Assembly (NCBI GenBank): GCA_965206125.1 | Contig: CBDBIN010000041.1 | Location: forward strand, 155,674-219,673 | DNA length: 64,000 bases | DNA from: Terriglobia bacterium | GTDB taxonomy: Bacteria; Acidobacteriota; Terriglobia; 20CM-2-55-15 | Direction of reading: 5' to 3' | Shown: positions 1 to 64,000 of the stretch, piece after piece | How the letters are laid out: every line of letters starts with the position of its first letter | Position numbering within the stretch: the first letter of the stretch is position 1 | Position numbers and translations under genes: made by a program | Notes under the pieces: model-generated | What the model was told of the DNA's origin: nothing | The model's database searches: none | What the model saw: the letters and a program-made list of their open reading frames with translations, nothing else

Positions 1-109
1 CTGACGATCGATGGGTTCTTTGAACGGGGCCCTAGATACGGTTTTCGAAGCTATGCTCACCGGCTAGGGAGGTGTTCCAGTCTATCACTATGACATCAGC
101 TCTGGTGCA

Positions 110-1690
110 TTGCCTGCAGGATTGGAATTGGATTCAAAAACAGGAATGATAGCTGGCATGCCTACCGAACCAGGCATGTTTGCCGTGACTTTCCGGGTGA
201 GAGACTATGACGAAAGAGGTCTTGGTGCTGCTACGGAAGCTACCATCCACATCACGGAGACGACAACTGATATAGACAACAATGATCTCTTGGAGAGTTT
301 TTCGTTCAGCGACCGTGGCGGATCATCAACGACCAGTCGGGGAACAGCCACAACTACGACCGTTGGCTACGGACGGATAAGTCCAGATTCCGGCATGACG
401 ACGCCTTCCGGTCTAGCCATATTTGGGTTTATCCAAAATGGCGTTCTGGTCACAGAGGCCGGCGTTCCCGCGGCAGCACCAATCCAAGAAGGCCGCATCT
501 TCGCTGAAGTAAACGGCCCGGTGAACACGGGACTCGCCATCGCCAACCCCAACGACGTAGCCGCCACAATCTCGTTCTTCTTTACCGACGTGAATGGAGT
601 GAACTTCGGCAGCGACAACTTCCCGCTCGGTGCGAACGAACAGACTGCGAAGTTTCTGGATCAGGACCCATTCAACGGCGGAACGTCCGTGCTGGGAACG
701 TTCACATTTACATCGTCCGTACCTATTTCTGTCGTCGCCCTCCGAGGGTTCACCAACGAGCGAGGCGATTTTCTAATCACCACGCTGCCAGTCGCACCAC
801 TATCGTCAACATTCACGGGCCCGGTTTACTTCCCTCACTTTGCCGATGGCGGGGCCTGGACCACACAAGTCATTCTCGTGAACCCCACAGATTCCACGAT
901 AACGGGCAACATCGAGTTCCTAGGCCAAGGCAGTGGTACGACAGCGGCCACACCGGTAACGCTGGCGCTAGTCGGTAGACAAATCGAGCCAAGCTACTCG
1001 TATTCCATCTCACCACGCAGTGCACAGCGATTCACGACTTCAAATCCCGCCGGTGCGACTTCGGTAGGATCGGTTCGGGTGACGCCGGATGTTAGTAGCA
1101 CGAGCCCTTCTGGCCTTGGAATCTTCTCCTTCATTACGGGTGGGATTACGGTGTCTGAAGCTGGTGTACCCGCGCTTCCGGAAGCATCAGCGTTTAGGGT
1201 GTACGTTGAGGCGTCTGGGACACCTGGGGCAATTAACTCGGTCCGTAGTGGACTGGCGATCACTGACACGTCGGGATCGACGAATACCGTGACGATGGAA
1301 TTGACGGATTTGAACGGCGCAACGGTGGGTGCGGCCGCAATTCTATCCATTCCACCATCTGGTCAGGTCGCCCGATTCATCGACGAGTTCTTTACCCTGC
1401 CTGCCAACTTCTCAGGGGTACTGCGAGTAACGTCAACCTCAGATGTGGCAATTGTGGGACTGAGGGCGCGTACGAACCAACGTGGCGATTTCATGATTAC
1501 AACAACACCCCCGTCCGATGAAGTGGCGGCTCCCACCAGCGTGGATACGTACTTCCCTCACTTTGCCGATGGTGGGGGCTGGTCTACGCAATTCGTCTTG
1601 TTCAGTGGTACGGCAGGACAGACTTCGGCGGGAAGTCTGAGCTTTATCGACCAGGCTGGTCAACCACTTGATCTGGAACTCCAACAGTGA
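110..1690 (+). CDS. Secreted/cell-surface repeat protein: N-terminal He_PIG-like Ig motif (LPAGLELDSKTGMIAGMPTEPGMFAVTF) followed by two ~210-aa internal repeats, each ending in a YFPHFADGGxW motif
   Basis: Long ORF from the track. The internal duplication is visible in the translation. Only a TTG start is available after the in-frame stop at 65-67, so the 5' end is uncertain. Confidence 0.5.
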   Translation: MPAGLELDSKTGMIAGMPTEPGMFAVTFRVRDYDERGLGAATEATIHITETTTDIDNNDLLESFSFSDRGGSSTTSRGTATTTTVGYGRISPDSGMTTPSGLAIFGFIQNGVLVTEAGVPAAAPIQEGRIFAEVNGPVNTGLAIANPNDVAATISFFFTDVNGVNFGSDNFPLGANEQTAKFLDQDPFNGGTSVLGTFTFTSSVPISVVALRGFTNERGDFLITTLPVAPLSSTFTGPVYFPHFADGGAWTTQVILVNPTDSTITGNIEFLGQGSGTTAATPVTLALVGRQIEPSYSYSISPRSAQRFTTSNPAGATSVGSVRVTPDVSSTSPSGLGIFSFITGGITVSEAGVPALPEASAFRVYVEASGTPGAINSVRSGLAITDTSGSTNTVTMELTDLNGATVGAAAILSIPPSGQVARFIDEFFTLPANFSGVLRVTSTSDVAIVGLRARTNQRGDFMITTTPPSDEVAAPTSVDTYFPHFADGGGWSTQFVLFSGTAGQTSAGSLSFIDQAGQPLDLELQQ

Positions 1691-1744
1691 ACATCATCCT
1701 GAACTTCTTTGAAGAACTGAAGGAACGGGTGCCTGTACCGTAGC
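1672..1744 (+). pseudogene. Orphan C-terminal tail fragment of a Ser/Thr kinase-TolB family gene (SGTPTVNIILNFFEELKERVPVP*)
   Basis: In a different frame from the preceding ORF and directly after its stop. Translation matches the tail of kinase 3635-6334 (NVVLNWFEELKERVPPP*) and is near-identical to the orphan tail at 18740-18814. Confidence 0.5.
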
Positions 1745-2184
1745 CCTCGCTGATCGAGTCTTCCAATCCCCGCAAACTCGCCGATTCGCAAGACTGTTTC
1801 AATCCACATGACTGTGTAGTCGCCGACTCGGAGAAGTGGATTTTCACGAAGACTCCGCCAACAAGGGCGTTTCAGATCTCCGTATCTGGACTCCCCTGTC
1901 AAGTAGACGCAATTGTCCTGTGTACGATCTCCGGAGACTTAAATCAGCATCACTGACGAGACGATTCGAAGTGAGTGGCAAGTCGACTGCATCCGTATCT
2001 CCGGCCTCTCAAGTGGAATATTTTGGTTCCGGGCCATGATGGTATTCGCGCGCGGGGGGCCAACCGAGTAGACGGCCTCTTGAGGGCCAGGAGATCTGTC
2101 GGCATTTACCCGCGCCGGTCTGACCGGTACGCCATCAACTCAAAACGTCATCGCAGATCGCTGAACAGAATTTTAGACTGCGGG

Positions 2185-2763
2185 TCAGGCCGCCTGATAC
2201 TGGGCCTGATAGTCGCAGTCTCGTTTCCAGACCGCCCACACTCTTCGGGCCAGCTTGTTGGCCACCGCAACGGCCGCCTTGTTATGTCCTCGAAGTTCCT
2301 GAAGTCGAACACCCCATCGCTGTAATTCCGATGGGGTCTCTGCCTTCTGGGCCCTCCATAACACCGAACGACCTCCGTGGATGAGCAGCGTCCTGAGATA
2401 GCGATCACCACGCTTACTGATTCGATCCAACCGACGCTGATTGCCACTGGAATGTTCCCGCGGTGTGAGTCCCAGATAGCTGGCAAACTGGCGCGATGAT
2501 CGAAATCGCTGGATATCGCCGACAAACCCCACCAGGGCTGTGGCGGTCAACAGCCCTACTCCAGGGATCGAGCGGAGACGCGCCACCACCGGTGTTTGCT
2601 CGGCCAGAGATTTCAGCTCCCTGTCCACGGTGTGTAAGTGAGACTCCAGTTCCCGTATCTCTTCACACACTTGGTCCAACATCTCCCGAACCACACTGGG
2701 GATCTCGATCTCGGCATCCTCGATCAGTCCCATCACTCCCGGTACCAGATGGCGTGCGCCGAG
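2185..2763 (-). mobile_element. IS110-family transposase, C-terminal (Transposase_20-like) fragment only; N-terminal DEDD domain missing
   Basis: Translation carries SIPGVGLLTATALVGFVGDIQRFRSSRQFASYLGLTPREHSSG...ISKRGDRYLRTLL, the typical IS110/IS116/IS902 C-terminal block. An in-frame stop lies at 2764-2766, so the N-terminal half is missing. Confidence 0.7.
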
Positions 2764-2806
2764 TCAAGCCCATTCTTAGTTGAAACTCTCCACGGCTCAC
2801 GATTGG

Positions 2807-3490
2807 TCACGCAACCTTCTTCTTCGATCTCGTCGACGTCTTCGCCTCAATCTTCAGCTCCCGCCTGAGGGCTTCGCGGAGCTTTGGAAGATGACGGTAG
2901 CCGATCACCTTCCTCAAGCGTCGTTCGATGTCGATGAGCGCCGTCGCCAACCAGCGCTGCCGCTGGCTCGAGTTCTTCCAATGATCGACCTTCGCGCACC
3001 TTTCCTCGACGAGGGCATTGACCGATTCCAAGCAATTCGTCGTCTTGAACGAACGGCCCAGGACCCCGTACACGCCGAGTCGATGCAACGTGAGGGTCTC
3101 CTCCAGGCCTTCCTCAAGGCTCGCAGCGGCCGATTGGTTTCGCTCCTCGAGCTCTCCATGGAGCTGTTCGAGGGCCGCCCGGGCTTCGTTGTACTCCGGG
3201 CGCTGGTACGCACGCTGAAGCCGCTTGCGCCACGCGGCTTGCTCGGTCTTCGACAGGTAGCTCACCACGTTCTCGCGTTTGTGCCATTGGCAGCGTTGGA
3301 CCAGGGCTCGATTACCGAATGCCCGCTTGACTGCCGCGCGCAGACCTTTGCCGCCGTCGACGATCACCAGCACGCCTTCAGAGATGTCCAGGCCTCGCTC
3401 CATCAATGAACGGAGAAACGGAGTCAGTACCTGCTCGTTCTCCGTACTCGTCTCCACGAAGCCTAAGAAGCGTTTGTCGCCCGTAACCAT
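2807..3490 (-). mobile_element. IS256-family (Mutator-like) transposase, C-terminal half fragment
   Basis: 227-aa ORF with the IS256 C-terminal signature (...QRCQWHKRENVVSYL...). It lacks the N-terminal ~170 aa that carry the first DDE residues. The fragment abuts the truncated kinase gene at 3490/3494. Confidence 0.75.
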
Positions 3491-3634
3491 GCTGCACTAG
3501 AGCGCCAGGCTGACGAGCGAGCGGCCTTTTTAGACGAGATCTGCCTCGACGACGCAGATCTGCGCCGGGAGGTCGAATCACTGCTCGGCTACGCGTCCAA
3601 AGCGGAAGGATTCATCCAAGAACCCGCTCTGGAT

Positions 3635-6334
3635 GTGGTCGCTCAAGGCATGCCCCAACAGCTGGCACAGCCGATGATCGGGCGGCATGTCGGGGTTTAC
3701 GAGATCCAGGCCCTGATCGGTCGGGGAGGGATGGGCGATGTCTATCAGGCCCGGGACTCCCGGCTGGACCGCAACGTTGCGATTAAGACGTTACCGGACG
3801 TGTTCAGTTCGGATCCCGAGCGGCTGTCCCGGTTCGAGCGCGAGGCCAGGATCGTCGCTTCTCTCAACCATCCCAATATCGCGGTCATCCATGGGCTTGA
3901 AGAATACGACGGAAACCGTTTTCTCGTTCAGGAGCTGGTTGCGGGCGAAACACTGGCGGAGCAGCTCGAAGACGGCCCGCTTCCCATCAAGGAAGCGCTT
4001 CAACTGGCGGTTCAGATTGCTGCGGCGCTCGAAGCCGCCCACGAGAACGGCATCATCCATCGGGACCTGAAGCCTGCCAACATCAAGGTGACCCCCGATG
4101 ATCTCGTGAAGGTTCTCGACTTCGGCCTGGCCAAATCGATGGCGCGAGATGATGCCGACATGAACGCGTCGGTCGCCGTGACGGCCTCGACCGAACCCGG
4201 AGTTATCCTGGGGACGGCGGCCTACATGAGTCCCGAGCAGGCACGTGGCAAGCGGGTCGACAAACGGACCGACATCTGGGCGTTCGGATGCGTCTTGTAC
4301 GAAATGCTTACTGGGCGCCGACCGTTTGTGGGTGAAACACTTTCAGACGCGATCGCCAAGATTCTCGAGACCGAACCCGACTGGCAATGCCTCCCCGAGG
4401 GAATCCACCCAAGGATTCGCGAACTGATCGAACGTTGCCTCGACAAGGACGTCAAGAGTCGGTGGCACGACATCGCGGATGTGCGGTTGGACATTCAGAA
4501 GGTTCTGACCGATCCGGACGGCACCGTGGTCCAGCCCGTCGTCGCCGCGCAATCCCAGATCACGATCCCTTCGTCGCAAATCCGGGTCGTCGCCATCTTG
4601 TTGGTCGTGGCGCTGGCCGGCTATGCGGTCTGGCGCCTGATTCGCCCTGAACCGCCCACCCCGCTTACGGTATCTCGCTTCTCGTTGACCCTTCCCGAAA
4701 CCGATGAGATCACCGGCAGCGGTGTGATGACCCTGTCACCGGACGGCAACCGGTTCGTCTATGCGGCCGCACGCGACGGGGTGCAGCAGCTCTTCCTCCG
4801 TTTCCGGGATCAATCGGACCCGATCCCGATCCCGGACACCGAGGGCGCAGTACACCCGTTTTTCTCGCCAGACGGCAACTCGGTGGGCTTTTTTGCAGGA
4901 GGCGTGTTAAAGAAGATCCCGTCTTCAGGTGGATCCGCCGCGACCGTCAGTCGGGCCGGCCACTACGGCCCATCCAGTTGGGGACCCGACGAAAGCATCG
5001 TGTTCGCTTCGGTGACGGGACTGATGCAGGTGCCGACGGCAGGGGGCGAACCCCGACCGCTCACTACAGTAAATGGGGCCGACATGCACCTGTGGCCGGC
5101 GTTCCTCCCGGATGGAAAGGCCGTGCTCTTCACGATCTGGAAGAGGGGCGCACTTTCGGAGAAGAAGGTGGCAGTGGTCTCGCTAGAGACCGGCGAGCAG
5201 CACGTTCTGGCGGATGGCGCCGTTGCCCATTATGCTTCGTCGGGACATCTCGTCTTCGGACGTGAAGGTTCGCTCTGGGCGGCGCGATTTGATACGGAGC
5301 GCCTGGAGCTGACGGGAGAACCTGTTCCGACGGTCGAAGACGTCGAGGTCGACTCCTATGGTTGGACGGACTACTCGATTGCAGGAGACGGCTCACTGGT
5401 CTATCGGGCCGGCGTGGAACCGGCAGGCCGCACGCTTGTGTGGGTAGACCGGGACGGGCAGGAAGAGCCCCTCGCGGCGGCTCCGCGCAACTATTTCGAT
5501 CCCAGCATTTCCCCCGACGGGACACGAGTCGCCTTGACCGTTCTCGATGGCAGTGAGGTTCGAGAGAGCCAGAGCATCTGGATCTGGGACCTCACCCGCG
5601 AGACGCTGACCCGGCTGACCTCCGATGAGGGGATGGACGTCAAGCCTGTCTGGACACGCGATAGTCAGCGTATCGCTTTCATGTCGGACCGCCCGGATGG
5701 CTCCGGTGTCTACTGGACGGCAGCCGACGGCACCGGGAGGCCTGAACGCCTCGTGTCGGCTCCGGATCGATTCCTCGTCCCGACTTCCTGGTCTGGTGAC
5801 GGGAACACGATGTTGCTTTCCGAGGTCTTGAGCGACAACACCGGTTTTGACATCGGTGCGCTGTCGATGGATGGAGACCACGAGTTGAAACATCTCCTGC
5901 AGGAAGAATTCATTGAAGCCGGTGCGTACACCTCACCAGATGGGCGGTGGATGGCCTATGTGTCCACGGAGTCGGGCGGCCGTGAAATCTACGTGAGGCC
6001 GTTCCCCGACGTGGAAGCCGGAAAGTGGAGGGTGTCCACAGAGGGTGGAACGGACTCCGGGTGGTCGCCCGATGGGCGGGAATTGTTCTACCGTGCCGGC
6101 CCGGCGATGATGTCTGTCGCCGTGGAAACCGAGCCGACCTTCAGCGCGGGGATTCCGAAGACCCTATTCGAAGGAACGTATTTTGCGGCGGTGGGTCCGC
6201 AGTGGGCGGTCGGCTCGGACGGACGGTTCCTCATGATCAAGCGCGGTTCGACCTCGGACCGCACCGCGGTTCCACGCTTCAACGTCGTCCTGAACTGGTT
6301 TGAAGAGCTGAAGGAACGAGTGCCGCCGCCGTAA
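3635..6334 (+). CDS. Ser/Thr protein kinase with transmembrane segment and C-terminal TolB-like beta-propeller; N-terminally truncated by the IS256 fragment
   Basis: Kinase motifs GRGGMGDVY, VAIK, HRDLKPANIKV, DFGLAK and GTAAYMSPEQ are present. A TM helix (RVVAILLVVALAGYAVW) is followed by repeated SPDG propeller motifs and the conserved tail LNWFEELKERVPPP. In-frame upstream sequence 3467-3634 encodes ...ALERQADERAAFLDEICLDDADLRREVESLL, the family N-terminal extension, and has no start codon: the first ~20 codons are lost to the IS256 junction. Confidence 0.85.
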   Translation: MVAQGMPQQLAQPMIGRHVGVYEIQALIGRGGMGDVYQARDSRLDRNVAIKTLPDVFSSDPERLSRFEREARIVASLNHPNIAVIHGLEEYDGNRFLVQELVAGETLAEQLEDGPLPIKEALQLAVQIAAALEAAHENGIIHRDLKPANIKVTPDDLVKVLDFGLAKSMARDDADMNASVAVTASTEPGVILGTAAYMSPEQARGKRVDKRTDIWAFGCVLYEMLTGRRPFVGETLSDAIAKILETEPDWQCLPEGIHPRIRELIERCLDKDVKSRWHDIADVRLDIQKVLTDPDGTVVQPVVAAQSQITIPSSQIRVVAILLVVALAGYAVWRLIRPEPPTPLTVSRFSLTLPETDEITGSGVMTLSPDGNRFVYAAARDGVQQLFLRFRDQSDPIPIPDTEGAVHPFFSPDGNSVGFFAGGVLKKIPSSGGSAATVSRAGHYGPSSWGPDESIVFASVTGLMQVPTAGGEPRPLTTVNGADMHLWPAFLPDGKAVLFTIWKRGALSEKKVAVVSLETGEQHVLADGAVAHYASSGHLVFGREGSLWAARFDTERLELTGEPVPTVEDVEVDSYGWTDYSIAGDGSLVYRAGVEPAGRTLVWVDRDGQEEPLAAAPRNYFDPSISPDGTRVALTVLDGSEVRESQSIWIWDLTRETLTRLTSDEGMDVKPVWTRDSQRIAFMSDRPDGSGVYWTAADGTGRPERLVSAPDRFLVPTSWSGDGNTMLLSEVLSDNTGFDIGALSMDGDHELKHLLQEEFIEAGAYTSPDGRWMAYVSTESGGREIYVRPFPDVEAGKWRVSTEGGTDSGWSPDGRELFYRAGPAMMSVAVETEPTFSAGIPKTLFEGTYFAAVGPQWAVGSDGRFLMIKRGSTSDRTAVPRFNVVLNWFEELKERVPPP

Positions 6335-6427
6335 GGCACCGAACTGCTCAGCCGTAAGGCACCCCAGGAACTCCTGAGCGAGGTCCTAGGCATCCACATA
6401 CATGTGTAACGCTGACCCTTCCACAGA

Positions 6428-7261
6428 TCACTTCTCCCAGCTGAAAACACCTCGCTCAAAATCGAACTGGATCCGTTTCAGTCCGAGCGATGCAACCGAG
6501 AGGACGCCGAGCTTGTCGACGCCCTCCAGCGGCGGAGCAGAAGTCACGTTTGCGCGCAACTCGCGCCAGAGGGACGACCCTAAGCGCACTTCCCGCAAGC
6601 GAACTTCGGTCACGGTGGCGGCACCGGTAAGGTTCAACGTCCGGACCGATCGCGTCAGTGGCGAACGGACGATCTGACTCAACCTGTCAGTCTGGTGGAG
6701 TGTGATCCCGGCTGCCCCCGTGTCCACCGAAAGGCGAACGGGCTGACCACGAACCTCGAGGGTCACGATCGCCAGGGACTGCTCCAGATCGAAGGGAACC
6801 GACTCGGGCAAGGTTTCCGTGGGCTCGAAGACGATCTCCTCGGTCTCGAAGTCGATGCCGAAGTCGGACCGGCCAAGCACCTCCATGCCGATGATCGCGT
6901 CCACGCCCCAGTCTGAGAGGTCCGCGACAAGAACGACAGCCGCCGTGTAGATTGGACCGATTCGAAGGTTACGGACGATGGCCTGGTCGACGGTTGAAGT
7001 TTTCCCGAACGCCGCCACGACTGAGGACATGCGGGGGATGTCCAGACGATCCGCGATGCGGGTGTCGATGACGGAACGGTTTGCGCCCGTGTCAATCAGA
7101 GCTTGGAGCGGCAACCCTTCTACCTGGGCCTCGACCACGATCAGGTGGCCTCTCCGGGTTTCGAAGCTGATGCGGAGCTCGCCGGGATTCGCTGCCCAGA
7201 CCCTGGGACCGGTTGCCGTTGCCACGACTGTCAGCAGCAGGAGACTTGCGATTCGGTGCAC
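6428..7261 (-). CDS. Secreted retropepsin-like (clan AA) aspartyl protease with two DTGA active-site motifs
   Basis: Signal-peptide-like N-terminus. LIDTGANRSVI and SVDTGAAGITL motifs are each followed by Ile-Gly-type flaps (AIIGMEVLG). Confidence 0.65.
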   Translation of the reverse strand: MHRIASLLLLTVVATATGPRVWAANPGELRISFETRRGHLIVVEAQVEGLPLQALIDTGANRSVIDTRIADRLDIPRMSSVVAAFGKTSTVDQAIVRNLRIGPIYTAAVVLVADLSDWGVDAIIGMEVLGRSDFGIDFETEEIVFEPTETLPESVPFDLEQSLAIVTLEVRGQPVRLSVDTGAAGITLHQTDRLSQIVRSPLTRSVRTLNLTGAATVTEVRLREVRLGSSLWRELRANVTSAPPLEGVDKLGVLSVASLGLKRIQFDFERGVFSWEK

Positions 7262-7387
7262 GGTGTCGACCTCCCGGGCCGGGTGTCATTGGCCCTCGCA
7301 TCGGGAGGCGGAAACCGCCGTCAAAAACCGGCAAACGTGCTGGAGATTTCCGTTTCAGAGCCTGAAAATTTCCTACTTTGCTTGCCA

Positions 7388-8600
7388 CCTCAACCAATCG
7401 ATGCAACACAAGCGTTGAATCGTTCTGCTGGAGTTTCAAACTCCAGCGTCTTACGCGGCCGTTCATTGAGCTTACGTGCCACCTTGTTCAGGTGCGCCTG
7501 CGAGTGCACCGATAAGTCGGTTCTCTTTGGGAAGTACTGTCGGAGCAGGCCATTCGTGTTTTCATTGGAACCACGTTGCCATGGACTCTGCGGATCGCAG
7601 AAGTAGACGTCGATGTCGGTCGCCAGGGTAAACCGCCGATGATCTCCCATTTCCTTGCCGCGATCCCAGGTCAGCGATTTATACAGCTCGGTCGGTAGTT
7701 TCTTCGCGTGCTTGATCAGTGCAGGCACGACGGTCTTGGTCTGTTTATCCGACACTTTCACCAACATCACGTAACGGGTATGGCGTTCGACCAGGGTCGC
7801 AATGTAGGTGTTGTTCGATCCCACTATCAGATCTCCCTCCCAGTGACCGGGAACGGCACGATCTTCGACCTCGGCCGGGCGCTCACGAATCGATACGATA
7901 TCGGCGAGATCCCCTTTCCCGTGACCTTTGTGACTGGAATGTCGGGATCGACGAATCGTTCGTCTCGACCTCAGATGTCTAAGTAGTTCTTTCTTAAACA
8001 CCCCGCGCGCCTGCACGAATAGGCTGCGATAGATCGTCTCGTGGGACACGTGATACGACTCATCCTCTGGATAGGATCGCTTCAGCCAGCCGGCGATCTG
8101 TTCGGGCGACCAATTCCGCCGGAGCTTCCTCGCCACCATTCGCCGTAACCGCGGATGGCGACCCAACTGACATCGCTTCGGGCGACGGGCCCGGTTCCAA
8201 GCCTGTTCATCGGCGACAGACGCCCGGTAGTCATCATAGCCCCTATTGCGCTGGATCTCCCGGCTCACCGTCGAGGGTGAACGCCCCAGACACTCTGCGA
8301 TCGAACGCAACGACTGCTCGGCCGCGATCCCGCGGGAGATCTCCTCACGTTCCGACAGGCTCAAAGCCAACCTCGACCGTCGTCGTGGTCGAGGACGAAT
8401 GCCTCCGGTATGCGCCAGCTGACAATATACAGACGATGACAGCTTGCCAAACGCTCGCCCGATCTCATGCAGAGATTCCCCTCGCCGCCACCGATCCCAT
8501 ACCTCCGCCTTCTCCGCCGCCGTGAAACCGAATCGCATCCCTTTCCGCATACACTCCACCTCTTCCTTTTAAGATAAAGTGTTGCGTCGATCCGTTGAGA
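7388..8600 (-). mobile_element. IS30-family insertion sequence, copy 1 (about 1.21 kb)
   Basis: Terminal inverted repeats CTCAAC(G/C)GATCGA(C/T)GCAACAC found at both ends by alignment with copy 2. Flanking sequence diverges outside 7388 and 8600. Confidence 0.85.
7390..8559 (-). CDS. IS30-family DDE transposase (389 aa)
   Basis: Motifs HWEGDLI, TWDRGKEM and FCDPQSPWQRGSNENTNGLLRQYFPKRTDL. N-terminal HTH. Five aa differ from the copy at 11710-12879. Confidence 0.9.
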   Translation of the reverse strand: MECMRKGMRFGFTAAEKAEVWDRWRRGESLHEIGRAFGKLSSSVYCQLAHTGGIRPRPRRRSRLALSLSEREEISRGIAAEQSLRSIAECLGRSPSTVSREIQRNRGYDDYRASVADEQAWNRARRPKRCQLGRHPRLRRMVARKLRRNWSPEQIAGWLKRSYPEDESYHVSHETIYRSLFVQARGVFKKELLRHLRSRRTIRRSRHSSHKGHGKGDLADIVSIRERPAEVEDRAVPGHWEGDLIVGSNNTYIATLVERHTRYVMLVKVSDKQTKTVVPALIKHAKKLPTELYKSLTWDRGKEMGDHRRFTLATDIDVYFCDPQSPWQRGSNENTNGLLRQYFPKRTDLSVHSQAHLNKVARKLNERPRKTLEFETPAERFNACVASIG

Positions 8601-8646
8601 TCAGCCTAGAATGTGGGCACTTGTAAGTCACTGACAAACCGGGGTC

Positions 8647-9185
8647 ATGCCCATGAAGGCGTCTTCGTCTGCGGAGGTAACCGGCCTACTCCTTGCCTGG
8701 CGGCAAGGGGACGATGCAGCTCTCGAGCAGCTCATGCCCGTCGTCTACGCGGAGCTGCGCCGACGAGCGCAGCACTACATGGCCGGGGAGAGGGCCGGGC
8801 AGCTCTCACCACGTTGTTGCTCGTCGCCGTCGCCACCATCGCCGCGTGGAACTTGAAGCCATCCGACCCCCGGCCCGTAAGCCGATTTGTCATTGAGCTA
8901 CCGGAGGACCAGGTTCTGACTTCGGTCGGTGGTTCTGTGGTCTTTTCGCCAGATGGAACTCGAGTCGTATACGCCGCAAGCGGAGGACTCTACCTACGCT
9001 CAATCGATACACTGGGCGCGACACTGATTCCTGGGACCGAAGGGATATCTGGCAGCCCGTTCTTCTCTCCTGACGGCGAGTGGGTCGGTTATCGCTCAGC
9101 CGACCAGTTAATGAAGATCGCCCTCACTGGTGGCCCCCCTGTGAGTCTGTGCGACGCCGGCCCTCTGTACGGTGCTAGTCCCTGA
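8647..9185 (+). pseudogene. Degenerate kinase-family gene: ECF-sigma-like N-terminal region joined by deletion/frameshift to the TM + TolB-propeller start; kinase domain absent
   Basis: Frame 1 encodes TGLLLAWRQGDDAALEQLMPVVYAELRRRAQHYMAGERAGQL (sigma-70 region-2-like start of this kinase family). Frame 2 continues ...LTTLLLVAVATIAAWNLK...VVFSPDGTRVVYAAS...SPFFSPDGEWVGY. The gene ends at the IS1380-like insertion. Confidence 0.6.
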
Positions 9186-11027
9186 TCAAGCGTGATTGAC
9201 GAGGTATTGATAGCGGCATAGCAGCAGAAGTACCCGAAATGCCCCCGTTCCGTGTGAATAAAGACTTGGAAAGAGTCTACGGAAAAGGAGGCATTTCGGA
9301 TGAACGATTATACGCGCAAGAACATGAAGAACCGCAAGCGGCGAATCGAGCGCCGGCTTGCGGACCGGAATTGGACAGATCAGGCGGCGCCGATGTTTTC
9401 GGCGAGCAACATTCATTATGAGATGGGAGAGCGGACGCGCGGCACGGCGGTGGGCGGAATCGGGATGATGCAGTTGGTGGCGCGGCGGACGGGGCTGGTC
9501 AAAGCCATCGACGAGAGTGTGCATGTGCTGAAGCGGCACTTGCCGTATCACGAATCGGATCACGTGCTGAACATCGCCTATAACGCGTTGAATGGAGGGA
9601 CGTGCCTGGAGGACATCGAGTTGCGGCGCAACGACGAAGTGTATCTGGATGCGCTGGGAGCGCAACGGATTCCGGACCCGACGACGGCGGGAGACTTCTG
9701 CCGGAGATTTGAGCCCAGCGACGTGGAGTCTCTGATGGAGGCGACGAATCAAGTCCGGCTGCGAGTCTGGCGCCAGCAGCCCGAGGCGTTTTTCGAAGAA
9801 GCGGTGTTGGACGCCGATGGGACACTGGCTGAAACCACAGGCGAATGCAAGCAAGGAATGGACGTGGCCTACAACGGGACCTGGGGGTATCACCCGCTGG
9901 TGATTTCGCTGGCGAATACTCAAGAGCCGCTGTACCTGGTCAATCGCAGCGGTAACCGGCCCTCGCATGAGGGAGCGGCCGCACGGTTCGACCAGGCCAT
10001 CGCGCTGTGCCGTCGAGGCGGGTTTCGCCAGATCCTGCTGCGCGGGGACACCGACTTCAGCCAGACCCGGCACCTGGATGGATGGGACGACCAGGGCGTG
10101 GGATTCATCTTCGGCATCGACGCCATGCAGAATCTGGTGGCGCTGGCCGATGAACTGGAACCGCACCAATGGACGCGTCTGGAACGGCCCGCCAAGTACG
10201 CGGTGGCCACCGAACCGCGCCAACGTCCCGACAACGTGAAGGAACAAGTCGTTCGGGAGCGCGGTTTCGACAATATCCGGTTGCAGGGCGAGGATGTGGC
10301 CGAGTTTGCGTATCGGCCCAGAGCCTGCGACCGGGACTACCGCGTTGTCGTGGTGCGGAAGAATCTGTCGGTGGCCAAAGGCGAACAGGTGTTGTTCGAC
10401 GACATCCGATACTTCTTCTACATTACCAACCGCTCGGATTCGGCCAGCCAGATTGTGCTCCGTGCGAATCAACGGTGCAATCAAGAGAATCTCATTGAGC
10501 AGCTCAAGAACGGCGTTCAGGCCTTGAGGATGCCGGTCGGGGATCAGACCAGCAACGGGGCCTACATGGTCATGGCGTCGCTGGCCTGGACACTGAAGGC
10601 GTGGTTTGCGTTGCTGCTGCCCGAAACCGGACGCTGGGGCCAGAAGTATCAGGCCGAGAAACAGACGGTACTGCACATGGAGTTCAAGACGTTTCTAAAC
10701 GCCTTCATGTTCGTGCCTTGTCAGCTCGTGCGCACCGGGCGGCGCATCCTCTTCAGGATTCTGGCCTGGAACCGGTGGTTGCCGGTCTTGTTCCGTGCCG
10801 TGGATGTGCTGCATCAACCTCTGCGATGCTGACCCGATCATGGCCCTGAGCCCGGGCGATCGAGGTCCCGGTTTCTGTCAACCGCTCCAACACCAGCGAG
10901 GCTGAACTGAAACAGATCCAACAGAAACCCGATACCTGGATAAAACGATCCGGGAGCGGGATTCTATGCCTCGAATTTTATGCGCGCAACCTGGCCGTTG
11001 GCGGACTGGTTATGCGCTTGTTTTGGG
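9180..11027 (+). mobile_element. IS1380-like (IS4-superfamily) insertion sequence, about 1.85 kb, inserted into the TolB-propeller pseudogene
   Basis: GCTAGT is present on both flanks (9174-9179 and 11028-11033), a likely target-site duplication. The propeller ORF reads ...LYGAS before the element and resumes ...GASWGTDDTILFGQ after it. Imperfect terminal IRs CCC....CAAGCG. Confidence 0.7.
9300..10832 (+). CDS. IS1380-family/IS4-like DDE transposase (510 aa)
   Basis: Long ORF. The C-terminal signature R-x3-E-x6-K (RCNQENLIEQLK) follows YITNRSD. Sits inside the TSD-bounded element. Confidence 0.75.
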   Translation: MNDYTRKNMKNRKRRIERRLADRNWTDQAAPMFSASNIHYEMGERTRGTAVGGIGMMQLVARRTGLVKAIDESVHVLKRHLPYHESDHVLNIAYNALNGGTCLEDIELRRNDEVYLDALGAQRIPDPTTAGDFCRRFEPSDVESLMEATNQVRLRVWRQQPEAFFEEAVLDADGTLAETTGECKQGMDVAYNGTWGYHPLVISLANTQEPLYLVNRSGNRPSHEGAAARFDQAIALCRRGGFRQILLRGDTDFSQTRHLDGWDDQGVGFIFGIDAMQNLVALADELEPHQWTRLERPAKYAVATEPRQRPDNVKEQVVRERGFDNIRLQGEDVAEFAYRPRACDRDYRVVVVRKNLSVAKGEQVLFDDIRYFFYITNRSDSASQIVLRANQRCNQENLIEQLKNGVQALRMPVGDQTSNGAYMVMASLAWTLKAWFALLLPETGRWGQKYQAEKQTVLHMEFKTFLNAFMFVPCQLVRTGRRILFRILAWNRWLPVLFRAVDVLHQPLRC

Positions 11028-11636
11028 GCTAGTTGGGGCACGGACGACACCATTCTCTTTGGGCAGTCCGAAGGCATCATGCGTGTTTCCGCTAACGGCG
11101 GGATTCCGGAGACGCTGGTACCAGCGGAGAGAGGAGAACGGTTTTTTGGCCCGCAGATCCTGCCCGACGGGGATTCGTTGCTCTACACGGTGGCGGTCTG
11201 GATGAACCCCCGTGCGACCCTCTGGGATGAAGCCCAGGTTGTCATCCGGTCGCTGGAAACGGGGGATGAGAAATCGCTGTTTGAAGGCCACGATGCCCGA
11301 TATCTATCTACGGGGCATCTCGTGTACATCTCAGCGGATGTTGTGTATGCCATTCCCTTTGATTTGGCCCGTCTGGAATCCTCGGGCGAGTCGGTTCCAG
11401 TTGTGAATGGCGTTGCGCGAACCCCGCCCGCTTTAACAGTGGACTCGACTGGGGATGGGCATTTCGGTCTCTCTAATCAAGGTTCGCTGGTGTACGTTCC
11501 TGCCGGTGTTCTGGGAGCAAGACCCGACCCTCAGAGGGGATTGGTTTGGGTGGACCGCGACGGAAGTAATGTGACTCCACTCGATCTTCCTAAGGCATGT
11601 GACCTTCTGATTGACCTCAACTCCTTTCCCTCATAG
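11028..11636 (+). pseudogene. TolB-like beta-propeller fragment (continuation of gene 8647-9185 after the IS1380-like insertion), 3' truncated
   Basis: Homologous to the propeller of 3635-6334 (…LVWVDRDGSNVTPL matches LVWVDRDGQEEPL). Homology stops about 80 bp before the IS30 copy-2 end. Confidence 0.6.
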
Positions 11637-11668
11637 TATTTAGCCAACTTTTCGCTGTTCGTTGCTGG

Positions 11669-12882
11669 TCTCAACGGATCGACGCAACACTTTATCTTAA
11701 AAGGAAGAGGTGGAGTGTATGCGGAAAGGGATGCGATTCGGTTTCACGGCGGCGGAGAAGGCGGAGGTATGGGATCGGTGGCGGCGAGGGGAATCTCTGC
11801 ATGAGATCGGGCGAGCGTTTGGCAAGCTGTCATCGTCTGTATATTGTCAGCTGGCGCATACCGGAGGCATTCGTCCTCGACCACGACGACGGTCGAGGTT
11901 GGCTTTGAGCCTGTCGGAACGTGAGGAGATCTCCCGCGGGATCGCGGCCGAGCAGTCGTTGAGTTCGATCGCAGAGTGTCTGGGGCGTTCACCCTCGACG
12001 GTGAGCCGGGAGATCCAGCGCAATGGGGGCTATGATGACTACCGGGCGTCTGTCGCCGATGAACAGGCTTGGAACCGGGCCCGTCGCCCGAAGCGATGTC
12101 AGTTGGGTCGCCATCCGCGGTTACGGCGAATGGTGGCGAGGAAGCTCCGGCGGAATTGGTTGCCCGAACAGATCGCCGGCTGGCTGAAGCGATCCTATCC
12201 AGAGGATGAGTCGTATCACGTGTCCCACGAGACGATCTATCGCAGACTATTCGTGCAGGCGCGCGGGGTGTTTAAGAAAGAACTACTTAGACATCTGAGG
12301 TCGAGACGAACGATTCGTCGATCCCGACATTCCAGTCACAAAGGTCACGGGAAAGGGGATCTCGCCGATATCGTATCGATTCGTGAGCGCCCGGCCGAGG
12401 TCGAAGATCGTGCCGTTCCCGGTCACTGGGAGGGAGATCTGATAGTGGGATCGAACAACACCTACATTGCGACCCTGGTCGAACGCCATACCCGTTACGT
12501 GATGTTGGTGAAAGTGTCGGATAAACAGACCAAGACCGTCGTGCCTGCACTGATCAAGCACGCGAAGAAACTACCGACCGAGCTGTATAAATCGCTGACC
12601 TGGGATCGCGGCAAGGAAATGGGAGATCATCGGCGGTTTACCCTGGCGACCGACATCGACGTCTACTTCTGCGATCCGCAGAGTCCATGGCAACGTGGTT
12701 CCAATGAAAACACGAATGGCCTGCTCCGACAGTACTTCCCAAAGAGAACCGACTTATCGGTGCACTCGCAGGCGCACCTGAACAAGGTGGCACGTGAGCT
12801 CAATGAACGGCCGCGTAAGACGCTGGAGTTTGAAACTCCAGCAGAACGATTCAACGCTTGTGTTGCATCGATCGGTTGAGGT
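11669..12882 (+). mobile_element. IS30-family insertion sequence, copy 2; inverted relative to copy 1
   Basis: The whole element, including 41 bp upstream of the ATG and the IR overlapping the transposase stop, matches copy 1. Flanks are unrelated. Confidence 0.85.
11710..12879 (+). CDS. IS30-family DDE transposase (389 aa), near-identical to 7390-8559
   Basis: Same motifs as copy 1. Five aa substitutions. Confidence 0.9.
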   Translation: MECMRKGMRFGFTAAEKAEVWDRWRRGESLHEIGRAFGKLSSSVYCQLAHTGGIRPRPRRRSRLALSLSEREEISRGIAAEQSLSSIAECLGRSPSTVSREIQRNGGYDDYRASVADEQAWNRARRPKRCQLGRHPRLRRMVARKLRRNWLPEQIAGWLKRSYPEDESYHVSHETIYRRLFVQARGVFKKELLRHLRSRRTIRRSRHSSHKGHGKGDLADIVSIRERPAEVEDRAVPGHWEGDLIVGSNNTYIATLVERHTRYVMLVKVSDKQTKTVVPALIKHAKKLPTELYKSLTWDRGKEMGDHRRFTLATDIDVYFCDPQSPWQRGSNENTNGLLRQYFPKRTDLSVHSQAHLNKVARELNERPRKTLEFETPAERFNACVASIG

Positions 12883-12907
12883 GGCATTTCAACAGGGACT
12901 TCTAACC

Positions 12908-13037
12908 ATGCAACCCGGCACGTAGCTTGGCCACTACGAGATCCTTTCCGCGCTTGGCAAGGGTGGGAATGGGACTGTGTGGCGCGAGAAGGGCAAAGTC
13001 GCAATCCTCGCTCAGGTGTGGTGTGGCAACTTCTAAC
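12908..13037 (+). pseudogene. Ser/Thr kinase N-terminal fragment with in-frame TAG (MQPGT*LGHYEILSALGKGGNGTVWRE...)
   Basis: Glycine-loop motif LGKGGxG. Parallels 13665 ([27 protein letters not shown]). A stop replaces Gln at codon 6, and homology is lost after about 40 codons. Confidence 0.5.
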
Positions 13038-13284
13038 GAAAGCATCCCGTCCGCCCAGAACAAGAACCTTCTGGATCGGTTCCTATCTCTGTTCAGCGTG
13101 GTCAAGTCTGGTGAGGGCGGTAGCGCGATCCTGCTGACCCTGAATGTCTTCCTGCTCCTCGGTGCCTACTACTTCCTGAAGATCTCTCGGGACACTTTGA
13201 TTCTCGCGGAGTCGGGCGCGGCCGCGGCGAGCTAGGTGGCGAAACTTCGCGGAGCTTTCGCCGAACGGGAGGTGGCTCTCCTAC

Positions 13285-13659
13285 ATGTCTGATGAATCAG
13301 GCCAGTGGCAAATCTACGTCGTCAGCTATCCCGACCAGCGAGTAGCCAAGCGGCTGGTGTCCTCGACAGGTGGCGAGGAACCGCGCTGGAGCCCGGATGG
13401 GAGCGAGATCATTTACAGGTACGGGTCGCAATGGTTTTCCGCCTCGTTTTCGGACGATCCGTCGCTGGAACTGGGGTCACCAGAGGTACTGTTTGAAGGA
13501 CCCTATATCAACATCCCCGGGTACTCCTGGGACATCTCACCGGATGGTGACCGCTTTCTCTTGGTGGAGAACCCCGCCCAAAACGAGCCTCTTACCAAAC
13601 TAGTCGTGATCACGAAGTTCTTCGACGAGATTCGGCGAAGACTGCCCGTGGATCAGTAG
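13285..13659 (+). pseudogene. C-terminal fragment of a kinase-TolB propeller gene (last blades plus tail variant ...[14 protein letters not shown])
   Basis: Aligns with residues about 780-899 of 3635-6334 (EIYV..P....W..S..GG....WSPDG.E). No upstream kinase or propeller sequence remains. Confidence 0.55.
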
Positions 13660-13664
13660 GGGAA

Positions 13665-13901
13665 ATGACTCCCGGCACCCAACTCGGCAGCTACGAGATC
13701 CTCTCACCACTCGGCAAGGGCGGGATGGGAGAAGTGTGGCGTGCACGCGACCAGAAGCTCGGACGCGAAGTCGCCATCAAGACCCACCCCGAAGAGTTTG
13801 CCAAGGACGAGGAACGCCTGGCAAGCCCTTCAAGGCCTGGACTACCGGTAGCTGCGTCGGAGTTGCCTGATTCTACCAGTCTGTCCCACTTGTCCCACTA
13901 A
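13665..13901 (+). pseudogene. Ser/Thr kinase N-terminal fragment (78 aa: G-loop and VAIK lysine, then truncation)
   Basis: [45 protein letters not shown]..., then non-kinase sequence and a stop. Confidence 0.55.
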
Positions 13902-14076
13902 TCCCAGAACTGACAACCCTCGAAACAAAGGGGGTAGTTATATATAGCGGTATAAAAACTCCTGGGATATCCGGGATAACTGGGACACCCCCTCGGATCA
14001 GTCCCAGACAGGGAGAGTTCCAGGGACTCAAAGCTGTCCTTGAGCATCACCATCAATCGTCCGTGCATAAAACGAA

Positions 14077-14109
14077 AGCCCAGGGAACCTGTGGCACCCT
14101 GGGCTTTGA
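14077..14109 (-). terminator. Stem-loop (11-bp perfect stem AAAGCCCAGGG/CCCTGGGCTTT) downstream of the minus-strand gene 14165-15516, followed by a T-rich run on the minus strand
   Basis: The inverted repeat is visible directly in the sequence. On the minus strand the stem is followed by CGTTTTAT. Confidence 0.4.
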
Positions 14110-14164
14110 CTGCCAATCCAAGAGCGGTGCCGCCCCTGGAAGGTTTCAGACGCTGGCTGCTTCT

Positions 14165-15516
14165 CTAATCGTCCTCATCATCGTCATCATCGTCTTCCTG
14201 GCCCTCAACGAGCGTCTGGTAGGCTCTCTCCATCAGGACGTACGCGCCGAAGAGGTCCTCGTCGTCGTCTCTGTCGTCTCCGTTGTCCGCTGAGATGTAG
14301 GATACGAAAGGACCGTCCATGCCGGAAACGCCGGCTTCGAAGTAGGTCAGGGCCCGCGCGTCCTCCACCGGCGATACTGTGATGAACAACTTCCGGAGCT
14401 TTCTCAGGCCGCGATTGAACTGGGCTCTCGCCCTGTTCACGACGTTGTTTGGCCGGATGCCCAGGGTTTCGAACAACAGGATCGCATCTCCGACGATCGG
14501 TACGACCTTCAGCAAGGATTCGGGACGGAATGAATTATGGTTGCGGACTCCGCTGGACAGTGAATTGGCGATGATCCGGATTTCATCGGCTTCGATCTTT
14601 TCCCTCAGCGGTCCGATTACCTGGTCAACGATCGTCTGCTGAACGCTATCGAGCGCGTCTGCATTGCCCTGGATTGCGGTGGCAAGCTGCTGCGTAGGTA
14701 CCCCAAGACGTTGGGCAGTGTATCGATGCCGGCGGCGACCGTGGAGTTGACACTTAGGACCGCTCCGGCGATGCTCGCCTGCACATTGCCCTCGACGATC
14801 CCGAGAGCAGCGCGGACAGCATCAACGGCACTGACGGCGCGGTCACCCTGCGCCACCACGTTGGCGTTGATGTTGCCCTCGCTCCCGACGATCTGGCCGA
14901 CAACGGCGTCTTCGCTGAAAATGATCTGGTCGACGATGCCCGGGTGCGGATCCAGTGGTGGAGGTGGGGGTGGTGGCGGCGGCGGTTCAGGCGCGCCGGC
15001 GATCGCGATGTTCGAATTTGACGTGTCGATTTTGTAAAAAGTAAAAAGATCCGGGATTGGAAGCAGCGTGCCCCGCAGCTGGATCCGGAATTCGTATACG
15101 TTCCGGTCTACGCCGGTTCCCGCGATCGGGTCGTTGCTGATGTTAAAAGAAGCCGAAACCGGCGCGGCGGGAGTCGAGTTGCACAGTATGGCGGGAGGCA
15201 TCGGCGTCTCCCCGACCTTGCGGTCGTTGACGTACAACTCGATCACCATCTGACCGTTGAACACACAACTGGGTCCGAGGAAAAGGGTGAAACCCACGGC
15301 CTCCACGCTGGCGATGCCGTTGGTTGAAATGCGATCGCCCCGTGCACCGTCTCCCTGGGCGAACCAGAAAAAGGGACCGAGGAATAAGTTCTGGCCAAAG
15401 GTGGTGTCGTGACCCTGGGGAAAGGCAAAGACCTCCGACAGGACCTGCGCCCGGGCGGTGCCGGCCCCCAGCAGAACGAACATGAAGACCCACAAGTGTC
15501 TCTTTGGAAATTTCAT
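14165..15516 (-). CDS. Secreted hypothetical protein with a poly-proline linker (P12) and a poly-Asp/Glu C-terminal tail; apparent frameshift near 14700
   Basis: ORF 14617-15516 has a signal peptide. ORF 14165-14515 stays open upstream in a second frame across 14516-14740, overlapping the first. One nucleotide slip near 14700 would join the two into a single ~450-aa protein. Confidence 0.45.
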
Positions 15517-16183
15517 GACAACTCCTGTTTCATCCTGAAACCGGCCTCCCCCGCCCCACTACAGATGGCGCCCTGCAAGGCCGAATTCCTAGGTATGGTT
15601 CCTGATAGAGCGGGTTATAGAATAAGGACAGTGTGAAGTAAAGACCGAACGTTCGAAGTACGGAACAATTTGGTACGGAAAACCGTGCTCATCTGAGGGC
15701 TGCTCTGCCAGGCATGCGACCTTCTGATTGCTATCAACCCCCACCCGTAGTTAGATTGACCAAGTCTTGGAGTGATCCAGTTCGCTTTCGCGCGGATGCT
15801 GTCTGGTCGGGTCCAAGGAGCGCAAGGGTACCATTTCATCCCGTACAATAAAGTACTTGGTAATTTAAAGTAAGTCGTGAGAGAGTCGTGCACATGAGGA
15901 ATCCTCCGCCGTTGCTGGTTGTCATCGCTGGTGCCGGGCAGCTACTGCTCGCCGCGGTGGCCATGTGGGTATGGGAGACGATCCCGCGCGAGGCCGATCC
16001 GGAGGCGCTGCCGTCGCGCGTGCTCGAGCCGGAGCGCCGCAGGCCCGCAGGCTCAGCTCGCCAGCGCGTTGTGCCGGTACGCCGAAGTTGGCGATTCCAG
16101 CGTAATCTTCCGCCGGCCCGTAAGGGAGGCATGCGGGCAACCCGGCACAAGGCTCGTGCCTTATGCCGGAGGGTTGACTGACC

Positions 16184-17521
16184 ATGACAAGAGCCACGAT
16201 CGCCGTCGGGGCATTCGCCATCGTACTCGTCCTCCTCGTCCTGGCCACCGGCCGCCGGAACCGTGAGCAGGACGTCGACCCCGCGATGGCCACCGCGCCC
16301 GCGATTCCCCCTTCGACCGCGGCGGCGGCCCACCAGGGCTTCCTCTACGGCCGGATCACCACCGATGACGGCGCCACCTACGAGGGGCGGCTGCGCTGGG
16401 GGGGCGACGAGGAGGCGTTCTGGGGCGACTACTTTAACGGTTTCAAGGACGAGAATCCCTGGGTTGCCCACGTGCCGCCCGAGCACCTCAAGGAGCGCCT
16501 CCCGATCGAGATCTTCGGAGTCGAGATCGCCCAGTGGGAGAGCCAGATCAACCTCGGCCGGCCTTTCATGGCGCGCTTCGGCGACATCGCGCGCATCGAG
16601 CCGCGGGGTCGCGACATTCGGGTGACCCTCAAGGACGGGGCCGTGTTTGCCCTCGACCGCTTCGCCGCCGACGACCTCGCCGACGGCGTGCGAGTGTGGG
16701 ACAGTCGCGGCGTTGTGGACTTCGACGAGTGGCGGATCCGCATCATCGAGCTTCTCCCAACCGCCCGACTAGGCGCCGTCCCCGACCGGCTGCACGGCAC
16801 GGTGCGCACGCGGGGTGGCGACTTCACCGGCTTCGTCCAATGGGATCGGGAGGATTGCGTCGGTACGGACGAACTCAACGGCTACACCGCCGAAGGTGAC
16901 CTCAACCTTCGTTTCGACGGCATCCGCTCCATCGCGCGGAACTCGCCGGACAGCTCCCTCGTGACGCTTCTCGACGGCCGCGAGATCGTGCTCTCGGGCA
17001 CCCGCGCAGTCGGCCAGGGCAACCGCGGGATCTACGTCGACGACCGGCGCTACGGCCGGGTGCTGATTTCCTGGGACGCTTTCGAGCGCGTCGACTTCAG
17101 TCCCGGCGGTAGCGGCCCCGCCTTCGGCGACTTCCCGCCGGGGCGCCCGCTCACGGGCAGCGTCACCACCCGCGCCGGCCGCCGCCTTGCCGGCCGGCTG
17201 GTCTACGACCTCGACGAGAGCGAGATCACCGAGACGCTCGACGCCCCATCCGAGGGCGTGGACTACACTATCCCCTTCGGCCTGATCGCCTCGATCTTGC
17301 CCCCCGGCCGCGAAGAGCCCGGCGTCCAGCATGCCAGGGTGATCCTCCATAGCGGCGAGGAACTGCAACTTGAGCCCACCGGCGACCTCGGCGAGGGGAA
17401 TGCCGGCATGCTGATCTTCGTCGACGACAGTGAGCGCCCCGAGTACGTGCTTTGGACCGACGTCGAGTGGGTCGACCTCGACCGACCGCCGGCGATGTAC
17501 CCGCCGCTCGGCGGGCGCTAG
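16184..17521 (+). CDS. Membrane-anchored hypothetical protein with three internal repeats (G-R/T-hydrophobic-TTR/DDG.....GRL.W/YD), encoded in a very high-GC (~70%) segment
   Basis: N-terminal TM helix (IAVGAFAIVLVLLVLA). Repeated blocks begin GRITTDDGATYEGRLRWGGD, GTVRTRGGDFTGFVQWDRED and GSVTTRAGRRLAGRLVYDLDE. The many overlapping ORFs on both strands here are GC artefacts. Confidence 0.5.
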   Translation: MTRATIAVGAFAIVLVLLVLATGRRNREQDVDPAMATAPAIPPSTAAAAHQGFLYGRITTDDGATYEGRLRWGGDEEAFWGDYFNGFKDENPWVAHVPPEHLKERLPIEIFGVEIAQWESQINLGRPFMARFGDIARIEPRGRDIRVTLKDGAVFALDRFAADDLADGVRVWDSRGVVDFDEWRIRIIELLPTARLGAVPDRLHGTVRTRGGDFTGFVQWDREDCVGTDELNGYTAEGDLNLRFDGIRSIARNSPDSSLVTLLDGREIVLSGTRAVGQGNRGIYVDDRRYGRVLISWDAFERVDFSPGGSGPAFGDFPPGRPLTGSVTTRAGRRLAGRLVYDLDESEITETLDAPSEGVDYTIPFGLIASILPPGREEPGVQHARVILHSGEELQLEPTGDLGEGNAGMLIFVDDSERPEYVLWTDVEWVDLDRPPAMYPPLGGR

Positions 17522-17690
17522 ATCACCAGCCGCCCCGCGATTCAACGCGTCATCGGAATCATTCAACGGTTCTTGAGTCACTTGGGGGGCGACGCCGACC
17601 CTAGGTGCCGGATGTAATCGGCTCCCGAGCCGAGCACCCCAAAACCCCGGGGTTATTGTCCGGCTGGCGCAGATCTTCTACTCAATTCGT

Positions 17691-18182
17691 TCAAGACGAT
17701 AGGTAATCGCACCACGTTGAGCCCATCCCTTGAAGTGTGAGGATCAGCGATTCACCCTCAAATCTGTAGCCGTAACTCAAGTCGGTTCCAGCCCTGAACG
17801 GCGGCATCACGTTCGGGATCTTCGCAATGATGTTGCGTACGGTGATTTCCGAATCCGTAGCTGCATACGTGCCCGCATCAGCGATGAAGTTGTCATAGGC
17901 CGCCAGCCGTTCCGCATCTGTTCGCTCTGCGCTAAGCGGTGCCCTCGGCTCCACACTGGGAATCAGCATGTTGCTGAAATGTCGTTCCGTGAACATGTAC
18001 AACCCCGGTCGAGGGTCTGCGTTCGTTGTCGTCCCATCTGGCGTAGTCTCCACGGTCTCGGAGATCAGCCAGACACCGACAAGTTGCTCAGGTCCTTCTG
18101 TCTGACCGTGCGCCGGAACAGATGCCAAACCAACGAGGATCAGGAACGTGCCAGTGACGGTGAGAAGATTACGTATGCTCAT
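17691..18182 (-). CDS. Secreted lipocalin-like domain protein
   Basis: Signal peptide, then GVWLISE...TPDG...GLYMFTERHFS..., the lipocalin-like (PF13924-type) pattern. Confidence 0.45.
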   Translation of the reverse strand: MSIRNLLTVTGTFLILVGLASVPAHGQTEGPEQLVGVWLISETVETTPDGTTTNADPRPGLYMFTERHFSNMLIPSVEPRAPLSAERTDAERLAAYDNFIADAGTYAATDSEITVRNIIAKIPNVMPPFRAGTDLSYGYRFEGESLILTLQGMGSTWCDYLSS

Positions 18183-18340
18183 AGCCCCCCGTGCCTCCTT
18201 CCGCGTGGTTCAGCCATCCTGCCCTATTTCTGGTGTGGACTCCAGATTTCCTCCTTCATTGACCCTAAACCACTACTCTCTTACTATTTAGCCAAGTTCC
18301 ACCCAGCATCGGGCGACGGACCGCCCTGTATCGGCGGTCT

Positions 18341-18721
18341 ATGCGCCAGCATTCACGATGGGATGCTCGGAGGACCCACGAACCAGAAATCGACGGTCAT
18401 AGACCAATGACTCTGCCTCCTGAACCCGACACACAAGAAGTTGCACTCAAGCGCTCCGGCTGGGGCGCAGCAGCCTTAGTGACTTCTATTGTTGCCTTGG
18501 CTGTGTCGGGCGTGCTCAGTGACTGGATCATGACGGATGCTGTTCTACGTCCTATGATCCTGGATCTTCTTCTAGGACCGTGGATTCTTCTAATTCTGGT
18601 TGTTGCCGTTCTTGGATTCTGTGGCCTCAGCCACGAGGGCCGAAAAAAGGATTTTGCCGTTATGGCTTTGGGACTGGATGCTCTTGCCTTATTGCTCTTC
18701 GTTATGAGTGTGATGTCATGA
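18341..18721 (+). CDS. Small integral membrane protein (3-4 TM helices), hypothetical
   Basis: Hydrophobic ORF. It is followed in the same frame, after its stop, by the orphan kinase tail. Confidence 0.4.
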   Translation: MRQHSRWDARRTHEPEIDGHRPMTLPPEPDTQEVALKRSGWGAAALVTSIVALAVSGVLSDWIMTDAVLRPMILDLLLGPWILLILVVAVLGFCGLSHEGRKKDFAVMALGLDALALLLFVMSVMS

Positions 18722-18739
18722 GCGGCTTTTTCTGCTCCA

Positions 18740-18814
18740 GGGACCTCAGTGCCGAAAGTGAACATCGTCCTCAACTGGTTTGAAGAACTGAAGGAACGGG
18801 TGCCGGTGCCATGA
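18740..18814 (+). pseudogene. Orphan C-terminal tail fragment of a kinase-TolB family gene (PGTSVPKVNIVLNWFEELKERVPVP*)
   Basis: Translation matches the tail of 3635-6334 and the orphan at 1672-1744. The nucleotide similarity begins at the same breakpoint in both and ends at the stop codon. Confidence 0.5.
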
Positions 18815-18833
18815 TCGGCTAACAGAGGAACTC

Positions 18834-19574
18834 GTGACATTAGTATCCGAGCAGAGTCAGTGTCCTTTGTGTGGAAAAAGAGTCGGTGACCGTCCGATCT
18901 TCGCTACCTGGGGAGTGTTCGGCTGGCCCGACCTAATGCGTTACTGCGATGCCGCCATGCACTGGGAATGTTACGAAGCGTGGCCGCACCGGGAGCGGTT
19001 TGCAGAGTCGTATGTCCGGTTTTCGGTCGAGTCCACCAAGGGAAACCCATACTGGGGAGAATCGCACCTCGATGACGATGTTTTTGTTTCCGTTAGCCCA
19101 TCGAGCCATGAGGTACAAGTGATGCCTATGGTAACGGGTTCACGGATTCGCGTCGGCTTTGCGGACTGGAAGTTGTGGATATCGAACCTTGACTATGCAA
19201 CACGCGGACAGAGGGACTTGGAGAGGGCAGCCATCGCCAAGGTACTGCCCCGTCTCCAGGAAAAGTTTCCCGAGCCGGATATGTTGGTACAGGCTATCGA
19301 CTGGGTTGAGAAGGATAGGATACAGCGATCCTTACAACTGGAGACTGAGCGAGCGGAGCAAGAGCGCCTTGAGGCTATCCGGCCGCACAACGAAGCGTGT
19401 CGGCGCATAGCCGAACAAAAGCCAGCTTGTCCTTATTGTGATTCGGCCGAGAACCTGGAGTTCTTAAACAAGAGTCCTGAACGCAAATCCTACTTCATCT
19501 GCCGGGTTTGCGGGAGATCCTCTCGACCTGAAGAGTTCGCGGCACAAGGACCACCCGACTGGGTGCGCAATTGA
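18834..19574 (+). CDS. Hypothetical protein with N- and C-terminal zinc-ribbon-like Cys pairs (CPLCGK...C..C ; CPYCDS...CRVCGRS)
   Basis: ORF with paired CxxC motifs at both ends and a central coiled-coil-like charged region. Confidence 0.4.
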
Positions 19575-19576
19575 CG

Positions 19577-19860
19577 ATGATCGGCCAGACCATATCCCAC
19601 TGCAAGGTCCTCAAACAGATCGGGGGTGGAGGTATGGGCGTTGTCTACCGGGCCGAGGACACGTCCCTGGGGAGTATGTGATCAACGACGGCGGGACACT
19701 GTTCGTCTACGACCCGCGCAGCGGAGAGCGCCGAGAGCTTCAGGAGCGTCGGGGAGTGGGGTCCGATCCGAACTCCCGGGACGGCCGCTGGGACTATTAC
19801 TGGGTAACCAGCGATACTGCGGACCTCTGGCTGATCGAACTGCCCGACGACCCCCAGTAG
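19577..19860 (+). pseudogene. Deletion remnant of a kinase-TolB gene: kinase N-terminal 31 aa ([32 protein letters not shown]) followed, out of frame, by a propeller C-terminal piece (…GTLFVYDPRSGERRELQ…LWLIELPDDPQ*)
   Basis: G-loop motif [11 protein letters not shown], then a stop at 19668. ORF 19678-19860 resembles the last TolB-like blades. Confidence 0.45.
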
Positions 19861-20152
19861 TCCGAGTCCGTGTTCAGCCTTCGAGACAGTAAGTGGCCCA
19901 ATAGCGGCGACTGGTCTATCAGCCCGTCACACGCAGCATGACCTGGATGGCAAGGACTGCCAACAGAACAAGTGCACCTGCCCCGAAGAATACTTTCAGG
20001 CTTTTCATCGGCGGGAACCTCCGTTCGCTACACGCTAAGTGACATGAGGAGCAAGTTAATTCGCTGTCGCCGAGTCGGTCGAGTCATCCCCTGAGATCAA
20101 CAGTGTAGAGTCGAGGCGGTGAACCGAGGCGCTAAGAGCGCCGGTGACTCGA

Positions 20153-20788
20153 TTAGGAAGTGATTGATTCTGTCGTTGGACTCGATTGACTCGGGGGCTT
20201 TGTGCGCCAGAGTGTGTAAGTCATCAAGAGGCCGATGAGGACTATGAAGCCGCCAGCAGGGATCAAGAAGACGTCCATGTCGCCGCTTTGACGGCCCGAC
20301 CAAGCCGTGCTCAAGACCATCACGATACCCCTCAGCATCACAGCAGAGGCGACTATGGCGGTTGGCCAGTATAGATTGTCGAACGCCCGGTTCGAAGACC
20401 ACCAGATGATGCGAAGAAGCACAAGGATCACCGCGCTGTGAAAGAGAACGACTTCAAGCGTTGTGGCTAGGTCAAATCGACCATCAGGGGTGAAGAATCC
20501 ATCCGCAGCCATCTCAGTCGAGAGTGCGATGAACAAACCCAGCACCAAGAAAGTTGCGGCAAACTTGAACATAGCTCGTTCTCCGTCAGAGAGAATCGGT
20601 TGCTTCAACCCACGCCAGATCCGGCTGGCCATAACCCACGGCACCGTGCAGATCACCTCTAAGGTGTATTGAAGGGGCGAACTGTACCGTTCATGGAGGT
20701 CCCCGAGCACCTGTTCGCGCACAGCTCGTGGGAGGAGAAGTCCGGCGATTGTCTCCAGAAGTTTAGGCGGACTCGAAGTGGGTTCCAT
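20153..20788 (-). CDS. PadR-associated integral membrane protein (permease-prefix-like N-terminus LLPRAVREQVLGDLHERY, 5-6 TM helices)
   Basis: Start/stop overlap with the upstream PadR gene (ATGA at 20788) implies an operon. Confidence 0.5.
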   Translation of the reverse strand: MEPTSSPPKLLETIAGLLLPRAVREQVLGDLHERYSSPLQYTLEVICTVPWVMASRIWRGLKQPILSDGERAMFKFAATFLVLGLFIALSTEMAADGFFTPDGRFDLATTLEVVLFHSAVILVLLRIIWWSSNRAFDNLYWPTAIVASAVMLRGIVMVLSTAWSGRQSGDMDVFLIPAGGFIVLIGLLMTYTLWRTKPPSQSSPTTESITS

Positions 20789-21192
20789 CAGCTAAATTCC
20801 TCTCCCCATATCTGTCCTACGACATCACAAATGCGTTTCGCTGTAACAGCCGATTCCTGCAATGCTTGTTCACCAGCCTTTTTCAGTCGATAACAGCGTT
20901 TCGCACGTCCCCCGCGTTCCGGCGTCGGGTCCGTCATCCACGATGAGATAAGGCCCTTATCCTCCATCCGGTCCAGCGTGACGTAGATTGCACCGAGCGA
21001 TCCCCCTTTTGGCGCTGCGAGTTCACCCACCTTTGCGTGAATAGTCACGCCGTAGGCGTCGTCCCGAAGCACGAGAATCGCGGTCAACACCAACTGCTCG
21101 AACTGTCCAAGGGAGTAAGTCTTTCCCATTACTCCAACACCGTATGATAAATAGAGGACAGGGTCAAGGAAAACGGTCAGCGGTGTCTGCAT
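20788..21192 (-). CDS. PadR-family transcriptional regulator
   Basis: Winged-helix PadR signature (GQFEQLVLTAIL...GYGVTIH...GAIYVTLDRMEDKGLISS...KRCYRLT). Confidence 0.75.
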   Translation of the reverse strand: MQTPLTVFLDPVLYLSYGVGVMGKTYSLGQFEQLVLTAILVLRDDAYGVTIHAKVGELAAPKGGSLGAIYVTLDRMEDKGLISSWMTDPTPERGGRAKRCYRLKKAGEQALQESAVTAKRICDVVGQIWGEEFS

Positions 21193-21289
21193 GGGCGGGG
21201 TGTCAACGAATGGAGGGGTTGGTCGGTCGGTGTGCGATCATAGCCAGAACGCTGAAGAACATGGCGCTTGACACACTCGCCATCGGCGA

Positions 21290-21740
21290 CGGCATTGTCT
21301 TGACGAAGGAACAAACCCGAAGACGCCGAGGATGTCTTTGCTCCAATCGACAGCAACCACGACTACCTTCGGGAGTGGTTCGCGTGGGGCGACCCCGCGA
21401 AGGGCGTCGAAGCCACTCTGGATTTCATTGAACGTTCCCTGAAGCAGGACGAGGAAAAGAACGGCTTCCAATGCTGCATCCGACTGGAGGGCAAGACTAT
21501 CGCGTGATGGGGTTCGTGAAGGTCGATAAGAAGACCGAGTTAGGTTAGTGGATCGCACCGTCATGCCAAGGGCGGGGCGTAATCACGAAAGCCGCCAGAG
21601 CTCTGACCGACCACGCATTCTTAGAGTGGGGTTTGAATCGAGTCGCAATTTACGCATCCGACGCCCGAGAGGTCGAGGATGCCGCGAGTCGACTGGAAGC
21701 CTACAAAAGTGGGAAGAAACGGGCTGTCGAGGCGGTCTAG
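21290..21740 (+). pseudogene. GNAT-family N-acetyltransferase (RimJ/RimL-like) remnant with multiple stops and frameshifts
   Basis: Across frames the translation reads ...GFQCCIRLEGKTI..(stop)..GFVKVDKKTELG..(shift)..TKAARALTDHAFLEWGLNRVAIYASDAREVEDAASRLEAYKSGKKRAVEAV*. No intact ORF is in the track. Confidence 0.45.
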
Positions 21741-21821
21741 CGTTGGATCGCTGTGTCCCCGCAAATCTCCCCACAAACAAAAAGCCGGGGAAAGCTCCCC
21801 GGCTAAGTTCTTTATCATCAA

Positions 21822-21894
<73 letters not shown>

Positions 21895-22029
21895 CCGGCC
21901 CGGCATGATAGCAAACGCGGGCGGTCGGTAAAAGGGTGGTTGATTGGGGCGGCGGGTTGTCGTGTCCGGGAGCAACCGCCGACCTTGAGAGCGTTCCGGA
22001 CTTGCGATTTAGGCGGTAACAGACCGCCG

Positions 22030-22848
22030 CTACAGGGATAAGCGTCCGGTCGCGGCGTCGTAGCGCATCCGTAGGGTAATGACAGGGTTCGCGTTCTCGT
22101 GCGGCTGGATGTCTTCGTCGGTCGCGCTGACATAGAGCGAGTAGTTGCCGTCGTTGAATGACTCGCCGTTCGTATCGTCGGTATCGGCGACAAGGATATA
22201 GGCAACGTGAGAAGTCTTGCCCTCGCAGGAAGCTTCGAGGATGGGTTCGCTGTCACACGTGCATCGCCTGTCGCCGCCCTTGGCGTCGGACGCTTCCATC
22301 GCGGCCATCACCCGATCCGCAAGGCTTCCTTCCGGCTGTTCAAAGGCGCGTGCCGCGTCGTAAACCACGTCGTCGCCCGCGAGGATGTTGCCCTGGATCG
22401 AGTAGTAGATTTCCGTCCCGGAAACCTGACCCTGGACAGAGAGCGAGGCCGCTCCATTGCGACCACCGGAAAAACCGGCGCTTCGTCCTTCGAGATCGAC
22501 GATGCCGAACTGACGGCGTTCGATGTTGGGATCCCGCTGGAGCATCCGGATGATCTCATCGGGATGCGTTCCTTTCTGCAACTCATCGAAGACGAGTCGC
22601 TGGTTGGCTCGGGTCGAATCGACTCCGGCCTGACAGGCGGCGACTCCTTTTCCGGGAACGATGACGGCTTGAATGTCCATCAGTCCGGCTGCCGGGAAGC
22701 CCGCGAATCGTCCCTGTGAGACGCAAGTCGCAGATGCGATCGAAACCTGGCCGGTTGCGCGATCCACCGCGATTACGCTCCAGGTGGCAAAGGCCGAGCT
22801 ATGAAACAAGGTGATCAGAGCCAGAGCATAGATGGTGCGTTTCATGAT
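22030..22848 (-). CDS. DUF1028-family (Ntn-hydrolase-like) secreted protein
   Basis: Signal peptide MKRTIYALALITLFHSSAFA, then TWSVIAVDRATGQV, the DUF1028 N-terminal nucleophile motif. The track ORF starts 50 codons further upstream, probably spurious. Confidence 0.55.
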   Translation of the reverse strand: MMKRTIYALALITLFHSSAFATWSVIAVDRATGQVSIASATCVSQGRFAGFPAAGLMDIQAVIVPGKGVAACQAGVDSTRANQRLVFDELQKGTHPDEIIRMLQRDPNIERRQFGIVDLEGRSAGFSGGRNGAASLSVQGQVSGTEIYYSIQGNILAGDDVVYDAARAFEQPEGSLADRVMAAMEASDAKGGDRRCTCDSEPILEASCEGKTSHVAYILVADTDDTNGESFNDGNYSLYVSATDEDIQPHENANPVITLRMRYDAATGRLSL

Positions 22849-22879
22849 CGTCCAATCAGGTACGAGCAAAACCAGGCTG

Positions 22880-23137
22880 CTAAGCTTGCTCCTCTTCGGC
22901 GTCCTCGGATTTCTCTTCTTCTTCCTCCGGCATGAACGGAGCCCATTCTTCAGGTACGGCCTGCGGTCCCGGCCGCATCCCGGCGATATCGGGATCATCG
23001 CCCATCTCGGATCTCGGCTCTAGGCCCGCTTTGCGCTCTTTGGCCCGCAACCGCCTCTCTTGTTTATCGCGGGCTTTTTCCATGCGCGCCTTTTCCTTCA
23101 GGCGTTTTTGAAATGTCGGTCTCGATGGTCTTGGCAT
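22880..23137 (-). CDS. Small highly charged hypothetical protein (basic N-half, acidic C-half)
   Basis: 85-aa ORF with a KR-rich, then E-rich composition. Coding status uncertain. Confidence 0.25.
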   Translation of the reverse strand: MPRPSRPTFQKRLKEKARMEKARDKQERRLRAKERKAGLEPRSEMGDDPDIAGMRPGPQAVPEEWAPFMPEEEEEKSEDAEEEQA

Positions 23138-23461
23138 AGTGCCCCCTCGGTCTCTTCTGAAGATCCGAACGGTCTAATTTCCGTCCGCTTCACAGTCGGG
23201 ACGACTCCATGTCGTCAAGGTCACTCTCGATTCTGATTGCTGTCCAGCGACGGACGGTGCCTCCGTCCCTCGGCTGCAATGGTGCGAAATCAGGAATGCA
23301 GAGCCTGGCAACGACCACCACCTGTTCAGGTGGTCCAAGCTGTATTAGCTACTTTATAGGTTCAAAACCCTTATTGTCAACCAGTTGGCTCTGACCTGCA
23401 TCTATTCGGAGTATGAGCGACGACTCACCGGTTCTGGTCCACATCGCGCATCAGATTCTTA

Positions 23462-23830
23462 TTGCGTTTGCTATATAGCCGTGTTATCTACATAGGTATG
23501 CCACGACGACCTCTAAGCCTGTCGACAGTTACCGTGCTGCAGGCGCTCGCATCGGGTTATGCCTACGGTTTCGACGTGATGGACACCACCGGTCTCCCCA
23601 GCGGGACGGTCTATCCGATCCTCGGCCGGCTCGAACGAGCGGGCTTCATCCGCGCTAATTGGGAGGATGCGGCGGCCGCCCGGGAAGAGAAGCGACCGCC
23701 CCGGCGCTACTACGCAGTGACGCCCACTGGCGTTGCGGTCCTGGAAGAGATGCTCGAACGATATCGGGCGCTCGCGACGACACCGTTGACGATGGATGGA
23801 ACGACGAACACGGAAGGAGCCAATGGCTGA
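23462..23830 (+). CDS. PadR-family transcriptional regulator
   Basis: YGFDVMDTTGLPSGTVYPILGRLERAGFI...RRYYAVTPTG. Overlaps the start of the permease gene. Confidence 0.75.
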   Translation: MRLLYSRVIYIGMPRRPLSLSTVTVLQALASGYAYGFDVMDTTGLPSGTVYPILGRLERAGFIRANWEDAAAAREEKRPPRRYYAVTPTGVAVLEEMLERYRALATTPLTMDGTTNTEGANG

Positions 23831-26492
23831 GTCTTGGAAGGGTGAAGGCAGTCGCTTCGTCCGAGGTTGCATTGCGTTTATCCGAGCGCTGAGCGCCATC
23901 GTCCCACCCGCGCACCGGCGGGAGTGGCGCTTGGAATGGACCGCGGAGATCTATCACCGGGGACAGCGCCTCGAGCGGCACCGGAGGCTGACCCGGTGGG
24001 CGCGGCTCGACATGATCGGGCGGTGCCTGGGCGCTGTTCCGCACGCACTTTGGATCTGGAAGGAAGACTGGAGACTGGACATGTTGATTCAAGACATCCG
24101 TTATGCGATCCGAACCCACTTCAAGAAACCCGCCTTCGCACTGCTGGCCGTCGGGACGCTGGCGCTGGGGATCGGCGCGAACACGATGATATTCAGCTTC
24201 GTGAACACTGTTCTTCTCCAACCGATGAACTTCGAAGATCCAGACGGCGTTGTCTATGCCTGGGACAGCAATCCCAGCCAGGGGTTCCCGAAGTTCTCCG
24301 TGTCGCCCGCAAACTTTGTGGACTACCGGGATCAGGTCGATGCCTTTGCCGGCGTCGCCGCCTACAACCGCACCGACGCGACGCTTGTCGGGGTGGGCGA
24401 TCCCCGGAGGATTCCCGGAGCTCTCGTGACACAGGACTTCTTCGGCGTTGCGCGCACGGGGGCGGCCCTCGGCCGGGTGTTCGAGCCGGCGGAAATGACG
24501 ATCGGCAACGACGACGTCGTGATGATCAGTCACGGTTTGTGGACGCGCGAGTTCGGTTCGGATGAATCGATTGTCGGGCAAGTGTTGAACCTCGACGGCC
24601 GGATGCGAACCGTCGTCGGCGTCACGCCCGCCGAGTTCGACTTCCCGATCGGTGCGGACCTCTGGATTCCGCTGGTCTTCGATTTTGACGTCGCAGGCGC
24701 GCGCGGGGCGCACTACCTTGTCGTCATAGGACGACTCGACGACGGGCGGACGATCGAACAGGCCCAGCAACAACTCGACGTCGTAACAGCGCACCTCGAA
24801 CAGGAGTATCCGAACAGCAACACCGGCTGGACCGCTCACCTGTTCCCGGTCCACGGTGAGATCGTCGATGGGGCGCGCACCCCGTTGATTATCCTTTCCG
24901 GCGCGGTCGGTCTGGTTCTGCTGATCGCGTGCGCCAACGTCGCCAACCTCTTCCTGGCCCGCAACAGCACGCGTCGCCGCGAGTTGGCGATCCGTTACGC
25001 GATCGGCGCGGGAAGGATGCGAATCCTGCGGCAACTGCTCGCCGAGAGTCTGCTCCTGGCTGTCTGCGGTGGCCTGGCGGGACTGCTGCTCGCCTATTCG
25101 AGCGTCGGAATGCTGGTGTCGTTGATCCCTGCCGGCGTCCCGAGGCTTCAGGCCACGACCATCGATCCCAGCGTCTTGTTGTTCACGCTGCTAATCTCGC
25201 TTGCGACCGGGATCGCGTTTGGAATCGCACCCGCCGTACGCGCGGCGCGTTCGGGTTTTGGCGGTTCGCTTAGCGTGGGCGGAGCGCTGGCGGACGGGGG
25301 CCGATCGGGCCTTCGGCTGCGTAGCGGCCTGGTAGTGGTCGAAGTAGCGCTCGCGCTGGTAGTGGTCGTCGGATCCGGCCTGCTGGCACAGAGTCTCTGG
25401 CGGCTGATGTCGGTGGACCCGGGATTCGAACCGGACAATGTGGCGGTCATTGAGTTGGGCCTGCCGTCGGCACGTTATCCGGATGCCCGAGAGCGCGCAA
25501 GGTTCTACGACGACCTCACGGCGCGCATCGCTGTGCTGCCGGGAGTCCGGTCGGTCGGCGTCGTTTCAGACCTCCCGATGACCGGACAGTTCAACATTTC
25601 GTATTCGGTCGCGGGGTTTCCGCCCCTGCCTCCGGGCCAAAACCCCGGCGGCGAGATGCGCTTTGTCCATCCCGATTATTTCCAGACGATGGGGATCCCG
25701 CTCATTAGAGGTCGTGGCTTCGGGGAGAGAGACAACGCGGAGTCTCCCGATGTCGTCGTCATCAACGAAACGCTGGCGCGGGCGATGTTTCCAGACGAAG
25801 ATCCCTTGGGCCAGCGGCTCGACATCGGGTACAGGCGCACCTCCGGAACCCGCCCCCGGGAGATTGTCGGCATCGTTGCCGACGTGCGTGAGATGGGCCT
25901 GGATCGTCCGGCGCCTCCCGCCTATTACGTGCCCTACCGGCAGGACCCGATGAGCAACATGTATGTCGTCGCACGCACGGATGTGGACGCTTCGTCTTTG
26001 ATGCCGGCGATCGGGCGGGAGGTCCACGAGATGGATCCCGGTCTGGCGATCCTGACCGAACGGACGCTCGACCAGACGGTCGCGCTTTCGCTCACCGACA
26101 GGCGGATGACGGCCGGGTTCCTCGTCGGGTTCGCCCTCCTGGCGCTGGTGCTGGCCATGATCGGTGTCTACGGCGTGATGGCGTATTCGGTCGCTCAGCG
26201 GCGGAGCGAAATCGGTATCCGGATGGCTCTCGGTGCACGCGCCCAAGACGTGCTCGCCATGTTCGTTCGGAGCGGTTTCCTGGTAGCCCTCGCAGGCGTG
26301 GCTCTGGGGCTCGCAGGGGCCTTGGTGTTGACCCGCCAGCTTCAGGAAATGTTGTTCGAGGTCGAGGCCACCGACCCCATGACCTACACGTTCGTCGCCG
26401 TGCTCCTGGTTATGGTACCCGTCCTTGCCAGCCTGATCCCGGCGCGACGGGCGACTTTGACGGATCCCCTGAAGGCGCTCCGTTCCGAGTGA
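23796..26492 (+). CDS. ADOP-family (MacB/FtsX-like) ABC transporter permease with two FtsX domains and large periplasmic domains
   Basis: N-terminal prefix ...EWRLEWTAEIYHR, DIRYAIRTHFKKPAFALLAVGTLALGIGANTMIFSFVNTVLL, MacB-like periplasmic core, and a second FtsX repeat at the C-terminus (…RYAIGAGRMRILRQLL…). The true start is probably the Met at about 23823. Confidence 0.8.
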   Translation: MERRTRKEPMAESWKGEGSRFVRGCIAFIRALSAIVPPAHRREWRLEWTAEIYHRGQRLERHRRLTRWARLDMIGRCLGAVPHALWIWKEDWRLDMLIQDIRYAIRTHFKKPAFALLAVGTLALGIGANTMIFSFVNTVLLQPMNFEDPDGVVYAWDSNPSQGFPKFSVSPANFVDYRDQVDAFAGVAAYNRTDATLVGVGDPRRIPGALVTQDFFGVARTGAALGRVFEPAEMTIGNDDVVMISHGLWTREFGSDESIVGQVLNLDGRMRTVVGVTPAEFDFPIGADLWIPLVFDFDVAGARGAHYLVVIGRLDDGRTIEQAQQQLDVVTAHLEQEYPNSNTGWTAHLFPVHGEIVDGARTPLIILSGAVGLVLLIACANVANLFLARNSTRRRELAIRYAIGAGRMRILRQLLAESLLLAVCGGLAGLLLAYSSVGMLVSLIPAGVPRLQATTIDPSVLLFTLLISLATGIAFGIAPAVRAARSGFGGSLSVGGALADGGRSGLRLRSGLVVVEVALALVVVVGSGLLAQSLWRLMSVDPGFEPDNVAVIELGLPSARYPDARERARFYDDLTARIAVLPGVRSVGVVSDLPMTGQFNISYSVAGFPPLPPGQNPGGEMRFVHPDYFQTMGIPLIRGRGFGERDNAESPDVVVINETLARAMFPDEDPLGQRLDIGYRRTSGTRPREIVGIVADVREMGLDRPAPPAYYVPYRQDPMSNMYVVARTDVDASSLMPAIGREVHEMDPGLAILTERTLDQTVALSLTDRRMTAGFLVGFALLALVLAMIGVYGVMAYSVAQRRSEIGIRMALGARAQDVLAMFVRSGFLVALAGVALGLAGALVLTRQLQEMLFEVEATDPMTYTFVAVLLVMVPVLASLIPARRATLTDPLKALRSE

Positions 26493-26525
26493 CGGCAACA
26501 TCATTGATGATATCCTGACCCCGGC

Positions 26526-27046
26526 ATGAGCAGTTTCGGGGCAAGGTTCGTCGGCGCAGCGCTTCTGAGCGTTCCGATCTACGAAGAGGTGGAAGCCGAC
26601 GAAACGGCGACCAGCCAGGCTATGGCAGTCGTGGTACTCGCGGCTGTCGCCACCGGTGTCGGGGTGTGCGTGGCGGTACCAGCGGTCTTGTCGCGGGTAC
26701 CCTCGCCGCGTTGTTTGGCTGGTTCGTCTGGGCCGGCATGACGAACTTCATCGGGACCCGGTTCCTTCCCACCGAACAGACCGATAGTACCTGGGGGCAA
26801 GTGCTTCGCACGACGGGGTTTGCCGCCGCTCCCGGAGTACTTCGGATTTTCTCCGCGATTCCAATTCTCGGGATCTTCATATACATCCTCGTCGGGATAT
26901 GGATGCTGGCTGCGTTTGTGGTAGCGGTGCGGCAGGCGCTCGACTATACGAGCACGTGGCGGGCAATCGGTGTTTGCCTGGCCGGGTGGATGGTCTTCAT
27001 CGCGGTGAATCTCATCACCTTTGCTGCCCTCCAACCAGAATCCTGA
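26526..27046 (+). CDS. Hypothetical small membrane protein, probably frameshifted (two overlapping ORFs 26526-26741 and 26666-27046)
   Basis: Both ORFs are hydrophobic and overlap in different frames. Status uncertain. Confidence 0.3.
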
Positions 27047-27132
27047 TTTATTCGGCCCTTCCCCTAAAGTTTCCCCTACAGGCACCGATAAGGTGGTTAG
27101 AGAGCGTGGAATTCGCTTCGGGAGACGACACG

Positions 27133-27438
27133 ATGTACACGGAACTTTTCGGTGACTTTGGGAAACTGCTCAAGCTTGGAGTGATGGGGCGTCAGATCGA
27201 AGTTCCGGAGAAGAACACCCTGCTCCGAGGCTTCCAATACGCCTCTCCCGACACGATTTCCTACGGGCGTTTCTGCTGGAACGGCACTTGTAAGAATTGT
27301 ACGGTCACGGTTCGAAACGGTCAGCAGGAGCTACGGAGCCAGGCCTGTCAGACCGACGCCTCGGAAGGAATGCAGGTGGTCCGTCTCTCCAGGGAACTGG
27401 TCAGCCGACTCAAAACGATTGTCTCGGCAGCGGCATAA
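27133..27438 (+). CDS. Small 2Fe-2S ferredoxin-like (Fer2_4/BFD-like) protein
   Basis: C-x2-G-x-C-x2-C motif (FCWNGTCKNCTV) within a 101-aa ORF, followed by a strong intrinsic terminator. Confidence 0.35.
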   Translation: MYTELFGDFGKLLKLGVMGRQIEVPEKNTLLRGFQYASPDTISYGRFCWNGTCKNCTVTVRNGQQELRSQACQTDASEGMQVVRLSRELVSRLKTIVSAAA

Positions 27439-27465
27439 TTCTATAGATTTTACTCTACCGTCCTG

Positions 27466-27500
27466 GAGTTCGGCGGCCCCTCGGGCCGCCGATTTTTTTG
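27466..27500 (+). terminator. Rho-independent terminator (GGCGGCCCCTCGGGCCGCC stem-loop plus T7 run)
   Basis: GC-rich 8-9 bp stem with a CTCG loop, immediately followed by ATTTTTTTG. Confidence 0.65.
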
Positions 27501-27526
27501 TTGCCAGCGATTGCTCAGACGGGGAG

Positions 27527-27637
27527 TCAGCCACGGATTACACGGATTTAACGGATTGACAGAGTTCCTTTCGGACGGGCAGTCCGAACATAACTTCCTC
27601 TTCCTTCTATCCGTTAAATCCGTGCAATCCGTGGCTC
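27527..27637. promoter_or_regulatory. Long palindrome/operator-like element upstream of polX: 29-nt arms (27/29 match) each made of three ACGGATT direct repeats at 9-bp spacing, with a 51-nt loop containing a nested hairpin
   Basis: Left arm cagCCACGGATTaCACGGATTTAACGGATt. Right arm is its reverse complement (aATCCGTTAAATCCGTGcAATCCGTGGctc). The loop has TTCGGACgggcAGTCCGAA. The element lies between the terminator and the polX start at 27667. Confidence 0.6.
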
Positions 27638-27666
27638 TCTTCGTCCGTGTTACGATCAGCCACAGG

Positions 27667-29376
27667 ATGAAAAACCTCGAAATCGCCTCGATCTTCGGGA
27701 ACATGGCGGACCTGCTGGAGATTCAGGGCGCTAATCCTTTTCGGATTCGAGCCTACCGAAACGCGCGGGCAAGCCTGGAGTCGCTGACCGACAACGTCGA
27801 AGAGATCGCCAAGCGCGAAGCCCTCAAGGATATCCAGGGCATCGGCAAGGACCTGGCGGCGAAGATCATTGAATACATCCGGGAGGGCAGGATGGAGGCC
27901 TACGAGAATCTCAAGAAGGAGATTCCCGTGGGGCTCGTGCACGTGGTCAGTATCCCGACAATCGGACCGAAGACGGCCCGGTCCATCTTCGATCACACCG
28001 GCGTCGAGAGCGTCGAGCAACTCGAGAAGCTGGCCAAAGAGGGCAAGCTGCTCGACGTCCCGGGTATCAAGGAAAAAACCCTCGAGAACATCCTCCGCGG
28101 TATCGATCTCTACAAGCGCCGGAAAGGGACGTTCCTGCTGGGCCGTGTGCTGCCCGTCGCCCGGGAGATAATCGAAGCGCTTACCTCGGTCTCGGATCGT
28201 GTCGAGTACGCCGGCAGCCTCCGCCGCATGAAAGAGACTGTCCACGATATCGACATCCTCGCCGTCTCTTCAAATGGGGACGAGATTACGAAGGCGTTCC
28301 TCGCCCTGCCGACCATAGGGCGAGTCCTGGTACAGGGAGATACGAAGACTTCGGTACTGCTGACAGGCGACCTGCAGGTCGACCTGCGGGTTGTCGAACC
28401 GTCGAGTTGGGGCGCGGCGCTCGTGTACTTCACCGGATCGAAGGCCCATAACATTCGGCTTCGGGCAAGAGCTATCGAACGGAAGCTGAAGCTGAACGAG
28501 TACGGTTTGTTCGACGAGAACGGCGACGTCATCGCCGCGTCCGAGGAAGAAGACGTCTACGGTGCGCTGGATCTTCCGTTGATTCCGCCTGTTCTTCGAG
28601 AAGACCGTGGAGAGGTCGAGGCAGCCGACGAGGGAAGTCTCCCCACCCTGATTCAGGCTGAAGATGTTCGCGGCGACCTTCACATGCACACGACGTGGAG
28701 TGACGGAGCGGAGTCGACCGAGGCCATGGTGGCGGCAACCAAACGACGCGGGTACGATTACGTGGCCATTACGGATCATTCCAAATCGCTTGGGGTTGCC
28801 GGCGGATTGTCCGACGAAGATCTGCTGCGCCACGCCGAAGAGATTCACGGACTGGACTCGAAGCATGCGGATTTCCGGGTGTTGGCCGGGACCGAAGTCG
28901 ATATTCGGAACGACGGGAGCCTGGACTATTCCGACGAGGTGCTGTCGAAACTGGACTTTGTAGTGGCCTCGGTCCACTCCGGGCTGCGGCAGGACAAGGC
29001 CACGTTAACCGGACGGATCGTCCGGGCGATGCAAAACCCGCATGTCCGTGTCATCGGCCACCCGACCGGCCGTCTGCTCGGGGACCGGGACGCGTACGAA
29101 CTCGATTTCGATCAGATCATGTCCGAGGCAGCCCGGACCGGGACGTGCCTCGAGGTCAACGCGCACTACCACCGTCTGGACCTGAACGATGTGCTTTGCC
29201 GCAAGGCCAGGGAGATGGGCGTGCGCGTCATCATCAGCACGGACTCTCACAACACGGAGAACCTCGAGAACCTGCCGTACGGAGTGGCCACGGCCCAGCG
29301 CGGATGGCTGGAGAAGGAGCATGTCCTCAATAGTTGTCCGGTGGATGAACTTCTGGCGTTCAAGCAAGGAGTCTGA
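27667..29376 (+). CDS. polX: DNA polymerase X family protein with C-terminal PHP phosphoesterase domain
   Basis: HhH/Pol-beta-like N-terminus (IQGIGKDLAAKI...), nucleotidyltransferase core (GSLRRMKETVHDIDILA) and PHP domain (DLHMHTTWSDG...VAITDHS...). Confidence 0.85.
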   Translation: MKNLEIASIFGNMADLLEIQGANPFRIRAYRNARASLESLTDNVEEIAKREALKDIQGIGKDLAAKIIEYIREGRMEAYENLKKEIPVGLVHVVSIPTIGPKTARSIFDHTGVESVEQLEKLAKEGKLLDVPGIKEKTLENILRGIDLYKRRKGTFLLGRVLPVAREIIEALTSVSDRVEYAGSLRRMKETVHDIDILAVSSNGDEITKAFLALPTIGRVLVQGDTKTSVLLTGDLQVDLRVVEPSSWGAALVYFTGSKAHNIRLRARAIERKLKLNEYGLFDENGDVIAASEEEDVYGALDLPLIPPVLREDRGEVEAADEGSLPTLIQAEDVRGDLHMHTTWSDGAESTEAMVAATKRRGYDYVAITDHSKSLGVAGGLSDEDLLRHAEEIHGLDSKHADFRVLAGTEVDIRNDGSLDYSDEVLSKLDFVVASVHSGLRQDKATLTGRIVRAMQNPHVRVIGHPTGRLLGDRDAYELDFDQIMSEAARTGTCLEVNAHYHRLDLNDVLCRKAREMGVRVIISTDSHNTENLENLPYGVATAQRGWLEKEHVLNSCPVDELLAFKQGV

Positions 29377-29424
29377 ACGACCATTTTGGTAAACGGAGTC
29401 GAGGACGGAGCTATACCTCCGTCC

Positions 29425-29486
29425 CCGAGACCAAGCGGTAGCGACGGGGTCCGGGAACCCGGTCACTACGGTTCCCGGTTCTGTCG
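29425..29486. repeat. Copy of the dispersed REP-like element (core ...CAAGCGGTAGCGACGGGGT plus hairpin CCGGGAACC-cggtcactac-GGTTCCCGG-TTCTG)
   Basis: Shares the AGCGGTAGCGACGGGG core and the GGGAACCCGGTCACTACNGTTCCCGGTTCTG hairpin with 39100-39660 and 62849-62883. Intergenic between polX and queG. Confidence 0.6.
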
Positions 29487-29509
29487 GACCGTGGGCCTTA
29501 CCCTAAAAG

Positions 29510-30532
29510 ATGCACGCAGAACTGATCAAGGAAGAGGCACGCCGCCGCGGCTTTGATCTCGCCGGCGTCGCGCCGATTGCGCCCACGCCCGAGGCCGACT
29601 TCTACACGGAATGGCTCGGCCGCGGATACGCCGGAGAGATGCGGTACCTCGAACGCCGGGTCGAGGAACGACTCGACCCGGGGAAGATCCTGCCAGGCGC
29701 GCGGTCGGCCATCGTCTGTTCGCTGAACTACCACTCCGACCGGCCCCTCACCGGTTTTGATCCCGAACGCGCCTGGGTGTCTCGCTACGCCTGGGGGGAG
29801 GATTACCATCGCGTTCTCAAGGACAAGCTCGATGGGTTGGCCGGATGGATTGAGGATGAGTCCGGCGCCGGCACCCGAACCTACGTGGATACCGGCCCGC
29901 TGATCGAGCGCGTCCTCGCCCGATACGCCGGTGTGGGCTGGTTCGGGAAGAACACCTGTATCATCGACGAAAGGATCGGTTCCTGGACCTTCCTGGGGTG
30001 CATCCTGACGGATCTATCGCTGAAGGCCGACCGTCCGGCCCCCGATCGTTGTGGGACCTGCACGGCGTGCATCGACGCGTGTCCGACCGATGCCATCGTC
30101 GAGCCGTACGTGCTCGACAGCCGCAAGTGTATTTCCTACTTGACGATCGAGCTACGAGGGGAGATCCCGGTCCCCCTGCGACCCGGCGTCGGCCATCACC
30201 TTTTCGGATGCGACATCTGTCAGGACGTTTGCCCCTGGAACCGGAAAGCGCCAGTCGGGAGGGAGACCACCTTGGAAGCGCAGCCGGAACTGTGGTGGCC
30301 GGACCTGGAAGAACTGCTGGCACTCGACGACGACGGTTGGCGGCAGAGGATTCGGGGGACCGCCCTCAAGCGCGCGAAGGTTCAGGGCCTGGTACGGAAC
30401 CTGATGGTCGTTGCCGGAAACTCGGGCATCCGCCGGCTTTGCACCAAACTCGAACGGTTTCTCGAGCACTCCAACGCCGCGGTCCGTTCGCACGCCAGGT
30501 GGGCAATCGACCGACTCACCGACGCCGAGTAG
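29510..30532 (+). CDS. queG: Epoxyqueuosine reductase QueG (4Fe-4S, cobalamin-type)
   Basis: CGTCTACIDACPTDAI and CDICQDVCPWN ferredoxin-like cysteine clusters, plus conserved family blocks (YAWGEDYH, VDTGPLIERVLA, GWFGKNTC). Confidence 0.85.
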   Translation: MHAELIKEEARRRGFDLAGVAPIAPTPEADFYTEWLGRGYAGEMRYLERRVEERLDPGKILPGARSAIVCSLNYHSDRPLTGFDPERAWVSRYAWGEDYHRVLKDKLDGLAGWIEDESGAGTRTYVDTGPLIERVLARYAGVGWFGKNTCIIDERIGSWTFLGCILTDLSLKADRPAPDRCGTCTACIDACPTDAIVEPYVLDSRKCISYLTIELRGEIPVPLRPGVGHHLFGCDICQDVCPWNRKAPVGRETTLEAQPELWWPDLEELLALDDDGWRQRIRGTALKRAKVQGLVRNLMVVAGNSGIRRLCTKLERFLEHSNAAVRSHARWAIDRLTDAE

Positions 30533-30605
30533 GTCGGTCTCGCTTCCTCATTGCGCTGGCACTTTCGGGTCGCGGTCCGCCGAACCTCGGATAGAATCGC
30601 CCCGA

Positions 30606-32318
30606 ATGCGTCTCTTCCTCATTGCTGCCGTTCCGGTCGCGTTGCTGCTGTATGGACATGCACTCGCAGCTCCGTACTACCTGGATGATTTCGTCGTTCT
30701 CGAGAGCGCATCGACACTGCCGGCGCTGCTCTCGCCACGTTCCCTTGCTTATGCGACGTTCTTTCTGAGCGCCCAAACGATCGACCTCTTCGCAGGCATT
30801 TTCTGCTGGGACACGACCTTCTACTTCAGGCTGGGGAACCTGATTATCCATGTCCTAACAGCGACGCTCGTCGTGGGGCTCGTGTCAGCGTTGACGAAGC
30901 GACATGCACCGGGCTTTGCCGCCGGGGCGCTGTTCCTCGTCCATCCGATCGTGAGTCAGCCGGTCATGTACATCAGCCAGCGCTTCGAATCGCTCGCGAC
31001 GTTGTTCATGGTCGCTTCGTTGACCGCGTATGTCCATTTCCGCAACCGTGGAAGTACCGCGTGGCTGGCTGTGACGGGTGTGTGCGCGGTGGCGGCGGTG
31101 CTGTCGAAGGAGACCGCGGTCGTGCTCCCTCTGTGGATCTTGCTGGCCGAAGTCGTCTTCTTCCGGTCGGGCGCCTGGGACCGGCGCTACCTGTATGCAG
31201 CGCCGGCCGTGGCCCTGCTTGCCCTACCCGGATGGTGGGCATTCAGGGGTTCGGCCGAAACGTTGACGTCCGTGCCTTGGGACCAGTACATCGTGTCCCA
31301 GGGCAGCGTTCTGTCGAAATACCTTCAGCTTTCACTCTATCCCGCCCGCCAGTTTCTCCACTACGGCCCTGGCGCTGTCCCCGATTCGATCTGGGTGAAC
31401 CTGGCAGGGTGGATCCTCGTACTGGGGGTGTTGGCACTGGGCGCCGTCCTGCTCCGCAGGCAGAGGATTATCGGGTTCGGTATCCTGACGGCATTCGTCA
31501 TGCTGCTGCCTGTGACCTTGCTGCCTTTGCCCGATCCGATCTTTGAACACCGTATCTACCCTGCGTTCGTCGGACTGGCGATCGCCGCCGCCGGCCTCTT
31601 CGGGTTGCACGCGCGGAAGCTGACCGTTGTCCTGACCGTCCTCGTCCTGGCGACCTACGGAGTTCGGACTTTCAACCGGGCTGCGGAATGGAACAACGAG
31701 CTGGCGTTCTTCGAGGCACACCGGACAGCGTTTCCGGAGGATTCGCGCATGCTGTCCAATCTGGCGGTCCGGTATCGGGTCCGCGGACATATCCGACGCG
31801 CAATGGAAACGCTCGAGGAGGCACGCCGGCATGAGGATCTGCTGAACCCCTACTATTCCACCGACGGCAGGCTCAACGTCGCTTTGAACATCGCTGCGGT
31901 TTCGTTGACCTTGGGGGACGTCGAAAGGGCGGAGGACGAAATCCGCCGGGCGCTTGCCATCGATCCGAATTCATCGCGGGTCCGGCAGATGGAGGGCGCG
32001 TTCTATGTGAGGATCGGCGAACCCCAAAGGGCGGCCCTCGCTTACGAGAGGCTGCTCGAAATCGCACCCAATTCCCTCGAAGGATGGACTGAAGTACGGG
32101 ATGTGTACCTGGCTATTGGAGACCAGGCCCGAGCGGATCGTGCGGGAACGAGAGTCGCCGAGCTCAGTCCGGTGCCCAGTGGGCGGGATCGTGCGGGGCC
32201 GGTCTCCGGCGCCAATCGAACCGCTTTGATCTTCGGGTTACTGGCCTTCGTCCTGGGTGTTGTTGCTGTGGGGGGGGGTCGGCCTGGACCGTATTCCGCC
32301 GCATCAAGGACGGACTAG
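30606..32318 (+). CDS. TMTC/PMT-like multi-pass membrane protein with C-terminal TPR repeats (paralog A)
   Basis: N-terminal ~11 TM helices (MRLFLIAAVPVALLLYGHALAAPYYLDD...HPIVSQPVMYISQRFESLATLFMVAS), then TPR repeats. A G9 homopolymer lies at 32270-32278 in the last codons. The true start is at 30606, not the track's 30411. Confidence 0.6.
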   Translation: MRLFLIAAVPVALLLYGHALAAPYYLDDFVVLESASTLPALLSPRSLAYATFFLSAQTIDLFAGIFCWDTTFYFRLGNLIIHVLTATLVVGLVSALTKRHAPGFAAGALFLVHPIVSQPVMYISQRFESLATLFMVASLTAYVHFRNRGSTAWLAVTGVCAVAAVLSKETAVVLPLWILLAEVVFFRSGAWDRRYLYAAPAVALLALPGWWAFRGSAETLTSVPWDQYIVSQGSVLSKYLQLSLYPARQFLHYGPGAVPDSIWVNLAGWILVLGVLALGAVLLRRQRIIGFGILTAFVMLLPVTLLPLPDPIFEHRIYPAFVGLAIAAAGLFGLHARKLTVVLTVLVLATYGVRTFNRAAEWNNELAFFEAHRTAFPEDSRMLSNLAVRYRVRGHIRRAMETLEEARRHEDLLNPYYSTDGRLNVALNIAAVSLTLGDVERAEDEIRRALAIDPNSSRVRQMEGAFYVRIGEPQRAALAYERLLEIAPNSLEGWTEVRDVYLAIGDQARADRAGTRVAELSPVPSGRDRAGPVSGANRTALIFGLLAFVLGVVAVGGGRPGPYSAASRTD

Positions 32319-32352
32319 ATTAGCCTCGGCGAGTCGATCCTGAGAGGTTCCG

Positions 32353-33716
32353 TCAATAAGTGTGTAAATAGACATCAGGCGGCTTTCTCCTCGGTGACTT
32401 GGTTGACTGGAACTCCATTGACATATTGGGCGCCTTGGTAGACATCCTTCATCAAGTGCGGAGCCTTCAAACGGCGAAATCTTTTCTCAGCGACCAGCAG
32501 CATCTTCCAGATGACAGCCCGTGAGTTGGCCACTTTCTTGAACCTTCGAGCGGCATCGGTTCGCAGTCGCAGAGCAGAGAAGGGAGACTCCACTGGATTG
32601 GTAGTCCGCAGATGTTGCCACTGCTGTTTGGGATAGTTGTAAAACGTCACCATCCGATCCCAGTCCTGGTCGATCAAATCAGCCGCTGCCTCCAGTCCTC
32701 TCTTGCCACACCAATGTTGGAATCGTCCTTTGACTTGCTCGGCTTCCTGCCGTGTTTCTGCATAAGGGATCTGCCGCAACACCAACAACGCCGCTTTGTG
32801 CCGACCCTTGGGGATCTTAGCCAGCAAGTTGACGATGCGATGATTCCAGCATCTCTGCTCGTCGGCTTCTGGGAAAACGTTGCGCAACGCTCCCCAGATC
32901 CCCAGATGCCCGTCAGCCATCACCAGTCTCGGTGGGTTCATCCCCCGCTCTTTGAGATCCCTCAGCACTTCGGACCAGCTCTGGGTCGATTCTCGATAAC
33001 CACTACTGACCGACACCACCACTTTAGTGCCATCACTTAAAGCGGCGATCACTACCAGGATCACGGCCTTTTCCTTCTCCAGCCCTGCTTTGATGTACAC
33101 ACCGTCTGCCCACAGATACACCACTTCCAGATCGTCCAGCCGACGGCTTTGCCAGGCCTCCATTTCTCCCTGCCACTTCTCCTTCAACCGGGCTACGGTG
33201 CTGGGGGACAGCGGCGCTTCTTCCCCTAAAAGCCCTCTTAAGGCCAGATCGAAATCCCCCTCGGCCAGACCATGCAAATAGAGTTCTGGAATCAAGTCTC
33301 GTACCTCTTGCGTCCGCTTGGCAAACAGCGGCAAGACCCGGCTCTCAAAACGCTCTTCCAGATCCCGCACTCGGGGACGCCGCAGCTTGATCGTTCCGCA
33401 ACTCAGCGTCAGTCGCCGCTCCTTACCGTAGCCGTTGCGATAGCCACCGGGCGCGTCCACTTCTCGGCGACGCTCATTCTTTCTTCGTCCCAGCAGCTGT
33501 GTCACTTCATCCTCCAACAGTTCCTGTACGTAAAACTGGATCTGCTCTCGCACCCACTCTTCCAGCTGTTCAAAGCAGACTCTTGACTCCACACTTCGAT
33601 CAATGTTCTTCTTGCTCATGGCGGTGTGACTCCTTCCTTTCGGGCTCTTCCGCCCGGGTTTTTATTTCACCCGGAAGGATAATCACCGCCTATGCTATTT
33701 ACACACCTTTTGAGGG
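32353..33716 (-). mobile_element. Intact IS256-family insertion sequence (about 1.36 kb) between the two TMTC-like paralogs
   Basis: Imperfect terminal IRs: AAGTGTGTAAATAG at about 32357-32374, with its inverse CTATTTACACACCTT at about 33695-33712. Full-length transposase inside. Confidence 0.8.
32375..33619 (-). CDS. IS256-family (Mutator-like) transposase, full length (414 aa)
   Basis: Conserved blocks DLEVVYLWADGVYIKAG, VIAALSDGTKVVVSV, QRCWNHRIVNLLAKIP. N-terminal HTH-like region. Confidence 0.9.
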   Translation of the reverse strand: MSKKNIDRSVESRVCFEQLEEWVREQIQFYVQELLEDEVTQLLGRRKNERRREVDAPGGYRNGYGKERRLTLSCGTIKLRRPRVRDLEERFESRVLPLFAKRTQEVRDLIPELYLHGLAEGDFDLALRGLLGEEAPLSPSTVARLKEKWQGEMEAWQSRRLDDLEVVYLWADGVYIKAGLEKEKAVILVVIAALSDGTKVVVSVSSGYRESTQSWSEVLRDLKERGMNPPRLVMADGHLGIWGALRNVFPEADEQRCWNHRIVNLLAKIPKGRHKAALLVLRQIPYAETRQEAEQVKGRFQHWCGKRGLEAAADLIDQDWDRMVTFYNYPKQQWQHLRTTNPVESPFSALRLRTDAARRFKKVANSRAVIWKMLLVAEKRFRRLKAPHLMKDVYQGAQYVNGVPVNQVTEEKAA

Positions 33717-34110
33717 TAGCTCGATCCTGAACCGTGTTGGTCTTTTCTACCTTTACCAGTTTGCGCTCCACCCGGAACATGAAGCGGAAGATCATCTCTT
33801 TGTGCTTGTCGTCGATATCGACGAATTGCACGCCCACGCGTGGATAACTCAGCCACCGTACGACCGGATAGACGACGGGCATCCCGGTGTCGGGCAAAAC
33901 CAGAACCGCCGGTCCCAGCATCTGGCCTTTGTAGAAGCGATCGTAGTGCTGCACCGCCATGAACCGGACGCCTCCGGCACCGAGTTCGTCGGCAACGGGA
34001 TCGATGTTGTCACCCTCGAGACTGAACAGGAGGTAGACCGGGTCGCTCGCAACCACCGGAAGCCGGAATGCTTCCCGCTGCTTGCTGTAATCTAGTGCTT
34101 CCTGCTCCAT
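33667..34110 (-). CDS. PilZ-domain-like protein (putative c-di-GMP binding); C-terminal codons run into the IS256 right end
   Basis: QREAFRLPV (RxxxR-like) and DELGAGGVRF (DxSxGG-like) motifs. The stop at 33667 lies inside the IS-derived sequence. Confidence 0.4.
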   Translation of the reverse strand: MEQEALDYSKQREAFRLPVVASDPVYLLFSLEGDNIDPVADELGAGGVRFMAVQHYDRFYKGQMLGPAVLVLPDTGMPVVYPVVRWLSYPRVGVQFVDIDDKHKEMIFRFMFRVERKLVKVEKTNTVQDRATLKRCVNSIGGDYPSG

Positions 34111-34184
34111 AACATCTCATTCGTCAGTGTCGGTTAGAATCTTTAGGCGGTTGTTTCGGTTTTCCGCAGCTCTCACTAGAACCG

Positions 34185-35896
34185 GTGCGTTTATTCCTCA
34201 TTATCGCCGTTCCGCTCTCCCTGGTCATGTACGCCCACGGGTTGCAGGCGCCCTTCTATCTTGATGATTCAACAGTCATTACGACGGCCAACACGTTTGG
34301 CCTCGCGACCCGGCCCCTCGGCTACCTCTCTTTTATCTCAGCAGTCTGGCTGCGGAGATTTTTGGTGGGCTGCTTCCCTGGCTGGGCCCAATGTACTACC
34401 GACTGGGCAACGTTCTGGTTCACGTGGCGGCCGCGATGGCTGTTTTTGCGCTCGTTCGCGAACTGACCGGGAGGCACCGCGCCGCGTTCGCGTCCGGGCT
34501 CCTCTTCCTGGTGCACCCCGTCCTGAGCCAGCCGGTGATGTATATCTCGCAGCGGTTCGAATCGCTTGCGACACTGTTCATGGTCGCTTCGGGGGCCACC
34601 TACGTCCGCTTCCGTCGGACCGGAACGCGGCCATGGCTCGTTGCCGTGTGCGGTTTTGGCCTGGCGGCGGCCCTGACCAAGGAAACCGCGATGGTCCTGC
34701 CGGCCTGGATTCTCCTGATCGAATTGACCTTCTTCAGGGGCTGGCGGTGGGATCGTCGGTTCCTGTACGCGATACCCGCAAGTTTGGTCCTCTTGGTGCC
34801 GGCCTGGAGTGCCTTCCAGCGTTCGGCCACCGCGCTGACCTCGGTCTCCTGGCCCCTTTACCTGGCCTCCCAGCCGGGCGTTCTGCTCAAGTACCTGAGC
34901 CTTTCGGTCTTCCCCTACGAACAGTATCTCCACTATGACGCCCAGGTCGTGGAGGCGTTCTCGTGGCCCCTGGTCGCAGAATGGCTCCTGATTGTTGCAA
35001 TTCTGGCTACAGGCCTGACCCTCATTCGACGATATCCATACATAGGGTTCGGTATCGTGACGTTCTTCGTCCTGTTGCTGCCCGTGACGTTGCTACCGCT
35101 GCCCGACCTGATCTTCGAGCACCGTATCTATCCGGGTTTTGTGGGGCTTGCGGTCATGTTCGGCAGCCTGTCCGTCCGGCCCCTCGGCAAGCCGGCGATG
35201 ATTGCCGTATTGCTGCTGCTGACTGTATATGGTGTGCGAACGCACCAGCGGGCAGGCGAGTGGAACGACGACGTCGCGTTTTTCGAGGCCCACAGGGCCC
35301 GGTTTCCGGCGGACCCAATCGTGCTCTCGGCGCTGGGCGTCCGGTACCAGGCGCGGGGCGAAGTGTCCCGGGGTCTGGAGGCGTTCGCCGAAGCGCGCCG
35401 GAACGAGGAAAGGTTCAACCCGTACTACTCGGAGGTCGGCCGGATTAACATCGCGCTGAACATCATCACGGCGTCCATGGCGATGCGGGACTTCGAACGC
35501 GCCGGCTCGGAGCTGGAGATCGCACTCGCGCTCGATCCGGACAGGTGGCCGGTTCGCCAGATGGAAGGCGGCTACTACCTGACGATCGGCGAGTTCGAAA
35601 AGGCGGTCGTCGCCTTTCGGCGGCTGACCGAACTGGAACCGGCCCGGCCTGTGGGGTGGATCGGTCTGCGGAGCGCCTACAACGAGCTCGGTCGAGCCGA
35701 CGAGGCGAACCGAGCGGCGGAACGGCTTGAGGAGCTGAACAGCGCGGCCGAGGGGGCGCAAGGAAGGTCGTGGGCGATTCCTCCCCGGTACAGGATGCAC
35801 GTGATCTTCGCTGCGCTCCTGACTTTCCTCGGCGGGGCAGTCCTCGCGGGGCGGTGGACTTGGATCGAATTAAGGAACAGGTGGTCTAATGGCTGA
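34185..35896 (+). pseudogene. TMTC/PMT-like membrane TPR protein, paralog B, with a frameshift near 34340-34360
   Basis: ORF 34185-34466 (MRLFLIIAVPLSLVMYAHGLQAPFYLDD...) and ORF 34391-35896 (…YYRLGNVLVHV…VMYISQRFESLATLFMVAS…TPR) are each collinear with paralog A, in different frames. A T5 run at about 34353-34358 is a candidate slip site. Confidence 0.55.
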
Positions 35897-36686
35897 CAAG
35901 GCGGTCATCCTCATCGTGAATCGAGAGCGGATCCTGGTGGACCTGTTGGTGCGGTCTCTCGATGGTGACGACTTGGCCGTGTTTGGTGCCTCTTCGGTCG
36001 AAGACGCCAACCGCCTGTTTCAACGGCGCAAGCCCGACCTCGTTATCGTCGATCCGACCCTCGACGAGGGCTTTGCCTTCATGGATCAGGTCGGGAGCGG
36101 TTTGAATCCCCCCACGGTCCTGGCCCTGGTCGACTCGGACGAAGTCCGGGCCCGTGTGGCCGCCACCGGTATCGAGCGGATGGCCGACAAGACCCTGGGC
36201 CTGGATGCCCTCGTGGACGCTATTCGTTCCTCGCTCGCGAGCGGCCATCCCGTCCCCGCGGGTGTGGACGGCGGCCGGACCCGCGTTCTCGTGGTTGATG
36301 ATGACGATGGAATGCGGATGACGCTAGCCGACTACCTTGGCGGTCGAGGCTACTCGGTGGTTCCGGCCAGTGACGGGCTGGAGGCGGTCAATGCGGTGGA
36401 GCGCGACTCCTCAATCCGGATCGTCCTCCTCGATGTCAGCATGCCGCGGATGGGTGGTCTCGAGGCACTCGGGTCCATCATGGCGCGGCCGAACCATCCG
36501 GACGTGATCATGATGACGGCCGTGACCGACCGGGAGATCGCACGTCAGACCCTCGAGGCGGGTGCGTTCGACTACGTGCTCAAGCCGTTTGACCTGGATT
36601 CGATCGATACCTCAATCGTGGCCTGCCTCAGCTACTCGGACTATCACCGCCAGCCCTGGTGGAAGCGCCTGGTCCGCAGCGCATAG
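35889..36686 (+). CDS. Response regulator with two receiver (REC) domains, no output domain
   Basis: The second REC is canonical (VLVVDDDDGMR...LLDVSMP...GAFDYVLKPFDL). The first is degenerate. Confidence 0.7.
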   Translation: MADKAVILIVNRERILVDLLVRSLDGDDLAVFGASSVEDANRLFQRRKPDLVIVDPTLDEGFAFMDQVGSGLNPPTVLALVDSDEVRARVAATGIERMADKTLGLDALVDAIRSSLASGHPVPAGVDGGRTRVLVVDDDDGMRMTLADYLGGRGYSVVPASDGLEAVNAVERDSSIRIVLLDVSMPRMGGLEALGSIMARPNHPDVIMMTAVTDREIARQTLEAGAFDYVLKPFDLDSIDTSIVACLSYSDYHRQPWWKRLVRSA

Positions 36687-36745
36687 CCGCTCGCCCTGGG
36701 TTCTGTTCCTTTCGGTCCGCCAACGGCCTCAAACCGCGATAGATT

Positions 36746-38041
36746 ATGAGGATGGGCAGAACTGTACGTCTGGGTCTGTTGGGACTCGGAACAGTCGGGA
36801 AGGGCGTGTACCGTCTTCTCGAAGCCAACAGGCAACTGATCGAGCAGCGGATCGGTGCTTCGATCGAGATCGCGAAGATCGCGGTGCGCGACCCGGGCAA
36901 GGACCGCGGCATCACCTTCGGTGAAGGCATCCTGACCTCAGATGCCGCCGAGGTCGTCCGGCATCCGAATGTCGACATCGTCGTCGAACTGATCGGCGGA
37001 ACCGAGGTGGCCCGGGGCCTGATCTCCGAAGCCATCGGGGCGGGCAAGCACGTCGTTACCGCCAACAAGGCCCTGCTGGCAGAGCAGGGAGGCGAGCTGC
37101 GGTCCGCGGCACGCCGGGCGGGTGTTCTCCTGGGTTTCGAGGGAAGTGTCGGTGGCGGCATTCCCGTCATCAAGACGATTAAGGAGTCCCTGGCTGCCAA
37201 CCGGGTCCTGTCGATCTACGGCATCATCAATGGGACTTCCAACTACATCCTGACGAAGATGCGGGACGAGCGACGGCCCTATGCCGATGTACTGGTCGAG
37301 GCCCAGGAGGCCGGATATGCTGAGACCGATCCCACTTTCGATGTGGGTGGCGTCGACTCGGCACATAAGCTTGCGATCCTGGTGAACCTGGCGTTCGGCC
37401 TGGAGGTCTCGTCCCGAGACATCTATACGGAGGGAATCACCGAAATCAGTCCCGTCGACATTGAGTTCGGACGCGAATTCGGCTACACGCTCAAGCTGCT
37501 GGCGATCGCCAAGTCGGGCGGTGGGTCTCTCGAGGCCCGGGTTCACCCGACGCTCGTTCCCGATCACTACCCGATCGCTCAGGTCGGCGGGGTCTACAAC
37601 GCCGTCCAGATCGTCGGAGACGGGGTCGGAGACCTCATGCTGTACGGCCGCGGGGCCGGTGCGATGCCCACGGCCAGCGCGGTCCTGGGTGACGTCATCG
37701 ACATCTGCCGCAGTCGGGAGACCGGCCCGGCGCCCTCCTTCACATCCGGTGCGGACGCCCGGATCCAGCCCATCGAGGCTGTCGCCAGCCTGTACTACCT
37801 GCGTTTCATGGTCGAGGACAAGCCCGGTGTCCTGTCTACGATCTCCGGTGTGCTCGGACGGCACAACATCAGCATCGAGTCCGTCATCCAGAAGGGAAGG
37901 GACGCCGGCAGGATTGTCCCTCTGGTCATCATGACCCATACGGCGGTCGAGCGAGACATTCAGAACGCCCTCCTGGAACTCGATCAGCTGTCCGCCGTGG
38001 CTCTCAAGACCGTTCTGATACGCGTGGAAGCTGAAGACTAA
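36746..38041 (+). CDS. hom: Homoserine dehydrogenase
   Basis: NAD-binding GLLGLGTVG, catalytic domain blocks (GGGIPVI, NGTSNYIL), C-terminal ACT domain. Confidence 0.85.
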   Translation: MRMGRTVRLGLLGLGTVGKGVYRLLEANRQLIEQRIGASIEIAKIAVRDPGKDRGITFGEGILTSDAAEVVRHPNVDIVVELIGGTEVARGLISEAIGAGKHVVTANKALLAEQGGELRSAARRAGVLLGFEGSVGGGIPVIKTIKESLAANRVLSIYGIINGTSNYILTKMRDERRPYADVLVEAQEAGYAETDPTFDVGGVDSAHKLAILVNLAFGLEVSSRDIYTEGITEISPVDIEFGREFGYTLKLLAIAKSGGGSLEARVHPTLVPDHYPIAQVGGVYNAVQIVGDGVGDLMLYGRGAGAMPTASAVLGDVIDICRSRETGPAPSFTSGADARIQPIEAVASLYYLRFMVEDKPGVLSTISGVLGRHNISIESVIQKGRDAGRIVPLVIMTHTAVERDIQNALLELDQLSAVALKTVLIRVEAED

Positions 38042-38249
38042 GTCGCCCCGCGATCCTCAGCTAGAATTCCTAGAGTTACTGACAATAACCTAACAAACTT
38101 GTTGACCTCCAGATGACCCGTCTACCGAATTGGTGGACACGAACAATCTGCGCTTGTTTGTTTTCAATCGGTTAGGTAGTGGCACCCCGCGTGCACTTAT
38201 GTCGATCTAACGGATTGGAAGTGGTTCCATTTGGAAGGAGCTGAGGTTA

Positions 38250-39046
38250 TGAAAGCGGTCTACAAGCTGAGAAAACTGCTGAGAGGGACAAGAGGCGTCG
38301 CAACCTCTCTGATTGAAGCCACCGCCACCGTCGCCATCGGCGCCGTCTTGGCCGGGGTTGCGGTCGGCAGTGCGATCAATTCCATCAACGACTCGAAGAT
38401 TCAGGCCGCCATCGCGGACGTCCAGGTCATGGGCCAGGCCATCATCACGTTCTACAAGGACAATGCCTTCTTCCCGTTGTACAAGGATGGAAACGAAACT
38501 GGACCGGGCGATGATTTCTTCTTCAACCTGGTGTCCCGAAACGGTACGTACCCGACGGACACGACCGGGGACACCTGGAAGATTGCCGGTGCCGGCACCG
38601 GCTACACCGAGAACAACGCCGCTGGGCTTTTCGGCCATGACTTGCTCGCCACGGACGACGCCATCGAAGGGCACCTGGTCAACAATGCCATCGCCGCCAC
38701 CTTTGATGCCCAGACAGGCCTGCTGTCGGCGGGGGCCGGCTATCCGATCCGGGGGGATTATCCGGGTGACGCGCAACGCGGCTGGGCCGGACCTTACGCC
38801 GGCGTTTTGACGAAGGCGGATCCCTGGGGCAGCAAATACATTGTCAACGTCCGGATGCTGCATACCGGAAACTTTATCGGCCAGGATGCCGAAGAAATTC
38901 CGAATGCCGATCCGAACCTCAATTTCCCGTTGGTTGGCGTGGTCGTGCTCTCCGCAGGACCCGACCGCGCGATCGACACGCCCGCCAACCAGCTGGGCGA
39001 CGTGTTCACCGTCAACAACGACGACATCGTCTTCAGGATCAAGTAA
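38250..39046 (+). CDS. GspG-like (T2SS/T4P) pseudopilin with non-canonical prepilin N-terminus
   Basis: C-terminal GspG signature DPWGSKYIVNV...VVLSAGPDRAIDT...DDIVFRI. N-terminal RG|VATSLIE hydrophobic segment with Glu at +7 rather than +5. RBS GGAAGGAG lies 7 nt upstream of ATG 38250. Confidence 0.6.
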
Positions 39047-39099
39047 ACAAAGAGTTTTAAGCCAGACAGTCAATGTTCAGCCCGGGCGCCAGCCCGGGC

Positions 39100-39660
39100 T
39101 TTTTTTTCTGGTGGGAGGGAACTCGGTCACTACAGTTCCTGGTTCTGTCGGGGCAGCAGTGTCCGAACAGAACCCAGAGCGGTAGCGACGGGGTCGGCAG
39201 GCTCGACTGTTGCGGAATGAGTGTCGGTCAGAACCCAGAGCGGTAGCGACGGGGTGATCCCCGCTCCAAAACCCCAGAGCGGTAGCGACGGGTTCGGAAC
39301 CCGGTCACTACAGTTCCCGGTTCTGTTGGGGCAGCTGTGTCCGAACAGAATCCAGAGCGGCATCGATGGGGTCGGCAGGCTCGACTGTTGCGGAATGAGT
39401 GTCGGTCAGAACCCAGAGCGGTAGCGACGGGGTGATCCCCGCTCCAAAACCCCAGAGCGGTAGCGACGGGTTCGGAACCCGGTCACTACAGTTCCCGGTT
39501 CTGTTGGGGCAGCTGTGTCCGAACAGAATCCAGAGCGGCAGCGATGGGGTCGGCAGGCTCGACTGTTGCGGAATGAGTTTCGGTCAGAACCCAGAGCGGT
39601 AGCGACGGGTTCGGAACCCGGTCACTACCGTTCCCGGTTCTGTTAGCTTTCGGTTGATCT
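39100..39660. repeat. Tandem array: about 2.6 copies of a ~178-bp composite unit built from the REP-like core (CAGAAYCCAGAGCGGYAKCGAYGGGG, at least 8 copies) and the hairpin module (GGAACCCGGTCACTACNGTTCCCGGTTCTG, 4 copies)
   Basis: Direct inspection shows 39221-39398 and 39399-39576 are near-identical (identical 67-aa ORFs in the track). Spacers between the cores repeat identically, so this is unit duplication. Confidence 0.85.
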
Positions 39661-40969
39661 AGAACCCGAAGACCGAGAAGAACAGCCGTTTCGTCGAACC
39701 GCTCGCGTCCGGGTTCGTGATGCTGACCGGGACAAAGCCCGAGGTGCCCAGCAGGAGCCCGGGTACCGTGACCACGATCTCGGTCAGGGCCACGCTGTCG
39801 GGCGTCAGGACCGCCGTACCGAAGTTGACCAGAGTCCCAGCGACGAAACCTCCGCCCGAAATCGTAATCGTGACCGACGGGCTGCCCGGCGCTACGATGT
39901 TTGGATCCAGGGTCGCAATCGTCGGCGCAGACGCGCCGCCAGCTACGGCGACGGTGAAGGACTCCGCGGCCGAGCCGCCGCCTCCCGGCTGCGGCGCACC
40001 GACCGTCAGGAAATAGTCGCCCGAGCACTTGATCGTGACCGTGGCGACGATCTGCTGCGTGTTGACGGCAACCCCGGTGACCGCTTCCGGATCGTCACCG
40101 CAGGCTGAAACGATGGCGCCCGCCGTCGGGCCGAAGTTCGCCCCGTTCAGTATGACCGCCGCGTCATAGGTGTCATCGGGCCTGCCGTCGTCAAACGTCA
40201 GCGGCCCCGCGTCGATCGATTCCAGGACGGGACGCAGGTTGTTCAGGATCAACGGCCGGGCTTCGGACTGTCCCAGCGTCGGCGGCGGGTTCTGCACCGA
40301 AATGGCGAACGAGCCCCCCGTGTCCATAAGCCCCTGCTCCAGTGTCGCCGTCAGCGTCGTGCTGCTCAGGAACGTCGTGGGAAGTGGCTCGGAGCCGAAC
40401 AGCACCACAGCTTCCTCGAGGTAGCCGAAGCCCTTGACCGACAATGTCAGCGACGGAGAGTTCGGTTCGAGCCGCACCGTCGCCGATGTCGGGGTGATCG
40501 AGATCATTCCTGGGACCTGGCTGAAAACGTCCACGAGCAATTCGTTGGACGGCCCGACCGTTGGTGACGGATTTGCGGCGGTGATCGTAAGCGTGCCTCC
40601 CGATGCCAGGTCGTCCGCGGGGATGGTCGCCACCAACTCGGTCTCGTCGACCAACGTGGTCGACCGGGCGACGTCGTTCACCAGGACCGAAGCGTCTTCG
40701 AGGAAATCCGCTCCCAGTACTCTCAGATCGAAGCCCGAGTTTCCGGCGATCAGAGGCTCGGGAATCCCGTCGAGTGCGCTGATCGACGGCGCGGGGCTTC
40801 CGACCACGAAGGCCTCCGGATCCGATGACACCGTGTCGCCACCGGGTCCGGCGTTGCGGACGAGCATCTGTCCCTCGCGACCGAGTACGAGCAGCGTCTC
40901 TTCGAGCCTCGTTCCGAGCATGCCGTCATCGATCAGGGTTGTCGGAAGCGGCAACCCGTCAAACACCAC
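39659..40969 (-). CDS. Secreted/pilus-associated protein made of repeated Ig-like (IPT/TIG-like) domains; possibly the C-terminal part of the upstream prepilin-like gene
   Basis: About 4 repeats of a ~90-aa S/T/G-rich beta-sandwich-like unit. No signal peptide of its own. The upstream ORF's odd basic C-terminus suggests a frameshift joining the two. Confidence 0.45.
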   Translation of the reverse strand: MVFDGLPLPTTLIDDGMLGTRLEETLLVLGREGQMLVRNAGPGGDTVSSDPEAFVVGSPAPSISALDGIPEPLIAGNSGFDLRVLGADFLEDASVLVNDVARSTTLVDETELVATIPADDLASGGTLTITAANPSPTVGPSNELLVDVFSQVPGMISITPTSATVRLEPNSPSLTLSVKGFGYLEEAVVLFGSEPLPTTFLSSTTLTATLEQGLMDTGGSFAISVQNPPPTLGQSEARPLILNNLRPVLESIDAGPLTFDDGRPDDTYDAAVILNGANFGPTAGAIVSACGDDPEAVTGVAVNTQQIVATVTIKCSGDYFLTVGAPQPGGGGSAAESFTVAVAGGASAPTIATLDPNIVAPGSPSVTITISGGGFVAGTLVNFGTAVLTPDSVALTEIVVTVPGLLLGTSGFVPVSITNPDASGSTKRLFFSVFGF

Positions 40970-41118
40970 CTCGCTGCTCGGGATGAAAGGCCCGCCGGTG
41001 ATGGCGATGTCCGTCGCCGGGGATCCGAACAGGATGCTCGGCGGAGTGATCGACTCGATCTCGGGTACGATCAGCGTTCCCGCGAAATCGTTGTCCCTGC
41101 TGTTGGCGTCCGTGATCG

Positions 41119-42267
41119 TCAGCGCAATAGTCTCAGGAGCGAAAGTGAACCCCGTGGCCTGGGGATCCTCCGTTTTCCTCGCTCATGAACTTTGTCATCT
41201 TGATCCGGATGTTGCCACCCTCCTGTGGGGTTTCGCCGAGATTGGTGTCGGGAATCCGGGTCAAGGGTGACTGTATGCGGATCGGAAAAGGTCTGTCCCG
41301 TGGTAGACCCGATTCCGACGACGGTCGGTCCCGCAAAGTTCAGGGTTTCCCCGCTGGCTGCGCGGTCCGACGAATCGTCGAAGACTGTCTGGCTGCCAAT
41401 CTCCAACTTCTCATAGAAGGCGGTCACAGTGTATTCCGCCTTGAAACTGGTGATCGTGATGTCGCTCGATCCATGGTTTTGGATCACAAACTCTACCTCG
41501 CTGCCCGACGACAGTGAGACGCCGCTATCGTTGACGTAAACGAGTCCGGGATCGATTGCGAGACTCCGGTTTCCGAACGGAATGTCAGCGAATGTGTAGG
41601 CTCCGTCGTCATCGGTGTCGGTCTCCTGCTCGACGAAGACTCCATCCTGGGGGTGGTTGATCTTTACGTTTACTCCCACCAGGGGATTCCTTCCAGCATC
41701 CCGTACGTACCCGACAACAGTGGACAACATCTCCGTCCTGTAGATCTCCGTCGTGAGATCGTCTCCTCCTCCAACCGCCGCATCCGGTCCGTAACTGAAA
41801 ACTCGGGCCCGGTACTCCTGCCCTGTCGTCGTGCTCGTAGCTGTTTCGACAACGTACTGGATCGGGTTGCCCCACGCATCGAGATCGATCTGATCGAAGA
41901 ATCGGAGTGGTCCTACGTCGAGGTACGGGCCGGTCCATCCGCGGCCCAGCTTTAGGGAGGTGTCAAAGGTATAGCCGGGCTGAGACCCTGCGATCCAGAG
42001 ATCCTCCAGGGAAGAGGGCAGAGAGCCCATGCCAGCCAGCAGGCCAAAATCCATCCGTGCTTCCTTGGTTACGATACGCGGATTGCCTATCAACGCCCTC
42101 TTCAGCATGGAAAGCTTGGCGATCGTCTCCTGTTCGCGGGAGAAGTTCACTTGCTGATCGACGAGTGTTCCTGTTCCGACCACCAGCAGAGCGGTGATCG
42201 CGACGGAAACGATGGCTTCTAAAAGAGTAAAACCCCGGCTGCACCGATAATAATCCGTGATCGTCAT
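41119..42267 (-). CDS. Prepilin-type N-terminal cleavage/methylation domain protein with a GspG-like segment (DAWGNPIQY) and a CarbopepD_reg-like domain
   Basis: RG|FTLLEAIVSVAITALLVV (Glu+5) class-III signal. VGYVRDAGRNPLVGVNVKI resembles a carboxypeptidase regulatory domain. Confidence 0.55.
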   Translation of the reverse strand: MTITDYYRCSRGFTLLEAIVSVAITALLVVGTGTLVDQQVNFSREQETIAKLSMLKRALIGNPRIVTKEARMDFGLLAGMGSLPSSLEDLWIAGSQPGYTFDTSLKLGRGWTGPYLDVGPLRFFDQIDLDAWGNPIQYVVETATSTTTGQEYRARVFSYGPDAAVGGGDDLTTEIYRTEMLSTVVGYVRDAGRNPLVGVNVKINHPQDGVFVEQETDTDDDGAYTFADIPFGNRSLAIDPGLVYVNDSGVSLSSGSEVEFVIQNHGSSDITITSFKAEYTVTAFYEKLEIGSQTVFDDSSDRAASGETLNFAGPTVVGIGSTTGQTFSDPHTVTLDPDSRHQSRRNPTGGWQHPDQDDKVHERGKRRIPRPRGSLSLLRLLR

Positions 42268-42477
42268 CACTCCGATATTATGGCTTTGGGACCTAGTGGT
42301 TGCAACCATTTGTGGCGTCGTAAGGGACGGTGTGGCGCCGTCGGAACTTGCGGACCGGTTCGTGCTTGGCACGTCACGACCCGGGTTCCTTAAGGTTGGA
42401 CAAATTCTTCCGGAAGCAGAGCGGACCCTCCGGGGAGGGTCCGTAAGGAACGAGCAGAACAGGTGTTGGGCCGCGGG

Positions 42478-43071
42478 TCACCGGATGCGGTGGACGATGT
42501 CGTCGCCGCCGACCGCGAACGCGGCGACGTTGGGGTCCTGGTCGTATTCCGTGTCGAGCGTCTTGTCGGGTCCCGCCGAGATCACGAAAACGGCTTCCTC
42601 CTGGCCAGGCTTCAGGAAAGTCGCGTTCAGGTAATACTTGGTCCCCCAGGGGTCCGTGGAAATATCGTTCATGTAGGCGCCGTTCCAGGCCCGAAGACCG
42701 ATCGTGGTCAGCGCGAGCGAGTTCTCGTTGATGACCGCCGACATGTCGCCGTTGGTGCCTGTAGTCCAGGCGTCATCCGTGCTGTTGTCCGTCGGAACGT
42801 CGCCGTCGGTCTCGAGGGCGTCGTACGCATCCCCGTTCGGGATGTCGGACTGGTCGACGTAGATCGGCCAGATTCGAGTATCCGTATTGAAAGAGATGAT
42901 CGCCGCCGCGATGTTTCGTACGTCGTTTCGCGCCGTGTTGATACGGGCGCGGTCGATGTAGCTGGTGATCATCGGCGTGATGATCGACGCCAGGATCGCA
43001 ATAATCGCAAGCACGACGACGAGTTCCATCAAGCTCCATCCGCCGTTCGCTCTATCTCTTATTGATCGCAT
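42478..43071 (-). CDS. GspG-like major pseudopilin/type IV pilin
   Basis: GG|WSLMELVVVLAIIAILASI (Glu+5), and C-terminal DPWGTKYYLN...VISAGPDKTLDT...DDIVHRI. Confidence 0.7.
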   Translation of the reverse strand: MRSIRDRANGGWSLMELVVVLAIIAILASIITPMITSYIDRARINTARNDVRNIAAAIISFNTDTRIWPIYVDQSDIPNGDAYDALETDGDVPTDNSTDDAWTTGTNGDMSAVINENSLALTTIGLRAWNGAYMNDISTDPWGTKYYLNATFLKPGQEEAVFVISAGPDKTLDTEYDQDPNVAAFAVGGDDIVHRIR

Positions 43072-43311
43072 GGTCTGCTCCTCTTTGAAACGTCTCCCTT
43101 GCCCACTGAAGCACATGAGGTACCATGTTCCCAAAAGGTGTTATCTCATTGAATTCAGACGGATCCGGTCCAGGTATCCCTCATCTCGGGCTACGGAAAT
43201 GGTAGACAATGACCCAGTCCACTCTCGAAACTTGTTGAATATTGACAGTAATTGAAGCAAATTCACGTTTAATCCCTTGATTTTCGGTTAGGTAGCAGGC
43301 TTGCTATCTAT

Positions 43312-45141
43312 TTGAGAAGTATGTCCGAGACTGCACCCGGAAAGGCGACGACGAACCGCCGTGTCGTCGTCGTCATGTTCAGCGACATCGTCGGTTTCAC
43401 CGAGTACTGCGACAAGCACGGTGAAGAGGAAGGCGTAGAGCTCGTCGCTCGCCATGAGGACATGGTCTTCCCGATTATCGAAGCCCAGAAGGGGACGGTC
43501 GTCAAGACCATCGGGGACGCCGTCATGGCCTACTTCGAGGATGCCCCGCACGCCGGGATGGCCGCCAAGGAGATGATGCAGGCCGTCGCGCGCGACAACG
43601 CGGACAGGACCTCCGACCAGCAAATGCAGCTCCGGGTCGCCTTCCACCTCGGTCCTGTCATCGTCCGGAACAACGATCTTTTCGGGGACACCGTCAACCA
43701 GACCTCCCGTATGGCGGGAGTCGGCAAGCCCGGACAGATCCTGATCTCGAAGACGATGATCGATGTCTTGAGCGAGGATTCCAGATTCATCTGCCGTTTT
43801 GTCGGGAAGGCGGACTTCCACGGGAAGACGGGCACCATCGAGCTTTTCGAGATCCTGACCGAGGACCTGGAGCTCACCGAAAAGAAGAAGTCCCGGATCG
43901 TGTCCGACAGCGCGGTCAAGGACGCCCCGGCCGAGGGTCAGGGGCGACTGATTGGGGATAAGTACTTCATAGAAAAGCTGATCGGGGAAGGGGCCTACGG
44001 CAAGGTGTTCAAGGCGCGGCATGCCGAGACCAAGGAAACGGTCGCGATCAAGATGCTGCCCGAGGATGCCTACGCTTTCTACAGCAGGGAAGCCCAGGTG
44101 CTGCGCCAGCTCCAGCCTTGTCCCTACATCATGGCGATCCTCGACGCCCTGGTGGATGAGGATGGTCTCTGCATTGTGATGCCCTACATCGAGCACGGTA
44201 GCCTGCAGACCTACATGAACACGCTGCACGGCGATCCGCTCGAGCCGGGGCAGACGATTTCCCTGATGGAGGAGCTCCTGCTGGGCATCGCGCATGCCCA
44301 TTCGCGCGACGTGATACATCGGGACGTGAAGCCGCAGAACATCCTGCTCGCGAACGGTACCGACGGGATTCTGTCCGACTTCGGCATCGCCCACGCCATG
44401 GAGTCGACCGGGCGCACGAGCACGATGACCCAAGGGACCTCCGGCTATATCGCTCCGGAAGTCACATCAGGACGGTTCGACAGCACGATCGACGTGTATT
44501 CGGCCGGCGTCGTGCTGTACAAGATGCTCGGCGGCGAGTTTCCCGTGGACATGGAGACGCTGCCCCCCTATACGCACCCCGATTTCGTCAAGATCATCGC
44601 CCGCGCCATAGCCGAGCGTCCCAAGCGTTACTCGACCCCCGAGGACATGCTCGGGGATCTCCACGGAATGGCGTCGAAGGTGCTCAGCTCGACGATCGAG
44701 TCGATCGCTCAGTCGGGCGAGGAAAGGGTGCTGGTGGCGGTCGAAGACTCCAGCTGGTCGATCATGGAACCGGCCCTGGAGGCCAGGAAGTTCATCAACA
44801 TCCGCTGCGGGCTCGACAATATCCTCAAGTATGTCCACTGGAAGTATGTCCACTGGCACATTCCCGCCGTAACCGTCCTGGATGCCGCGCTGTTGAACTC
44901 GTCGGGGATCGATGTGAACGAACGCGTCGCCGCATGCAGCGCCCTCGGGACCCGCGTGATCGTGATCAACTGCGGCGCGATCGAGGAAGCCCAGGACCTG
45001 ATCAAGAACGGCGCCGCCGACTGCACCGCCGCCATCGGCGCCCCGCAGTCTCTCGAAGCCCTCACGATGTCCATCGACACCATGATTACCCAGATCCAGC
45101 TCGGGTCCGGGAAGTCGTGGTGGAAACGCATCCTCTCTTAA
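43312..45141 (+). CDS. Fusion protein: class III adenylate/guanylate cyclase domain + Ser/Thr protein kinase domain + C-terminal uncharacterized domain
   Basis: Cyclase block VVVVMFSDIVGFTEYCDKHG...TIGDAVMAYF...FHLGPVIV...GDTVNQTSRM. Kinase block IGEGAYGKVFKA...VAIKM...HRDVKPQNILL...DFGIAH...GTSGYIAPE. Confidence 0.75.
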   Translation: MRSMSETAPGKATTNRRVVVVMFSDIVGFTEYCDKHGEEEGVELVARHEDMVFPIIEAQKGTVVKTIGDAVMAYFEDAPHAGMAAKEMMQAVARDNADRTSDQQMQLRVAFHLGPVIVRNNDLFGDTVNQTSRMAGVGKPGQILISKTMIDVLSEDSRFICRFVGKADFHGKTGTIELFEILTEDLELTEKKKSRIVSDSAVKDAPAEGQGRLIGDKYFIEKLIGEGAYGKVFKARHAETKETVAIKMLPEDAYAFYSREAQVLRQLQPCPYIMAILDALVDEDGLCIVMPYIEHGSLQTYMNTLHGDPLEPGQTISLMEELLLGIAHAHSRDVIHRDVKPQNILLANGTDGILSDFGIAHAMESTGRTSTMTQGTSGYIAPEVTSGRFDSTIDVYSAGVVLYKMLGGEFPVDMETLPPYTHPDFVKIIARAIAERPKRYSTPEDMLGDLHGMASKVLSSTIESIAQSGEERVLVAVEDSSWSIMEPALEARKFINIRCGLDNILKYVHWKYVHWHIPAVTVLDAALLNSSGIDVNERVAACSALGTRVIVINCGAIEEAQDLIKNGAADCTAAIGAPQSLEALTMSIDTMITQIQLGSGKSWWKRILS

Positions 45142-45142
45142 G

Positions 45143-45180
45143 CCAGAACCGAGAGCGGTAGCGACCGGGTAATTCCGGGC
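45143..45180. repeat. REP-like core copy (CCAGAACCGAGAGCGGTAGCGACCGGGT) starting 2 nt after the cyclase-kinase stop
   Basis: Matches the core at 39160-39640. Confidence 0.5.
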
Positions 45181-45354
45181 CAAAGGGCGACCCGTAGGCA
45201 TGTAGTGGGGGCCCGGCCAGACGTTAGAAACTAAAGGAATGGCAGGCGTGGGGGGACCGTGCCCGTTTGAGTTCCCGCTATCATGGGCTAGAAACCCAGC
45301 CAGGGCACTCTCCGAGTCGGGCGAGCGTAGGCGCGGTGGGCCCGACGCTAAGGG

Positions 45355-45437
45355 AAGAACCGAGAGCGGTAGCGACCGGGTGACTCCCAAGCGACCAGTT
45401 CTCATTTCCGACCCCGTCGCTACTGCTCCGGGTTCTG
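45355..45437. repeat. REP-like element as an inverted pair (GAACCGAGAGCGGTAGCGACCGGGTGA ... GACCCCGTCGCTACTGCTCCGGGTTCTGA), predicted long hairpin
   Basis: The reverse complement of the right arm is about 85% identical to the left arm. Both match the dispersed core. Confidence 0.5.
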
Positions 45438-45733
45438 ACTGCGGGGCAAGCAAGGGACACGTCAAGATTCCCGATCTACAGTGACATCAGCTCGGCGAAT
45501 TCTGATGTGCCCGCGGCAGCAGACCTTCAGGGTGACGGCGACGCCCCGACCACGGGAGCCGGATGGGCTCTGACATCGTCGATCGACCTCGATGAATACC
45601 TCAACACGGAAAAGCTGGGCCTAGCGCGACCGGCGCTCGGGGCAAGTCTTTCGGTGATTTCGGCCCAGGCTGTGAGCCCGCTTTTCTCGCCGGTTTCCGG
45701 CGCTGCAGCAGACTACTGGCGAGAAATGCGGGC

Positions 45734-46324
45734 TTAACCGACGAGCATGGCCGCTACCGCCCCGGCACTTAACCAGGGGCCCAAGGCCTGAGGGCCGACG
45801 GCTCCGCCCCAGCGTTTCAGCAGGACGGCTCCGGCAACTCCGAACACCCCGGTGAAGACAAGGGCCGCGATGATCCCCGGCCATCCCAGGAACGCGCCTA
45901 TCATCGCGGACAGTTTCCAGTCTCCCCCACCGACTTCCTTGCTGCGGGCCGCTTCGACCACCGTTGCGGCGATCAGGACGCCGCCGCCGAAAAGGAGGCC
46001 GACAAGGGACAATCCGAACCCGGAAGGAAGTACCCACCAGCCGAGGACGAGGCCCGCCAGAGTGCCGGGAACCGTGATGAGCAGAGGAATGTGTTGGGTG
46101 CGAAGGTCGATCAAGGTCACCGCCAGCAGGGCGAGGGTGAACGATCCGTAGACTGCCACGATAGGCCAGTCGAACCCGTACCGGAGACCGGTTGCGGGCA
46201 GGAGCAACGCCATCCCCCCGACCGCGATAGACCGTTCGGCATTGTGTGCTTGTCGGTGGCGCCTGCCAACCAGAACGTAGGTCGCCAACCCAAGAACTGC
46301 ACCCGTGATGAAGAGCGAAATTAC
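45734..46324 (-). CDS. A24-family prepilin peptidase (short form, no N-terminal Zn/methyltransferase domain evident)
   Basis: TM-rich. Conserved blocks ...LIDLRTQHIP..., GGGDWKL, LGPWLSAGAV. The upstream part of the track ORF is low-complexity antisense overlap. Start assigned at about 46324 (GTG). Confidence 0.6.
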   Translation of the reverse strand, partial: VISLFITGAVLGLATYVLVGRRHRQAHNAERSIAVGGMALLLPATGLRYGFDWPIVAVYGSFTLALLAVTLIDLRTQHIPLLITVPGTLAGLVLGWWVLPSGFGLSLVGLLFGGGVLIAATVVEAARSKEVGGGDWKLSAMIGAFLGWPGIIAALVFTGVFGVAGAVLLKRWGGAVGPQALGPWLSAGAVAAMLVG

Positions 46325-46337
46325 GTGGACAGCGGCA

Positions 46338-47616
46338 TTACCCGCCACTCGAAAGTTCCCGGATCTTCTGTTCGACACTTTCGACGAATTGGGGATACTG
46401 GCTGGAACCGAGTTCGAGGAAGCGGTTGAAATGATCGATCGCCTCGCGGACCTCGCCTTGCTCTTCGTACAGCCAACCGAGGTTGTAGTGGGCTGCGGCG
46501 CTCGCCGGGTTGGCCTGGAGAGCCTCGAGATACAGGATCTTGGCCCGCTCCGTCTCACCCTCGTTCCTGTAATGGTTGGCGAGGTTCGTGATGGCATCGG
46601 CGTTCCGCGGGTTTATGGCGATCGCCCGCTCGTATTCCCGGACGGCTTCCGACTCCTGACCCGCTTCCAGGAGGGCCGTTCCCAGGTTGTTGTGGGCCAG
46701 GTCGTAGTTGGGGTTGATCACGATCGCGAGCCGGAACTCTTCGATCGCAGCGGCATTGTTCGACATCGCCATGTAGAGCAATCCGAGGTTGTTCCTGGCG
46801 GAGGCGTTCCGAGGATCGGCATCGAGAACCTGGATGTAATAGGGCAGAGCTTCTAAGTAGCGACCGGCCTGGTGATAGAGCAGGGCCGAATCGAACGGAT
46901 CGCTGACCGCAGGCTCGACCCGTGGATCGCCTGCCGCCGGCGGATTCGGCGATGATGCGGGATCATCCCCGGCGAGTGTTGTCTGGATCGCGATCTCATC
47001 CTCGCCCGGCGTCGCGGACCCGGGTCCGGTATCTACCGCACCCTCGGGGTCCAGATCCTGGGCAGCGGGCTCGTCTGGTTCTATTGCTAGCGACGGCTCC
47101 GCATCAGGAGCAGGCACGGGTGGCGGCGTTGCGTTGGACGTTTCGGCTTGCTCCATCGTCGGTGGTTCGGGCTCCTGGGCCCCAGAGGCCGGGCCTGGCT
47201 CTTGCTCCCCGGCGGCCACCGGATCGCCCTCTACGACTTCGCCGGTCCCCGCCTCCCCACCGTCCGGGCTCGCCTCTTCTGGCCCGCCCTCTTCGGGTCC
47301 GTCCTCAGGGGGCAACAGGCCATCGTCGTCCGGGAACAGCGGGTCGGTTCCGGGAGCTGGGTCGATCTCGAGCAACTGAGCCTGCTCGGCCATGGGTGAG
47401 GAGGCGGTCCGGTTGATCCAGTAGAGCACCCCCGAGGCAATAATCGCGCCGAGTACAACGACCGGTACGACATAGGTCAGCAGGATCTTCTTTGTCTTGT
47501 TTCCTTTGGCCTGTTCTGCGAAACCGAAGCTCTTGAGGTAAGCCGGCGCCTTCTGAGGCCGCGGACCCGCCCGCCAGCTTCTTTGCCTTGCGCAGTGCGT
47601 CGAGGATGGAGCTCAT
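46338..47616 (-). CDS. GspB/MshN-like protein: N-terminal MSSILDALRKAKK motif, TM helix, Pro/Glu-rich linker, C-terminal TPR repeats; apparent +1 frameshift between the N-terminal 30 codons and the rest
   Basis: ATG at 47616 encodes MSSILDALRKAKKLAGG. The TPR ORF frame is open upstream to that point with no start of its own (…KAPAYLKSFGFAEQAKGNKTKKILLTYVVPVVVLGAIIASGVLYWINR). Confidence 0.5.
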
Positions 47617-47640
47617 GAGCCTCTCTGGTCTGATCTCAGT

Positions 47641-47916
47641 CTAGCAGCCTGTGGCAGAACCCTGTGGGGCCGCGCGCACGGGTCTTCGGGTCGCGGGCGC
47701 GAAGAGAGGAGGGCACGATGCGGTTTCATCGTAACCGACGAGGGACAAAGCCCGAGGCCCGAACCCCCATGCGCCCGAAGGGTTACGGCGAAACGGCACC
47801 GGATTCGTTGTCGTCGACTCCTCACAATGAAAGGGCATTGTCTCGTCCTCGTCTCCTAGAATCCGGTGCCGTTTGGCCGTAACGCGACCCCACAGGGTTC
47901 TGCCACAGGCTGCTAG
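47641..47916. repeat. MITE-like/long palindromic element (276 bp): perfect 29-bp terminal inverted repeats CTAGCAGCCTGTGGCAGAACCCTGTGGGG, plus nested inner inverted repeats (GGTTACGGCGAAACGGCACCGGATTC / GAATCCGGTGCCGTTTGGCCGTAAC)
   Basis: Seen directly. Bases 47641-47669 are the exact reverse complement of 47888-47916. The inner IR pair is 47779-47806 versus 47858-47885. The left half carries a 109-bp insertion between outer and inner repeats. Confidence 0.75.
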
Positions 47917-48872
47917 CCGCCTACTCCGTTCACGATTGCCACCAGCGCCAGCGCGAGCAGGATAGACAGCCCCACGACGAGGGCCGTCCGCCGCATCCCG
48001 AACAGGGCCTTGGACCACGTCGACAAACCGGTCCCGGACCGGTACTTCTTCAACTGAAGGTTGTGGATCGCCTGCTCGGCCACACCCCCGTCGATCGTGC
48101 CGGCGCCGGTCGCCATCCCGGCCAGGAGTGACCGGTCCGCGATGAGGTTGATCAGCCGGGGCACACCACCGGAGTACTCGCATATCTCCTTAACGGCGGA
48201 AGGCGCGAACGACACCCTCGCCGTGCTGCCACCCGCCACCGAAAGGCGGTGCCGGAGGTAGTCGCCGACTTCCGATGGCGACAGCGCCGAAAGCTCGCAC
48301 TTGATCGAGACCCTCTGGAAGAGCTGCCGGAGCTCGGGCTGGGACAGGAGGTCCAGCAGGTTGAGCTGCCCGACGAGTACGATTTGGAGCAGCTTGTCCT
48401 TGTTGGTTTCCAGGTTTGACAGGATCCGGATCTGCTCGAGCGTTGCCATCGGAATGTTCTGCGCCTCGTCGATCAAGACGACCGCTCGTTGCCCCGCCTC
48501 GAGGGTCTTCAGGAGAAAGTCGTTCAGCGTGTTGATGAGATCCTGCTTCGTCACCGCCTCGCCGTTCTTCCTGCGAGGGGGCTTGACGTCGAAGTCTTCC
48601 AGGATTGCTTTGATCAGGTCGGTTTCCGACAGGAACGGGTTGAGCAGGAGCGCGGTGCATACGCCCTTGTCGATCGTGTCCAGCACGGTCCGGCACAGAG
48701 TGGTCTTGCCCGTTCCGATGTCCCCGTACACGATCATGAAGCCTTCCCGCCTCTGAATGCCGTACTGGAGCAGTTCGAAAGCCCGCGTGTGGCCTTCGCT
48801 CCGGTAGAAGTACTTCGGATCGGGTGTCAGGCTGAACGGTGGTTCGATCAGACCGTAGTGTTCTTCATACAT
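47913..48872 (-). CDS. GspA/ExeA/MshM-family AAA ATPase
   Basis: Walker A GDIGTGKTTL, ExeA-like blocks (LLLNPFLSETDL, VVLIDEAQNIPMATLEQIRILSNLE), C-terminal TM helix. Confidence 0.75.
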   Translation of the reverse strand: MYEEHYGLIEPPFSLTPDPKYFYRSEGHTRAFELLQYGIQRREGFMIVYGDIGTGKTTLCRTVLDTIDKGVCTALLLNPFLSETDLIKAILEDFDVKPPRRKNGEAVTKQDLINTLNDFLLKTLEAGQRAVVLIDEAQNIPMATLEQIRILSNLETNKDKLLQIVLVGQLNLLDLLSQPELRQLFQRVSIKCELSALSPSEVGDYLRHRLSVAGGSTARVSFAPSAVKEICEYSGGVPRLINLIADRSLLAGMATGAGTIDGGVAEQAIHNLQLKKYRSGTGLSTWSKALFGMRRTALVVGLSILLALALVAIVNGVGG

Positions 48873-48918
48873 GACGCGTCGAATCGTCCTCCTGGTCCTT
48901 GCTGGATTGCCCGAGGGG

Positions 48919-50424
48919 CTACTGGTCCTGGGTGCCTCCTCCTTTCAAAGCCTCCTGCTGTTCCATCCGCTCGCGTGCGTAGTCCGCGGCCGTCCGAATC
49001 GTCAGAATCCGGGGGGAGATCAGGATCACCATGTCGGTTTTCCGGGTTTCCAGTTCCGTTTTCCTGAAAATCGCCCCGATGAGGGGAATGCTTCCCAGGA
49101 TGGGAATTTTGTTCACTTCTGACAGTGTCCGGTCGGAGATCAGACCGGCAATAACCGCCGTCTCGCCGTCGGCGACGCGAATCACGATGTCGGTTTCCCG
49201 GACATCGACGATCGGGACGCTGATTCCTTCCGGAGACGTGGCCTGACCCGTCCGCTCGGTGATCGTCGGATGGATGTTCATCGTGACGATTCCGCCCGAG
49301 CTGATCTGGGGTGTGACATCCAGAACGACGCCTTCGTTGATCGTCGACGGGGTGGTCGTGGACTGGACGATGGCGCCCGTTGTTGGGTCGAGCGTGTTCG
49401 TCGTCGTGAAGAAGACGTCCTGCGTTCCAACCCGCATGACCGCGGGTTGGTTGTGGAGCGTCGAAACCGAAGGAGAGGACAGGACGTTTACGGCGCCGTG
49501 TTGAGACAGCAGCTGGATCAGCCCCGTAAAGTTGTCGCTCGAGATGCCGAGGTTGAAACCGCCCTGGCCGATGCCAAAGCTCTGGATGATGTTTCCCGTC
49601 GTCCCCAGAATCGCCGCCCAATCGACGCCGGTCTGATGGTTTTCGTTGAGCTTGACCTCGATGAAGCGGGCTTCGATGACGACCTGTCTGTTGACGGCGG
49701 TCTGGACCAGTTCCAGGTAATTGCTGATCGTGTCGAGGTTCTGGCGGAAATCGGTAACGAAAATCAGACTGGCCATGCGGTTAAATACGAAGGAGCCTTC
49801 GGCGGACAACAACTGCCCGAGCCCGGCTTCCAGGTCGCTCAAGACGTCCGTCGATTCCGAGCCTGACACGGAGGTTGACGAACCGCCGCCCCCGCCGCCG
49901 ACGGCATTCCCGCCCGCACCGCCCCCGCCGGCGCTCGCGCTGGCCGAAAGCGATCGGGCAACTTGTCGAACAGTCGTGACGTAGTCGAATTCGAAGGTAC
50001 GTCTTTCTAACTCCGGTCGGCCAACACGCAGAAAGTCACCTTCGATCGAATACTCCAGACCCAGGGGCGTCAGGATGATCTGCAGGGCTTCTTCGAGAGT
50101 AACGTCGCGCAGGTCGACCGTGACCGTCGCGGAGACACCGGGGACCATCAGCAGGTTCAACCCGTGGGCCTGGGCGAGCAGCGTCAGCAGCGGACGCAGG
50201 TCTCCGGCGTTGACCTCGACCTCGATCGGTTGGTTCTGAGACTGTGGGTCGACGTCAAGCTGCGTGGCCGGCAGTTGACCGCCGCCGGGCGCGGCCTGTG
50301 CCGCTGCCGGTGTTGCCACGCCCGCACCCGCCTGGGTAGCGATCTGCGAGACGTTCAGTTGCTGGGGTAAGGGCAGCGGCGGTCCCTGTATGAGCAACGC
50401 CGCGGCCAGGACGAATACTTTCAT
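48919..50424 (-). CDS. Secretin (GspD/PilQ/MshL family) outer-membrane channel
   Basis: N-domains, then the secretin C-domain (VNVLSSPSVSTLHNQPAVMRVGTQ...IPILGSIPLIGAIFRKTE...VILISPRIL). Gly-rich linker. Confidence 0.85.
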   Translation of the reverse strand: MKVFVLAAALLIQGPPLPLPQQLNVSQIATQAGAGVATPAAAQAAPGGGQLPATQLDVDPQSQNQPIEVEVNAGDLRPLLTLLAQAHGLNLLMVPGVSATVTVDLRDVTLEEALQIILTPLGLEYSIEGDFLRVGRPELERRTFEFDYVTTVRQVARSLSASASAGGGGAGGNAVGGGGGGSSTSVSGSESTDVLSDLEAGLGQLLSAEGSFVFNRMASLIFVTDFRQNLDTISNYLELVQTAVNRQVVIEARFIEVKLNENHQTGVDWAAILGTTGNIIQSFGIGQGGFNLGISSDNFTGLIQLLSQHGAVNVLSSPSVSTLHNQPAVMRVGTQDVFFTTTNTLDPTTGAIVQSTTTPSTINEGVVLDVTPQISSGGIVTMNIHPTITERTGQATSPEGISVPIVDVRETDIVIRVADGETAVIAGLISDRTLSEVNKIPILGSIPLIGAIFRKTELETRKTDMVILISPRILTIRTAADYARERMEQQEALKGGGTQDQ

Positions 50425-51026
50425 CGTTTACTCCCTCGAGGCGGACCCGGTCTTAGCCCGAAGGGCCGCTCGATCAAGATTTCGCGTACCTGTCCGTTCA
50501 ATTCCAGAATGATTCCCCTATCGGTGATTGACGTTATGGTTTCCGTGCCCAGGAGCTCGCCCGGCCGCATGACCCTCGAGTTGACGACGGCCCACTTGCC
50601 GTTCTCACCCGAAAAGATTACCGACACCCGGTAGGAGGGAAGCGCTACCGTTGCAGTTGGGGCCTCGATCAAAGGCATGATGGGTACGATGATCTGTCCC
50701 GGTTGCGACTGCATGGCGGCGATCTCATCGAGTGTCAGAAAGGGATTGCGACCCCATACGCCCTGGGGCAGGGAGACCGCTTGGGCGGGCTCCGTCCCGG
50801 TGCCGGTTAGTGCGGGCGCCGCCGAGGGTGTGCCGGCCGGCGTCGGCTGGGCGGGTGGGGCGATTACCGCTGGGGGTACGGGTTCCTGTGAAGCCGGGTC
50901 CGCCGGAGCCTCGGCGGTCACAATCGGTGGGGCGGGCCGTGAGCGCCACACCTGCAAGCCGATCACGCCTCCGATCATGATGACGCCGAAGACAATGAGG
51001 AGGCCCTGCTTCGCTTTCTCACTCAT
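50421..51026 (-). CDS. PilP/GspC-like pilot protein (TM anchor, Pro-rich linker, C-terminal beta domain)
   Basis: Position in the operon, topology and composition only. Confidence 0.45.
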   Translation of the reverse strand: MSEKAKQGLLIVFGVIMIGGVIGLQVWRSRPAPPIVTAEAPADPASQEPVPPAVIAPPAQPTPAGTPSAAPALTGTGTEPAQAVSLPQGVWGRNPFLTLDEIAAMQSQPGQIIVPIMPLIEAPTATVALPSYRVSVIFSGENGKWAVVNSRVMRPGELLGTETITSITDRGIILELNGQVREILIERPFGLRPGPPRGSKR

Positions 51027-51607
51027 GCGGCATCCTCAGCCTTGTACACGCGGAAGACCATCGAGACCCGGATCTCCGGAGGGCTCCGGCGGAAATCTAC
51101 CGAAACGAATTCCGTCAGACGCGGCAGGGTCCCCACGGCCTGGACGAACTGGGCGATGTTGCTGTACTCGCCGCCGAACGTGATCGTGAACACCAGGTAG
51201 CGTCGGATGCCCACCTGGTCCAGCAGTTCGTCGCCCGGGCGGGGCCCCTGAACTTCTCCGACGACCTGTTCTTCGGAATCGATGTCGAAATCTTGCAGCC
51301 TGTAGACCCCCGACAGCCGGGAAATTTCGCTGAAGAACTGCGCGACCTCGGCGTCGGGAAGCAGCCGGCTCGCCAGCAGGTTCTGCTGGGACGCCCACTC
51401 CCGCCTTTCTTCGTCCGTCGGAAGGACAACGGCATCGGCATCCAGTTCCTTCTGGGCCAGCACCCGTTCTTGCTCCGCCAGGGCGTCGCGCCTGGCACCG
51501 AGATCCCAGGTGGTCCAGACCGTTCCCGCGATTGCAAGCACGATTAGAGCGACCGAGGCGACCAGCACACGGTCGACTTTCTTCAGAAACTTGAGGTCAA
51601 TAGGCAT
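51023..51607 (-). CDS. PilO/GspM-like inner-membrane assembly protein
   Basis: Single TM, coiled coil (ALAEQERVLAQKELD), C-terminal ferredoxin-like domain. Operon context. Confidence 0.5.
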   Translation of the reverse strand: MPIDLKFLKKVDRVLVASVALIVLAIAGTVWTTWDLGARRDALAEQERVLAQKELDADAVVLPTDEERREWASQQNLLASRLLPDAEVAQFFSEISRLSGVYRLQDFDIDSEEQVVGEVQGPRPGDELLDQVGIRRYLVFTITFGGEYSNIAQFVQAVGTLPRLTEFVSVDFRRSPPEIRVSMVFRVYKAEDAA

Positions 51608-53106
51608 CGGACTTCGAAGTTCACCCTGCTGATGACGATCGGGGCCGTTTCCGCATCGGCTCCCGGCGGTCGGACATTTTCGTAGCTCACGCTCAGTTGC
51701 TCGCTCAGTTCGACGGACCGGAAGTGCTCCAGCCCACTTAGATCCGTGAAGAACGCGTTAAAATCCGCGCTGACGTTGGTCGCTGCCTGCGCCCCACGAA
51801 GGTACCCCTTGATGACCAACGCGCTGGACTGGCCGCCCTCGATCGCTATCGACTCAAACACCGCCGTTTCAGGCACGATGAGGCTCAGGCTGCGGAGGGC
51901 CTCATTCCATTGCACCCCGCCCGCCATCCGTTGAGCGAACGCCGCCCGCCTCTGGGCCACGGCACGCTCCGCCTCTGCGTCGATGCCTCCCTGGATAACC
52001 GGTTCCAACTCGGCGATGCTCTGTTCCACGGCCGCAGTCTCTTCGACAGCCTGCCTGGTTCCCGTGAAATACCGAAAGCCGGCCAGGAGCGACACCGTCA
52101 AGGCGATTGCTGCCGCTATCTTGATCAGTTTTTGGTAGACGGGAGGCCCTTCCTTCGAGCCGGCCTTGCCCGGTATCAGGTTCAGGCTCGAATCGAGCGT
52201 CTTGTGCCAGGCTACTCCGAATGCGGTCGCCAATGAGGGCACATGAAATCGGAACTCGTCCCAGTCTCCCTTGAAAGCCGACGGATCGAGGTTGTCTTCA
52301 AACCTCAGGACATTCGATTCGATTCCGAGTTCATCCTTCGCCCGGGCTACCAGGTTGCCGATCATGTCGCTTTCGCCCGAGAAAAGCACCACGCCGATCT
52401 CCCCCTGGGGGAAGTTCTGCCGGAAGTACAGGGTCGACCGTTTGATTTCGGTCAATATCCGCTCGATCCGCTGGTCCTGGTCGAGGTCTCCGTAGCGGAT
52501 AGGGATGTCGCGGCAGAGCAGGAGCGTGCCGTGTTGGATGAAGAGCACATGGACGCTGTTCGGGCTGAAATGAACGAGGTTCTTGACCACCTCCTTCTTC
52601 CAATAGCCGACGTGCTCGGTCAGGTTCAGCAGCGATTCACCGACGGTGGTCACGCGCTCCAGCTTCAGCTTGGTTCGTCCGAAGAACTCCTGGGCCTGGG
52701 CGACGAGTTCCGTGTTGGCCGTGACGAGCAGGATCTGGCGCTTCTTGATGCCGAGCTCTTCTTTGGTCTGGAGGAGTTGGAAATCCCAGAACGTATCGGT
52801 GACGCCGGCGGGAACGGACTTCTTCGCCTCCCGTTGCATCACGAAACGCAGCTCGCGGCCCGACAGCGGGGGCAGCGTCAGCAGGCGATGCTCCACCTGG
52901 ACACCCGTCACGGCCACGACGGCTTCTTTCGCTTCGAACCCGCGCACCTGTAGCGCGTGGTTCAGCTGGTCGAACCGTCGCTCCGGGTCGACCGAGCGGT
53001 TGTCCACGATGGCGAAGTTGTGAACCTTGAGCCGGCGGGCGAAGCTCACCTCGACGAGCTTGATGCTCTCAGGCGAAAACTCTACTCCCAGAATGCGGTT
53101 TGCCAT
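51583..53106 (-). CDS. PilM-PilN fusion protein (actin-like ATPase fold plus TM/coiled-coil PilN part)
   Basis: PilM-like N-terminal 330 aa (…ILGVEFSPESIKLVEV…), then a TM helix (IAAAIALTVSLLAGF) and a PilN-like coiled coil. Confidence 0.7.
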   Translation of the reverse strand: MANRILGVEFSPESIKLVEVSFARRLKVHNFAIVDNRSVDPERRFDQLNHALQVRGFEAKEAVVAVTGVQVEHRLLTLPPLSGRELRFVMQREAKKSVPAGVTDTFWDFQLLQTKEELGIKKRQILLVTANTELVAQAQEFFGRTKLKLERVTTVGESLLNLTEHVGYWKKEVVKNLVHFSPNSVHVLFIQHGTLLLCRDIPIRYGDLDQDQRIERILTEIKRSTLYFRQNFPQGEIGVVLFSGESDMIGNLVARAKDELGIESNVLRFEDNLDPSAFKGDWDEFRFHVPSLATAFGVAWHKTLDSSLNLIPGKAGSKEGPPVYQKLIKIAAAIALTVSLLAGFRYFTGTRQAVEETAAVEQSIAELEPVIQGGIDAEAERAVAQRRAAFAQRMAGGVQWNEALRSLSLIVPETAVFESIAIEGGQSSALVIKGYLRGAQAATNVSADFNAFFTDLSGLEHFRSVELSEQLSVSYENVRPPGADAETAPIVISRVNFEVRCLLTSSF

Positions 53107-53110
53107 CGGT

Positions 53111-54214
53111 TTACCCTGAGAACGTCTGCATCATCTGATACAGAGGCAGGTAGATCGCCAACGCCACGGTAAGGACGATGAAGGCCAGGAAGACGTAGAG
53201 CAGCGGCTCCATCATCGCGAAAACCCGTTTGATCGTGGCCGGAATCTCCTTGTCGTAGTAGACGCACACCTTCTTGAGCGCAGAATCGAGCTGGCCGCTC
53301 GTCTCGCCGACATGGAATACTCTGATGACCATCGGAGGGAACCGACCAGTTGCCTTCAGCGATCCCGCGATGGATTCGCCCGCGCGAACCTCGTTCCGCA
53401 CGGATGCGGTTGCGTTGCCGAGGACTTTGTTGCCGACGACCGTCTGCAGGATCATGAGAGTCTGTGAAATATCGACGCCGGCGTTGAATAGAATCTGGAA
53501 GAAGTGGCAGAAGCGCGACAGCGCGATATCCCGGACGAGTGCGCCAAATATGGGCGCTTTCATCATCAGACCGTCAAACCTGAGGCGCCCGGACTCGGTT
53601 CGAACCCAGAAGTAGAAACCGATCAAGCCCGTGATCAACAGCATCAGGAGGAGCCACCAGTAGGCGAGAAGGAACTCGCTCAGACCGAACAGGATCTGCG
53701 TCGGGATTGGCATCGGGCCGCTCGCGGACGACAGCACGTTGCTGAAGCTGGGGAACACGACGGTTGCCAGCAGGATGACCAGGCCCATAACCGCAGACAA
53801 GACCACCGCGGGGTAGATCAAGGCCTGGGTAACTTCCCGCCTCAGGTCGCCCTTCCATTCCAGAAAATCCGCCAGGTCCGAGAGGACCAAGTCGAGGCTT
53901 CCCGAATCCTCTCCGGCGCGGAGAATGCTGACGTAGACCTCGTCGAAGATGTCGGAGTGGCGTTCGAAGGCCGACGACAGGCTACCGCCGGCTTCCACGC
54001 TGGCGAGAATGTCCTCAATCACGTTACGCATCTTCGCCTTCTCGGCGCCGTCGGCCAGGTCCCGGAGCGATTCGGTCAGCGATATGCCGACGCTCAGCAT
54101 CGTCGCCAGATCCCCCGTCAGGTTGAGGACGTCCCGACCCCGGATTCTTTCGAACATCCGCGCGCCGGCTTCCTGTTTCGTTGCCGGGCCCGCATCGACC
54201 AGAAAGAGGGTTGA
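53111..54214 (-). pseudogene. GspF/PilC-family platform protein, C-terminal 368 codons (separated from its N-terminal 38 codons by an IS30 insertion)
   Basis: T2SSF repeats (…LATMLSVGISLTESL…, …QILFNAGVDISQTLMILQ…). The translation resumes exactly where the N-terminal piece stops (…SLAG | STLFLVDAGPATKQ…). Confidence 0.8.
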
Positions 54215-55447
54215 TCTCAATAGGTCGATGCAACACTTCACATGAAGAGAGAGGTGAAGTGTATGGCGAAGAAACGAAAGCAGAAGCCGAGGAGGCAGCG
54301 GCGATGGTTCACAGCGACCGAGCTGGTCGAGATGTGGGATCGATGGCAGCGAGGAGAGACGACCGAGGAGATCGGGCGTGTGCTGGACCGAGCCAGAGCG
54401 ACTGTTCACCAGCAGCTGGCGGTGTATGGTGGTATCCGTCCCCGACGGCGGTGTCGCGCAGCGCGGGTGCTGACTCTGATCGAACGCGAAGAGATATCCA
54501 GGGGCATCGCGGCGAAGCGATCGATTCGCTCGATTGCGATGGTTGTCGGTCGCGCACCCTCGCCGGTGAGTCGAGAGATTGCCCGTAACGGCGGCTATGC
54601 TCACTATCGGGCGTCAGCTGCGGATGAGCAGGCCTGGGAACGCGCCCGCCGTCGGAAGCCTTGTCGCCTGACCCGGTGTCCACGATTACGGCAGCTCGTT
54701 GAAGAGAAGCTGCGAGACGATTGGGCACCTCAACAGATTGCCGGGTGGCTGAAGCTCACATTCCCGGACGACGAGTCGCTGCACGTGTCCCACGAAACCA
54801 TCTATCGCAGCCTTTTCATACAGGCGCGCGGTGCTTTGAAGAAGGAGCTCACTCAGTATCTGCGCTCGAAACGATCCATCCGCCGATCCCCCTGGCACAC
54901 GGGACGCAGGGGCCACGGAAGCGGACAAATCAACGATGCCATCTCCATCAGCGAACGTCCGGCTTCAGTGGAAGACCGCGCCGTCCCCGGTCATTGGGAA
55001 GGCGACCTGATTGCCGGATCGAAGAACACCTACATGGCGACGCTGGTCGAACGTCACTCACGTTACGTGATGCTGGTGAAGGTTCCGAACAAGCAAACCG
55101 AAACCGTCATCAACGCGCTGATCGAACACGCTCGGACACTACCGACCGAGCTCTACAAATCGCTGACCTGGGATCGTGGTCTGGAGATGGCGGATCACAA
55201 ACGGTTCACTCTGGCGACCGACATTGCCGTCTACTTCTGCGATCCGAAGAGTCCATGGCAACGGGGCTCGAATGAGAACACAAATGGTCTGCTCCGATAC
55301 TATTTCCCGAAACGAACGGACTTATCCGTACACTCACAGGAGCATCTGAATATGATTGCGCGGAAGCTCAACAGACGGCCCCGTCAGACGCTGGGGTTTC
55401 ACACTCCAGCTGAACGATTTAACGCATGTGTTGCATCGACCGGTTGA
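54215..55447 (+). mobile_element. IS30-family insertion sequence, copy 3 (divergent from copies 1/2), inserted in gspF
   Basis: The left end TCTCAATAGGTCGATGCAACAC is IR-like, as in copies 1/2. The right end overlaps the transposase stop (..ATCGACCGGTTGA). Both flanks encode contiguous GspF sequence. Confidence 0.8.
54242..55447 (+). CDS. IS30-family DDE transposase (401 aa)
   Basis: HWEGDLI, TWDRGLEM, FCDPKSPWQRGSNENTNGLLRYYFPKRTDL. About 65-70% identical to the other two copies. Confidence 0.9.
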   Translation: MKREVKCMAKKRKQKPRRQRRWFTATELVEMWDRWQRGETTEEIGRVLDRARATVHQQLAVYGGIRPRRRCRAARVLTLIEREEISRGIAAKRSIRSIAMVVGRAPSPVSREIARNGGYAHYRASAADEQAWERARRRKPCRLTRCPRLRQLVEEKLRDDWAPQQIAGWLKLTFPDDESLHVSHETIYRSLFIQARGALKKELTQYLRSKRSIRRSPWHTGRRGHGSGQINDAISISERPASVEDRAVPGHWEGDLIAGSKNTYMATLVERHSRYVMLVKVPNKQTETVINALIEHARTLPTELYKSLTWDRGLEMADHKRFTLATDIAVYFCDPKSPWQRGSNENTNGLLRYYFPKRTDLSVHSQEHLNMIARKLNRRPRQTLGFHTPAERFNACVASTG

Positions 55448-55560
55448 GCCGGCAAGGCTTTTTTCGTCCAGAAGATCGGCGAGCACATCCTCGTCCGGCG
55501 CCTCGAGCACGCCAGTAACCGTACGGCGTTCTGGTCCTTGGCTTTGTATTCGAATTCCAT
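55448..55560 (-). pseudogene. GspF/PilC N-terminal 38 codons (MEFEYKAKDQN-[1-nt deletion]-RTVTGVLEAPDEDVLADLLDEKSLAG), cut off by IS30 copy 3
   Basis: Classic GspF N-terminus. 113 nt rather than 114, with a frame change after codon 11. Confidence 0.7.
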
Positions 55561-55581
55561 CGGGTTCTTCAAAGAGCTGGA

Positions 55582-57243
55582 TCAGACTGCCCGTGCGACT
55601 TCTTCCAGCGTCGTTACTCCTTCGATCGCCCGTTCAAGGCCGTCGTCGGCCATCGAGAGCATGCCTTCTTTTTGGGCGAGTTCCCGGATCACGCCCGCGT
55701 CCGCCTGGCCCATGATGGCTTTGCGGATCTCTTCGTTCATCAGCAGTACTTCTGAGACTGCTGTCCTGCCCCGGTATCCGGTCTTATCGCAGTTGTTGCA
55801 TCCCGTTCCCTTGAAGAACTGCGCGTTCTCCGGGATTTTGATCCGTCGGAGCGTCCTCCGGTCCGGTTCGTCCGGTTCGCGGCAGAACTCGCAGATCTGC
55901 CGGACGAGTCGCTGGGCGACAATCCCGACGATCGAAGAGGCGACCAGGTACGGTTCGACGCCCATGTCCAGCAATCGGGGTACCGTTGAGGCAGCGTCGT
56001 TTGTGTGCAGCGTGCTGAACACGAGCAATCCCGTCAGAGCCGCGCGAATCGCCGTGTCGACCGTTTCGTCGTCGCGCATCTCACCGACCAGCACGGTGTC
56101 GGGATCCTGTCGGAGGATCGCCCGGAGCCCGGTCGCATAGGTCAGGCCGGCCCGTACGTTGATTTGAGACTGCCGGATCAACGGAAGTTCGTACTCCACC
56201 GGATCCTCAAGTGTGATGATCTTCCTCTCCGGCGTGCTGATGCGCAGCAGCGCCGCGTATAGCGTCGTCGTCTTGCCCGAACCCGTCGGTCCCGTCACGA
56301 GGACGATCCCGTTTGGGAACGAGATCGCTTGTTCCAGCCGATCGAGGTTCGTCGGGGAAAATCCGAGTTGTTCGAGGCCCGTAGCCAACTGTTCCTTATT
56401 CAAGACACGCAGAACAACGTTTTCGCCGAAGATCGTCGGGAACGTCCCGATCCGGACGTCGATCTGGCGGCCGTAGACCTCGACGGTCGCCTTGCCGTCC
56501 TGGGGTAACCGTGACTCGGAGATGTTGAGGTTCCCCATGATCTTGATACGGGAGTTGACGGCTTTCTCGAGGGTCTTCGGGATGTACGGACCCTGGTGGA
56601 GGACGCCGTCGATCCGGTAGCGCACGCGCAGCAGGCTCTTTTCGGGTTCGAAATGAATATCAGTCGCGCGCTTTTTCACCCCGTCGATGATGATGGCGTC
56701 GATGAGCTTGACGACCGGCGCCACCATGGCCAAGTCCTCCCCGCCTTTGTCGGTGCTCCCTTCGGAGGCCTGTCTCGACGCTTCTTCGAGAAGCGCCTCC
56801 ATCTGGTCGCTCGCGCCCTGGCCGTAGAAACGGTCGATGGACGTGAGGATGTCGAATTGGCTGGAGGAGACGATCTTCACGAACTGACCCGTGATGCGCT
56901 GCACGTCGTCCACGGCCCCGACATCCATCGGGTCCGACATGGCAATCGTGATCGATCCGTCATCTGTCGACACGGGAAACAGTTTCTTGTCGCGGGCGAA
57001 TTTTTCGGGGATGGATTCGATCACCGACGGGTCGATCGATTGATTTCGGAGCGTGATGTACTCGATACCCGCCGCCTCGGCCAGGGTCCGGGTCAGGGCG
57101 TCTTCTGTGATCAGGTTCAGCCGACGCATGATCACGCCGAGCCGGTCGCCGCTCCGCGCCTGTTCCTTCAGGGCGAATTCCAACTGGTCATCGGAGATGT
57201 GGCCGCCCTTGATCAGACGTTGACCCAATCTGTTGTCAGCCAT
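55582..57243 (-). CDS. GspE/PilB/MshE-family secretion ATPase
   Basis: N-terminal T2SSE_N region, Walker A GPTGSGKTTT, Asp box, Walker B, His box, and the tetracysteine motif C..C...C..C (CEFCRE...CNNCDKTGY). Confidence 0.9.
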   Translation of the reverse strand: MADNRLGQRLIKGGHISDDQLEFALKEQARSGDRLGVIMRRLNLITEDALTRTLAEAAGIEYITLRNQSIDPSVIESIPEKFARDKKLFPVSTDDGSITIAMSDPMDVGAVDDVQRITGQFVKIVSSSQFDILTSIDRFYGQGASDQMEALLEEASRQASEGSTDKGGEDLAMVAPVVKLIDAIIIDGVKKRATDIHFEPEKSLLRVRYRIDGVLHQGPYIPKTLEKAVNSRIKIMGNLNISESRLPQDGKATVEVYGRQIDVRIGTFPTIFGENVVLRVLNKEQLATGLEQLGFSPTNLDRLEQAISFPNGIVLVTGPTGSGKTTTLYAALLRISTPERKIITLEDPVEYELPLIRQSQINVRAGLTYATGLRAILRQDPDTVLVGEMRDDETVDTAIRAALTGLLVFSTLHTNDAASTVPRLLDMGVEPYLVASSIVGIVAQRLVRQICEFCREPDEPDRRTLRRIKIPENAQFFKGTGCNNCDKTGYRGRTAVSEVLLMNEEIRKAIMGQADAGVIRELAQKEGMLSMADDGLERAIEGVTTLEEVARAV

Positions 57244-57649
57244 CGGTAAAACCTATCCTTCCCCACCCGGGCAGCGACACGAATCCCTTCCGGACGGACG
57301 GGGGTCCGACTCACTAAATTCTACTGCAAGCCCGCACGTGCACGACGAGCACGGCAATTTCCGCCGACAGGCGCACTGATGCAAGGGAAAACCGAGGATG
57401 AACGAGGTGTGCAGTAGGTAGGCGCAATCCCACACAACTCCACCCTACTATAGGCGTGGAAGTCTAATCCTGTCAAGCAAATACTCGGGATTCAGGGAAG
57501 GATCGAATGCAGTTCCGGGAGGCCCGTTTCGACGCATGAAGCCCCCGGTCGGCGGATGGCAACGAGCGTCACAAAAAGCTGATAGAATGGCCGCCGTCTG
57601 ATTGCCAGCGCTATCCGATAAGGAGCCCTCTACGGGAATCGATACACTG

Positions 57650-59851
57650 ATGCCGAAAGTTCTTGCCACCGCCGTTGCGCTTGTTCTTGCCAGTTCTGTT
57701 GCACTCGAGGCCCGGCAATCGGGCCGCTTCGCCCGTGCCACGTTTACCGAGGTTGCCCCGACGATCGATGGCGTGGTCAATGACGCCGCGTGGGAGCAGG
57801 CGGAACCCATCACCGACTTCATCCAGAGCGACCCGATCCAGGGGAGCCCGGCATCTGAAGAGACAGTGGTCCGTATCCTCTACGACAACAGCTCGGTTTA
57901 CATCGGCGTGATCCTGTACGACGGCGAACCTGACCAGATTCTGGTCACCGACAGCCGACGCGATGCCAGCCTCGGGAACACCGATTCATTTCAGATCATC
58001 TTCGACACCTACCACGACCGGCAGAACGGTTTCGTGTTTGGGACCAATCCTGCGGGAATCGAATACGACGGCCAGGTCAGCAACGAAGGTCGGGGCGGCG
58101 GCGGCGGCGGGCGCGGGACGACACAGGTCGGTTCCGGATCCGGGTTCAACAAGAACTGGGATGCGAGCTGGACCGTGCGGACGAGCATCAACGAGCTCGG
58201 GTGGATGGCGGAATTCGAGATTCCACTCCGAAGCCTGCGATACGGAGACAAGCCCCAGACCTGGGGCATGAACTTTCAGCGCAATATCCGGCGGAAGCGA
58301 GAGCAGGTGTTCTGGGCACCGATCGAGAGGATCTACAATCTTTACCGGCTGTCCTCGGCGGGCGAACTTCAGGGCCTGGAACTCGAAACTCCTCGAAACT
58401 TCAAACTGACGCCTTATGTGGTTGCCTCGGCGGTGCGCAACTTTGCGAACGTCGAGGAGACCGAGGCCGATTTTGACGCCGACGGCGGTTTCGACCTCAA
58501 GTTCGGCGTGACGCCCAGCCTCAACCTCGACGTCACCTACAACACGGATTTCGCCCAGGTGGAAGTCGACGAGCAGGTTCTCAACCTCACCCGTTTCAAC
58601 GTTCGCTTTCCTGAAAAGCGGCCGTTCTTTCTCGAGAACGCCGGCCTCTTTGCGGCGGGCAAGTCGGGCGTGGACCTGTTCTTCAGCAGGAGTATCGGCA
58701 TCGATCGCTCGTCCAGGAGCGAGGTGCCGATCATCGGCGGCGCCCGCCTTAGCGGTAAGGTCGGTGCGTTCAACATCGGGCTGCTCAGCATGCAGACCGA
58801 CGACGTTCCCGGGATCACGGCCAAGAACAACTACACGGTGGGTCGCCTTAGCCGGGAACTGCCGAACCGCTCCAGCCTTGGTGGCATCGTCGCAAGTCGT
58901 GAGGCGACTGGCAAGCTTGCGCTCTCGGACGACTGGAACCGAACCTGGGGTTTTGACGGCAGGCTCGGCATTGCGCAATACATCGACTTCCGGGGTTTCG
59001 TCACGCGTACCGAGACCCCAGGGGCGAGGGCCGGCGAGTCCGCCTACAACTTCCGTGGTGAGTACAAGCGAGTCGGTGGAGACTTCCACGTGGAGTACAC
59101 CCAGGTTGACGATGATTTCAATCCCGAGATCGGATTCCTCACGCGGCCGGACGGATACCGAAACACCGACATCGGGTTCTTCATCCGGAAGCGGATGCCA
59201 CAACCCTGGCTTCGCGAACTGCGTCCCCACGTCTCGGTACGCACCTACTGGGACCTCGATGGTTTCAAGGAAACGGAGACGATCCACATCGACTCCCATA
59301 TCGATTTCGAGAGCGGGTGGTACATCAGCCCGGCCTTAGACGTCGAATACGAAGGCCTTAAGGAACCGTTCGAGATCGCCGACGGCGTTGTCATACCGGC
59401 GGGTACCTACCGAAACCTCGAGGCGGAATGGCGTTTCAACACGGATCAGAGCCGTGCTCTTTCGCTGACGTCAGGGATGACGGTCGGGGGTTTCTATACC
59501 GGTAACCAGCGGTCGTTCAACCATACGGTCGCGGTCCGCAGGGGCGCGAACCTGAACGCATCGTTGTCGTGGAGGCGGAACGACATCAACCTGCCCGAAG
59601 GCGAATTCGTGTCGAACCTCGTCCAGACTCGTTTCAACTACAGTTTTACGCCGCTGATCAACTTCCAGTCGCTAGTCCAGTACAACACCTCCGCCAGAAA
59701 CTGGAGCGGCAATTTTCGGTTCGGCTGGCAGAACACGGCCGGCACGGGCCTGTTTGTGGTCTACAACGAGACACAGCGGCTGGAAGGGTTGGGACCCATC
59801 AACCGGACCTTTATTGTCAAGTACTCACGACAGTTCGACGTCTTGCGGTAG
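57650..59851 (+). CDS. DUF5916-family outer-membrane protein with N-terminal carbohydrate-binding (CBM9-like) domain
   Basis: Signal peptide, then DGVVNDAAWEQAEPITDF...DSFQIIFDTYHD..NGFVFGTNPAGIEYDG, then a long beta-rich region. Confidence 0.5.
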   Translation: MPKVLATAVALVLASSVALEARQSGRFARATFTEVAPTIDGVVNDAAWEQAEPITDFIQSDPIQGSPASEETVVRILYDNSSVYIGVILYDGEPDQILVTDSRRDASLGNTDSFQIIFDTYHDRQNGFVFGTNPAGIEYDGQVSNEGRGGGGGGRGTTQVGSGSGFNKNWDASWTVRTSINELGWMAEFEIPLRSLRYGDKPQTWGMNFQRNIRRKREQVFWAPIERIYNLYRLSSAGELQGLELETPRNFKLTPYVVASAVRNFANVEETEADFDADGGFDLKFGVTPSLNLDVTYNTDFAQVEVDEQVLNLTRFNVRFPEKRPFFLENAGLFAAGKSGVDLFFSRSIGIDRSSRSEVPIIGGARLSGKVGAFNIGLLSMQTDDVPGITAKNNYTVGRLSRELPNRSSLGGIVASREATGKLALSDDWNRTWGFDGRLGIAQYIDFRGFVTRTETPGARAGESAYNFRGEYKRVGGDFHVEYTQVDDDFNPEIGFLTRPDGYRNTDIGFFIRKRMPQPWLRELRPHVSVRTYWDLDGFKETETIHIDSHIDFESGWYISPALDVEYEGLKEPFEIADGVVIPAGTYRNLEAEWRFNTDQSRALSLTSGMTVGGFYTGNQRSFNHTVAVRRGANLNASLSWRRNDINLPEGEFVSNLVQTRFNYSFTPLINFQSLVQYNTSARNWSGNFRFGWQNTAGTGLFVVYNETQRLEGLGPINRTFIVKYSRQFDVLR

Positions 59852-59884
59852 CGTTTCATCACCCGGGACGTCCGGGAGACAGAA

Positions 59885-61225
59885 ATGAGTCGCCTTGCTT
59901 CCATCGTCGTCCTGACGTTTCTCACCGCAGCGACAGCCTTCCCCCAGAGCGCACTCGAGGACCAAGTGCGCCGGGAGGTGTCGTCGCTGATGGACATCTA
60001 CACGTATCTGCACTCCAACCCGGAATTGTCCTACTTCGAGCGGGAGACCTCTGCTTACCTGGCGAACGAGCTGAGGGAACTCGGGTTCGACGTCAGCGAG
60101 CAGGTTGGTGACTACGGTATCGACGGACGGCAGTCCTACGGGGTCGTCGCGGTCCTCGCGAAAGGTGACGGACCAACCGTGCTGGTGCGGACCGACACCG
60201 ACGCCCTGCCCATCGTCGAGAACACGGGCGCGGCGTTCGCGAGCACTGTAACGACTCGCGACGAGAACGACAACGAGGTTGGCGTGATGCACGCCTGCGG
60301 TCACGACGTGCATATGACCAGCTTCCTGGGGACGGCCCAGCTGCTGACACAGATGAGGGATCAGTGGAGCGGGACGCTGGTGCTGATCGCTCAGCCCGCT
60401 GAGGAGCGTGGGGCCGGCGCCGAGGCGATGCTCGCCGGTGGGCTGTTCAACCGCTTCCCGAAGCCCGATTACGGGTTGGCACTCCACGTCCACGCAAACG
60501 TCGAGGCGGGTAAGATCGGTTTTGCCAGCGGATACCACATGGCTAGCGTGGATTCCGTGGACATCACCGTCAGGGGGCGGGGTGGCCATGGCGCCTATCC
60601 GCACACGACGATTGACCCCGTCGTCATCGCGGCGCGAATCGTTACCGGTCTGCAGACAATCGTCAGCCGTGAGGTGTCCCCGCTCGATTCCGCCGTGGTT
60701 ACCGTGGGGTCGATTCACGGTGGAAGCAAGCACAACATCATTCCCGACGACGTTCACATGCAATTGACTGTGCGGTCCTACAAGCCCGAGGTTCGCCGCA
60801 GGGTACTCGATGGGATTCGGCGCGTCGCAAAGGGCGTGGCCGTTTCGGCCGGCGTGCCTCCCGAGCTGGAACCCATCGTGGATGTCGCGGAGGAAGAGTT
60901 CACGCCGGCAAGCTATAACGATCCGGAGCTGGTCGACCGTGTCGTCGGCGTGTTCCGGAATACGTTCGGCGATGACCGGGTGGTCGAGGTCGAGCCAGTC
61001 ATGGGAGGGGAGGACTTCTCCAGGTACGGCCTCCAGGAACACAGTGTCCCGATCTTCATGTTCCGCGTCGGAGTGGTGGATCCCGAAACGTTTCGGGCGT
61101 ACGCCGAAGCGGGCCGGACGCTGCCGTCGCTACATTCGAGCGAATTCCTGCCCGTTGCCGCCGAGGCGATCCGAACCGGAGTAACCGCGATGACTTCAGC
61201 TCTGTTGGAGTTATTGAAGAATTAG
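59885..61225 (+). CDS. M20D-family amidohydrolase (N-acyl-amino-acid amidohydrolase/HipO-like), secreted
   Basis: Signal peptide. Metal-binding blocks MHACGHDVH, ...AEERGAGA..., HGAYPH. Confidence 0.75.
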   Translation: MSRLASIVVLTFLTAATAFPQSALEDQVRREVSSLMDIYTYLHSNPELSYFERETSAYLANELRELGFDVSEQVGDYGIDGRQSYGVVAVLAKGDGPTVLVRTDTDALPIVENTGAAFASTVTTRDENDNEVGVMHACGHDVHMTSFLGTAQLLTQMRDQWSGTLVLIAQPAEERGAGAEAMLAGGLFNRFPKPDYGLALHVHANVEAGKIGFASGYHMASVDSVDITVRGRGGHGAYPHTTIDPVVIAARIVTGLQTIVSREVSPLDSAVVTVGSIHGGSKHNIIPDDVHMQLTVRSYKPEVRRRVLDGIRRVAKGVAVSAGVPPELEPIVDVAEEEFTPASYNDPELVDRVVGVFRNTFGDDRVVEVEPVMGGEDFSRYGLQEHSVPIFMFRVGVVDPETFRAYAEAGRTLPSLHSSEFLPVAAEAIRTGVTAMTSALLELLKN

Positions 61226-61378
61226 GAGTCCGAGCGCACGTGCGAACGTCCCAAAATCGTTGACAGCAAATGTAGGCGCGTTTACGTTTGCTCCTGATTC
61301 ACATCCCGAATTCAAGGAGCAGGGGCGCCCTCTAGCGGCCCGAACAGGGACCGCGTTTGCGATCTGAGGAGAAAGATA

Positions 61379-62695
61379 ATGGAAAGGTTTCTCAAGATGT
61401 CGGTTTCCGCTCTGTTGGTAGCCCTGGTTAGCGTCGGCTGTGCGCAGCCGGTTGAGGACGCGGTAGAGACAGAGCAGGAGCTGATAGCGCGTGCCCGGGG
61501 AATCCACGAGCGCGTCCTGACCATCGACACCCACGACGACATCCCGTTCAACTTCGCCACCGAGGAAGTCGACCCCGGTGTTCGTGGCAATCGGAGGGTC
61601 GACATCCCGAAGATGATCGAGGGGGGGCTGGACGTCGGCTTCTTCATCGTCTACGTCGGACAGGGCGACCGCACTCCCGAGGGAAATGCCCTCGCAAAAG
61701 AGCAGGCCATGACCAAGTTCGACGCGATTCATCGGATGGCCGAGGAAATGCATCCCGACAAGATAGAGATCGCGTATACGGCCGATGATGTGGAACGGAT
61801 CGCGGCTTCGGGGAAGCGCGTCGCCGCCATCGGCATCGAGAACGGCTGGGTGATCGGCAACGACCTTTCTCTGATCGAGACTTACCACGAACTGGGGGCC
61901 CGGTATGTCACCCTTGCGCACAACGGGCACAACGACATCGCTGATTCTGCAAACCCGAGTGAGCGGCTGGGTGATGAGGGCCCAGAACACGATGGCGTCA
62001 GTGAGTTCGGCGAACAGGTGATCGCCGAGATGAACCGGGTCGGCATTATGGTCGACATATCCCACGTGTCCAAGGCATCCATGCTCGATGCCGTGCGGCT
62101 GTCACGGTCGCCTGTGATCGCATCCCATTCGAGCACCACGGCGATCGCAGACGTTTCCCGGAACATAGACGATGAGCAACTGCTGGCCCTCAAGGAAAAC
62201 GGCGGCGTCATGCAGACGGTCGCCCTGGGTAGTTTCGTAAAGGTCACCACTGAACGGAATGGGGCTGTGGCCACACTGCGGGAGGAGCTCGGGCTGGGGG
62301 GGCGAGGTGGTCGTGGCGGCCGTGGTGGGGTCGCGGACTTGTCCCCAGAGGAACAGGCGGACCGGGAGGCACGTCAGGCCCAGTTCGATGAACGGATGGT
62401 GGCGATCGATGAGCAATACCCCGTGGCAAACGTTTCCGACTTCATCGACCACATCGACCACGCCGTCAACCTGATAGGGGTCGACCACGTTGGCATCAGC
62501 TCCGACTTTGACGGCGGTGGAGGCATTGTCGGCTGGAACGATGCCAGCGAGACGTTTAACGTGACGCTCGAACTGGTTCGACGCGGCTACACCGAGGAAG
62601 ACATCGCCAAGATATGGGGTGGCAACCTGCTCCGCGTCTGGCGCGAGAACGAGAGGGTCGCGGCCGCGACCCAAAGCCAGAACCCGGAGCGTTAG
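61379..62695 (+). CDS. Membrane dipeptidase (peptidase M19 family), lipoprotein-like N-terminus
   Basis: …IDTHDDIPF…, …VTLAHNGHNDIADS…, …IASHSSTTA…, …GIDHVGISSDFDGGGG…. Signal peptide with LVSVGC lipobox. The last six codons (QNPER*) overlap a REP-like core. Confidence 0.8.
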   Translation: MERFLKMSVSALLVALVSVGCAQPVEDAVETEQELIARARGIHERVLTIDTHDDIPFNFATEEVDPGVRGNRRVDIPKMIEGGLDVGFFIVYVGQGDRTPEGNALAKEQAMTKFDAIHRMAEEMHPDKIEIAYTADDVERIAASGKRVAAIGIENGWVIGNDLSLIETYHELGARYVTLAHNGHNDIADSANPSERLGDEGPEHDGVSEFGEQVIAEMNRVGIMVDISHVSKASMLDAVRLSRSPVIASHSSTTAIADVSRNIDDEQLLALKENGGVMQTVALGSFVKVTTERNGAVATLREELGLGGRGGRGGRGGVADLSPEEQADREARQAQFDERMVAIDEQYPVANVSDFIDHIDHAVNLIGVDHVGISSDFDGGGGIVGWNDASETFNVTLELVRRGYTEEDIAKIWGGNLLRVWRENERVAAATQSQNPER

Positions 62696-62703
62696 CGTCG
62701 GGC
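62678..62703. repeat. REP-like core copy (CAGAACCCGGAGCGTTAGCGTCGGGCC) overlapping the dipeptidase stop codon
   Basis: Matches the 26-nt core found at 39100-39660. Confidence 0.5.
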
Positions 62704-62848
62704 CCACCGTCCCCTCGCCGAACCTCGAGGTTTGGGAGGGCCCCTGGTGCGCCACAATGCCCAATCTGCGGGAACTCCTGCGCCGGGCCGGTCCCCCTAC
62801 GCCCCAGACCACCCGGAATTCCGCTCCACCAAGCGCGTAGGGAGGGGG

Positions 62849-62883
62849 CAGGGAACCCGGTCACTACCGTTCCCGGTTCTGAG
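62849..62883. repeat. REP-like hairpin module copy (GGGAACCCGGTCACTACCGTTCCCGGTTCTG)
   Basis: Perfect 7-bp stem GGGAACC/GGTTCCC with a 10-nt loop. Near-identical to copies at 29449-29483 and at 39295-39327, 39473-39505 and 39613-39644. Confidence 0.55.
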
Positions 62884-63118
62884 GACAGGGACCTGTTTTG
62901 ACACTCCGGCGTCAACTCGCCAACACTCGATGACGGGTATTTGACGGCATCTGAGCCCCACCTGTAGCAGGCCAACTGTTAAGTAGCTTATTTATAGAGT
63001 ATTTAGCGTCACACGAGACCCCTCGTTACCCCTTCACAAGATTGGCATTCTATGTGCCTTAGTCAGAAATGACTGCCTTCGAGGCCGCCAACAAGATTTG
63101 CCGCACAGGAGGTGCAGC

Positions 63119-63559
63119 ATGGTTGCGAGGGAATTTTTGAATGAATTGCGACAGGTAAGGGACGCTTTTCGCTGGGAGTTTCGGGGCGACATCGATCAGA
63201 TTCGCGGTTTCCTCCGAACCGGGGAGACAGGGACGTCTTTCAATCCCATCACCGCACTGGCGTTCATCCGAAGCGGTCGGGCGTTCGCCCACGGAGACTG
63301 GCTTCGGGCGAGCCGGATCATCGGTCTCACCGAAACCGATGCCGACGCGATCGTCGACGCGGCGAACAACTGTCTCTGGACCTACATCGACGACGAGTTG
63401 GTGCTGAACGCCTACAACGAATGGTTTCGCACCGAATTGATCGAGGCGATCGGCCTGGAGTCGGATTTCGACCTGCCCGCCGAAGCGGTCGAACTGGAAA
63501 CGCTGGTCGAGGTCATTGCGGCTGCCAATGTTGCCGAAGCCGAACTTCATCATGTCTGA
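63119..63559 (+). CDS. Hypothetical protein (147 aa), translationally coupled to the downstream Clp-like ATPase gene
   Basis: ORF in the track. Its TGA overlaps the ATG at 63556 (ATGTCTGA). Confidence 0.35.
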   Translation: MVAREFLNELRQVRDAFRWEFRGDIDQIRGFLRTGETGTSFNPITALAFIRSGRAFAHGDWLRASRIIGLTETDADAIVDAANNCLWTYIDDELVLNAYNEWFRTELIEAIGLESDFDLPAEAVELETLVEVIAAANVAEAELHHV

Positions 63560-64000
63560 CCGAGGCATGGTGGTCCATGACAGTCTTGTCGGCACTGTGG
63601 CATCCAGTCCTCGGGAAGTTGCTCTCGACCCGGATGCCAGGAGTCCCGAAGTTCTCGATTTCGAGCGGCAACTTCGCTCCCGTATCATCGGACAGGAACG
63701 CGCCATCCGTCGGATGGTGAACATGTACCAGATCTTCCGTGCGGGTATGAACGTTCCCGGTCGGCCCGTCGGCACCATGCTATTCCTCGGCCCGACCGGA
63801 TCGGGCAAAACGCGCGTCGTCGAGGCGGCGTCCGAAGCGCTATTCGGGCACGCCAGAGCTTTCATCAAGATCGATTGCGCGGAGTTTCAGCATAGCCACG
63901 AGATCGCCAAGCTGATCGGCTCGCCGCCGGGTTACCTGGGCCATCGCGAGACTCCGCCGCTGCTGACACAGGAAGCGCTCGATCAGCACCATACCGAGAA
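63556..64000 (+). CDS. ClpA/ClpB-type AAA+ ATPase (D2/AAA_2-like module: sensor-1 IIGQ..A, Walker A GPTGSGKT), partial; runs off the window end
   Basis: Translation MSDRGMVVHD...RIIGQERAIRRMVNMY...GTMLFLGPTGSGKTRVVEAASEALFG...IKIDCAEFQHSHEIAKLIGSPPGYLGHRE matches the ClpB D2-type nucleotide-binding domain. No stop before 64000. Confidence 0.6.

Follow-up and report, generated by a model that had tools for sequence, protein, structure and literature searches.

Probable REP-type hairpin repeats of soil Acidobacteria and their linkage to genes for a RayT-like Y1/HUH protein

The hairpin repeats found at four loci of the window, meaning the whole 64-kb stretch of DNA that was analyzed, are very probably REP-type elements (repetitive extragenic palindromes), which would be mobilized by a RayT-type nuclease. 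They belong to a type of element already described, are present in many soil Acidobacteria, and reveal no new mechanism. Most work on REP elements and their RAYT partners has been done in Proteobacteria. What is added here is an explicit, covariation-supported model of a hairpin of the class 3 type with a CnGA foot, a covarying outer stem, tandem G·A pairs, and a GGTA loop; the linkage of gene and hairpin in most of 54 independently selected loci; a large family in soil Acidobacteria, with 3362 protein cluster representatives and the motif in at least 117 genome stretches; and a near-identical genome pair differing in REP content. For annotation, this explains a conspicuous assembly-breaking repeat (many RayT contigs are 1–3 kb long) that could be mistaken for a regulatory RNA.

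Repeat units within the window

The window contains 19 copies of an approximately 25-nt unit, degenerate copies included, at four loci. This bears out the dispersed, intergenic family of REP-type hairpins that an earlier note on this DNA had described, and its coordinates agree. The 26-nt core distinguished in that note has eight matches with up to three mismatches (0.00 expected from 100 shuffles) and its hairpin module, taken as 30 nt, has six (0 expected), located at 29.4k, 39.1–39.6k, 45.1k, 45.4k, 62.7k, and 62.85k. Both modules recur where they had been placed, but they are not distinct: the single degenerate 24-mer AGAACCSRGARCNGTAGYGACSGG matches both, with 12 exact occurrences in the window and 0 expected, and hence core and hairpin module are one unit in opposite orientations.

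The first locus (29425–29483) lies in the spacer of the co-directional genes PolX and QueG. It is a compact inverted pair, detected by repeat and module searches, of a degenerate A unit (+, about 29425–29452) and a B unit (−, 29454–29483). The best named homologue of this QueG is 69% identical and is labelled Terriglobia. The loci at 39118–39642, 45144–45437, and 62678–62881 are each situated between convergent ORFs.

Twelve of the 19 units are clustered at 39118–39642 as a 178-bp tandem array. A tandem amplification of a unit of about 178 bp had been proposed for 39100–39660, and Tandem Repeats Finder indeed yields a period of 178 with 2.8 copies at 39118–39609 (96% matches, indels 0). In-register copies from the repeat search extend over 39118–39295, 39296–39473, and 39474–39651 (100/96/80%). 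The array opens with a slightly degenerate B-type unit (39118–39147, −; module search, two mismatches), which is followed by the A-type unit CAGAACCCAGAGCGGTAGCGACGGGG (39168–39193, +), another A-type unit (39229–39254, +; both from core and 24-mer searches), and an A′-type unit with a degenerate foot (CAAAA) and one extra C (39267–39294, +; repeat family D4). The latter adjoins a B-type unit (39296–39325, −; reverse complement CAGAACCGGGAACTGTAGTGACCGGGTTCC; module and 24-mer searches), forming a compact inverted pair. Then follow a decayed A*-type unit (CAGAATCCAGAGCGGCATCGATGGGG; 39346–39371, +), read directly from the sequence, an A-type unit (39407–39432, +; core and 24-mer searches), and an A′-type unit (39446–39472, +; repeat search). 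The third copy consists of a B-type unit (39474–39503, −; module and 24-mer searches), a decayed A*-type unit (39524–39549, +; core search, three mismatches) at the same position of the 178-bp period as the one at 39346, an A-type unit (39585–39610, +; core and 24-mer searches), and the B-type unit that closes the array (39613–39642, −; module and 24-mer searches). This copy is 39 nt shorter, with spacings of 178, 178, and 139, and the shortfall is consistent with a deletion between two same-orientation units.

At the third locus, the unit CAGAACCGAGAGCGGTAGCGACCGGG (45144–45169, +) begins 3 nt past the stop codon of the cyclase-kinase gene 43312–45141 and matches copies in metagenome-assembled genome (MAG) loci, such as L007, letter for letter. 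It shares the locus with an inverted pair (45355–45437) formed by units at 45355–45380 (+, foot AAGAA) and 45412–45437 (−) with a 31-nt spacer; all three were found by core and 24-mer searches. The fourth locus combines a decayed unit (GTTAGCGTC; 62678–62703, +; repeat family D4) with a B-type partner over a 148-nt spacer (62852–62881, −; module and 24-mer searches). Herein, the decayed unit covers the final 18 nt of ORF 61379–62695 and the TAG within it is the stop codon of this ORF. The position of all copies between genes or over gene 3′ ends is thus as the earlier note had it.

Architecture of the repeat unit

Each unit begins with CAGAA as its 5′ foot. The stem that follows has 8 bp, with a tandem G·A/A·G mismatch at its center, and carries an NGTA loop closed by a C–G pair. 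The underlying alignment comprises 264 units, from 117 genome loci and the window, and most of its positions are more than 90% conserved. The foot C-A/G-G-A-A (CnGA, elsewhere written C[AG]G[AT]A) is single-stranded and conserved; it reads CAGA or CGGA in most units, and a CAGT variant departs from CnGA. In the stem, the tandem G·A/A·G middle is near-invariant and the outer four pairs are variable and covarying, so that the family-wide register is CC-S-G-G-A-R-C / NGTA / G-Y-G-A-C-S-GG. GTAG is conserved as well, but it lies in the loop and runs into the 3′ stem by one base. The hairpin GGGAACC-cggtcactac-GGTTCCC, on which the earlier note had built its module, is an alternative fold peculiar to the B units of the window, and the covarying hairpin of the family lies in another register.

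Compensatory double changes occupy 61 cells among 76 distinct stems, compared with 23.4 ± 3.1 in shuffles (0 of 500 reach 61). The covariation score of 0.211 falls to 0.081 after shuffling and does not exceed 0.09 with the partners slid against each other. Within the window, A units pair C7:G22 and G11:C18, and B units pair G7:C22 and A11:T18. Both types have thus kept their own pairs and lost the complementarity to each other, which argues that the hairpin within the unit is the structure under selection. Pair 8:21 is A·C in 30 of 210 units, where the opposite strand would have G·T. As single-stranded DNA, single units are marginally more stable than shuffles (z −0.7 to −1.7) in an energy model that gives no credit for tandem G·A pairs.

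RNA hairpins and a relative without units

The inverted pairs also give long RNA hairpins. For 45355–45437, this had been predicted from the two inverted cores, and the pair folds with −45 kcal/mol (z −4.5), a stability that none of 200 shuffles attained. The units 39585–39610 and 39613–39642 pair to a 60-nt hairpin (39585–39642; DNA −19.2 kcal/mol, z −5.6; RNA −41 kcal/mol, z −5.5) that starts 17 nt past the stop codon of a − strand TIG-domain gene. All four window loci follow ORFs, and at three of them the neighboring ORFs converge. Together with this position, such stable hairpins speak for a host-selected RNA or DNA signal, be it a 3′ stabilizer, a terminator, or a site for a chromosomal protein, with the linkage to RayT described below being secondary. 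For REPs of Escherichia coli, stabilization of upstream mRNA and binding of IHF and gyrase are described (PMC2817692, PMC3479197). As the origin of the repeats, host selection is nevertheless improbable. No U-tract follows the pairs, and transcription of the + strand gene already has a terminator ahead of the array. This intrinsic terminator of the pseudopilin-like gene 38231–39046 (39079–39110, +; a 9-bp G+C-rich stem, then a T run) lies outside the repeat family and forms the left boundary of the variable segment. No curated RNA family covers the units: the sole match in the window, by Rfam at gathering score or ARAGORN, is tRNA-Lys (21822–21894). At permissive Rfam thresholds, the units match only generic, miRNA-precursor-like long-hairpin models, all below threshold, and the terminator 39079–39110 has subthreshold matches to terminator-like sRNA models. 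In the genome loci, the elements lie in 37 tandem, 26 divergent, and 9 convergent gene contexts, which is close to background, with divergent spacers about as frequent as chance expects and no preference for gene 3′ ends; these counts come from crude longest-ORF gene calls and are not to be over-read.

The host signal is further contradicted by the near-identical relative L118 (ERZ25067264 ctg829726). It is syntenic with the window at 96–98% DNA identity. The aligned stretch covers two of the four window loci, and L118 has 0 units at either. Its flanks match the window to the base at the compared loci. The region of the terminator 39079–39110 is identical up to TTTTTTTTCTG, and the PolX–QueG spacer of L118 holds unrelated sequence; between window and L118, the spacer is replaced and not simply filled. 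Apart from this pair of genomes, clean empty sites are absent from 280 element clusters. GTCCGAACAG in L118 gives a hint of a target beside the foot. Because so close and syntenic a relative lacks the units, their turnover is recent. A host function would more plausibly be a secondary role of the units than a rival account of where they came from.

Linkage to a RayT-like Y1/HUH gene

No RayT-like gene is found in the 64-kb window or in 56 kb of DNA from relatives, and the link between gene and unit therefore rests on related genomes. There, the search for a cognate RAYT/IS200-like Y1 transposase, suggested in the earlier note, was positive, both in L110 and in metagenome loci. In L110, a 157-aa ORF (7204–7677) matches Pfam Y1_Tnp with 24.7 bits (cutoff 23) and is flanked by units at 7120–7151 (+) and 7710–7736 (−). 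This gene was recognized only by inspecting the ORFs between distant inverted units. Eighty metagenome loci were selected by the L110-type protein alone, and the definition of a unit was purely structural, requiring the foot, the 8-bp stem, and a C-NGTA-G loop. The unit density is 4.23 per kb up to 250 nt from the gene, 20 times the 0.21 per kb found farther out (0 in shuffles), and units occur on both sides of the gene in 35 of 54 eligible loci. Of five inspected loci missed by the profile, four have stem variants with the same foot and the GGTA loop. The linkage is a correlation. All-against-all clustering of 3203 ORFs from 117 loci revealed no transposase family enriched near units and yielded only common paralogous families (kinases, cyclases, ADOP permeases). 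The Y1_Tnp ORFs of L016, L035, L061, and L100, retrieved by phmmer with IS200 TnpA and E. coli RAYT queries, were rejected as cognate genes, each being flanked by its own, different repeat.

The RayT-like protein is about 166–171 aa long, and its family comprises 3362 protein cluster representatives at E ≤ 1e-3. N-H-V-H, W-T, and Y-x4-Q are conserved in the alignments A1, A2, and A4, where TNHVHTVV, LWTE, and YVEYDQ are invariant or nearly so. Homologues are annotated by JGI as "REP element-mobilizing transposase RayT", and with the NCBIfam model REP_Tyr_transpos the protein scores 15 bits (cutoff 80). A sequence-profile search of the PDB returned nothing real (a histone, E 0.09), and hence a fold search was needed. 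With an AlphaFold2 model (pLDDT 83, pTM 0.75), the best 30 Foldseek matches in the PDB are all IS608, ISDra2, or IS200 TnpA or the E. coli RAYT 4er8, with a probability of 1.0. The protein is thus predicted to adopt the IS200/RAYT fold.

A predicted TnpA fold would also suit repeats that are the ends of autonomous IS200/IS605-type insertion sequences and of their miniature, PATE-like derivatives and do not belong to a domesticated REPtron. Class 3 is held to be intermediate between insertion sequence and REPtron in the account of Quentin et al. (PMC6006769), which also describes a Solibacter genome with three copies of the gene that are closely related. The orientation of the units is REPtron-like, however: upstream of the gene they are mostly + (54:19) and downstream mostly − (58:26). 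In IS200/IS605 elements, the hairpins of the left and right ends have the same orientation on one strand. Moreover, units far outnumber genes (three RayT genes in 840 kb of motif-selected loci), and no TnpB gene was found beside the RayT-like ORF in the loci inspected. We regard IS200/IS605 ends as highly unlikely and REP-type elements as the preferred identity.

Distribution and arrangement of the units

Contrary to what had been supposed, the family is not genome-specific: the 24-mer of the window is present in at least 117 stretches of genome DNA, and the near-identical L118 has no units. Titles were listed for 80 of the matches. These are MAGs of Acidobacteria, for the most part Blastocatellia; their labels are Pyrinomonadaceae, Blastocatellia, Chloracidobacterium, or Acidobacteriota, and in one case just "bacterium". 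Some window units equal Blastocatellia MAG copies letter for letter. With only five matches in 2.9 million viral contigs, the element is not mainly phage-borne. A literature search for a 12-mer gave only unrelated primers.

The commonest arrangement is the inverted pair with its feet outward, but solitary units and runs in one orientation exist too. A single unit is found in 33 of 118 loci, and the close pairs are 79 of the type +− (3–120 nt apart), 5 of the type −+, and 26 in the same orientation. The dominance of outward-foot pairs with a variable interior (3–150 nt), arms that reach 40 nt or more in some subfamilies, and the IS30-family and Mutator-family transposases carried by the window recall a classical MITE, as the earlier note had also considered. 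On that view, an insertion sequence would have left a deletion derivative whose terminal inverted repeats are the pairs, and a DDE transposase would move it by its double-stranded ends. This reading is largely refuted, and we give it very little credence. Direct repeats of 3–5 nt around 81 pairs number 0–3 compared with 0.1–1.3 expected, so that target-site duplications of 3 nt or more are absent; the test is blind to a 2-bp TA since TA is its own complement. Instead, inverted complements flank the pairs (40 of 81 at 4 nt). Units that stand alone or in runs of one orientation are common, the interiors differ among copies of one genome, and both arm types of the window keep their own hairpins and not the arm-to-arm complementarity. 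Furthermore, the IS30 ends are unrelated to the units, and the surroundings of the units in 117 loci show no enrichment of any DDE transposase family, whereas the Y1/HUH gene is tightly linked.

Several other identities were rejected: IS30 copies as the source, for their unrelated ends; an rRNA, tRNA, or CRISPR origin, which the earlier note had listed as contrary to its view, there being no curated-model match to the units at gathering score and no CRISPR array; and DNA-uptake sequences and integron attC sites (RYYYAAC ... GTTRRRY), given the dispersed copies, the strong local hairpin, and the linkage to an HUH gene. For attC, CAGAACC / GGTTCTG share only AAC...GTT with core sites, the copies lie scattered between housekeeping genes, and the annotated ORFs include no integrase.

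Proposed mechanism

For REP-type elements, a small RayT-type HUH/Y1 nuclease cognate to the units ("class 3" TnpA-Y1) would bind the folded, single-stranded hairpin and would cut and rejoin near the foot, whereby units may be copied or moved within the genome. We know of no class 3 protein with demonstrated nuclease activity. Such activity is established for TnpA-REP of E. coli acting on its own REPs; it is described as processing folded single-stranded REPs with a bulge and a preceding conserved motif (PMC8266576). The array 39118–39642 may be read as a REP cluster that grew by tandem duplication of a four-unit block (B, A*, A, A′), with recombination or replication slippage between units as the likeliest route, with the 39-nt deletion in the third copy being the probable reverse event. 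Transcripts reading into inverted pairs would acquire very stable 3′ hairpins as a by-product.

Both comparable REP loci are absent from L118, one of them was just amplified to 12 units, and some window units equal copies in Blastocatellia MAGs although the best named QueG homologue is labelled Terriglobia; on these grounds it is conceivable, if doubtful, that a class 3 REP system is currently invading the window strain or undergoing a burst in it. In that case, REPtrons of class 3 would be active and perhaps horizontally spreading replicators, and the near-invariant apical module GAGC-GGTA-GCGA with its tandem G·A would be the recognition determinant. The system would then be the first tractable natural one for testing class 3 as a bridge from IS200 to domesticated RAYT.

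Comparison with known systems

The canonical systems are the REP/BIME/REPIN elements and RAYTs of E. coli and Pseudomonas (Nunvar 2010, Bertels & Rainey 2011, Messing 2012, Corneloup 2021). Like these REPs, the units are short (20–40 nt) imperfect palindromes, extragenic and multi-copy, with a conserved motif ahead of the stem and a conserved irregularity within it. Like BIMEs and REPINs, they build inverted dimers and tandem clusters carrying bits of flanking DNA (79 close inverted pairs and the 12-unit cluster), and, as in RAYT systems, an HUH/Y1 gene is bracketed by inverted copies in related DNA (L110 and 35 of 54 loci). Compared with them, the foot is CAGAA and the classical hallmark GT[AG]G at the 5′ foot of the hairpin is absent from the units; the protein is too distant for sequence detection against the PDB and has a class-1-like Y-x4-Q in place of Y-I-x-x-N-P.

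The TIRYT/TIRtron genes of Koribacter, Terriglobus, Acidobacterium, and Granulicella (Di Nocera et al. 2013, PMC3733652) are, as described there, likewise acidobacterial tyrosine transposase genes flanked by non-GTAG inverted repeats, some of which form moderately abundant families, dimers, or clusters. By that description, their repeats are long terminal inverted repeats, some with GGGGWSAS.

Likewise among the closest systems is class 3 of TnpA-Y1 (Quentin et al. 2018, BMC Genomics 19:475, PMC6006769), occurring in Acidobacteria and Planctomycetes. In that account, it is defined from 24 proteins with the motifs NHVH, W[TA], and YV[VI][AENY]EQ; next to the genes lie atypical hairpins whose 5′ foot is CnGA. 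These hairpins had been recognized by manual inspection only, and Solibacter usitatus has about 600 copies. In length, the present protein (about 166–171 aa) is similar to those of class 3 (about 178 aa, with a conserved core of about 155 aa and the motifs NHVH, W[TA], and Y----Q), and its Y motif, YVEYDQ, differs from theirs in the middle residues. The family is much larger (3362 cluster representatives), and its hosts are mostly Blastocatellia MAGs, outside the sampling of Quentin et al. By the same descriptions, both systems share N-H-V-H, W-T, and Y-x4-Q, several atypical CnGA-foot hairpins flanking the gene (here CAGA or CGGA), a high copy number of these hairpins elsewhere in the genome, and acidobacterial hosts. 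Judged by protein motifs and foot, the RayT-like family thus appears to match the REPtron-like group of class 3 TnpA-Y1.

Repeat units of the window

The repeats of the window are a REP family with a tandem cluster. A profile search and a count by eye give 19 units of about 25 nt at four loci: two units between PolX and QueG (29425-29483), and twelve (39118-39642), three (45144-45437) and two (62678-62881) that each lie between convergent ORFs. Every unit is intergenic or overlaps the 3' end of an ORF, as an earlier note on this DNA had stated. That note had described a 26-nt core and a hairpin module, and it had placed all matches correctly: the core has eight at up to three mismatches and the module, taken as 30 nt, six, with none in shuffled sequence, so the repeat is genuine and far above chance. 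In reverse complement the module reads as a core variant, and both are matched by the degenerate 24-mer AGAACCSRGARCNGTAGYGACSGG (12 exact matches, 0 expected). Rfam and tRNA searches of the window return a single hit, a tRNA-Lys away from the units.

Architecture of the unit

An alignment of 264 units from the window and related DNA gives the consensus [G/T]T-CAGAA-CCGGGAGC-GGTA-GCGACCGG-[G/A]T, with most positions conserved to more than 90%. The unit is built from the 5' foot CAGAA, which is single-stranded, a stem of 8 bp and an NGTA loop with a closing C-G pair. The four outermost pairs of the stem show compensated variation (CCGG/CCGG, CCCG/CGGG, CCGC/GCGG, CAGG/CCTG), and the middle of the stem is a near-invariant G.A/A.G tandem, replaced in some subfamilies by Watson-Crick pairs (e.g., CCGCTTGC-GGTA-GCAAGCGG and CCACCCGC-GGTA-GCGGGTGG). 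Either strand may be the one that folds: the unit strand carries the G.A tandems, but pair 8:21 is A.C in 30 units and would be G.T on the opposite strand. Among 76 distinct stems, selected with the closing pair as the sole pairing requirement, double-sided changes occur in 61 cells compared with 23.4 ± 3.1 after shuffling (none of 500 shuffles reaches 61), and the covariation score is 0.211 compared with 0.081 for shuffled stems and a maximum of 0.09 after sliding of the partners.

The A and B units of the window bear this out. A units pair C7:G22 and G11:C18, and B units pair G7:C22 and A11:T18; since each type preserves its own pairs despite five differing positions, it is the hairpin within the unit that is kept and not complementarity from arm to arm. 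The hairpin GGGAACC...GGTTCCC drawn in the earlier note is an alternative fold open only to the B units of the window. Single units attain the predicted fold, but with z-scores of -0.7 to -1.7 they exceed shuffles in stability only marginally. Great stability is seen in inverted pairs, with -19.2 kcal/mol as DNA (z -5.6) and -41 and -45 kcal/mol as RNA (z -5.5 and -4.5), the last value belonging to the inverted cores at 45355-45437, for which a long hairpin had been foreseen.

Arrangement of units and the tandem array

Close pairs with their feet pointing outward predominate (79, with spacers of 3-120 nt) over those in the same orientation (26) and those with feet inward (5), and about one third of the loci (33/118) hold a single unit. 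The spacers of different pairs within one genome are unrelated. Beyond the foot, the sequences on either side of a pair are complementary in inverted orientation in 40 of 81 cases at 4 nt. Direct repeats 3-5 nt long occur at 0-3 of the 81 pairs, which is the chance level, so there is no target-site duplication of this size. Hence, of the REP/MITE-like family proposed earlier, the REP part stands, as the pattern is one of REPs, BIMEs and REPINs, and a DDE-type MITE is not supported.

The tandem amplification at 39118-39609 is borne out by Tandem Repeats Finder (period 178, 2.8 copies, 96% matches, no indels), and in a repeat search three copies, all in register, begin at 39118, 39296 and 39474. 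Each period is a block of four units, namely B (-), a decayed A* (+), A (+) and A' (+), with A' adjoining the B that follows. In the third copy, 39 nt are missing (spacings 178, 178 and 139), which is exactly the distance from A to A' and points to growth and trimming by recombination; units of the same orientation would recombine, so that the array could both grow and shrink. It is preceded by the canonical terminator of a pseudopilin-like gene (39079-39110, plus strand), and its final A+B pair begins 17 nt past the stop codon of a minus-strand TIG-domain gene. Further tandem arrays of the family occur at two other genome loci, with a 48-nt period and units of the same orientation (L086, 6771-6960) and with a 128-nt period downstream of a RayT-like gene (L110, 7690-8000). 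Amplification is therefore recurrent in the family and not specific to the window.

Distribution of the family

The repeat had been called genome-specific, which does not hold: in a scan of species-representative genomes, the 24-mer is found in at least 117 stretches. The 80 titles among the matches listed are metagenome-assembled genomes labelled Pyrinomonadaceae, Blastocatellia, Chloracidobacterium, Blastocatellaceae and Acidobacteriota, with one named only "bacterium"; this taxonomic range is a lower bound. Among 2.9 million viral contigs, only five have the motif. The window itself is acidobacterial, with an ADOP permease (952 bits), and its QueG has as best named homologue a protein labelled Terriglobia (69% identical). 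Judged by crude gene calls, 3' ends are not favored by the elements of the genome loci, so a role at the RNA level is secondary at most.

Turnover between close relatives

A relative's contig (L118, ENA ERZ25067264) is syntenic with 18.2-41.2 kb of the window at 96-98% nucleotide identity and contains no unit anywhere. At the array locus, the left flanks match up to TTTTTTTTCTG and the right flanks from the TIG-domain stop codon; in between, L118 has an unrelated spacer of 128 nt (18243-18371) with a classical GTAG REP, GTAGCGGCGCTCTATGAGCGCCG. The PolX-QueG spacer is replaced as well. These spacers thus swap small repeats quickly, and the copies of the window are recent gains, or else their absence is a recent loss in the relative. 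Near RayT genes, the number of tandem units likewise varies between close relatives.

The interiors of the L118 spacer and the array share a single sequence, the 10-mer GTCCGAACAG (L118 ~18353-18362; window 39161-39170, 39339-39348 and 39517-39526). Within the array, the three bases at its end, CAG, start the unit foot. It may be a remnant of the target site; a chance match (~0.08, estimated) is plausible.

In the relatives, the PolX-QueG spacer holds another repeat of ~100 nt, GACAAATGACAAGTG...GACCATTGACCATTTTGG (L118 9866-9975; L119, a second relative, 4530-4870), of which only GACCATTTTGG is left in the window. In L119, it is duplicated, and the 3' end of PolX has been copied along with it. 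More than one REP family is present in these Acidobacteria, as seen from the GTAG REP of L118 and the repeats of locus L061.

Other mobile and variable elements of the window

Just upstream of PolX, a 140-nt segment missing from L118 (27500-27640) has 31-nt inverted arms (27529-27559 and 27606-27636, 94% complementary) with ACGGATT-like repeats and resembles a miniature inverted-repeat insertion of another kind. A 276-nt element at 47641-47916 has nested inverted repeats, the outer arms of 34 nt being 97% and the inner ones of 25 nt 96% complementary; its outer arms hold GGCAGAACCC...GGGTTCTGCC, which recalls the REP foot. Two IS30-family copies (7383-8605 and 11664-12886; transposase 292 bits to NF033563) are 99% identical, inversely oriented and separated by ~3 kb of ORFs without family match, and may form a composite transposon with them; a third, diverged copy (54242-55447) is ~78% identical. 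Relative to L118, the window has a 1.38-kb insertion (32343-33721) with a Mutator/IS256-family transposase on the minus strand (32375-33619; Pfam Transposase_mut, E 1e-57). The strain-variable ~13 kb at 41165-54125, in place of which L118 has ~1 kb, encode a cyclase-Ser/Thr kinase fusion, a prepilin peptidase and a PEP-CTERM-associated ATPase and include the REP locus 45144-45437. Paralogous TPR/PMT_2-like genes (30411-32318 and 34391-35896; 3572 nt apart, 74-76% nucleotide identity) are a pair in L118 too.

The associated RayT-like gene

Clustering of the gene neighborhoods around units reveals no enriched transposase. Four Y1_Tnp ORFs, found with IS200 and RAYT queries, are bracketed by other repeats and were rejected. 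The one in locus L061 is a different Y1_Tnp gene, bracketed by GTAGGGGCGGC...GCCGCCCC repeats (3307-3341 and 4263-4297).

Examination of ORFs between widely spaced inverted units identified a 157-aa ORF in L110 (7204-7677; Pfam Y1_Tnp 24.7 bits, cutoff 23) with a unit 52 nt upstream and inverted units 33 and ~160 nt downstream. Its protein has 1067 homologues at E <= 1e-5, annotated by JGI as "REP element-mobilizing transposase RayT"; in a library of 1.84 billion proteins, the family counts 3362 cluster representatives with E <= 1e-3. The linkage was tested independently on 80 metagenome loci chosen by the protein alone, in which units were then sought by structure only. Up to 250 nt from the gene there are 4.23 units per kb; beyond that there are 0.21 per kb, and shuffles have none. 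The cognate RAYT/IS200-like gene suggested earlier is hence found in related DNA, at L110 and with units on both sides in 35 of the 54 protein-selected loci that have sufficient flank; none is present in the 64-kb window or in the fetched DNA of its relatives. Among five inspected loci missed by the profile, four have variant stems but an unchanged foot and loop; the fifth has no inverted repeat.

The protein keeps the motifs N-H-V-H, W-T and Y-x4-Q. A sequence-profile search of the PDB with it found nothing; its AlphaFold2 model (pLDDT 83, pTM 0.75) has as its 30 best PDB fold matches exclusively TnpA of IS608, ISDra2 or IS200 or the E. coli RAYT 4er8.

Comparison with known systems

Units upstream of the gene are mostly in plus orientation (54 compared with 19) and those downstream in minus orientation (58 compared with 26), which resembles a REPtron, a RAYT/Y1 gene with bracketing REPs, and differs from the same-strand ends of IS200/IS605. 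As described in PMC8266576, E. coli TnpA-REP acts on folded single-stranded REPs and requires the stem irregularity and the preceding conserved motif; by analogy, we infer that such a mechanism would apply to the present family. Acidobacterial tyrosine transposases with flanking non-GTAG inverted repeats were reported by Di Nocera et al. 2013 (PMC3733652), and a literature search returned no paper connecting REP/RAYT systems with Blastocatellia. Class 3, a small group of TnpA-Y1 proteins from Planctomycetes, Acidobacteria and Proteobacteria, was established by Quentin et al. 2018 (PMC6006769). Its proteins have the motifs NHVH, W[TA] and YV[VI][AENY]EQ, and their genes are bordered by atypical hairpins that have CnGA as their 5' foot, ~600 of them in Solibacter usitatus; the authors judged the class closer to REPtrons than to IS. 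The foot of the present units (CAGA/CGGA), the motifs of the RayT-like protein and the host phylum agree with this published description, and the repeats of the window are placed with class 3-type REPtron-like systems. For the specialist, the value lies in the hairpin model, the large size of the family in Acidobacteria and its recent dynamics.

Follow-up and report, generated by a model that had tools for sequence, protein, structure and literature searches.

The DNA analyzed in this study (referred to as the window; 64,000 nucleotides in its entirety) carries on its forward strand, at positions 43312..45141, a gene encoding a nucleotidyl cyclase, a protein kinase and a receiver-like domain in a single polypeptide (hereafter the cyclase-kinase). 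A mechanical rule places its start at TTG 43312 (609 aa); the likely start is ATG 43321, which gives a protein of 606 aa and agrees with the starts found in relatives. The stop codon is TAA (45139-45141).

Judged from its sequence, the protein consists of four modules: (i) an ATP-specific class III cyclase, (ii) a Hanks-type kinase, (iii) a divergent receiver fold and (iv) a terminal WWKR(I/L) tail. A Pfam scan of the product returned both Guanylate_cyc and Pkinase above their cut-offs, which bears out the first-pass annotation of a cyclase domain placed N-terminally to a Hanks-type kinase in one ORF. The same annotation had proposed a C-terminal domain of about 180 aa and of unknown function. 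Such a domain is present, but it is smaller (about 150 aa) and of a different kind, being composed of a divergent receiver fold and a membrane-anchor-like tail; residues ~460-609 match no Pfam family. Every domain is under purifying selection (omega 0.04-0.2; 0.06 in the closest pair, the window and locus L014). A full-length AF2 model reached a pTM of 0.40, with pLDDT values of 25-40 in the kinase N-lobe, and is therefore uninformative on domain packing.

The surroundings of the gene are also as originally described, with pilin genes on one side and a prepilin peptidase gene on the other, all assigned by Pfam. A GspG-like pilin gene with the prepilin motif GWSLME (42478..43071, to 43134 in the neighbor listing; minus strand) is divergent from the cyclase-kinase gene, and an N_methyl/CarboxypepD_reg pilin-like gene occupies 41119-42372 (minus strand). 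The Peptidase_A24 prepilin peptidase (45734-46597, minus strand) belongs to a set of MSHA-like pilus machinery genes (45734..57243, minus strand), each with a Pfam match: prepilin peptidase, a TPR protein, AAA_22 (MshM-like), a secretin, PilO-like and PilM-like proteins, a platform protein and a T2SSE+MshEN ATPase. The cluster is MSHA-like by its Pfam content, namely the MshEN-ATPase, platform protein, secretin, AAA_22, TPR (MshN-like) protein, pilins and prepilin peptidase.

In relatives, two to three pilin genes, a sigma-54 response regulator gene and a PAS histidine kinase gene separate the cyclase-kinase from the prepilin peptidase. Comparison with the gene table of L014 revealed that these intervening genes were removed from the window by a deletion of ~7.6 kb, at whose junction an inverted 170-bp pilin gene fragment (45453..45622) was detected by blastn against L014. 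The adjacency of the cyclase-kinase and prepilin peptidase genes is therefore a derived state. An IS30-type element (54242-55447, plus strand) has in addition inserted between the ATPase and platform genes, so the pilus locus of the window is eroded, both by loss of the pilin/activator/kinase block and by an IS within the operon.

The REP-like repeats reported at the 3′-end of the gene were found as well, at 45145..45447. The GAACCGAGAGCGGTAGCGACCGGGT core matches the window at 8 sites, where 0 are expected. The copies, tandem and inverted, include one at 45145-45176 and a hairpin at 45340-45447 (−56 kcal/mol, z −3.9). No family reached its gathering score in an Rfam scan of positions 38000-47000, the repeats included.

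The deletion and the IS30-type insertion, together with the duplicated 15 bp of the receiver-like domain (described below) and the loss of the whole block, cyclase-kinase included, in close relatives, would be consistent with the window copy having been left alone in a pilus locus under decay, without a working pathway. Against this, the ORF is intact and the omega of 0.06 relative to L014 is that of a constrained gene; moreover, the deletion may have occurred recently or have arisen as an error in assembling the genome from a metagenome, and the missing genes may sit elsewhere in the genome. We regard such decay as possible, if doubtful.

The C-terminal domain (44725..45102, plus strand) shows the (beta-alpha)5 arrangement of the CheY-like fold, at considerable distance from known receivers. 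Pfam Response_reg (PF00072) has no match in the cyclase-kinase at E <= 0.01, and a profile of the C-terminal family run against PDB sequences retrieved nothing beyond matches of marginal E value to designed TIM barrels and to IMPDH, the best solved receiver scoring E 0.87; a pairwise hhalign comparison with a receiver gave E 0.03. The phosphorylation pocket was mapped by local alignment to a small receiver profile, a global hhalign alignment to CheY being misaligned. By this mapping D521, at the end of beta3, aligns to CheY D57; it is invariant in an alignment of 23 family sequences and conserved in at least 90% of a 35-sequence alignment. No member has a Lys at or near the position of the pocket Lys (K109), where the family reads GAADC(L/T)(P/A)(S/A), and none has the pocket Thr/Ser (T87), in place of which VNC follows beta4. 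After beta1 there is one conserved acidic residue (D/E), while the other position varies (E/T/A/G), with a register that is uncertain by one residue. Three cysteines are conserved: C551 beside the T87 position, C568 at the position of Y106 of canonical receivers, and C539. Atypical or pseudo-receivers such as FrzS of M. xanthus are the nearest comparison, from which this domain differs in that the Asp is kept, the Lys and Thr are lost, three Cys are conserved, and the domain lies C-terminal to two enzymes.

Directly before beta3, the window copy contains a perfect 15-bp tandem duplication (AAGTATGTCCACTGG twice; 44827..44856, plus strand), by which KYVHW is encoded two times. This 5-aa insertion, found in the window copy alone, falls inside the most conserved motif of the receiver-like domain. 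Among 1.84 billion representative proteins the domain is exclusive to this family. Two proteins, P0124 (a canonical receiver) and P0125 (imidazolonepropionase-like), carry the family's last ~50 residues; both look like assembly chimeras and were not accepted as genuine architectures.

The invariant Asp and the acidic residue after beta1 raise the question of a canonical phosphorelay, in which the PAS histidine kinase would phosphorylate Asp521 and thereby activate both enzymes of the polypeptide, in the manner of receiver-cyclase response regulators. Relatives do encode a histidine kinase at the same locus, and one protein, P0060, carries a standard Response_reg domain in a receiver-cyclase-kinase arrangement. 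However, the absence of the Lys and the Thr/Ser from every member, together with the failure of both Pfam and the family profile to recover a receiver, argues against this scheme, and the histidine kinase adjoins its own cognate sigma-54 response regulator. We therefore consider a phosphorelay through Asp521 unlikely.

The protein ends in SWWKRILS (45115..45138, plus strand), which probably forms an amphipathic helix for membrane targeting or serves as a docking motif. All complete members have the tail (35/35), as opposed to 0/79 other kinases, and WWK is invariant in the family. The hydrophobic moment of the tail (0.54-0.60) lies in the 96th-97th percentile within the protein and compares with 0.45 for GFLKRLFGG of MinD and 0.51 for GSWIKRL of FtsA; a helix is modeled at the tail with low confidence (pLDDT about 49-62). 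The tail, G(G/K)SWWKRIL(G/S), resembles FtsA GSWIKRL and MinD KGFLKRLFGG in its position at the extreme C-terminus as well as in its moment, with membrane binding being a prediction in the present case. A second protein of the locus, a double-receiver protein (35889..36686, plus strand), ends in PWWKRLVRSA. In the double-receiver family four to six mostly basic residues follow the WWKR motif, which makes a docking role for this motif equally possible. By analogy, the tail is the probable membrane anchor of the cyclase-kinase.

A bolder reading of these two modules, which we consider a long shot, is that the three cysteines replace the phospho-switch and form a thiol switch, with cAMP and Ser/Thr phosphorylation both signaling the redox or metal state, or the load on the pilus, and that, separately, the shared WWKR tail may be an address tag which directs both the cyclase-kinase and the double-receiver protein to the platform of the pilus.

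Members of this small family were found in Terriglobia (Acidobacteriota) only. In all members with a readable context (the window, L001-L004, L006, L008, L011-L014, L016, L017, L027, L102 and the contig of P0015) the gene lies on the opposite strand, between the pilin genes of an MSHA-like cluster. The clusters around true members also hold a sigma-54 EBP, a PAS-HK, a prepilin peptidase, an AAA_22 protein and a secretin. By Pfam content, Vibrio MSHA clusters share with them the MshEN ATPase, platform, PilM-like and PilO-like proteins, secretin, AAA_22, TPR and several pilins. In contrast to Vibrio, the gene order is different here, and there are in addition the prepilin peptidase, the sigma-54 EBP and PAS-HK, large CarboxypepD_reg pilin-like proteins and the cyclase-kinase itself.

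The position of the gene is conserved down to 62% protein identity, at which synonymous divergence is saturated, while the surrounding pilin genes turn over. In close relatives that have lost the pilin block, the gene has gone with it. Exceptions to its presence were nevertheless found: a collinear, otherwise intact locus (L101) has no cyclase-kinase and no remnant of one, and the gene is 5′-truncated in two species (L009 and L010).

The intergenic region between the pilin and cyclase-kinase genes contains several conserved elements. A sigma-54-type promoter, TGGTACCTCATGTGCT (43110..43125, minus strand), lies upstream of the divergent GspG-like pilin gene and has a counterpart at the matching position in L005, L006, L008, L011, L013 and L014; the sigma-54 pattern as such occurs no more often in the window than expected (21 matches versus 21). 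About 75 bp upstream of this element is a palindrome, CTAC-N7-GTAG (43191..43205), which is invariant across 8 loci whose proteins are as little as 62% identical and is a candidate site for the enhancer-binding protein. A further invariant box, CGAAAnnTGTTGAA, is located at 43226..43239. For the cyclase-kinase gene itself, a sigma-54 promoter (GGTAGCAGGCTTGCT, 43291-43305) was considered and set aside, as it is near-perfect in L008 and not conserved elsewhere; it is kept as a lead. A scan for sigma-70 promoters gave no match. Since the control region is common to the cyclase-kinase and to a sigma-54-dependent pilin promoter, expression of the two is probably coupled.

These data bear on whether the protein is tied to the pilus at all. 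It could be a general signaling protein without any functional link, descended from an old insertion between pilin genes and simply inherited there: it is encoded on the strand opposite to every pilus gene, it is missing from one intact locus and degraded in two others, and no obvious effector is encoded nearby (no cNMP-binding, FHA or PP2C protein is encoded within the window). Mere inheritance fits poorly, however, with a position held to saturated synonymous divergence despite pilin gene turnover, with invariant blocks in the control region common with the pilin promoter, and with the recurrence of the tail motif on the double-receiver protein of the locus. In addition, none of twelve distant cyclase-kinase fusions (26-33% identity, with a readable ORF) has pilin neighbors. 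We find this explanation quite improbable.

The cyclase-kinase had been proposed as a dedicated regulator of filament assembly. The strict synteny upholds the link to the pilus. The opposite strand, the absence from L101 and the truncations in L009 and L010 indicate that the protein is dispensable for the pilus. From the genomic pattern, it is probably an accessory pilus regulator, which may act on assembly or on expression, and not a core part.

As regards the enzymatic modules, the class III adenylate cyclase catalytic domain (43363..43839, plus strand; residues 18-176) matches Guanylate_cyc (PF00211) with E 2.1e-22 and 80 bits, against a cut-off of 21.9. The metal-binding D22 and D66 are present, as are the transition-state residues N126 and R130 in the motif GDTVNxxSRM (606-aa numbering), so the degenerate pseudo-cyclase that had been entertained is not borne out. 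The substrate-specifying residues are K62 and D119, a Lys/Asp pair of the ATP type (Glu/Cys would specify GTP), on account of which specificity as a cGMP or pyrimidine cyclase was rejected. All six catalytic residues, the substrate pair among them, are invariant in the 23-sequence family alignment. By its sequence the cyclase is thus catalytically complete and ATP-specific, and should make cAMP.

The best solved relatives of this domain are the minimal mycobacterial class III cyclases Ma1120, Rv1264 and LipJ/Rv1900c (E 1.3e-21 to 7e-12), the closest being Ma1120 (4wp3, E 1.3e-21). As in the Ma1120 group, the domain is compact (~165 aa), and the metal Asp and Lys/Asp pairs align: D22, D66 and R130 correspond to identical residues of Ma1120, and K62 and D119 align with the two positions that are altered in its variant chain 5d0g. 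Opposite N126, Ma1120 has an Ala, its Asn being located two residues earlier. Unlike the Ma1120 group, the present protein has no N-terminal regulatory module, carries the kinase, receiver-like domain and tail after the cyclase, and has the canonical GDTVNxxSRM.

The cyclase is joined to the kinase by a linker which starts with a conserved basic/Ser motif, (T)EKKKSRIVSD (43876..43908, plus strand), followed by a variable Ala/Pro/Gly stretch. K188, K190, V194 and S195 of the motif are invariant and S191 nearly so (23 sequences); in the closest pair (the window and L014), dN/dS peaks in the linker.

The Hanks-type Ser/Thr kinase domain (43969..44691, plus strand) matches Pkinase (PF00069, residues 220-415) with E 1e-46 and 159.9 bits, against a cut-off of 31.7, and its closest solved kinase is S. 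aureus PknB (4eqm, E 1.3e-28). The catalytic motifs GEGAYG, VAIK (K244), E257, HRDVKPQN (H333, D335, N340), DFG (D353), APE (378-380) and R436 are complete and invariant in the 23 sequences. The protein fits neither of two described equivalogs: the PASTA kinase PknB/Stk1 model (NF033483) gave 150.5 bits against 450, with the match confined to the kinase domain, and the TOMM kinase/cyclase fusion model (TIGR03903) gave 95 bits against a cut-off of 705.75. A role in anti-phage defense was set aside on account of the pilus context and of matches to the MADS6 and PglW kinases far below their cut-offs.

It is very improbable that one of the two domains, most likely the cyclase, is a pseudo-enzyme kept only for dimerization or regulation: fusions of live and dead domains are common in the superfamily, e.g., the kinase-like domain of eukaryotic guanylyl cyclases (PMC1262709), and the Pfam kinase match covers the model only up to position 200/263, but this reading is opposed by the invariance of the six cyclase residues and all kinase motifs and by omega values of 0.04-0.2 in both domains.

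Kinase-like domains and class III cyclases are combined in one polypeptide in M. xanthus Pkn2, the TIGR03903 TOMM fusion and the eukaryotic receptor guanylyl cyclases (PMC1262709). The present protein, by comparison, has the cyclase ahead of the kinase, the reverse of their order; both of its domains are catalytically complete, it lacks a transmembrane segment as well as AAA and TPR domains, and it is encoded in a pilus cluster. TIGR03903 has a kinase-cyclase-AAA architecture of 1267 aa, as opposed to 606 aa here. The distant fusions (P0042-P0046, P0055, P0060, P0077 and L018-L028) share the cyclase-then-kinase order and 26-34% identity over both domains, but are 700-1180 aa long, possess other C-terminal modules (TPR, PEGA and others) and lack the WWKR tail. 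Literature searches covering fusions of cyclases with kinases, Hanks kinases with a link to pili, and the pili of acidobacteria yielded no account of the family.

To our knowledge, control of type IV pili by cAMP, two-component systems and Ser/Thr kinases is in model bacteria always exerted by separate proteins encoded at separate loci. In P. aeruginosa, the single-domain receiver protein PilG is upstream of the cyclase CyaB. The type IV pilus genes of this species are under cAMP/Vfr control, alongside two-component regulators (PMC8787478), and in Pseudomonas the response regulator AlgR is a substrate of the Ser/Thr kinase Stk1 (PMC11197903). The archaellum is controlled by the Hanks kinases ArnC and ArnD (PMC5300886). 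In contrast to Pseudomonas, with its separate proteins and loci, a cyclase, a kinase and a receiver-like domain are here united in one protein inside a pilus cluster.

Taken together, we consider it moderately probable that the cyclase-kinase is a membrane-tethered, dual-output accessory signaling protein of the MSHA-like pilus cluster. Its tail would keep it at the inner membrane next to the pilus machinery, where the double-receiver protein with the same tail would also be located. The active sites of class III cyclases form across a head-to-tail dimer interface, and the protein would for this reason work as a homodimer. There is no N-terminal sensor, so the receiver-like domain is taken as the input: it may set dimerization or activity by protein contact rather than by canonical Asp phosphorylation, with, for example, the PAS histidine kinase of the locus or pilus components as its partner.

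The outputs would be (i) cAMP, acting through a cAMP receptor encoded outside the locus, and (ii) phosphorylation of proteins of the locus on Ser/Thr, the most plausible target being the sigma-54 response regulator, which would drive the pilin promoters. Through the common control region, synthesis of the protein would itself be tied to that of the pilins. In the genome represented by the window, where partner genes have been deleted, the cyclase-kinase may now operate without its usual circuit.

Acidobacteria are an abundant but poorly studied phylum of soil bacteria, and the gene described here brings three signaling currencies together in one polypeptide encoded inside a pilus cluster. Natural variants are available for comparison, in the form of loci that carry the gene, lack it or hold it in truncated form. 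If the link to the pilus is real, the cyclase-kinase would give compact and genetically tractable access to the regulation of acidobacterial pili, as well as a test case for the co-regulation of a cyclase and a kinase by one receiver-like module.

The ORF of the cyclase-kinase lies exactly at 43312-45141 (+), as the first-pass annotation had placed it. The mechanical rule assigns it a TTG start and a product of 609 aa; the ATG at 43321, which is the start used in the relatives, gives a protein of 606 aa, and residue numbers refer to this version. The postulated fusion was borne out by Pfam: Guanylate_cyc (residues 18-176, E 2.1e-22) and Pkinase (residues 220-415, E 1e-46) both scored far over the curated cut-offs, and the last ~150 residues gave no match. 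A weak GGDEF match was attributed to the fold that GGDEF and cyclase domains are known to have in common (PMC1262709). The NCBIfam matches covered the kinase only or the cyclase only, and all fell far under the equivalog cut-offs (95 versus 706 bits for the TOMM kinase/cyclase model and 150 versus 450 bits for the PASTA kinase model). At the start of the linker there is a conserved basic/Ser motif, EKKKSRIVSD (43876-43908), a candidate autophosphorylation or regulatory site.

Residue conservation was assessed across 23 aligned family members (59-99% identity). The cyclase is not the degenerate enzyme that the annotation had allowed for, since all six class III catalytic residues are present and invariant: the metal-binding D22 and D66, the pair K62 and D119, and N126 and R130 within the canonical GDTVNxxSRM motif. 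Among solved structures, the closest to this domain is that of Ma1120, a minimal mycobacterial cyclase (E 1.3e-21). The two Ma1120 positions altered in the deposited variant chain 5d0g, which we take to be an engineered specificity mutant, align with K62 and D119. These substrate-specifying residues form Lys/Asp, the ATP pair, and on this basis the product should be cAMP.

The kinase, for which S. aureus PknB is the closest solved structure, is also complete: the Gly loop, K244 of VAIK, E257, HRDVKPQN, DFG, APE and R436 are all invariant in the same alignment. Pairwise dN/dS was 0.04-0.2 across the cyclase, kinase and C-terminal parts, and 0.06 for the closest pair (the window and L014, the contig of the closest relative). 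The window encodes a second Hanks-type kinase (3635-6334, +), which is fused to PD40/WD40-like beta-propeller repeats and is unrelated to the pilus locus.

The C-terminal domain, described initially as ~180 aa of unknown function, indeed matches nothing in Pfam, Response_reg included; its length is ~150 residues, and in the model it has a receiver fold. This relationship is invisible by sequence, the best solved receiver giving E 0.87 with the C-terminal family profile. When the pocket was mapped using the strands of the model and local hhalign comparisons with CheY and other receivers, D521, at the end of beta3, aligned with D57 of CheY; it is invariant in the 23 sequences. Beta1 is followed by one acidic residue. 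At and around the K109 position the family has no Lys (motif GAADC(L/T)(P/A)(S/A)), and at the T87 position it has no Thr/Ser (motif VNC). The domain thus has the receiver fold but lacks two defining pocket features, and it was not filed as a canonical receiver. Three Cys residues are conserved (C539, C551 and C568; 44935-45024), of which C551 comes after beta4 and adjoins the T87 position, and C568, in beta5, occupies the Y106 position; they hint at a possible thiol or metal switch.

A search of 1.84 billion representative proteins with this domain returned only the family, its fragments, two apparent chimeras and three weak matches to long, unrelated proteins; the domain is unique to the cyclase-kinase family. 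The two chimeric database proteins (P0124 and P0125) have just the ~50 C-terminal residues of the family (GAADCL to WWKRxLG), joined in one case to a canonical receiver and in the other to an imidazolonepropionase-like enzyme, and are probably products of assembly.

The protein ends in a conserved amphipathic tail, G(G/K)SWWKRIL(G/S), which is present in 35/35 complete family members and in none of the 79 other kinases of the same search. The tail is similar to those that target FtsA (GSWIKRLNSWLRKEF) and MinD (KKGFLKRLFGG) of E. coli to the membrane, both taken from the K-12 genome, and its hydrophobic moment equals or exceeds theirs, which suggests a membrane tether. Among the window and loci L005-L014 only one further protein bears such a tail, namely a double-receiver protein (35889-36686, +; also found in L008 and L010) with a degenerate first and a canonical second receiver, ending in PWWKRLVRSA. 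The tail, in the form PWWKRL, occurs in 117 of its 120 relatives, all from Terriglobia-type sources, and in other genomes it is encoded on the contigs that carry the cyclase-kinase. In the window and the close relatives L098-L100 its gene adjoins that of homoserine dehydrogenase at the edge of the pilus region. Alternatively, the tail may be a docking motif common to both tailed proteins.

The full-length search defined a tight family of ~600 aa (58-98% identity), below which identity falls sharply to ~32%, to longer cyclase-kinase proteins with other C-termini. All genome matches were to metagenome-assembled genomes of Terriglobia, Solibacteraceae among them. In every true member with readable context (the window, L001-L004, L006, L008, L011-L014, L016, L017, L027, L102 and the P0015 contig) the gene occupies the same position, on the opposite strand and flanked by pilin genes; the distant fusions have no pilin neighbours. 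In relatives the genes usually run from large pilin-like genes and a GspG-like pilin (-) through the cyclase-kinase (+) and two or three pilins (-) to a sigma-54 response regulator and a PAS histidine kinase; next come a prepilin peptidase, a TPR protein, an AAA_22 protein and a secretin. In the window, the secretin is followed by the PilO-like, PilM-like and platform proteins and an MshEN-domain ATPase. The location between pilins and prepilin peptidase noted at first holds for the window; in the relatives pilins, the regulator and the histidine kinase intervene. The mechanical peptidase ORF (45734-46597, -; 287 aa) overlaps the TPR gene (46338-47429, -) by 260 bp; the peptidase being ~200 aa in relatives, its true start is probably further downstream.

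The cyclase-kinase has its control region in common with the divergent pilin gene, upstream of which there is a sigma-54-type promoter (43110-43125, -) conserved in position across loci. An invariant CTAC-N7-GTAG palindrome (43191-43205) lies ~75 bp further upstream and is followed by an invariant CGAAAnnTGTTGAA box (43226-43239), a layout that fits a candidate enhancer-binding-protein site. These elements persist in loci whose proteins are as little as 62% identical.

None of these boxes was found in L101, a collinear, otherwise intact pilus locus on a 6.47-Mb Terriglobia chromosome; this locus has neither the cyclase-kinase nor a remnant of it (7641-8001). The pilin at the gap looks frameshifted (its FTLIE N-terminal piece is in another frame), which may be a sequencing error given the 9.7x long-read coverage; the same may apply to some frameshifts in other low-coverage long-read contigs (L102, 6x). 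In two further Terriglobia species the gene is 5'-truncated: L009 (10001-11441) lacks residues 1-121 and is also frameshifted near residue 460, and L010 (10001-11119) lacks residues 1-224. The absence and the truncations suggest an accessory regulator, outside the core machinery. Of the proposed role as a dedicated filament regulator, the link to the pilus cluster stands, but the gene seems dispensable to the locus.

Compared with its 98%-identical relative L014 (12516-20335), the window lacks ~7.6 kb that held pilin genes, two IS256-type transposases, the sigma-54 response regulator and the PAS histidine kinase. This loss, with an inverted 170-bp pilin fragment at its junction (45453-45622), represents either an IS-mediated rearrangement or an assembly artefact. 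The upstream pilin-like block is also replaced. An IS30-type element (54242-55447, +) interrupts the pilus operon and separates the ATPase gene from the platform gene. Furthermore, a perfect 15-bp in-frame tandem duplication (44827-44856) repeats KYVHW just before beta3, in the most conserved motif (VHWH.P) of the receiver-like domain, and occurs in 0/34 relatives. L099 and L100 (13642-20798), whose double-receiver protein is 97% identical to that of the window, have lost the pilins, cyclase-kinase, sigma-54 regulator, histidine kinase and prepilin peptidase, with IS3-type elements at the edges. The pilus locus is being eroded in this lineage.

Insertion sequences abound in the window. Besides the copy in the operon, two IS30-type elements (HTH_38 + rve) lie at 7390-8559 (-) and 11710-12879 (+); an IS256-type transposase plus fragment, an IS110 fragment and an IS4-like DDE transposase account for 32375-33619 (-), 2807-3490 (-), 2185-2736 (-) and 9300-10832 (+). 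The REP-like repeats reported at the 3' end of the cyclase-kinase were confirmed, as copies at 45145-45176 and a long hairpin at 45340-45447; in L014 this position holds three copies of ~108 bp in tandem. The repeat, with the core AGAACC(C/G)AGAGCGGTAGCGAC(C/G)GGGT, matches no Rfam family and recurs as three tandem 178-bp units (39118-39651) and one copy at 62855-62879.

Fusions in the order kinase-then-cyclase have already been noted (Pkn2, PMC1262709; the TOMM fusion), and cyclase-then-kinase proteins carry automatic names in databases. Our literature search turned up no account of the present family, its receiver-like domain and tail, or any cyclase-kinase encoded in a pilus cluster.

We propose that the cyclase-kinase would act as a membrane-tethered homodimer. 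The receiver-like domain would be its input, since the protein has no other sensor domain, and would probably work via protein contacts, given that it has neither the Lys nor the Thr. The 64-kb window contains no gene for a cAMP receptor, FHA protein or PP2C phosphatase. There are precedents in the control of pilus genes by cAMP/Vfr (PMC8787478), the phosphorylation of AlgR by Stk1 (PMC11197903) and the control of the archaellum by Hanks kinases (PMC5300886). The cyclase-kinase would have two outputs, cAMP and Ser/Thr phosphorylation of proteins of the locus, with the sigma-54 activator as the most plausible phosphorylation target.

Follow-up and report, generated by a model that had tools for sequence, protein, structure and literature searches.

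The palindromic element that separates a gspA-like gene from a gspB-like gene in the 64-kb stretch of Terriglobia DNA analyzed here (64,000 nucleotides, referred to as the window) is very probably a MITE, a nonautonomous DNA transposon, of a family from the Terriglobia (Acidobacteriota). Its ends would be the recognition ends of an insertion sequence (IS) of approximately 1.49 kb, and the 465-aa transposase of this IS, acting in trans, most likely moved the element into the CTAG that holds the gspA stop codon. Prokaryotic MITEs are characterized by terminal repeats of at least 10 to 15 bp, a target duplication of 2 to 10 bp, a size of 50 to 800 bp, and the lack of a transposase (PMC11602168); the element described here is 268 bp long, encodes no transposase, has 30-nt terminal repeats and a 4-bp duplication, occurs as dispersed copies, is polymorphic, and has ends that match those of an IS. 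A preliminary description of this DNA, made from the sequence alone, had read it as a MITE-like mobile element, and that reading agrees well with the dispersed copies, the empty site, the target duplication, the nested insertions, and the autonomous IS with matching ends that we report below.

Bases 47641 to 47669 of the window are the exact reverse complement of bases 47888 to 47916, as the preliminary description had stated, and pairing of the outer arms reaches 34 nt (47641 to 47674 with 47883 to 47916), with 97% complementarity over this length and a perfect match over the outer 29 nt. These arms measure 34 nt with the CTAG and 30 nt without it. The inner inverted repeat that had also been described is real, with measured arms of 25 nt (47782 to 47806 and 47859 to 47883) that are 96% complementary. 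The 29-mer of the outer arm occurs at only two positions within the 64-kb window and in none of 100 dinucleotide-preserving shuffles; the inner arm is likewise confined to its two positions in the window, again with no occurrence in 100 such shuffles. The limits of the element (Table 1) were set by the limits of homology among its copies and by its absence from two orthologous loci, L008 and L009. The 276-bp extent first given therefore holds for the palindrome but not for the element, since the outermost CTAG on each side is duplicated target. A 109-bp segment present only in the left half had been taken for an insertion; it is found in every member of the family and is itself a conserved hairpin, and comparison of the copies indicates that it is part of the ancestral architecture and no later insertion into the window copy.

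The open reading frames of the element are not conserved between copies, which differ by a stop codon (L004), a 7-nt indel (L003), and many nonsynonymous changes. A 54-aa open reading frame on the plus strand (47719 onwards, with GGAGG located 6 nt before its ATG) was considered as a true small gene and was rejected on the basis of the premature stop codon in L004 and substitutions that are mostly nonsynonymous.

Table 1. Features of the element and of its host locus (positions are those of the window)
Feature	Position	Strand	Basis or remark
TPR protein with GspB-like N terminus (downstream gene)	46338..47616	-	ATG at 47616, 25 nt past the left CTAG
Left target site duplication, CTAG	47641..47644	.	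Direct repeat at 47913-47916; single CTAG in the empty site of L008/L009
MITE proper, 268 bp, CAGCC...GGCTG, CAGCCTGTGG to CCACAGGCTG, without a conserved ORF	47645..47912	.	Homology limits; absence from L008/L009
Left terminal inverted repeat, with two 13-nt direct subrepeats ending in CCTGTGG	47645..47674	+	First 16 nt match the L028/L029 IRR at 14/16
Branch 1 of the predicted fold (left-only segment), own hairpin	47674..47774	.	Consensus helices 2 to 6; compensatory changes; all subfamilies
Branch 2 of the predicted fold: inner inverted repeat, 52-nt loop with small hairpin	47782..47883	.	Helix 8: 10/19 pairs changed on both sides
Right terminal inverted repeat	47883..47912	-	Complementarity to the left arm; match to IS end
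Right target site duplication, CTAG; 47913-47915 is the TAG stop of the gspA-like gene (minus strand)	47913..47916	.	Stop kept in filled and empty sites
gspA/ExeA-like AAA ATPase, 319 aa (upstream gene)	47913..48872	-	Homologues with PF13401/PF13191

The clearest evidence of insertion comes from the orthologous site. The closest relative (L008/L009), whose nucleotide identity to the window is 94% for gspA and 87% for the gene downstream of it, lacks the element at the same gspA stop codon and has a single CTAG there, in the sequence GGCGGCTAGCAACCTGAGATC (also given as GGCGGCTAGCAACCTGAGATCAG). On the minus strand of the window, the filled site reads GGCGG-CTAG-(268 bp, CAGCC...GGCTG)-CTAG-ACTGAGATC (ACTGAGATCAG), so that one CTAG in L008/L009 stands against two in the window; except for a small indel (CAAC versus A) immediately beyond the CTAG, the empty site is exact. 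The remoter orthologous loci, in which gspA has approximately 80% amino acid identity, have unrelated spacers of 60 to 80 bp. The possibility raised in the preliminary description, that there would be no other copies and that the same sequence would be conserved as intergenic DNA at orthologous loci, is clearly contradicted, because these loci hold either the empty site or unrelated spacers.

Other copies of the family are readily found. A 20-mer of the outer arm was compared with 185,579 species genomes (one per species) and matched seven loci, all of them in one Terriglobia metagenome-assembled genome (CAXWPM01) and none of them the window itself. Four of these loci (L001, L003, L004, and L006) carry full-length copies that are 92 to 96% identical to the window copy and have unrelated flanks, and the other three (L002, L005, and L007) are solo arms. 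Further copies were sought by searching a protein database with the four concatenated reading-frame translations of the element. This search returned 15 predicted "proteins" (P0121 to P0135) that are gene calls running through copies of the element, some of them fused to real genes, namely, a fumarase C-terminal domain, a histidine phosphatase, LigT, and a transposase. The contigs of these spurious proteins contain copies at 96 to 98% identity (L013, L014, and L015), another genome has copies at 75 to 83% identity (L016), and a further MITE copy is present in L026. An exact 20-mer scan of metagenomes gave no match; a degenerate repeat pattern applied to JGI soil metagenomes located copies at 70 to 75% identity in L018, L022, and L024. 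No copy was found in the viral contigs that were scanned, and the window contains only one. The occurrence of the same element in independent assemblies rules out an assembly artifact. Across the family, copies adjoin unrelated genes and lie in both orientations relative to the upstream gene.

The window copy is flanked by the 4-bp duplication CTAG/CTAG, and the 4-mers that precede CAGCC in 43 arms conform to YTAR in 27 cases (CTAG in 17 arms, TTAG in 5, CTAA in 4, and TTAA in 1), with the 16 others mostly one base away. Palindromic flanks could in principle be an extension of the inverted repeat; since an extended inverted repeat cannot yield nonpalindromic direct repeats, the flanks CTAA/CTAA (L016b) and TTAG/TTAG (L015B) identify a true 4-bp duplication. 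Models with a 2-bp (TA) duplication or with no duplication were compared with the 4-bp model and lost to it on the basis of these nonpalindromic repeats and of the IS copies described below. The duplication is perfect in only 7 of 19 full-length copies, with a difference at one position in 6 copies and at two or more positions in another 6. Decay, recombination between copies, insertion without duplication, or consensus errors are possible explanations for the imperfect flanks: insertion without target duplication has been described for some ISs (bioRxiv 10.1101/2024.06.02.596822), and many of the contigs with copies are, by their names, long-read assemblies at 2 to 6x coverage. In CAXWPM01, none of the four full-length copies has a perfect duplication; the two adjacent bases are invariant and the outer two vary.

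The target motif is strongly depleted in the window, where CTAG occurs 38 times compared with approximately 229 occurrences expected from base composition and YTAR sites number 164 in 64 kb; 16% of these YTAR sites are stop codons of long open reading frames. Seven of approximately 27 family insertions adjoin the stop codon of a real gene (L002, L004, L007, L015, L018, and L021), including those of dnaA (L021) and dxr (L015). With YTAR as the target, approximately one insertion in four falls exactly on a stop codon, roughly as the distribution of the depleted motif predicts, and a special targeting of stop codons was rejected because this proportion is not clearly above site availability.

The candidate autonomous partner came to light through P0133, one of the spurious proteins, in which the C-terminal half of a DDE_Tnp_1 transposase is followed by the translation of a MITE copy. 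Its contig (L026) carries a 1,488-bp IS at 2451 to 3938, flanked by CTAT/CTAT, and directly adjoining it a 360-bp MITE copy at 3943 to 4302 that is likewise flanked by CTAT; the transposase is frameshifted in this 2x assembly. Intact homologues of 465 aa are abundant, and elements of 1,484 to 1,485 bp were delimited in L027 to L030, with duplications of TTAG/TTAG in both L027 and L028, CTAG/CTAG in L030, and CTAA/CTAG in L029. The duplications of the partner IS fit a 4-bp YTAR target, with the one CTAT outside strict YTAR, and IS5 is known to duplicate 5'-YTAR-3' (PMC5009759). The IS ends of L027 to L030 read CAG(C/T)CCGTGG..., and the family repeat starts with the same 17 nt as the right end (IRR) of L028 and L029, CAGCCCGTGGCAGAAGT (17/17). 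No IS-derived sequence was found inside the MITE beyond the terminal 15 to 17 nt; past that point the two are unrelated, and the MITE is therefore no simple internal deletion of the IS.

The transposase contains the DUF772 (PF05598, 2.5e-17) and DDE_Tnp_1 (PF01609, 1.4e-6) domains, and the same two domains are recorded in the precomputed annotation of P0136 to P0255. Its best NCBIfam models are IS1182 and then IS5, with scores below the curated cutoffs (140 to 148 bits versus 270 for IS1182; 80 to 88 versus 140 for IS5_4); for this reason, we call it IS5/IS1182-like and claim membership of neither group. On these scores, the enzyme represents a divergent lineage. Recent activity is suggested by two IS copies that lie at different loci of one sample and share 99.9% identity. 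When the transposase was compared by tblastn with the window and with L001 to L026, it matched L026 only, and no copy of this IS was found in the 64-kb window or in the CAXWPM01 loci examined.

Based on these data, the following course of events can be envisioned. The element, which carries no transposase, would present ends beginning CAGCCYGTGGCAGAA... that act as the recognition ends of the approximately 1.49-kb IS. The 465-aa transposase would bind the terminal 17 to 30 nt of both ends and, acting in trans, would have cut and pasted (or copied) the element into the CTAG holding the gspA-like stop codon. The insertion would have duplicated the 4-bp target and, because this duplication regenerates TAG, would have left GspA unchanged.

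The family includes subfamilies that have inserted into one another. Subfamily A lies inside subfamily B in L013 and L015. A-in-B copies occupy the same position of B at three genomic loci (L013, 4979 to 5523; L015, 4924 to 5473; L007, 6428 to 6535), of which L007 contains a hybrid formed by recombination between A and B; either B has been struck repeatedly at a single YTAR site or the composite moves as a unit. Two further noncoding elements have related ends and unrelated interiors, namely, a 361-bp element with the same ends (L025, 6318 to 6678) and a 130-bp element with the common terminal sequence CTAGCAGCCTGT (L013, 6122 to 6251). Several MITE families seem to use one transposase. The CTAG of the 130-bp MITE contains an IS630-family IS (L013, 6249 to 7390) with a 360-aa transposase (NF033545, 2.5e-81) and a TA duplication.

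This arrangement bears on a different mechanism, in which an IS630/Tc1-mariner-type transposase would have moved the MITE by insertion at the TA of CTAG, with duplication of TA alone. A TA does precede most arms, often within CTAG; the IS630-family IS in L013, with its TA duplication, is located in a CTAG at the end of the related 130-bp MITE; and the terminal repeat of this IS, aligned in the same register, agrees with the MITE repeat in 10 of the 16 outermost positions. However, the nonpalindromic 4-bp repeats around both MITE and IS copies (CTAA/CTAA, TTAG/TTAG, and CTAT/CTAT) are not expected from a TA duplication, the IS5/IS1182-like IS agrees with the family repeat in all 17 of the outermost 17 positions, and no IS630 copy with these ends was found, so we consider this mechanism improbable. 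Spread as a REP/REPIN-type palindromic repeat by a RAYT (an IS200/IS605-like Y1 transposase) is extremely improbable. The long hairpin-forming repeat, the solo arms in L002, L005, and L007, and the GTAG that precedes a few arms recall such repeats; yet the arms are not palindromes and contain direct 13-nt subrepeats instead, the ends are shared with a DDE-type IS, target site duplications are present where RAYT/IS200-type movement makes none, and inspection of the loci examined revealed a RAYT gene in none of them. Movement by the IS5/IS1182-like transposase is the reading that we retain.

The interior of the element is highly structured. The minus strand, which is the strand of the flanking genes, folds as RNA with a predicted energy of -185.8 kcal/mol, compared with -119 +/- 5 kcal/mol for shuffled sequences (z = -12.6). 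A consensus fold built from an alignment of 11 copies spanning all subfamilies has three parts, an outer stem formed by the terminal repeats and the left and right hairpins listed in Table 1. Both sides were altered with pairing kept in 38 of 88 pairs, and 96.4% of cells were paired; 500 shuffles gave a mean of 20.2 +/- 2.5 pairs changed on both sides, none reaching 38, and sliding the partners by 1 to 3 columns gave 4 to 9 pairs, a contrast that is somewhat inflated because the structure was derived from the same alignment. All three helices are kept by compensatory changes across subfamilies down to approximately 70% identity.

Covariation of this strength exceeds the need of a bare transposase-binding end and counts against a simple MITE explanation. 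In an alternative view, the element is a structured RNA or DNA with a function in the gspA-gspB operon, such as a cis-regulatory RNA, a site of RNase III processing, an attenuator, or a cruciform bound by protein, and its mobility is secondary or absent. The very stable fold and the conserved three-branch structure speak for this possibility, as do the changes in transcript processing known for Correia, ERIC, and other MITEs (PMC10969869). On the other hand, the closest relative has no copy in this operon, nor has any other orthologous locus, and the copies of the family lie beside unrelated genes in both orientations. At gathering scores, the only match of the window to an Rfam covariance model was one tRNA gene elsewhere (21822 to 21894, minus strand), and 47500 to 48050 gave no match even at an E value of up to 1. 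Counts of G-U cells (29) and A-C cells (16) do not clearly favor one strand, and the unbiased cells and mixed orientations fit a DNA-palindrome constraint, or passive arm-to-arm correction, better than a strand-specific RNA. Nor are there signs of a terminator: the minus strand sequence after the hairpin is CTAGACTGAGATCAG, which has no T-run, and neither a sigma-70-type promoter consensus nor an intrinsic terminator consensus was found in 47300 to 48300, so that the attenuator or terminator function suggested in the preliminary description is not borne out. The nucleoid-protein binding site suggested there likewise gained no support, as the analysis yielded nothing that spoke either for it or against it. 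Overall, a primary role in the operon appears quite improbable, and we favor the MITE interpretation.

Within the MITE interpretation, the interior may still be no neutral filler. Since the helices are kept by compensation, yet the IS has only the terminal 15 to 17 nt in common with the MITE, folding as such could be a requirement, either of a DNA hairpin or cruciform that draws the two ends together for the transposase or of an RNA that has a separate function (for instance, as a module for processing or insulation between cistrons). This suggestion is unlikely, though not negligible; if it were true, it would represent a structural requirement undescribed for IS5/IS1182-type transposition.

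At the host locus, both flanking genes are on the minus strand, in keeping with the earlier placement of the element between two secretion-like genes of the same strand; JGI names the homologues of the 319-aa ATPase general secretion pathway protein A, and a search for proteins exactly identical to the GspA of the window returned none. The 25-bp flanks described for the intergenic gap hold on the left, where 25 bp lead to the downstream start codon, but not on the right, where the gspA-like stop codon falls within the CTAG and leaves no spacer. With the element in place, the distance between the cistrons grows from approximately 30 nt to approximately 300 nt, and any transcript that reads through would contain a very stable hairpin with three branches. 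Both the ATG of the downstream gene and a Shine-Dalgarno-like AGAGAGG would fall outside the element and remain unpaired in the predicted fold. The element may affect expression of the operon; if it behaves like Correia and ERIC elements (PMC10969869), RNase III might cleave the hairpin, or the stability of the transcript might change. The filled and empty sites provide a natural pair of alleles with which to study a 268-nt hairpin between the cistrons of a type II secretion/type IV pilus-like operon.

The gspB-like gene is frameshifted in the window by one extra G near 47560 (47555 to 47565; TCCGCGGCCTCAG versus TCCGCGCCTCAG in L008), which splits it into open reading frames of 103 aa and 363 aa. 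The orthologues of L010, L011, and L008 are in frame, and the extra G may be either a true frameshift or a consensus or assembly error.

The candidate partner is reminiscent of IS5 of Escherichia coli and of the IS5/IS1182 group: it encodes a single DDE transposase with DUF772 and DDE_Tnp_1, measures approximately 1.5 kb, has short terminal inverted repeats, and makes 4-bp duplications of YTAR-type targets, which have been reported for IS5 (PMC5009759). Unlike that group, the partner transposase falls below both NCBIfam cutoffs and one of its duplications, CTAT, lies outside strict YTAR, and the window holds a nonautonomous derivative only. Among small repeats, the Correia elements of Neisseria (NEMIS/CREE) are likewise noncoding, with terminal inverted repeats and a TA-centered duplicated target, and like the present family they often lie between genes of one operon; they are transcribed into long hairpins that are cut by RNase III in Neisseria (PMC10969869). 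Correia elements are 100 to 200 bp long, duplicate TA, carry promoters and an IHF site, and have no firmly assigned transposase partner, whereas the window element is 268 bp long, has a 4-bp duplication, is predicted to fold into three branches, lacks a promoter consensus, and can be paired with a candidate partner IS. The ERIC/IRU and RUP/BOX-type MITEs resemble the family as dispersed, imperfect intergenic palindromes that are cotranscribed with flanking genes and have conserved secondary structure, and ERIC has been reported to influence the stability of mRNA (PMC10969869). Unlike the window element, they belong to other phyla and are unrelated in sequence. RUP is linked to an IS630-type transposase with TA duplication.

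In the literature that we searched, neither this family nor any acidobacterial MITE is described: one review does not mention the Acidobacteriota, one survey mentions the phylum for phage-borne MITEs only, and a full-text search with the repeat sequence returned unrelated primer matches only. MITEs as a class are well known; the family appears to be new, and the strongly covarying three-branch interior is its one unusual feature. For the Acidobacteriota, a soil-abundant and largely uncultured phylum, these results document a MITE family together with the IS that is its likely parent. Such elements also have practical consequences, in that they break assemblies, with many IS homologues found on contigs of approximately 1.5 kb, and seed spurious gene calls, the 15 predicted database proteins being translations of the element.

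A second palindrome, unrelated in sequence to the MITE, is located at 27529 to 27636 of the window. It is 108 bp long, with 31-nt arms that are 94% complementary and contain three ACGGATT-like heptads each, and it lies just past a terminator-like hairpin followed by T7 (27464 to 27499); a 621-aa open reading frame begins inside or beside it.

Follow-up and report, generated by a model that had tools for sequence, protein, structure and literature searches.

The gene for the inner-membrane platform protein (PilC/GspF/MshG) of an MSHA-like type IV pilus or type II secretion-like operon is a real pseudogene in this bacterium, an uncultured soil inhabitant and probably a member of the acidobacteria: relative to an intact, near-identical allele it is disrupted by an IS30-family insertion sequence and by a 1-nt deletion, and the same disruption was seen again in independent data. 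We consider it very probable that this is an ordinary recent pseudogene, hit twice, once by an IS30 element at one of its hot spots and once by the loss of a single base. Coordinates (Table 1) refer to the window, which is the whole 64-kb stretch of DNA that was analysed.

Removal of the element together with one AGG copy, and return of one G to codon 12, restores an ORF of 1203 nt (400 codons) that shows three residue differences from the intact platform protein (P0124) of a relative with 97% identity (L001). The DNA of this relative has an empty insertion site with a single AGG and contiguous flanks, and its GGCC is undeleted. The insertion splits codons 35 and 36 (…EKSL/FLVD…), and reading in frame into the element gives a stop after 40 foreign codons. 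At the deletion site, the window reads ACGGC-GTTCTGG where L001, L003 and L005 have ACGGCCGTTCTGG; the missing base belongs to the codon of the nearly invariant Gly12 and lies outside any homopolymer run. Repair of the frameshift gives MEFEYKAKDQNGRTVTGVLEAPDEDVLADLLDEKS for the 5′ stub, the same residues as in the intact P0124, and the 3′ part is annotated in the source genome as a 348-aa ORF starting at Met53 (P0001). The two independent inactivating lesions of the original prediction were thus confirmed, with corrections to their positions: the insertion had been placed after codon 38, and the deletion, which is real, at codon 11. The ends of the element had been drawn 6–8 nt too far in, at an inner repeat (GGTCGATGCAACAC), and the “AG” and “ST” that had been read as PilC residues belong to the element’s own tips. 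No pilC paralogue was found in the 64-kb window, and look-ups of exact products returned no match for P0001, the 401-aa form of the transposase, the two frameshifted stub ORFs or PilB.

Contigs that pass through a multi-copy IS can be chimeric, and two contigs (L002 and L251) do fuse the left flank of one site with the right flank of another. It is nevertheless exceedingly improbable that the lesions in pilC are an assembly artefact, whether as a consensus error that created the deletion or as a repeat-induced chimera at the IS junctions. The target-site duplication is a perfect 3 bp and both flanks are contiguous in L001. In addition, two short contigs that are independent of the window assembly, with other samples and other assemblers behind them (L254 and L255), carry both junctions and the identical 1-nt deletion while differing from the window by 1–2 SNPs (at 54563 and 54137), so that the two lesions are linked in three assemblies. 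Because these contigs share the junctions and the deletion, neither lesion is an artefact, which disposes of the assembly error and chimeric junctions that the original prediction had itself named as grounds for rejecting it. Finally, over the ~16 kb common to the window and L001, the pilC deletion is the sole frame-breaking indel in coding regions of the window.

Table 1. Positions in the window of the disrupted platform gene, the inserted element and the neighbouring operon genes.
Feature	Position	Strand	Description
Secretin gene	48919-50424	-	Full-length ORF
pilP/T2SSB-like gene	50421-51026	-	Full-length ORF
pilO-like gene	51023-51607	-	Full-length ORF
pilM-N fusion	51583-53106	-	Full-length ORF
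Downstream operon genes together	48919..53106	-	All full-length ORFs; probably subject to polarity from the insertion
pilC 3′ part	53111..54209	-	Last base of codon 35, codons 36-400, stop; otherwise intact; two T2SSF domains
Hot-spot half-site CCAGAAAG	54199..54206	+	Abuts the left duplication; sense strand CTTTCTGG, in codons of conserved L36-F37-L38-V39
Target-site duplication AGG, left copy	54207..54209	.	Perfect match to right copy; one AGG in L001
IS30-family insertion sequence, 1245 bp	54210..55454	+	Antisense to pilC; HTH_38 + rve, NF033563; ends matched by other copies
Left terminal inverted repeat GTTGATCTCAATAGGTCGATGCAACAC	54210..54236	+	27 nt
Transposase ORF, intact	54263..55447	+	394 aa from ATG 54263; 401 aa from 54242; identical to P0129
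Right terminal inverted repeat GTGTTGCATCGACCGGTTGAGCCGGCA	55428..55454	+	27 nt; exact 27-mer in at least 120 metagenome contigs
Target-site duplication AGG, right copy	55455..55457	.	Perfect match to left copy
pilC/gspF/mshG 5′ stub	55458..55560	-	Start ATG 55560-55558; codons 1-35; frameshift inside
1-nt deletion site	55527..55528	-	Sense-strand GGCC to GCC, codon 12 Gly; extra base in L001, L003, L005; same deletion in L254, L255
Upstream ATPase gene (GspE/PilB/MshE type), intact	55582..57243	-	MshEN + T2SSE

The restored platform protein matches PF00482 (T2SSF) in two stretches with E = 5e-53 and aligns without gaps to orthologues of 399–402 aa. Its residues 1–46 correspond to the T2SSF_N module, in which M1, Y5, A7, K8, G12, G17 and A21 hardly vary across a 21-sequence alignment; T2SSF_N (PF28597) is matched by the intact L001 allele and by a 46-aa stub in L003. 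With two T2SSF domains, a length of ~400 aa, the T2SSF_N module and an adjoining GspE/PilB ATPase gene, the protein resembles known PilC, GspF and MshG platform proteins (PDB 3JC8 PilC model; 2WHN; 2VMA/3C1Q EpsF), as had been predicted. Its scores stay below the NCBIfam equivalog cut-offs (338 against 424 for GspF, 284 and 257 against 700 for the PilC models), and the assignment is justified at the family level only. An A24 peptidase and prepilin-like genes also lie downstream of pilC, and the cluster contains a TPR gene. The best NCBIfam match of the secretin is MshL, at 203 with a cut-off of 250, and the sole match of the AAA_22 ATPase is the XrtA/PEP-CTERM system-associated ATPase, at 254 with a cut-off of 324.5. 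Operon content is thus closest to that of MSHA-type systems (MshEN ATPase, MshL-best secretin, AAA_22 ATPase, TPR protein), yet no subtype model is reached, and no operon protein matched the NCBIfam models for MshM or MshN.

Membership of the inserted element in the IS30 family, also predicted originally, was borne out. The transposase scores 284.9 bits against NCBIfam NF033563 (cut-off 80), with IS481 and IS21 models far under their cut-offs, and matches the Pfam domains HTH_38 (1.6e-14) and rve (2.6e-12). Measured against the ranges used for the family (~1.0–1.7 kb, a single ORF, terminal repeats of ~20–30 bp and a 2–3 bp duplication), the element has 1245 bp, one ORF, 27-nt terminal repeats that are identical at 19 of 27 positions, and a 3-bp duplication. 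The core of the repeats, …TCAA..GGTC.A.GCAAC…, resembles the core of IS30 repeats. The limits of the element rest on the empty site of L001, on the point at which L002 and six further copies diverge from the window, and on where homology ends in two other IS30 copies that the window contains; eight further 1245-bp copies in other contexts diverge at exactly the same ends, with 0 or 1 nt differences where compared. Copy-out/paste-in transposition, with a minicircle or dimer that contains an IR-IR junction as intermediate, is the route expected of IS30 family elements; the window shows neither a circle junction nor a tandem dimer. A scan of genome contigs with a degenerate repeat pattern gave matches in many phyla, and among the matches listed only L108 carries a related IS (~80% identity).

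The element shares with the type element IS30 of E. coli and its relatives IS1655, ISApl1 and ISAba125 a single HTH + DDE “rve” transposase, a size of ~1.2 kb, repeats of ~26–27 bp, a 2–3 bp duplication and, probably, a preference for near-palindromic hot spots (PMC9333248). It stands apart from the other IS30 copies retrieved, with a DNA identity of 65–81% and an apparent hot-spot motif of its own (CCAGAAAS…TTCTGG), and it has a 3-bp duplication at pilC as opposed to 2 bp at its other sites (GC, CG and GT). Elsewhere in the window, two further IS30 copies have CT and TT as their duplications. A composite transposon made of two 99.4%-identical IS30 copies (7383-8605 and 11664-12886) was rejected, as each has a 2-bp duplication of its own.

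The original prediction held that the element had entered a site, GGGTTGA/GCCGGC, that resembles its own terminus; as this sequence consists of the element’s own two tips, the argument is circular. The five insertion sites of the pilC element, a small sample, instead have CCAGAAAS / TTCTGG half-sites in common. CCAGAAAS adjoins the left end of the element at 3–4 of the five, the half-sites away from pilC being CCCAGAAAC at two sites and CCCGAAAA at one, and CCAGAAA[CG] occurs only three times in the restored 62.7-kb window. The right half-site at pilC (CTTTTTTCG) is a poor match to the motif. These five sites are consistent with a target that is a near-palindromic, non-IR hot spot of the form CCAGAAAS-N2-3-…TTCTGG. 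Known IS30 targets include near-palindromic hot spots, at which 2-bp duplications arise; non-IR hot spots of this kind make up the other known class of IS30 target (PMC9333248). IS30 relatives with the same 27-nt end supplied 118 metagenomic flanks for a weight matrix, which has strong information over 19 nt; the pilC site ranks only in its top 1.6% for one half-site and its top 5% for both combined, the elements behind the matrix being just 65–76% identical to the one in pilC. These distant relatives sit in a conserved palindrome of ~34–38 bp in soil metagenomes, a possible parallel to the IS that target repeated palindromes (REP; Tobes and Pareja 2006, PMC1525189), whereas the pilC site is coding sequence and matches that consensus weakly. 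Targeting of a pseudo-IR was also considered, since a 9-mer of the repeat core (GGTCGATGC) is found in pilC at a distance of 6 nt past the duplication; about 1.1 such copies are expected per window, and the idea was dropped because other sites of the same IS have CCAGAAAS in place of the IR core. The 9-mer near the duplication may be a coincidence. A 7-mer of the repeat core is present in another flank.

The same pilC site has been used in a sister lineage by a different IS30 element, 78% identical to the one in the window. This element is found in L003, L004, L005 and L248, in the same orientation and with its junction shifted by 1–2 nt. A single ancestral insertion shared by the window and these contigs was rejected: the two transposases are separated by a dS of 0.9, compared with a host dS of 0.12–0.30, the junctions are shifted, and the site is unoccupied in L001, a closer relative, so the two insertions are independent. 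Other lesions of the operon differ between lineages. In L001 the secretin gene contains an IS and pilMN has lost 2 nt, and L248 adds to its pilC insertion three more transposase-bearing insertions in pilC and neighbouring genes. In total, at least four independent sets of lesions fall in this operon among these closely related genomes, and they include two IS30 insertions in the same pilC codons. Since the relatives carry lesions that are independent of those in the window, the clade appears to tolerate repeated loss of this operon.

This recurrence, together with purifying selection until recently, would favour a reading in which losing the appendage is advantageous (for example under attack by phage or predators) and the pilC hot spot offers a high-rate route to its loss. 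We regard such selected loss or population-level switching as unlikely: repeat use of the site is explained by target-site preference alone, IS are abundant in these genomes generally, with at least four transposase-bearing elements in the 64-kb window, and insertions of IS30 at its hot spots are not reversed by transposition (PMC9333248). The more specific proposal, that the conserved Leu-Phe-Leu-Val codons are a hot spot at which different IS30 elements, in one orientation, supply a high-frequency and possibly selected off-switch for the pilus or secretion system, is decidedly unlikely. The preferred reading, an ordinary pseudogene, is in line with what IS-rich genomes show when IS inactivate genes for surface structures: simple insertions with duplications, extra small indels, and lesions that differ among sister strains; the pilC case differs in that two different IS30 elements independently used the same codons, and is otherwise ordinary.

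The dN/dS values are 0.04–0.08 for pilB and 0.065–0.11 for the 3′ part of pilC, the same as for flanking housekeeping genes, and the other operon genes within the window are all intact. Three features mark the inactivation of pilC as recent: low dN/dS, a transposase that is still intact, and a perfect duplication. The relaxed selection proposed in the original prediction, for which a dN/dS check of the secretion genes had been suggested, is therefore not supported as a long-term state, and only its weaker form stands, in that loss is recurrent in the clade and seems to be tolerated there. The second lesion adds little evidence on this point, because the 35-codon stub is already useless through either lesion alone.

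The 348-aa ORF from Met53 survives, and its translation is possible in principle. Whether its product (P0001), perhaps made by read-through or from an element-borne promoter, could suffice as a platform bears on whether the gene still works. In its favour, the 3′ part is undamaged, keeps two T2SSF domains and has low dN/dS, and the solved structures of PilC/GspF N-domain fragments (2WHN, 2VMA) begin to align near query residue 57, suggesting a core fold that does without the first ~55 residues. We nonetheless consider a working gene highly unlikely. The conserved T2SSF_N module with its nearly invariant positions is lost from such a product, and the low dN/dS is accounted for by the recency of the inactivation. 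A consensus scan of the region, with a consensus not built for this phylum, found no sigma-70-like promoter, outward or internal. In addition, L248, which has the equivalent insertion, has gathered more IS in pilC and its neighbours, as expected of a dead operon.

In the course of events that we favour for an ordinary recent pseudogene, the 1245-bp element would have entered codons 35/36 by ordinary hot-spot transposition, generating the AGG duplication, and would have landed there because the conserved Leu-Phe-Leu-Val codons spell one half (CTTTCTGG, equal to CCAGAAAG) of its preferred near-palindrome. The loss of a base from codon 12 would be a separate event, and either lesion alone would be expected to abolish full-length PilC. 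Expression of the downstream pilMN-O-P-secretin genes is probably lowered through polarity, because the element is antisense to the operon and introduces stop codons in the pilC frame. The strain most likely does not assemble the pilus or pseudopilus.

This type of event is already known and leaves current understanding unchanged, being notable only for the hit at the same spot in a sister lineage. For annotation, it means that the 348-aa “T2SS F family protein” called in the source corresponds to the tail of a pseudogene, and that a functional pilus or secretion system of this type should not be ascribed to the strain. The site probably offers a clean case from nature of IS30-type hot-spot targeting within coding sequence, with one site used by two different elements, and the operon shows that IS are still eroding the same gene cluster in closely related uncultured soil bacteria.

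The platform gene pilC lies on the minus strand behind the ATPase gene, and its reading frame is broken twice. From its ATG the stub encodes MEFEYKAKDQN before the frame is lost; the window sequence at 55527/55528 is ACGGC-GTTCTGG, against ACGGCCGTTCTGG in the closest relative (contig L001, ENA ERZ26167216 ctg494939, ~97% identical) and in two sister-lineage contigs (L003, L005). This places the predicted 1-nt deletion in codon 12, a nearly invariant glycine, at a site that is no homopolymer. The second lesion is an insertion of 1248 nt, a multiple of three, and reading in frame into the element yields 40 foreign codons followed by a stop. When the element and one copy of its AGG duplication were deleted and one G inserted, an ORF of 1203 nt (400 codons) was restored, whose product differs at three residues from the intact 400-aa PilC of L001 (P0124) and aligns without gaps with twenty orthologues of 399-402 aa. 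The repaired protein belongs to the GspF/PilC family (NCBIfam), with a score below every equivalog cut-off. As its best named homologues are from Terriglobia (63-64% identity), the host is likely, from sequence, an acidobacterium.

Features of the pilC locus, its insertion element and related insertions (window coordinates; slashes mark element and duplication boundaries)
Feature	Coordinates	Strand	Remarks
ATPase gene (pilB)	57243-55582	minus	MshEN + T2SSE domains
pilC stub, start ATG	55560	minus	22 nt after end of ATPase gene
AGG duplication (3 bp)	54207-54209 and 55455-55457		flanks pilC element
IS30-family element in pilC	54210-55454		1245 bp; limits from four independent lines
Transposase ORF	54242/54263-55447	plus	HTH_38 + rve; separates stub from pilC 3' part
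pilC long reading frame	ends 53111	minus	two T2SSF domains; parted from stub by transposase ORF
Two prepilin-like genes	42478-43134 and 41119-42372		part of operon
Transposase	9300-10832		DDE_Tnp_1_4; within ~3 kb bracketed by two IS30 copies
pilC site of element			CGACCAGAAAG/AGG/…CTTTTTTCG
Other site of pilC element, 1			CCCCAGAAAC/GC/…/GC/CGTTCTGGGAG
Other site of pilC element, 2			CCCCGAAAA/CG/…GCCTCTGGCC
Other site of pilC element, 3			TCCCAGAAAC/GC
Other site of pilC element, 4			ACGGGAGCT/GT/…GCTTCCCGG
L248 insertion			DDE_Tnp_1/DUF4372 element; beside pilC IS30
L248 insertion			IS3-type pair, HTH_Tnp_1 + rve; in pilO
L248 insertion			another DDE_Tnp_1 element; after STN part of secretin

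The transposase was confirmed as IS30 family (NCBIfam, 285 bits; cut-off 80). The original prediction had ended the element at an inner repeat, GGTCGATGCAACAC, but its real limits lie 13 nt further out on either side: the mutual homology of the window's IS30-like copies at 7383-8605 and 11664-12886 stops at the corresponding tips; a short-read contig (L002) is identical to the window through base 55454 and then enters a different gene; eight other 1245-bp copies in other contexts diverge exactly at these ends (the three compared with the window base by base differ by 0 or 1 nt); and the near-identical L001 reads uninterrupted GAAAAAAGCCTCTTTCTGGTC. The true junction, …L-D-E-K-S-L / F-L-V-D-A…, falls within codons 35/36 and not after codon 38. 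Given these limits and the AGG duplication, it was the tips of the element itself that had been read as PilC residues ('AG' and 'ST') and as a target resembling the element's terminus (GGGTTGA/GCCGGC). In two short-read contigs (L002, L251) the left flank belongs to one insertion site and the right flank to another, in a TonB-receptor-like gene; such repeat-induced chimeras, formed through the multi-copy IS, serve to fix the element ends and not as evidence of rearrangement.

The other two IS30-family copies in the window, 1223 bp each and inverted (minus and plus strand, respectively), are 99.4% identical to one another and ~71% to the pilC element. A composite transposon at 7383-12886 was rejected, as each copy has its own 2-bp duplication (CT; TT), indicating an IS nest. 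Next to the nest, at 6428-7261 (minus), an ORF of 277 aa encodes two domains of the retroviral aspartyl protease type (gag-asp_proteas, Asp_protease_2).

An assembly error at the deletion and chimeric IS junctions would together have produced the same picture. Look-up of a transposase variant (P0130) yielded two short contigs from other samples (L254, ERZ6108624; L255, ERZ23495182), each with both pilC-IS junctions, the AGG duplication and the window's right flank including …GTACGGCGTTCTGG, that is, the 1-nt deletion. With one SNP in the element separating each of them from the window, and a further one in pilC in L255, the two represent a single allele assembled independently. The ~16 kb shared with L001 show no further indel that breaks a coding frame. 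The artefact explanation is therefore excluded as far as assemblies can show, and both lesions are real and linked. At window ~62328 (ORF 61379-62695) L001 has 27 additional nt, an in-frame CCGTGGTGG-type repeat, so that the encoded protein (438/447 aa) is polymorphic in repeat number.

In the sister lineage (L003, L004, L005, L248; ~93% DNA identity in the pilC 3' part), another IS30 element occupies the same place in pilC in the same orientation. Its transposase is 78% identical to that of the window's pilC element, with a dS of 0.9 (dN/dS 0.14) against 0.12-0.30 for the host genes compared alongside; its junction lies 1-2 nt off, and L001, a closer relative of the window, has an empty site. 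The two hits are thus separate events involving two different elements, and a shared target preference accounts for them best.

IS30 targets fall into a near-palindromic 'hot-spot' class with 2-bp duplication and a class 'next to its own repeat' (PMC9333248). The element's sites share a near-palindromic pattern, CCAGAAAS-N2-3-…TTCTGG, with which the pilC site agrees throughout its left half-site but poorly in the right one; the restored window (62.7 kb) has only three copies of CCAGAAA[CG]. At least 120 soil-metagenome contigs (JGI; L128-L247) contain GTGTTGCATCGACCGGTTGAGCCGGCA, the 27-nt right end, as an exact match. Outside it lies a strongly conserved 19-nt consensus (118 unique flanks) that divides into two classes, …TTATCGGRANNTGG and …AAAGCGGACATTG, and in full-length copies the target has a palindromic partner and a duplication of 2-3 bp. 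These diverse elements seem to be inserted in a repeated palindrome that may be REP-like. A weight matrix from their flanks, the elements being only 65-76% identical to the pilC element, ranks the pilC site no higher than the top 5%. The originally proposed preference for a target like the element's own terminus is not supported; on its motif, the pilC site fits the hot-spot and not the own-repeat class. A 9-mer identical to the inverted-repeat core of the element, GGTCGATGC, occurs in pilC at 54192-54200 (minus), 6 nt beyond the duplication and facing the element's left end (~1.1 copies per window expected by chance); as it is absent at the element's other insertion sites, it is left unexplained.

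The relaxed selection originally proposed holds in part. When the window is compared with L001 or L003, pilB gives a dN/dS of 0.04-0.08 and the pilC 3' part one of 0.065-0.11, similar to flanking genes (0.07-0.13). These low values, the intact transposase and the perfect duplication indicate that pilC was normally constrained until recently, and the remaining operon ORFs in the window are all full length. Among relatives, the secretin gene of L001 holds an rve-type IS of 1.3 kb with a 320-aa transposase (L001 14316-15620; equivalent to window ~49998), and its pilMN has lost 2 nt (L001 ~11500; equivalent to window ~52768). Besides the pilC IS30, L248 (ENA ERZ25068966 ctg565548) has, within 1750-10534, three additional insertions with transposases, located within or next to pilC, pilO and the secretin gene, its pilC being further broken into 95-aa and 177-aa pieces. 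Secretin calls in L003-5 are fragmented, part of which may be due to assembly noise where the sequence is G-rich. Operon loss is thus recurrent and apparently tolerated in this clade, whose genomes are IS-rich in general, and may be either neutral or favoured. Double disruption was observed correctly in substance, with wrong boundaries and a partly right interpretation. Relative to L001, the TPR gene (46338-47429; 85% nt identity, dS 0.35) and secretin (48919-50424; 92%, dS 0.21) are much more divergent than their neighbours (96-98%), and the TPR gene has a dN/dS of ~1.2 against L003; recombination could be the cause, or a higher evolutionary rate of outer-membrane and accessory parts.

The operon, which also encodes an AAA_22 ATPase, a TPR protein and an A24 prepilin peptidase, resembles MSHA-type pili in gene content, with no subtype model reaching cut-off. 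We infer that the locus yields no full-length platform protein: the 348-aa ORF annotated from Met53 (P0001) lacks the conserved T2SSF_N module, and no promoter-like site was found upstream of it. Downstream, the element, being antisense, probably reduces how strongly pilMN, pilO, the pilP-like gene and the secretin gene are expressed. In total, the pilC feature is an ordinary, recent IS-plus-indel pseudogene, noteworthy only because two different IS30 elements have each hit one hot spot within its coding sequence.
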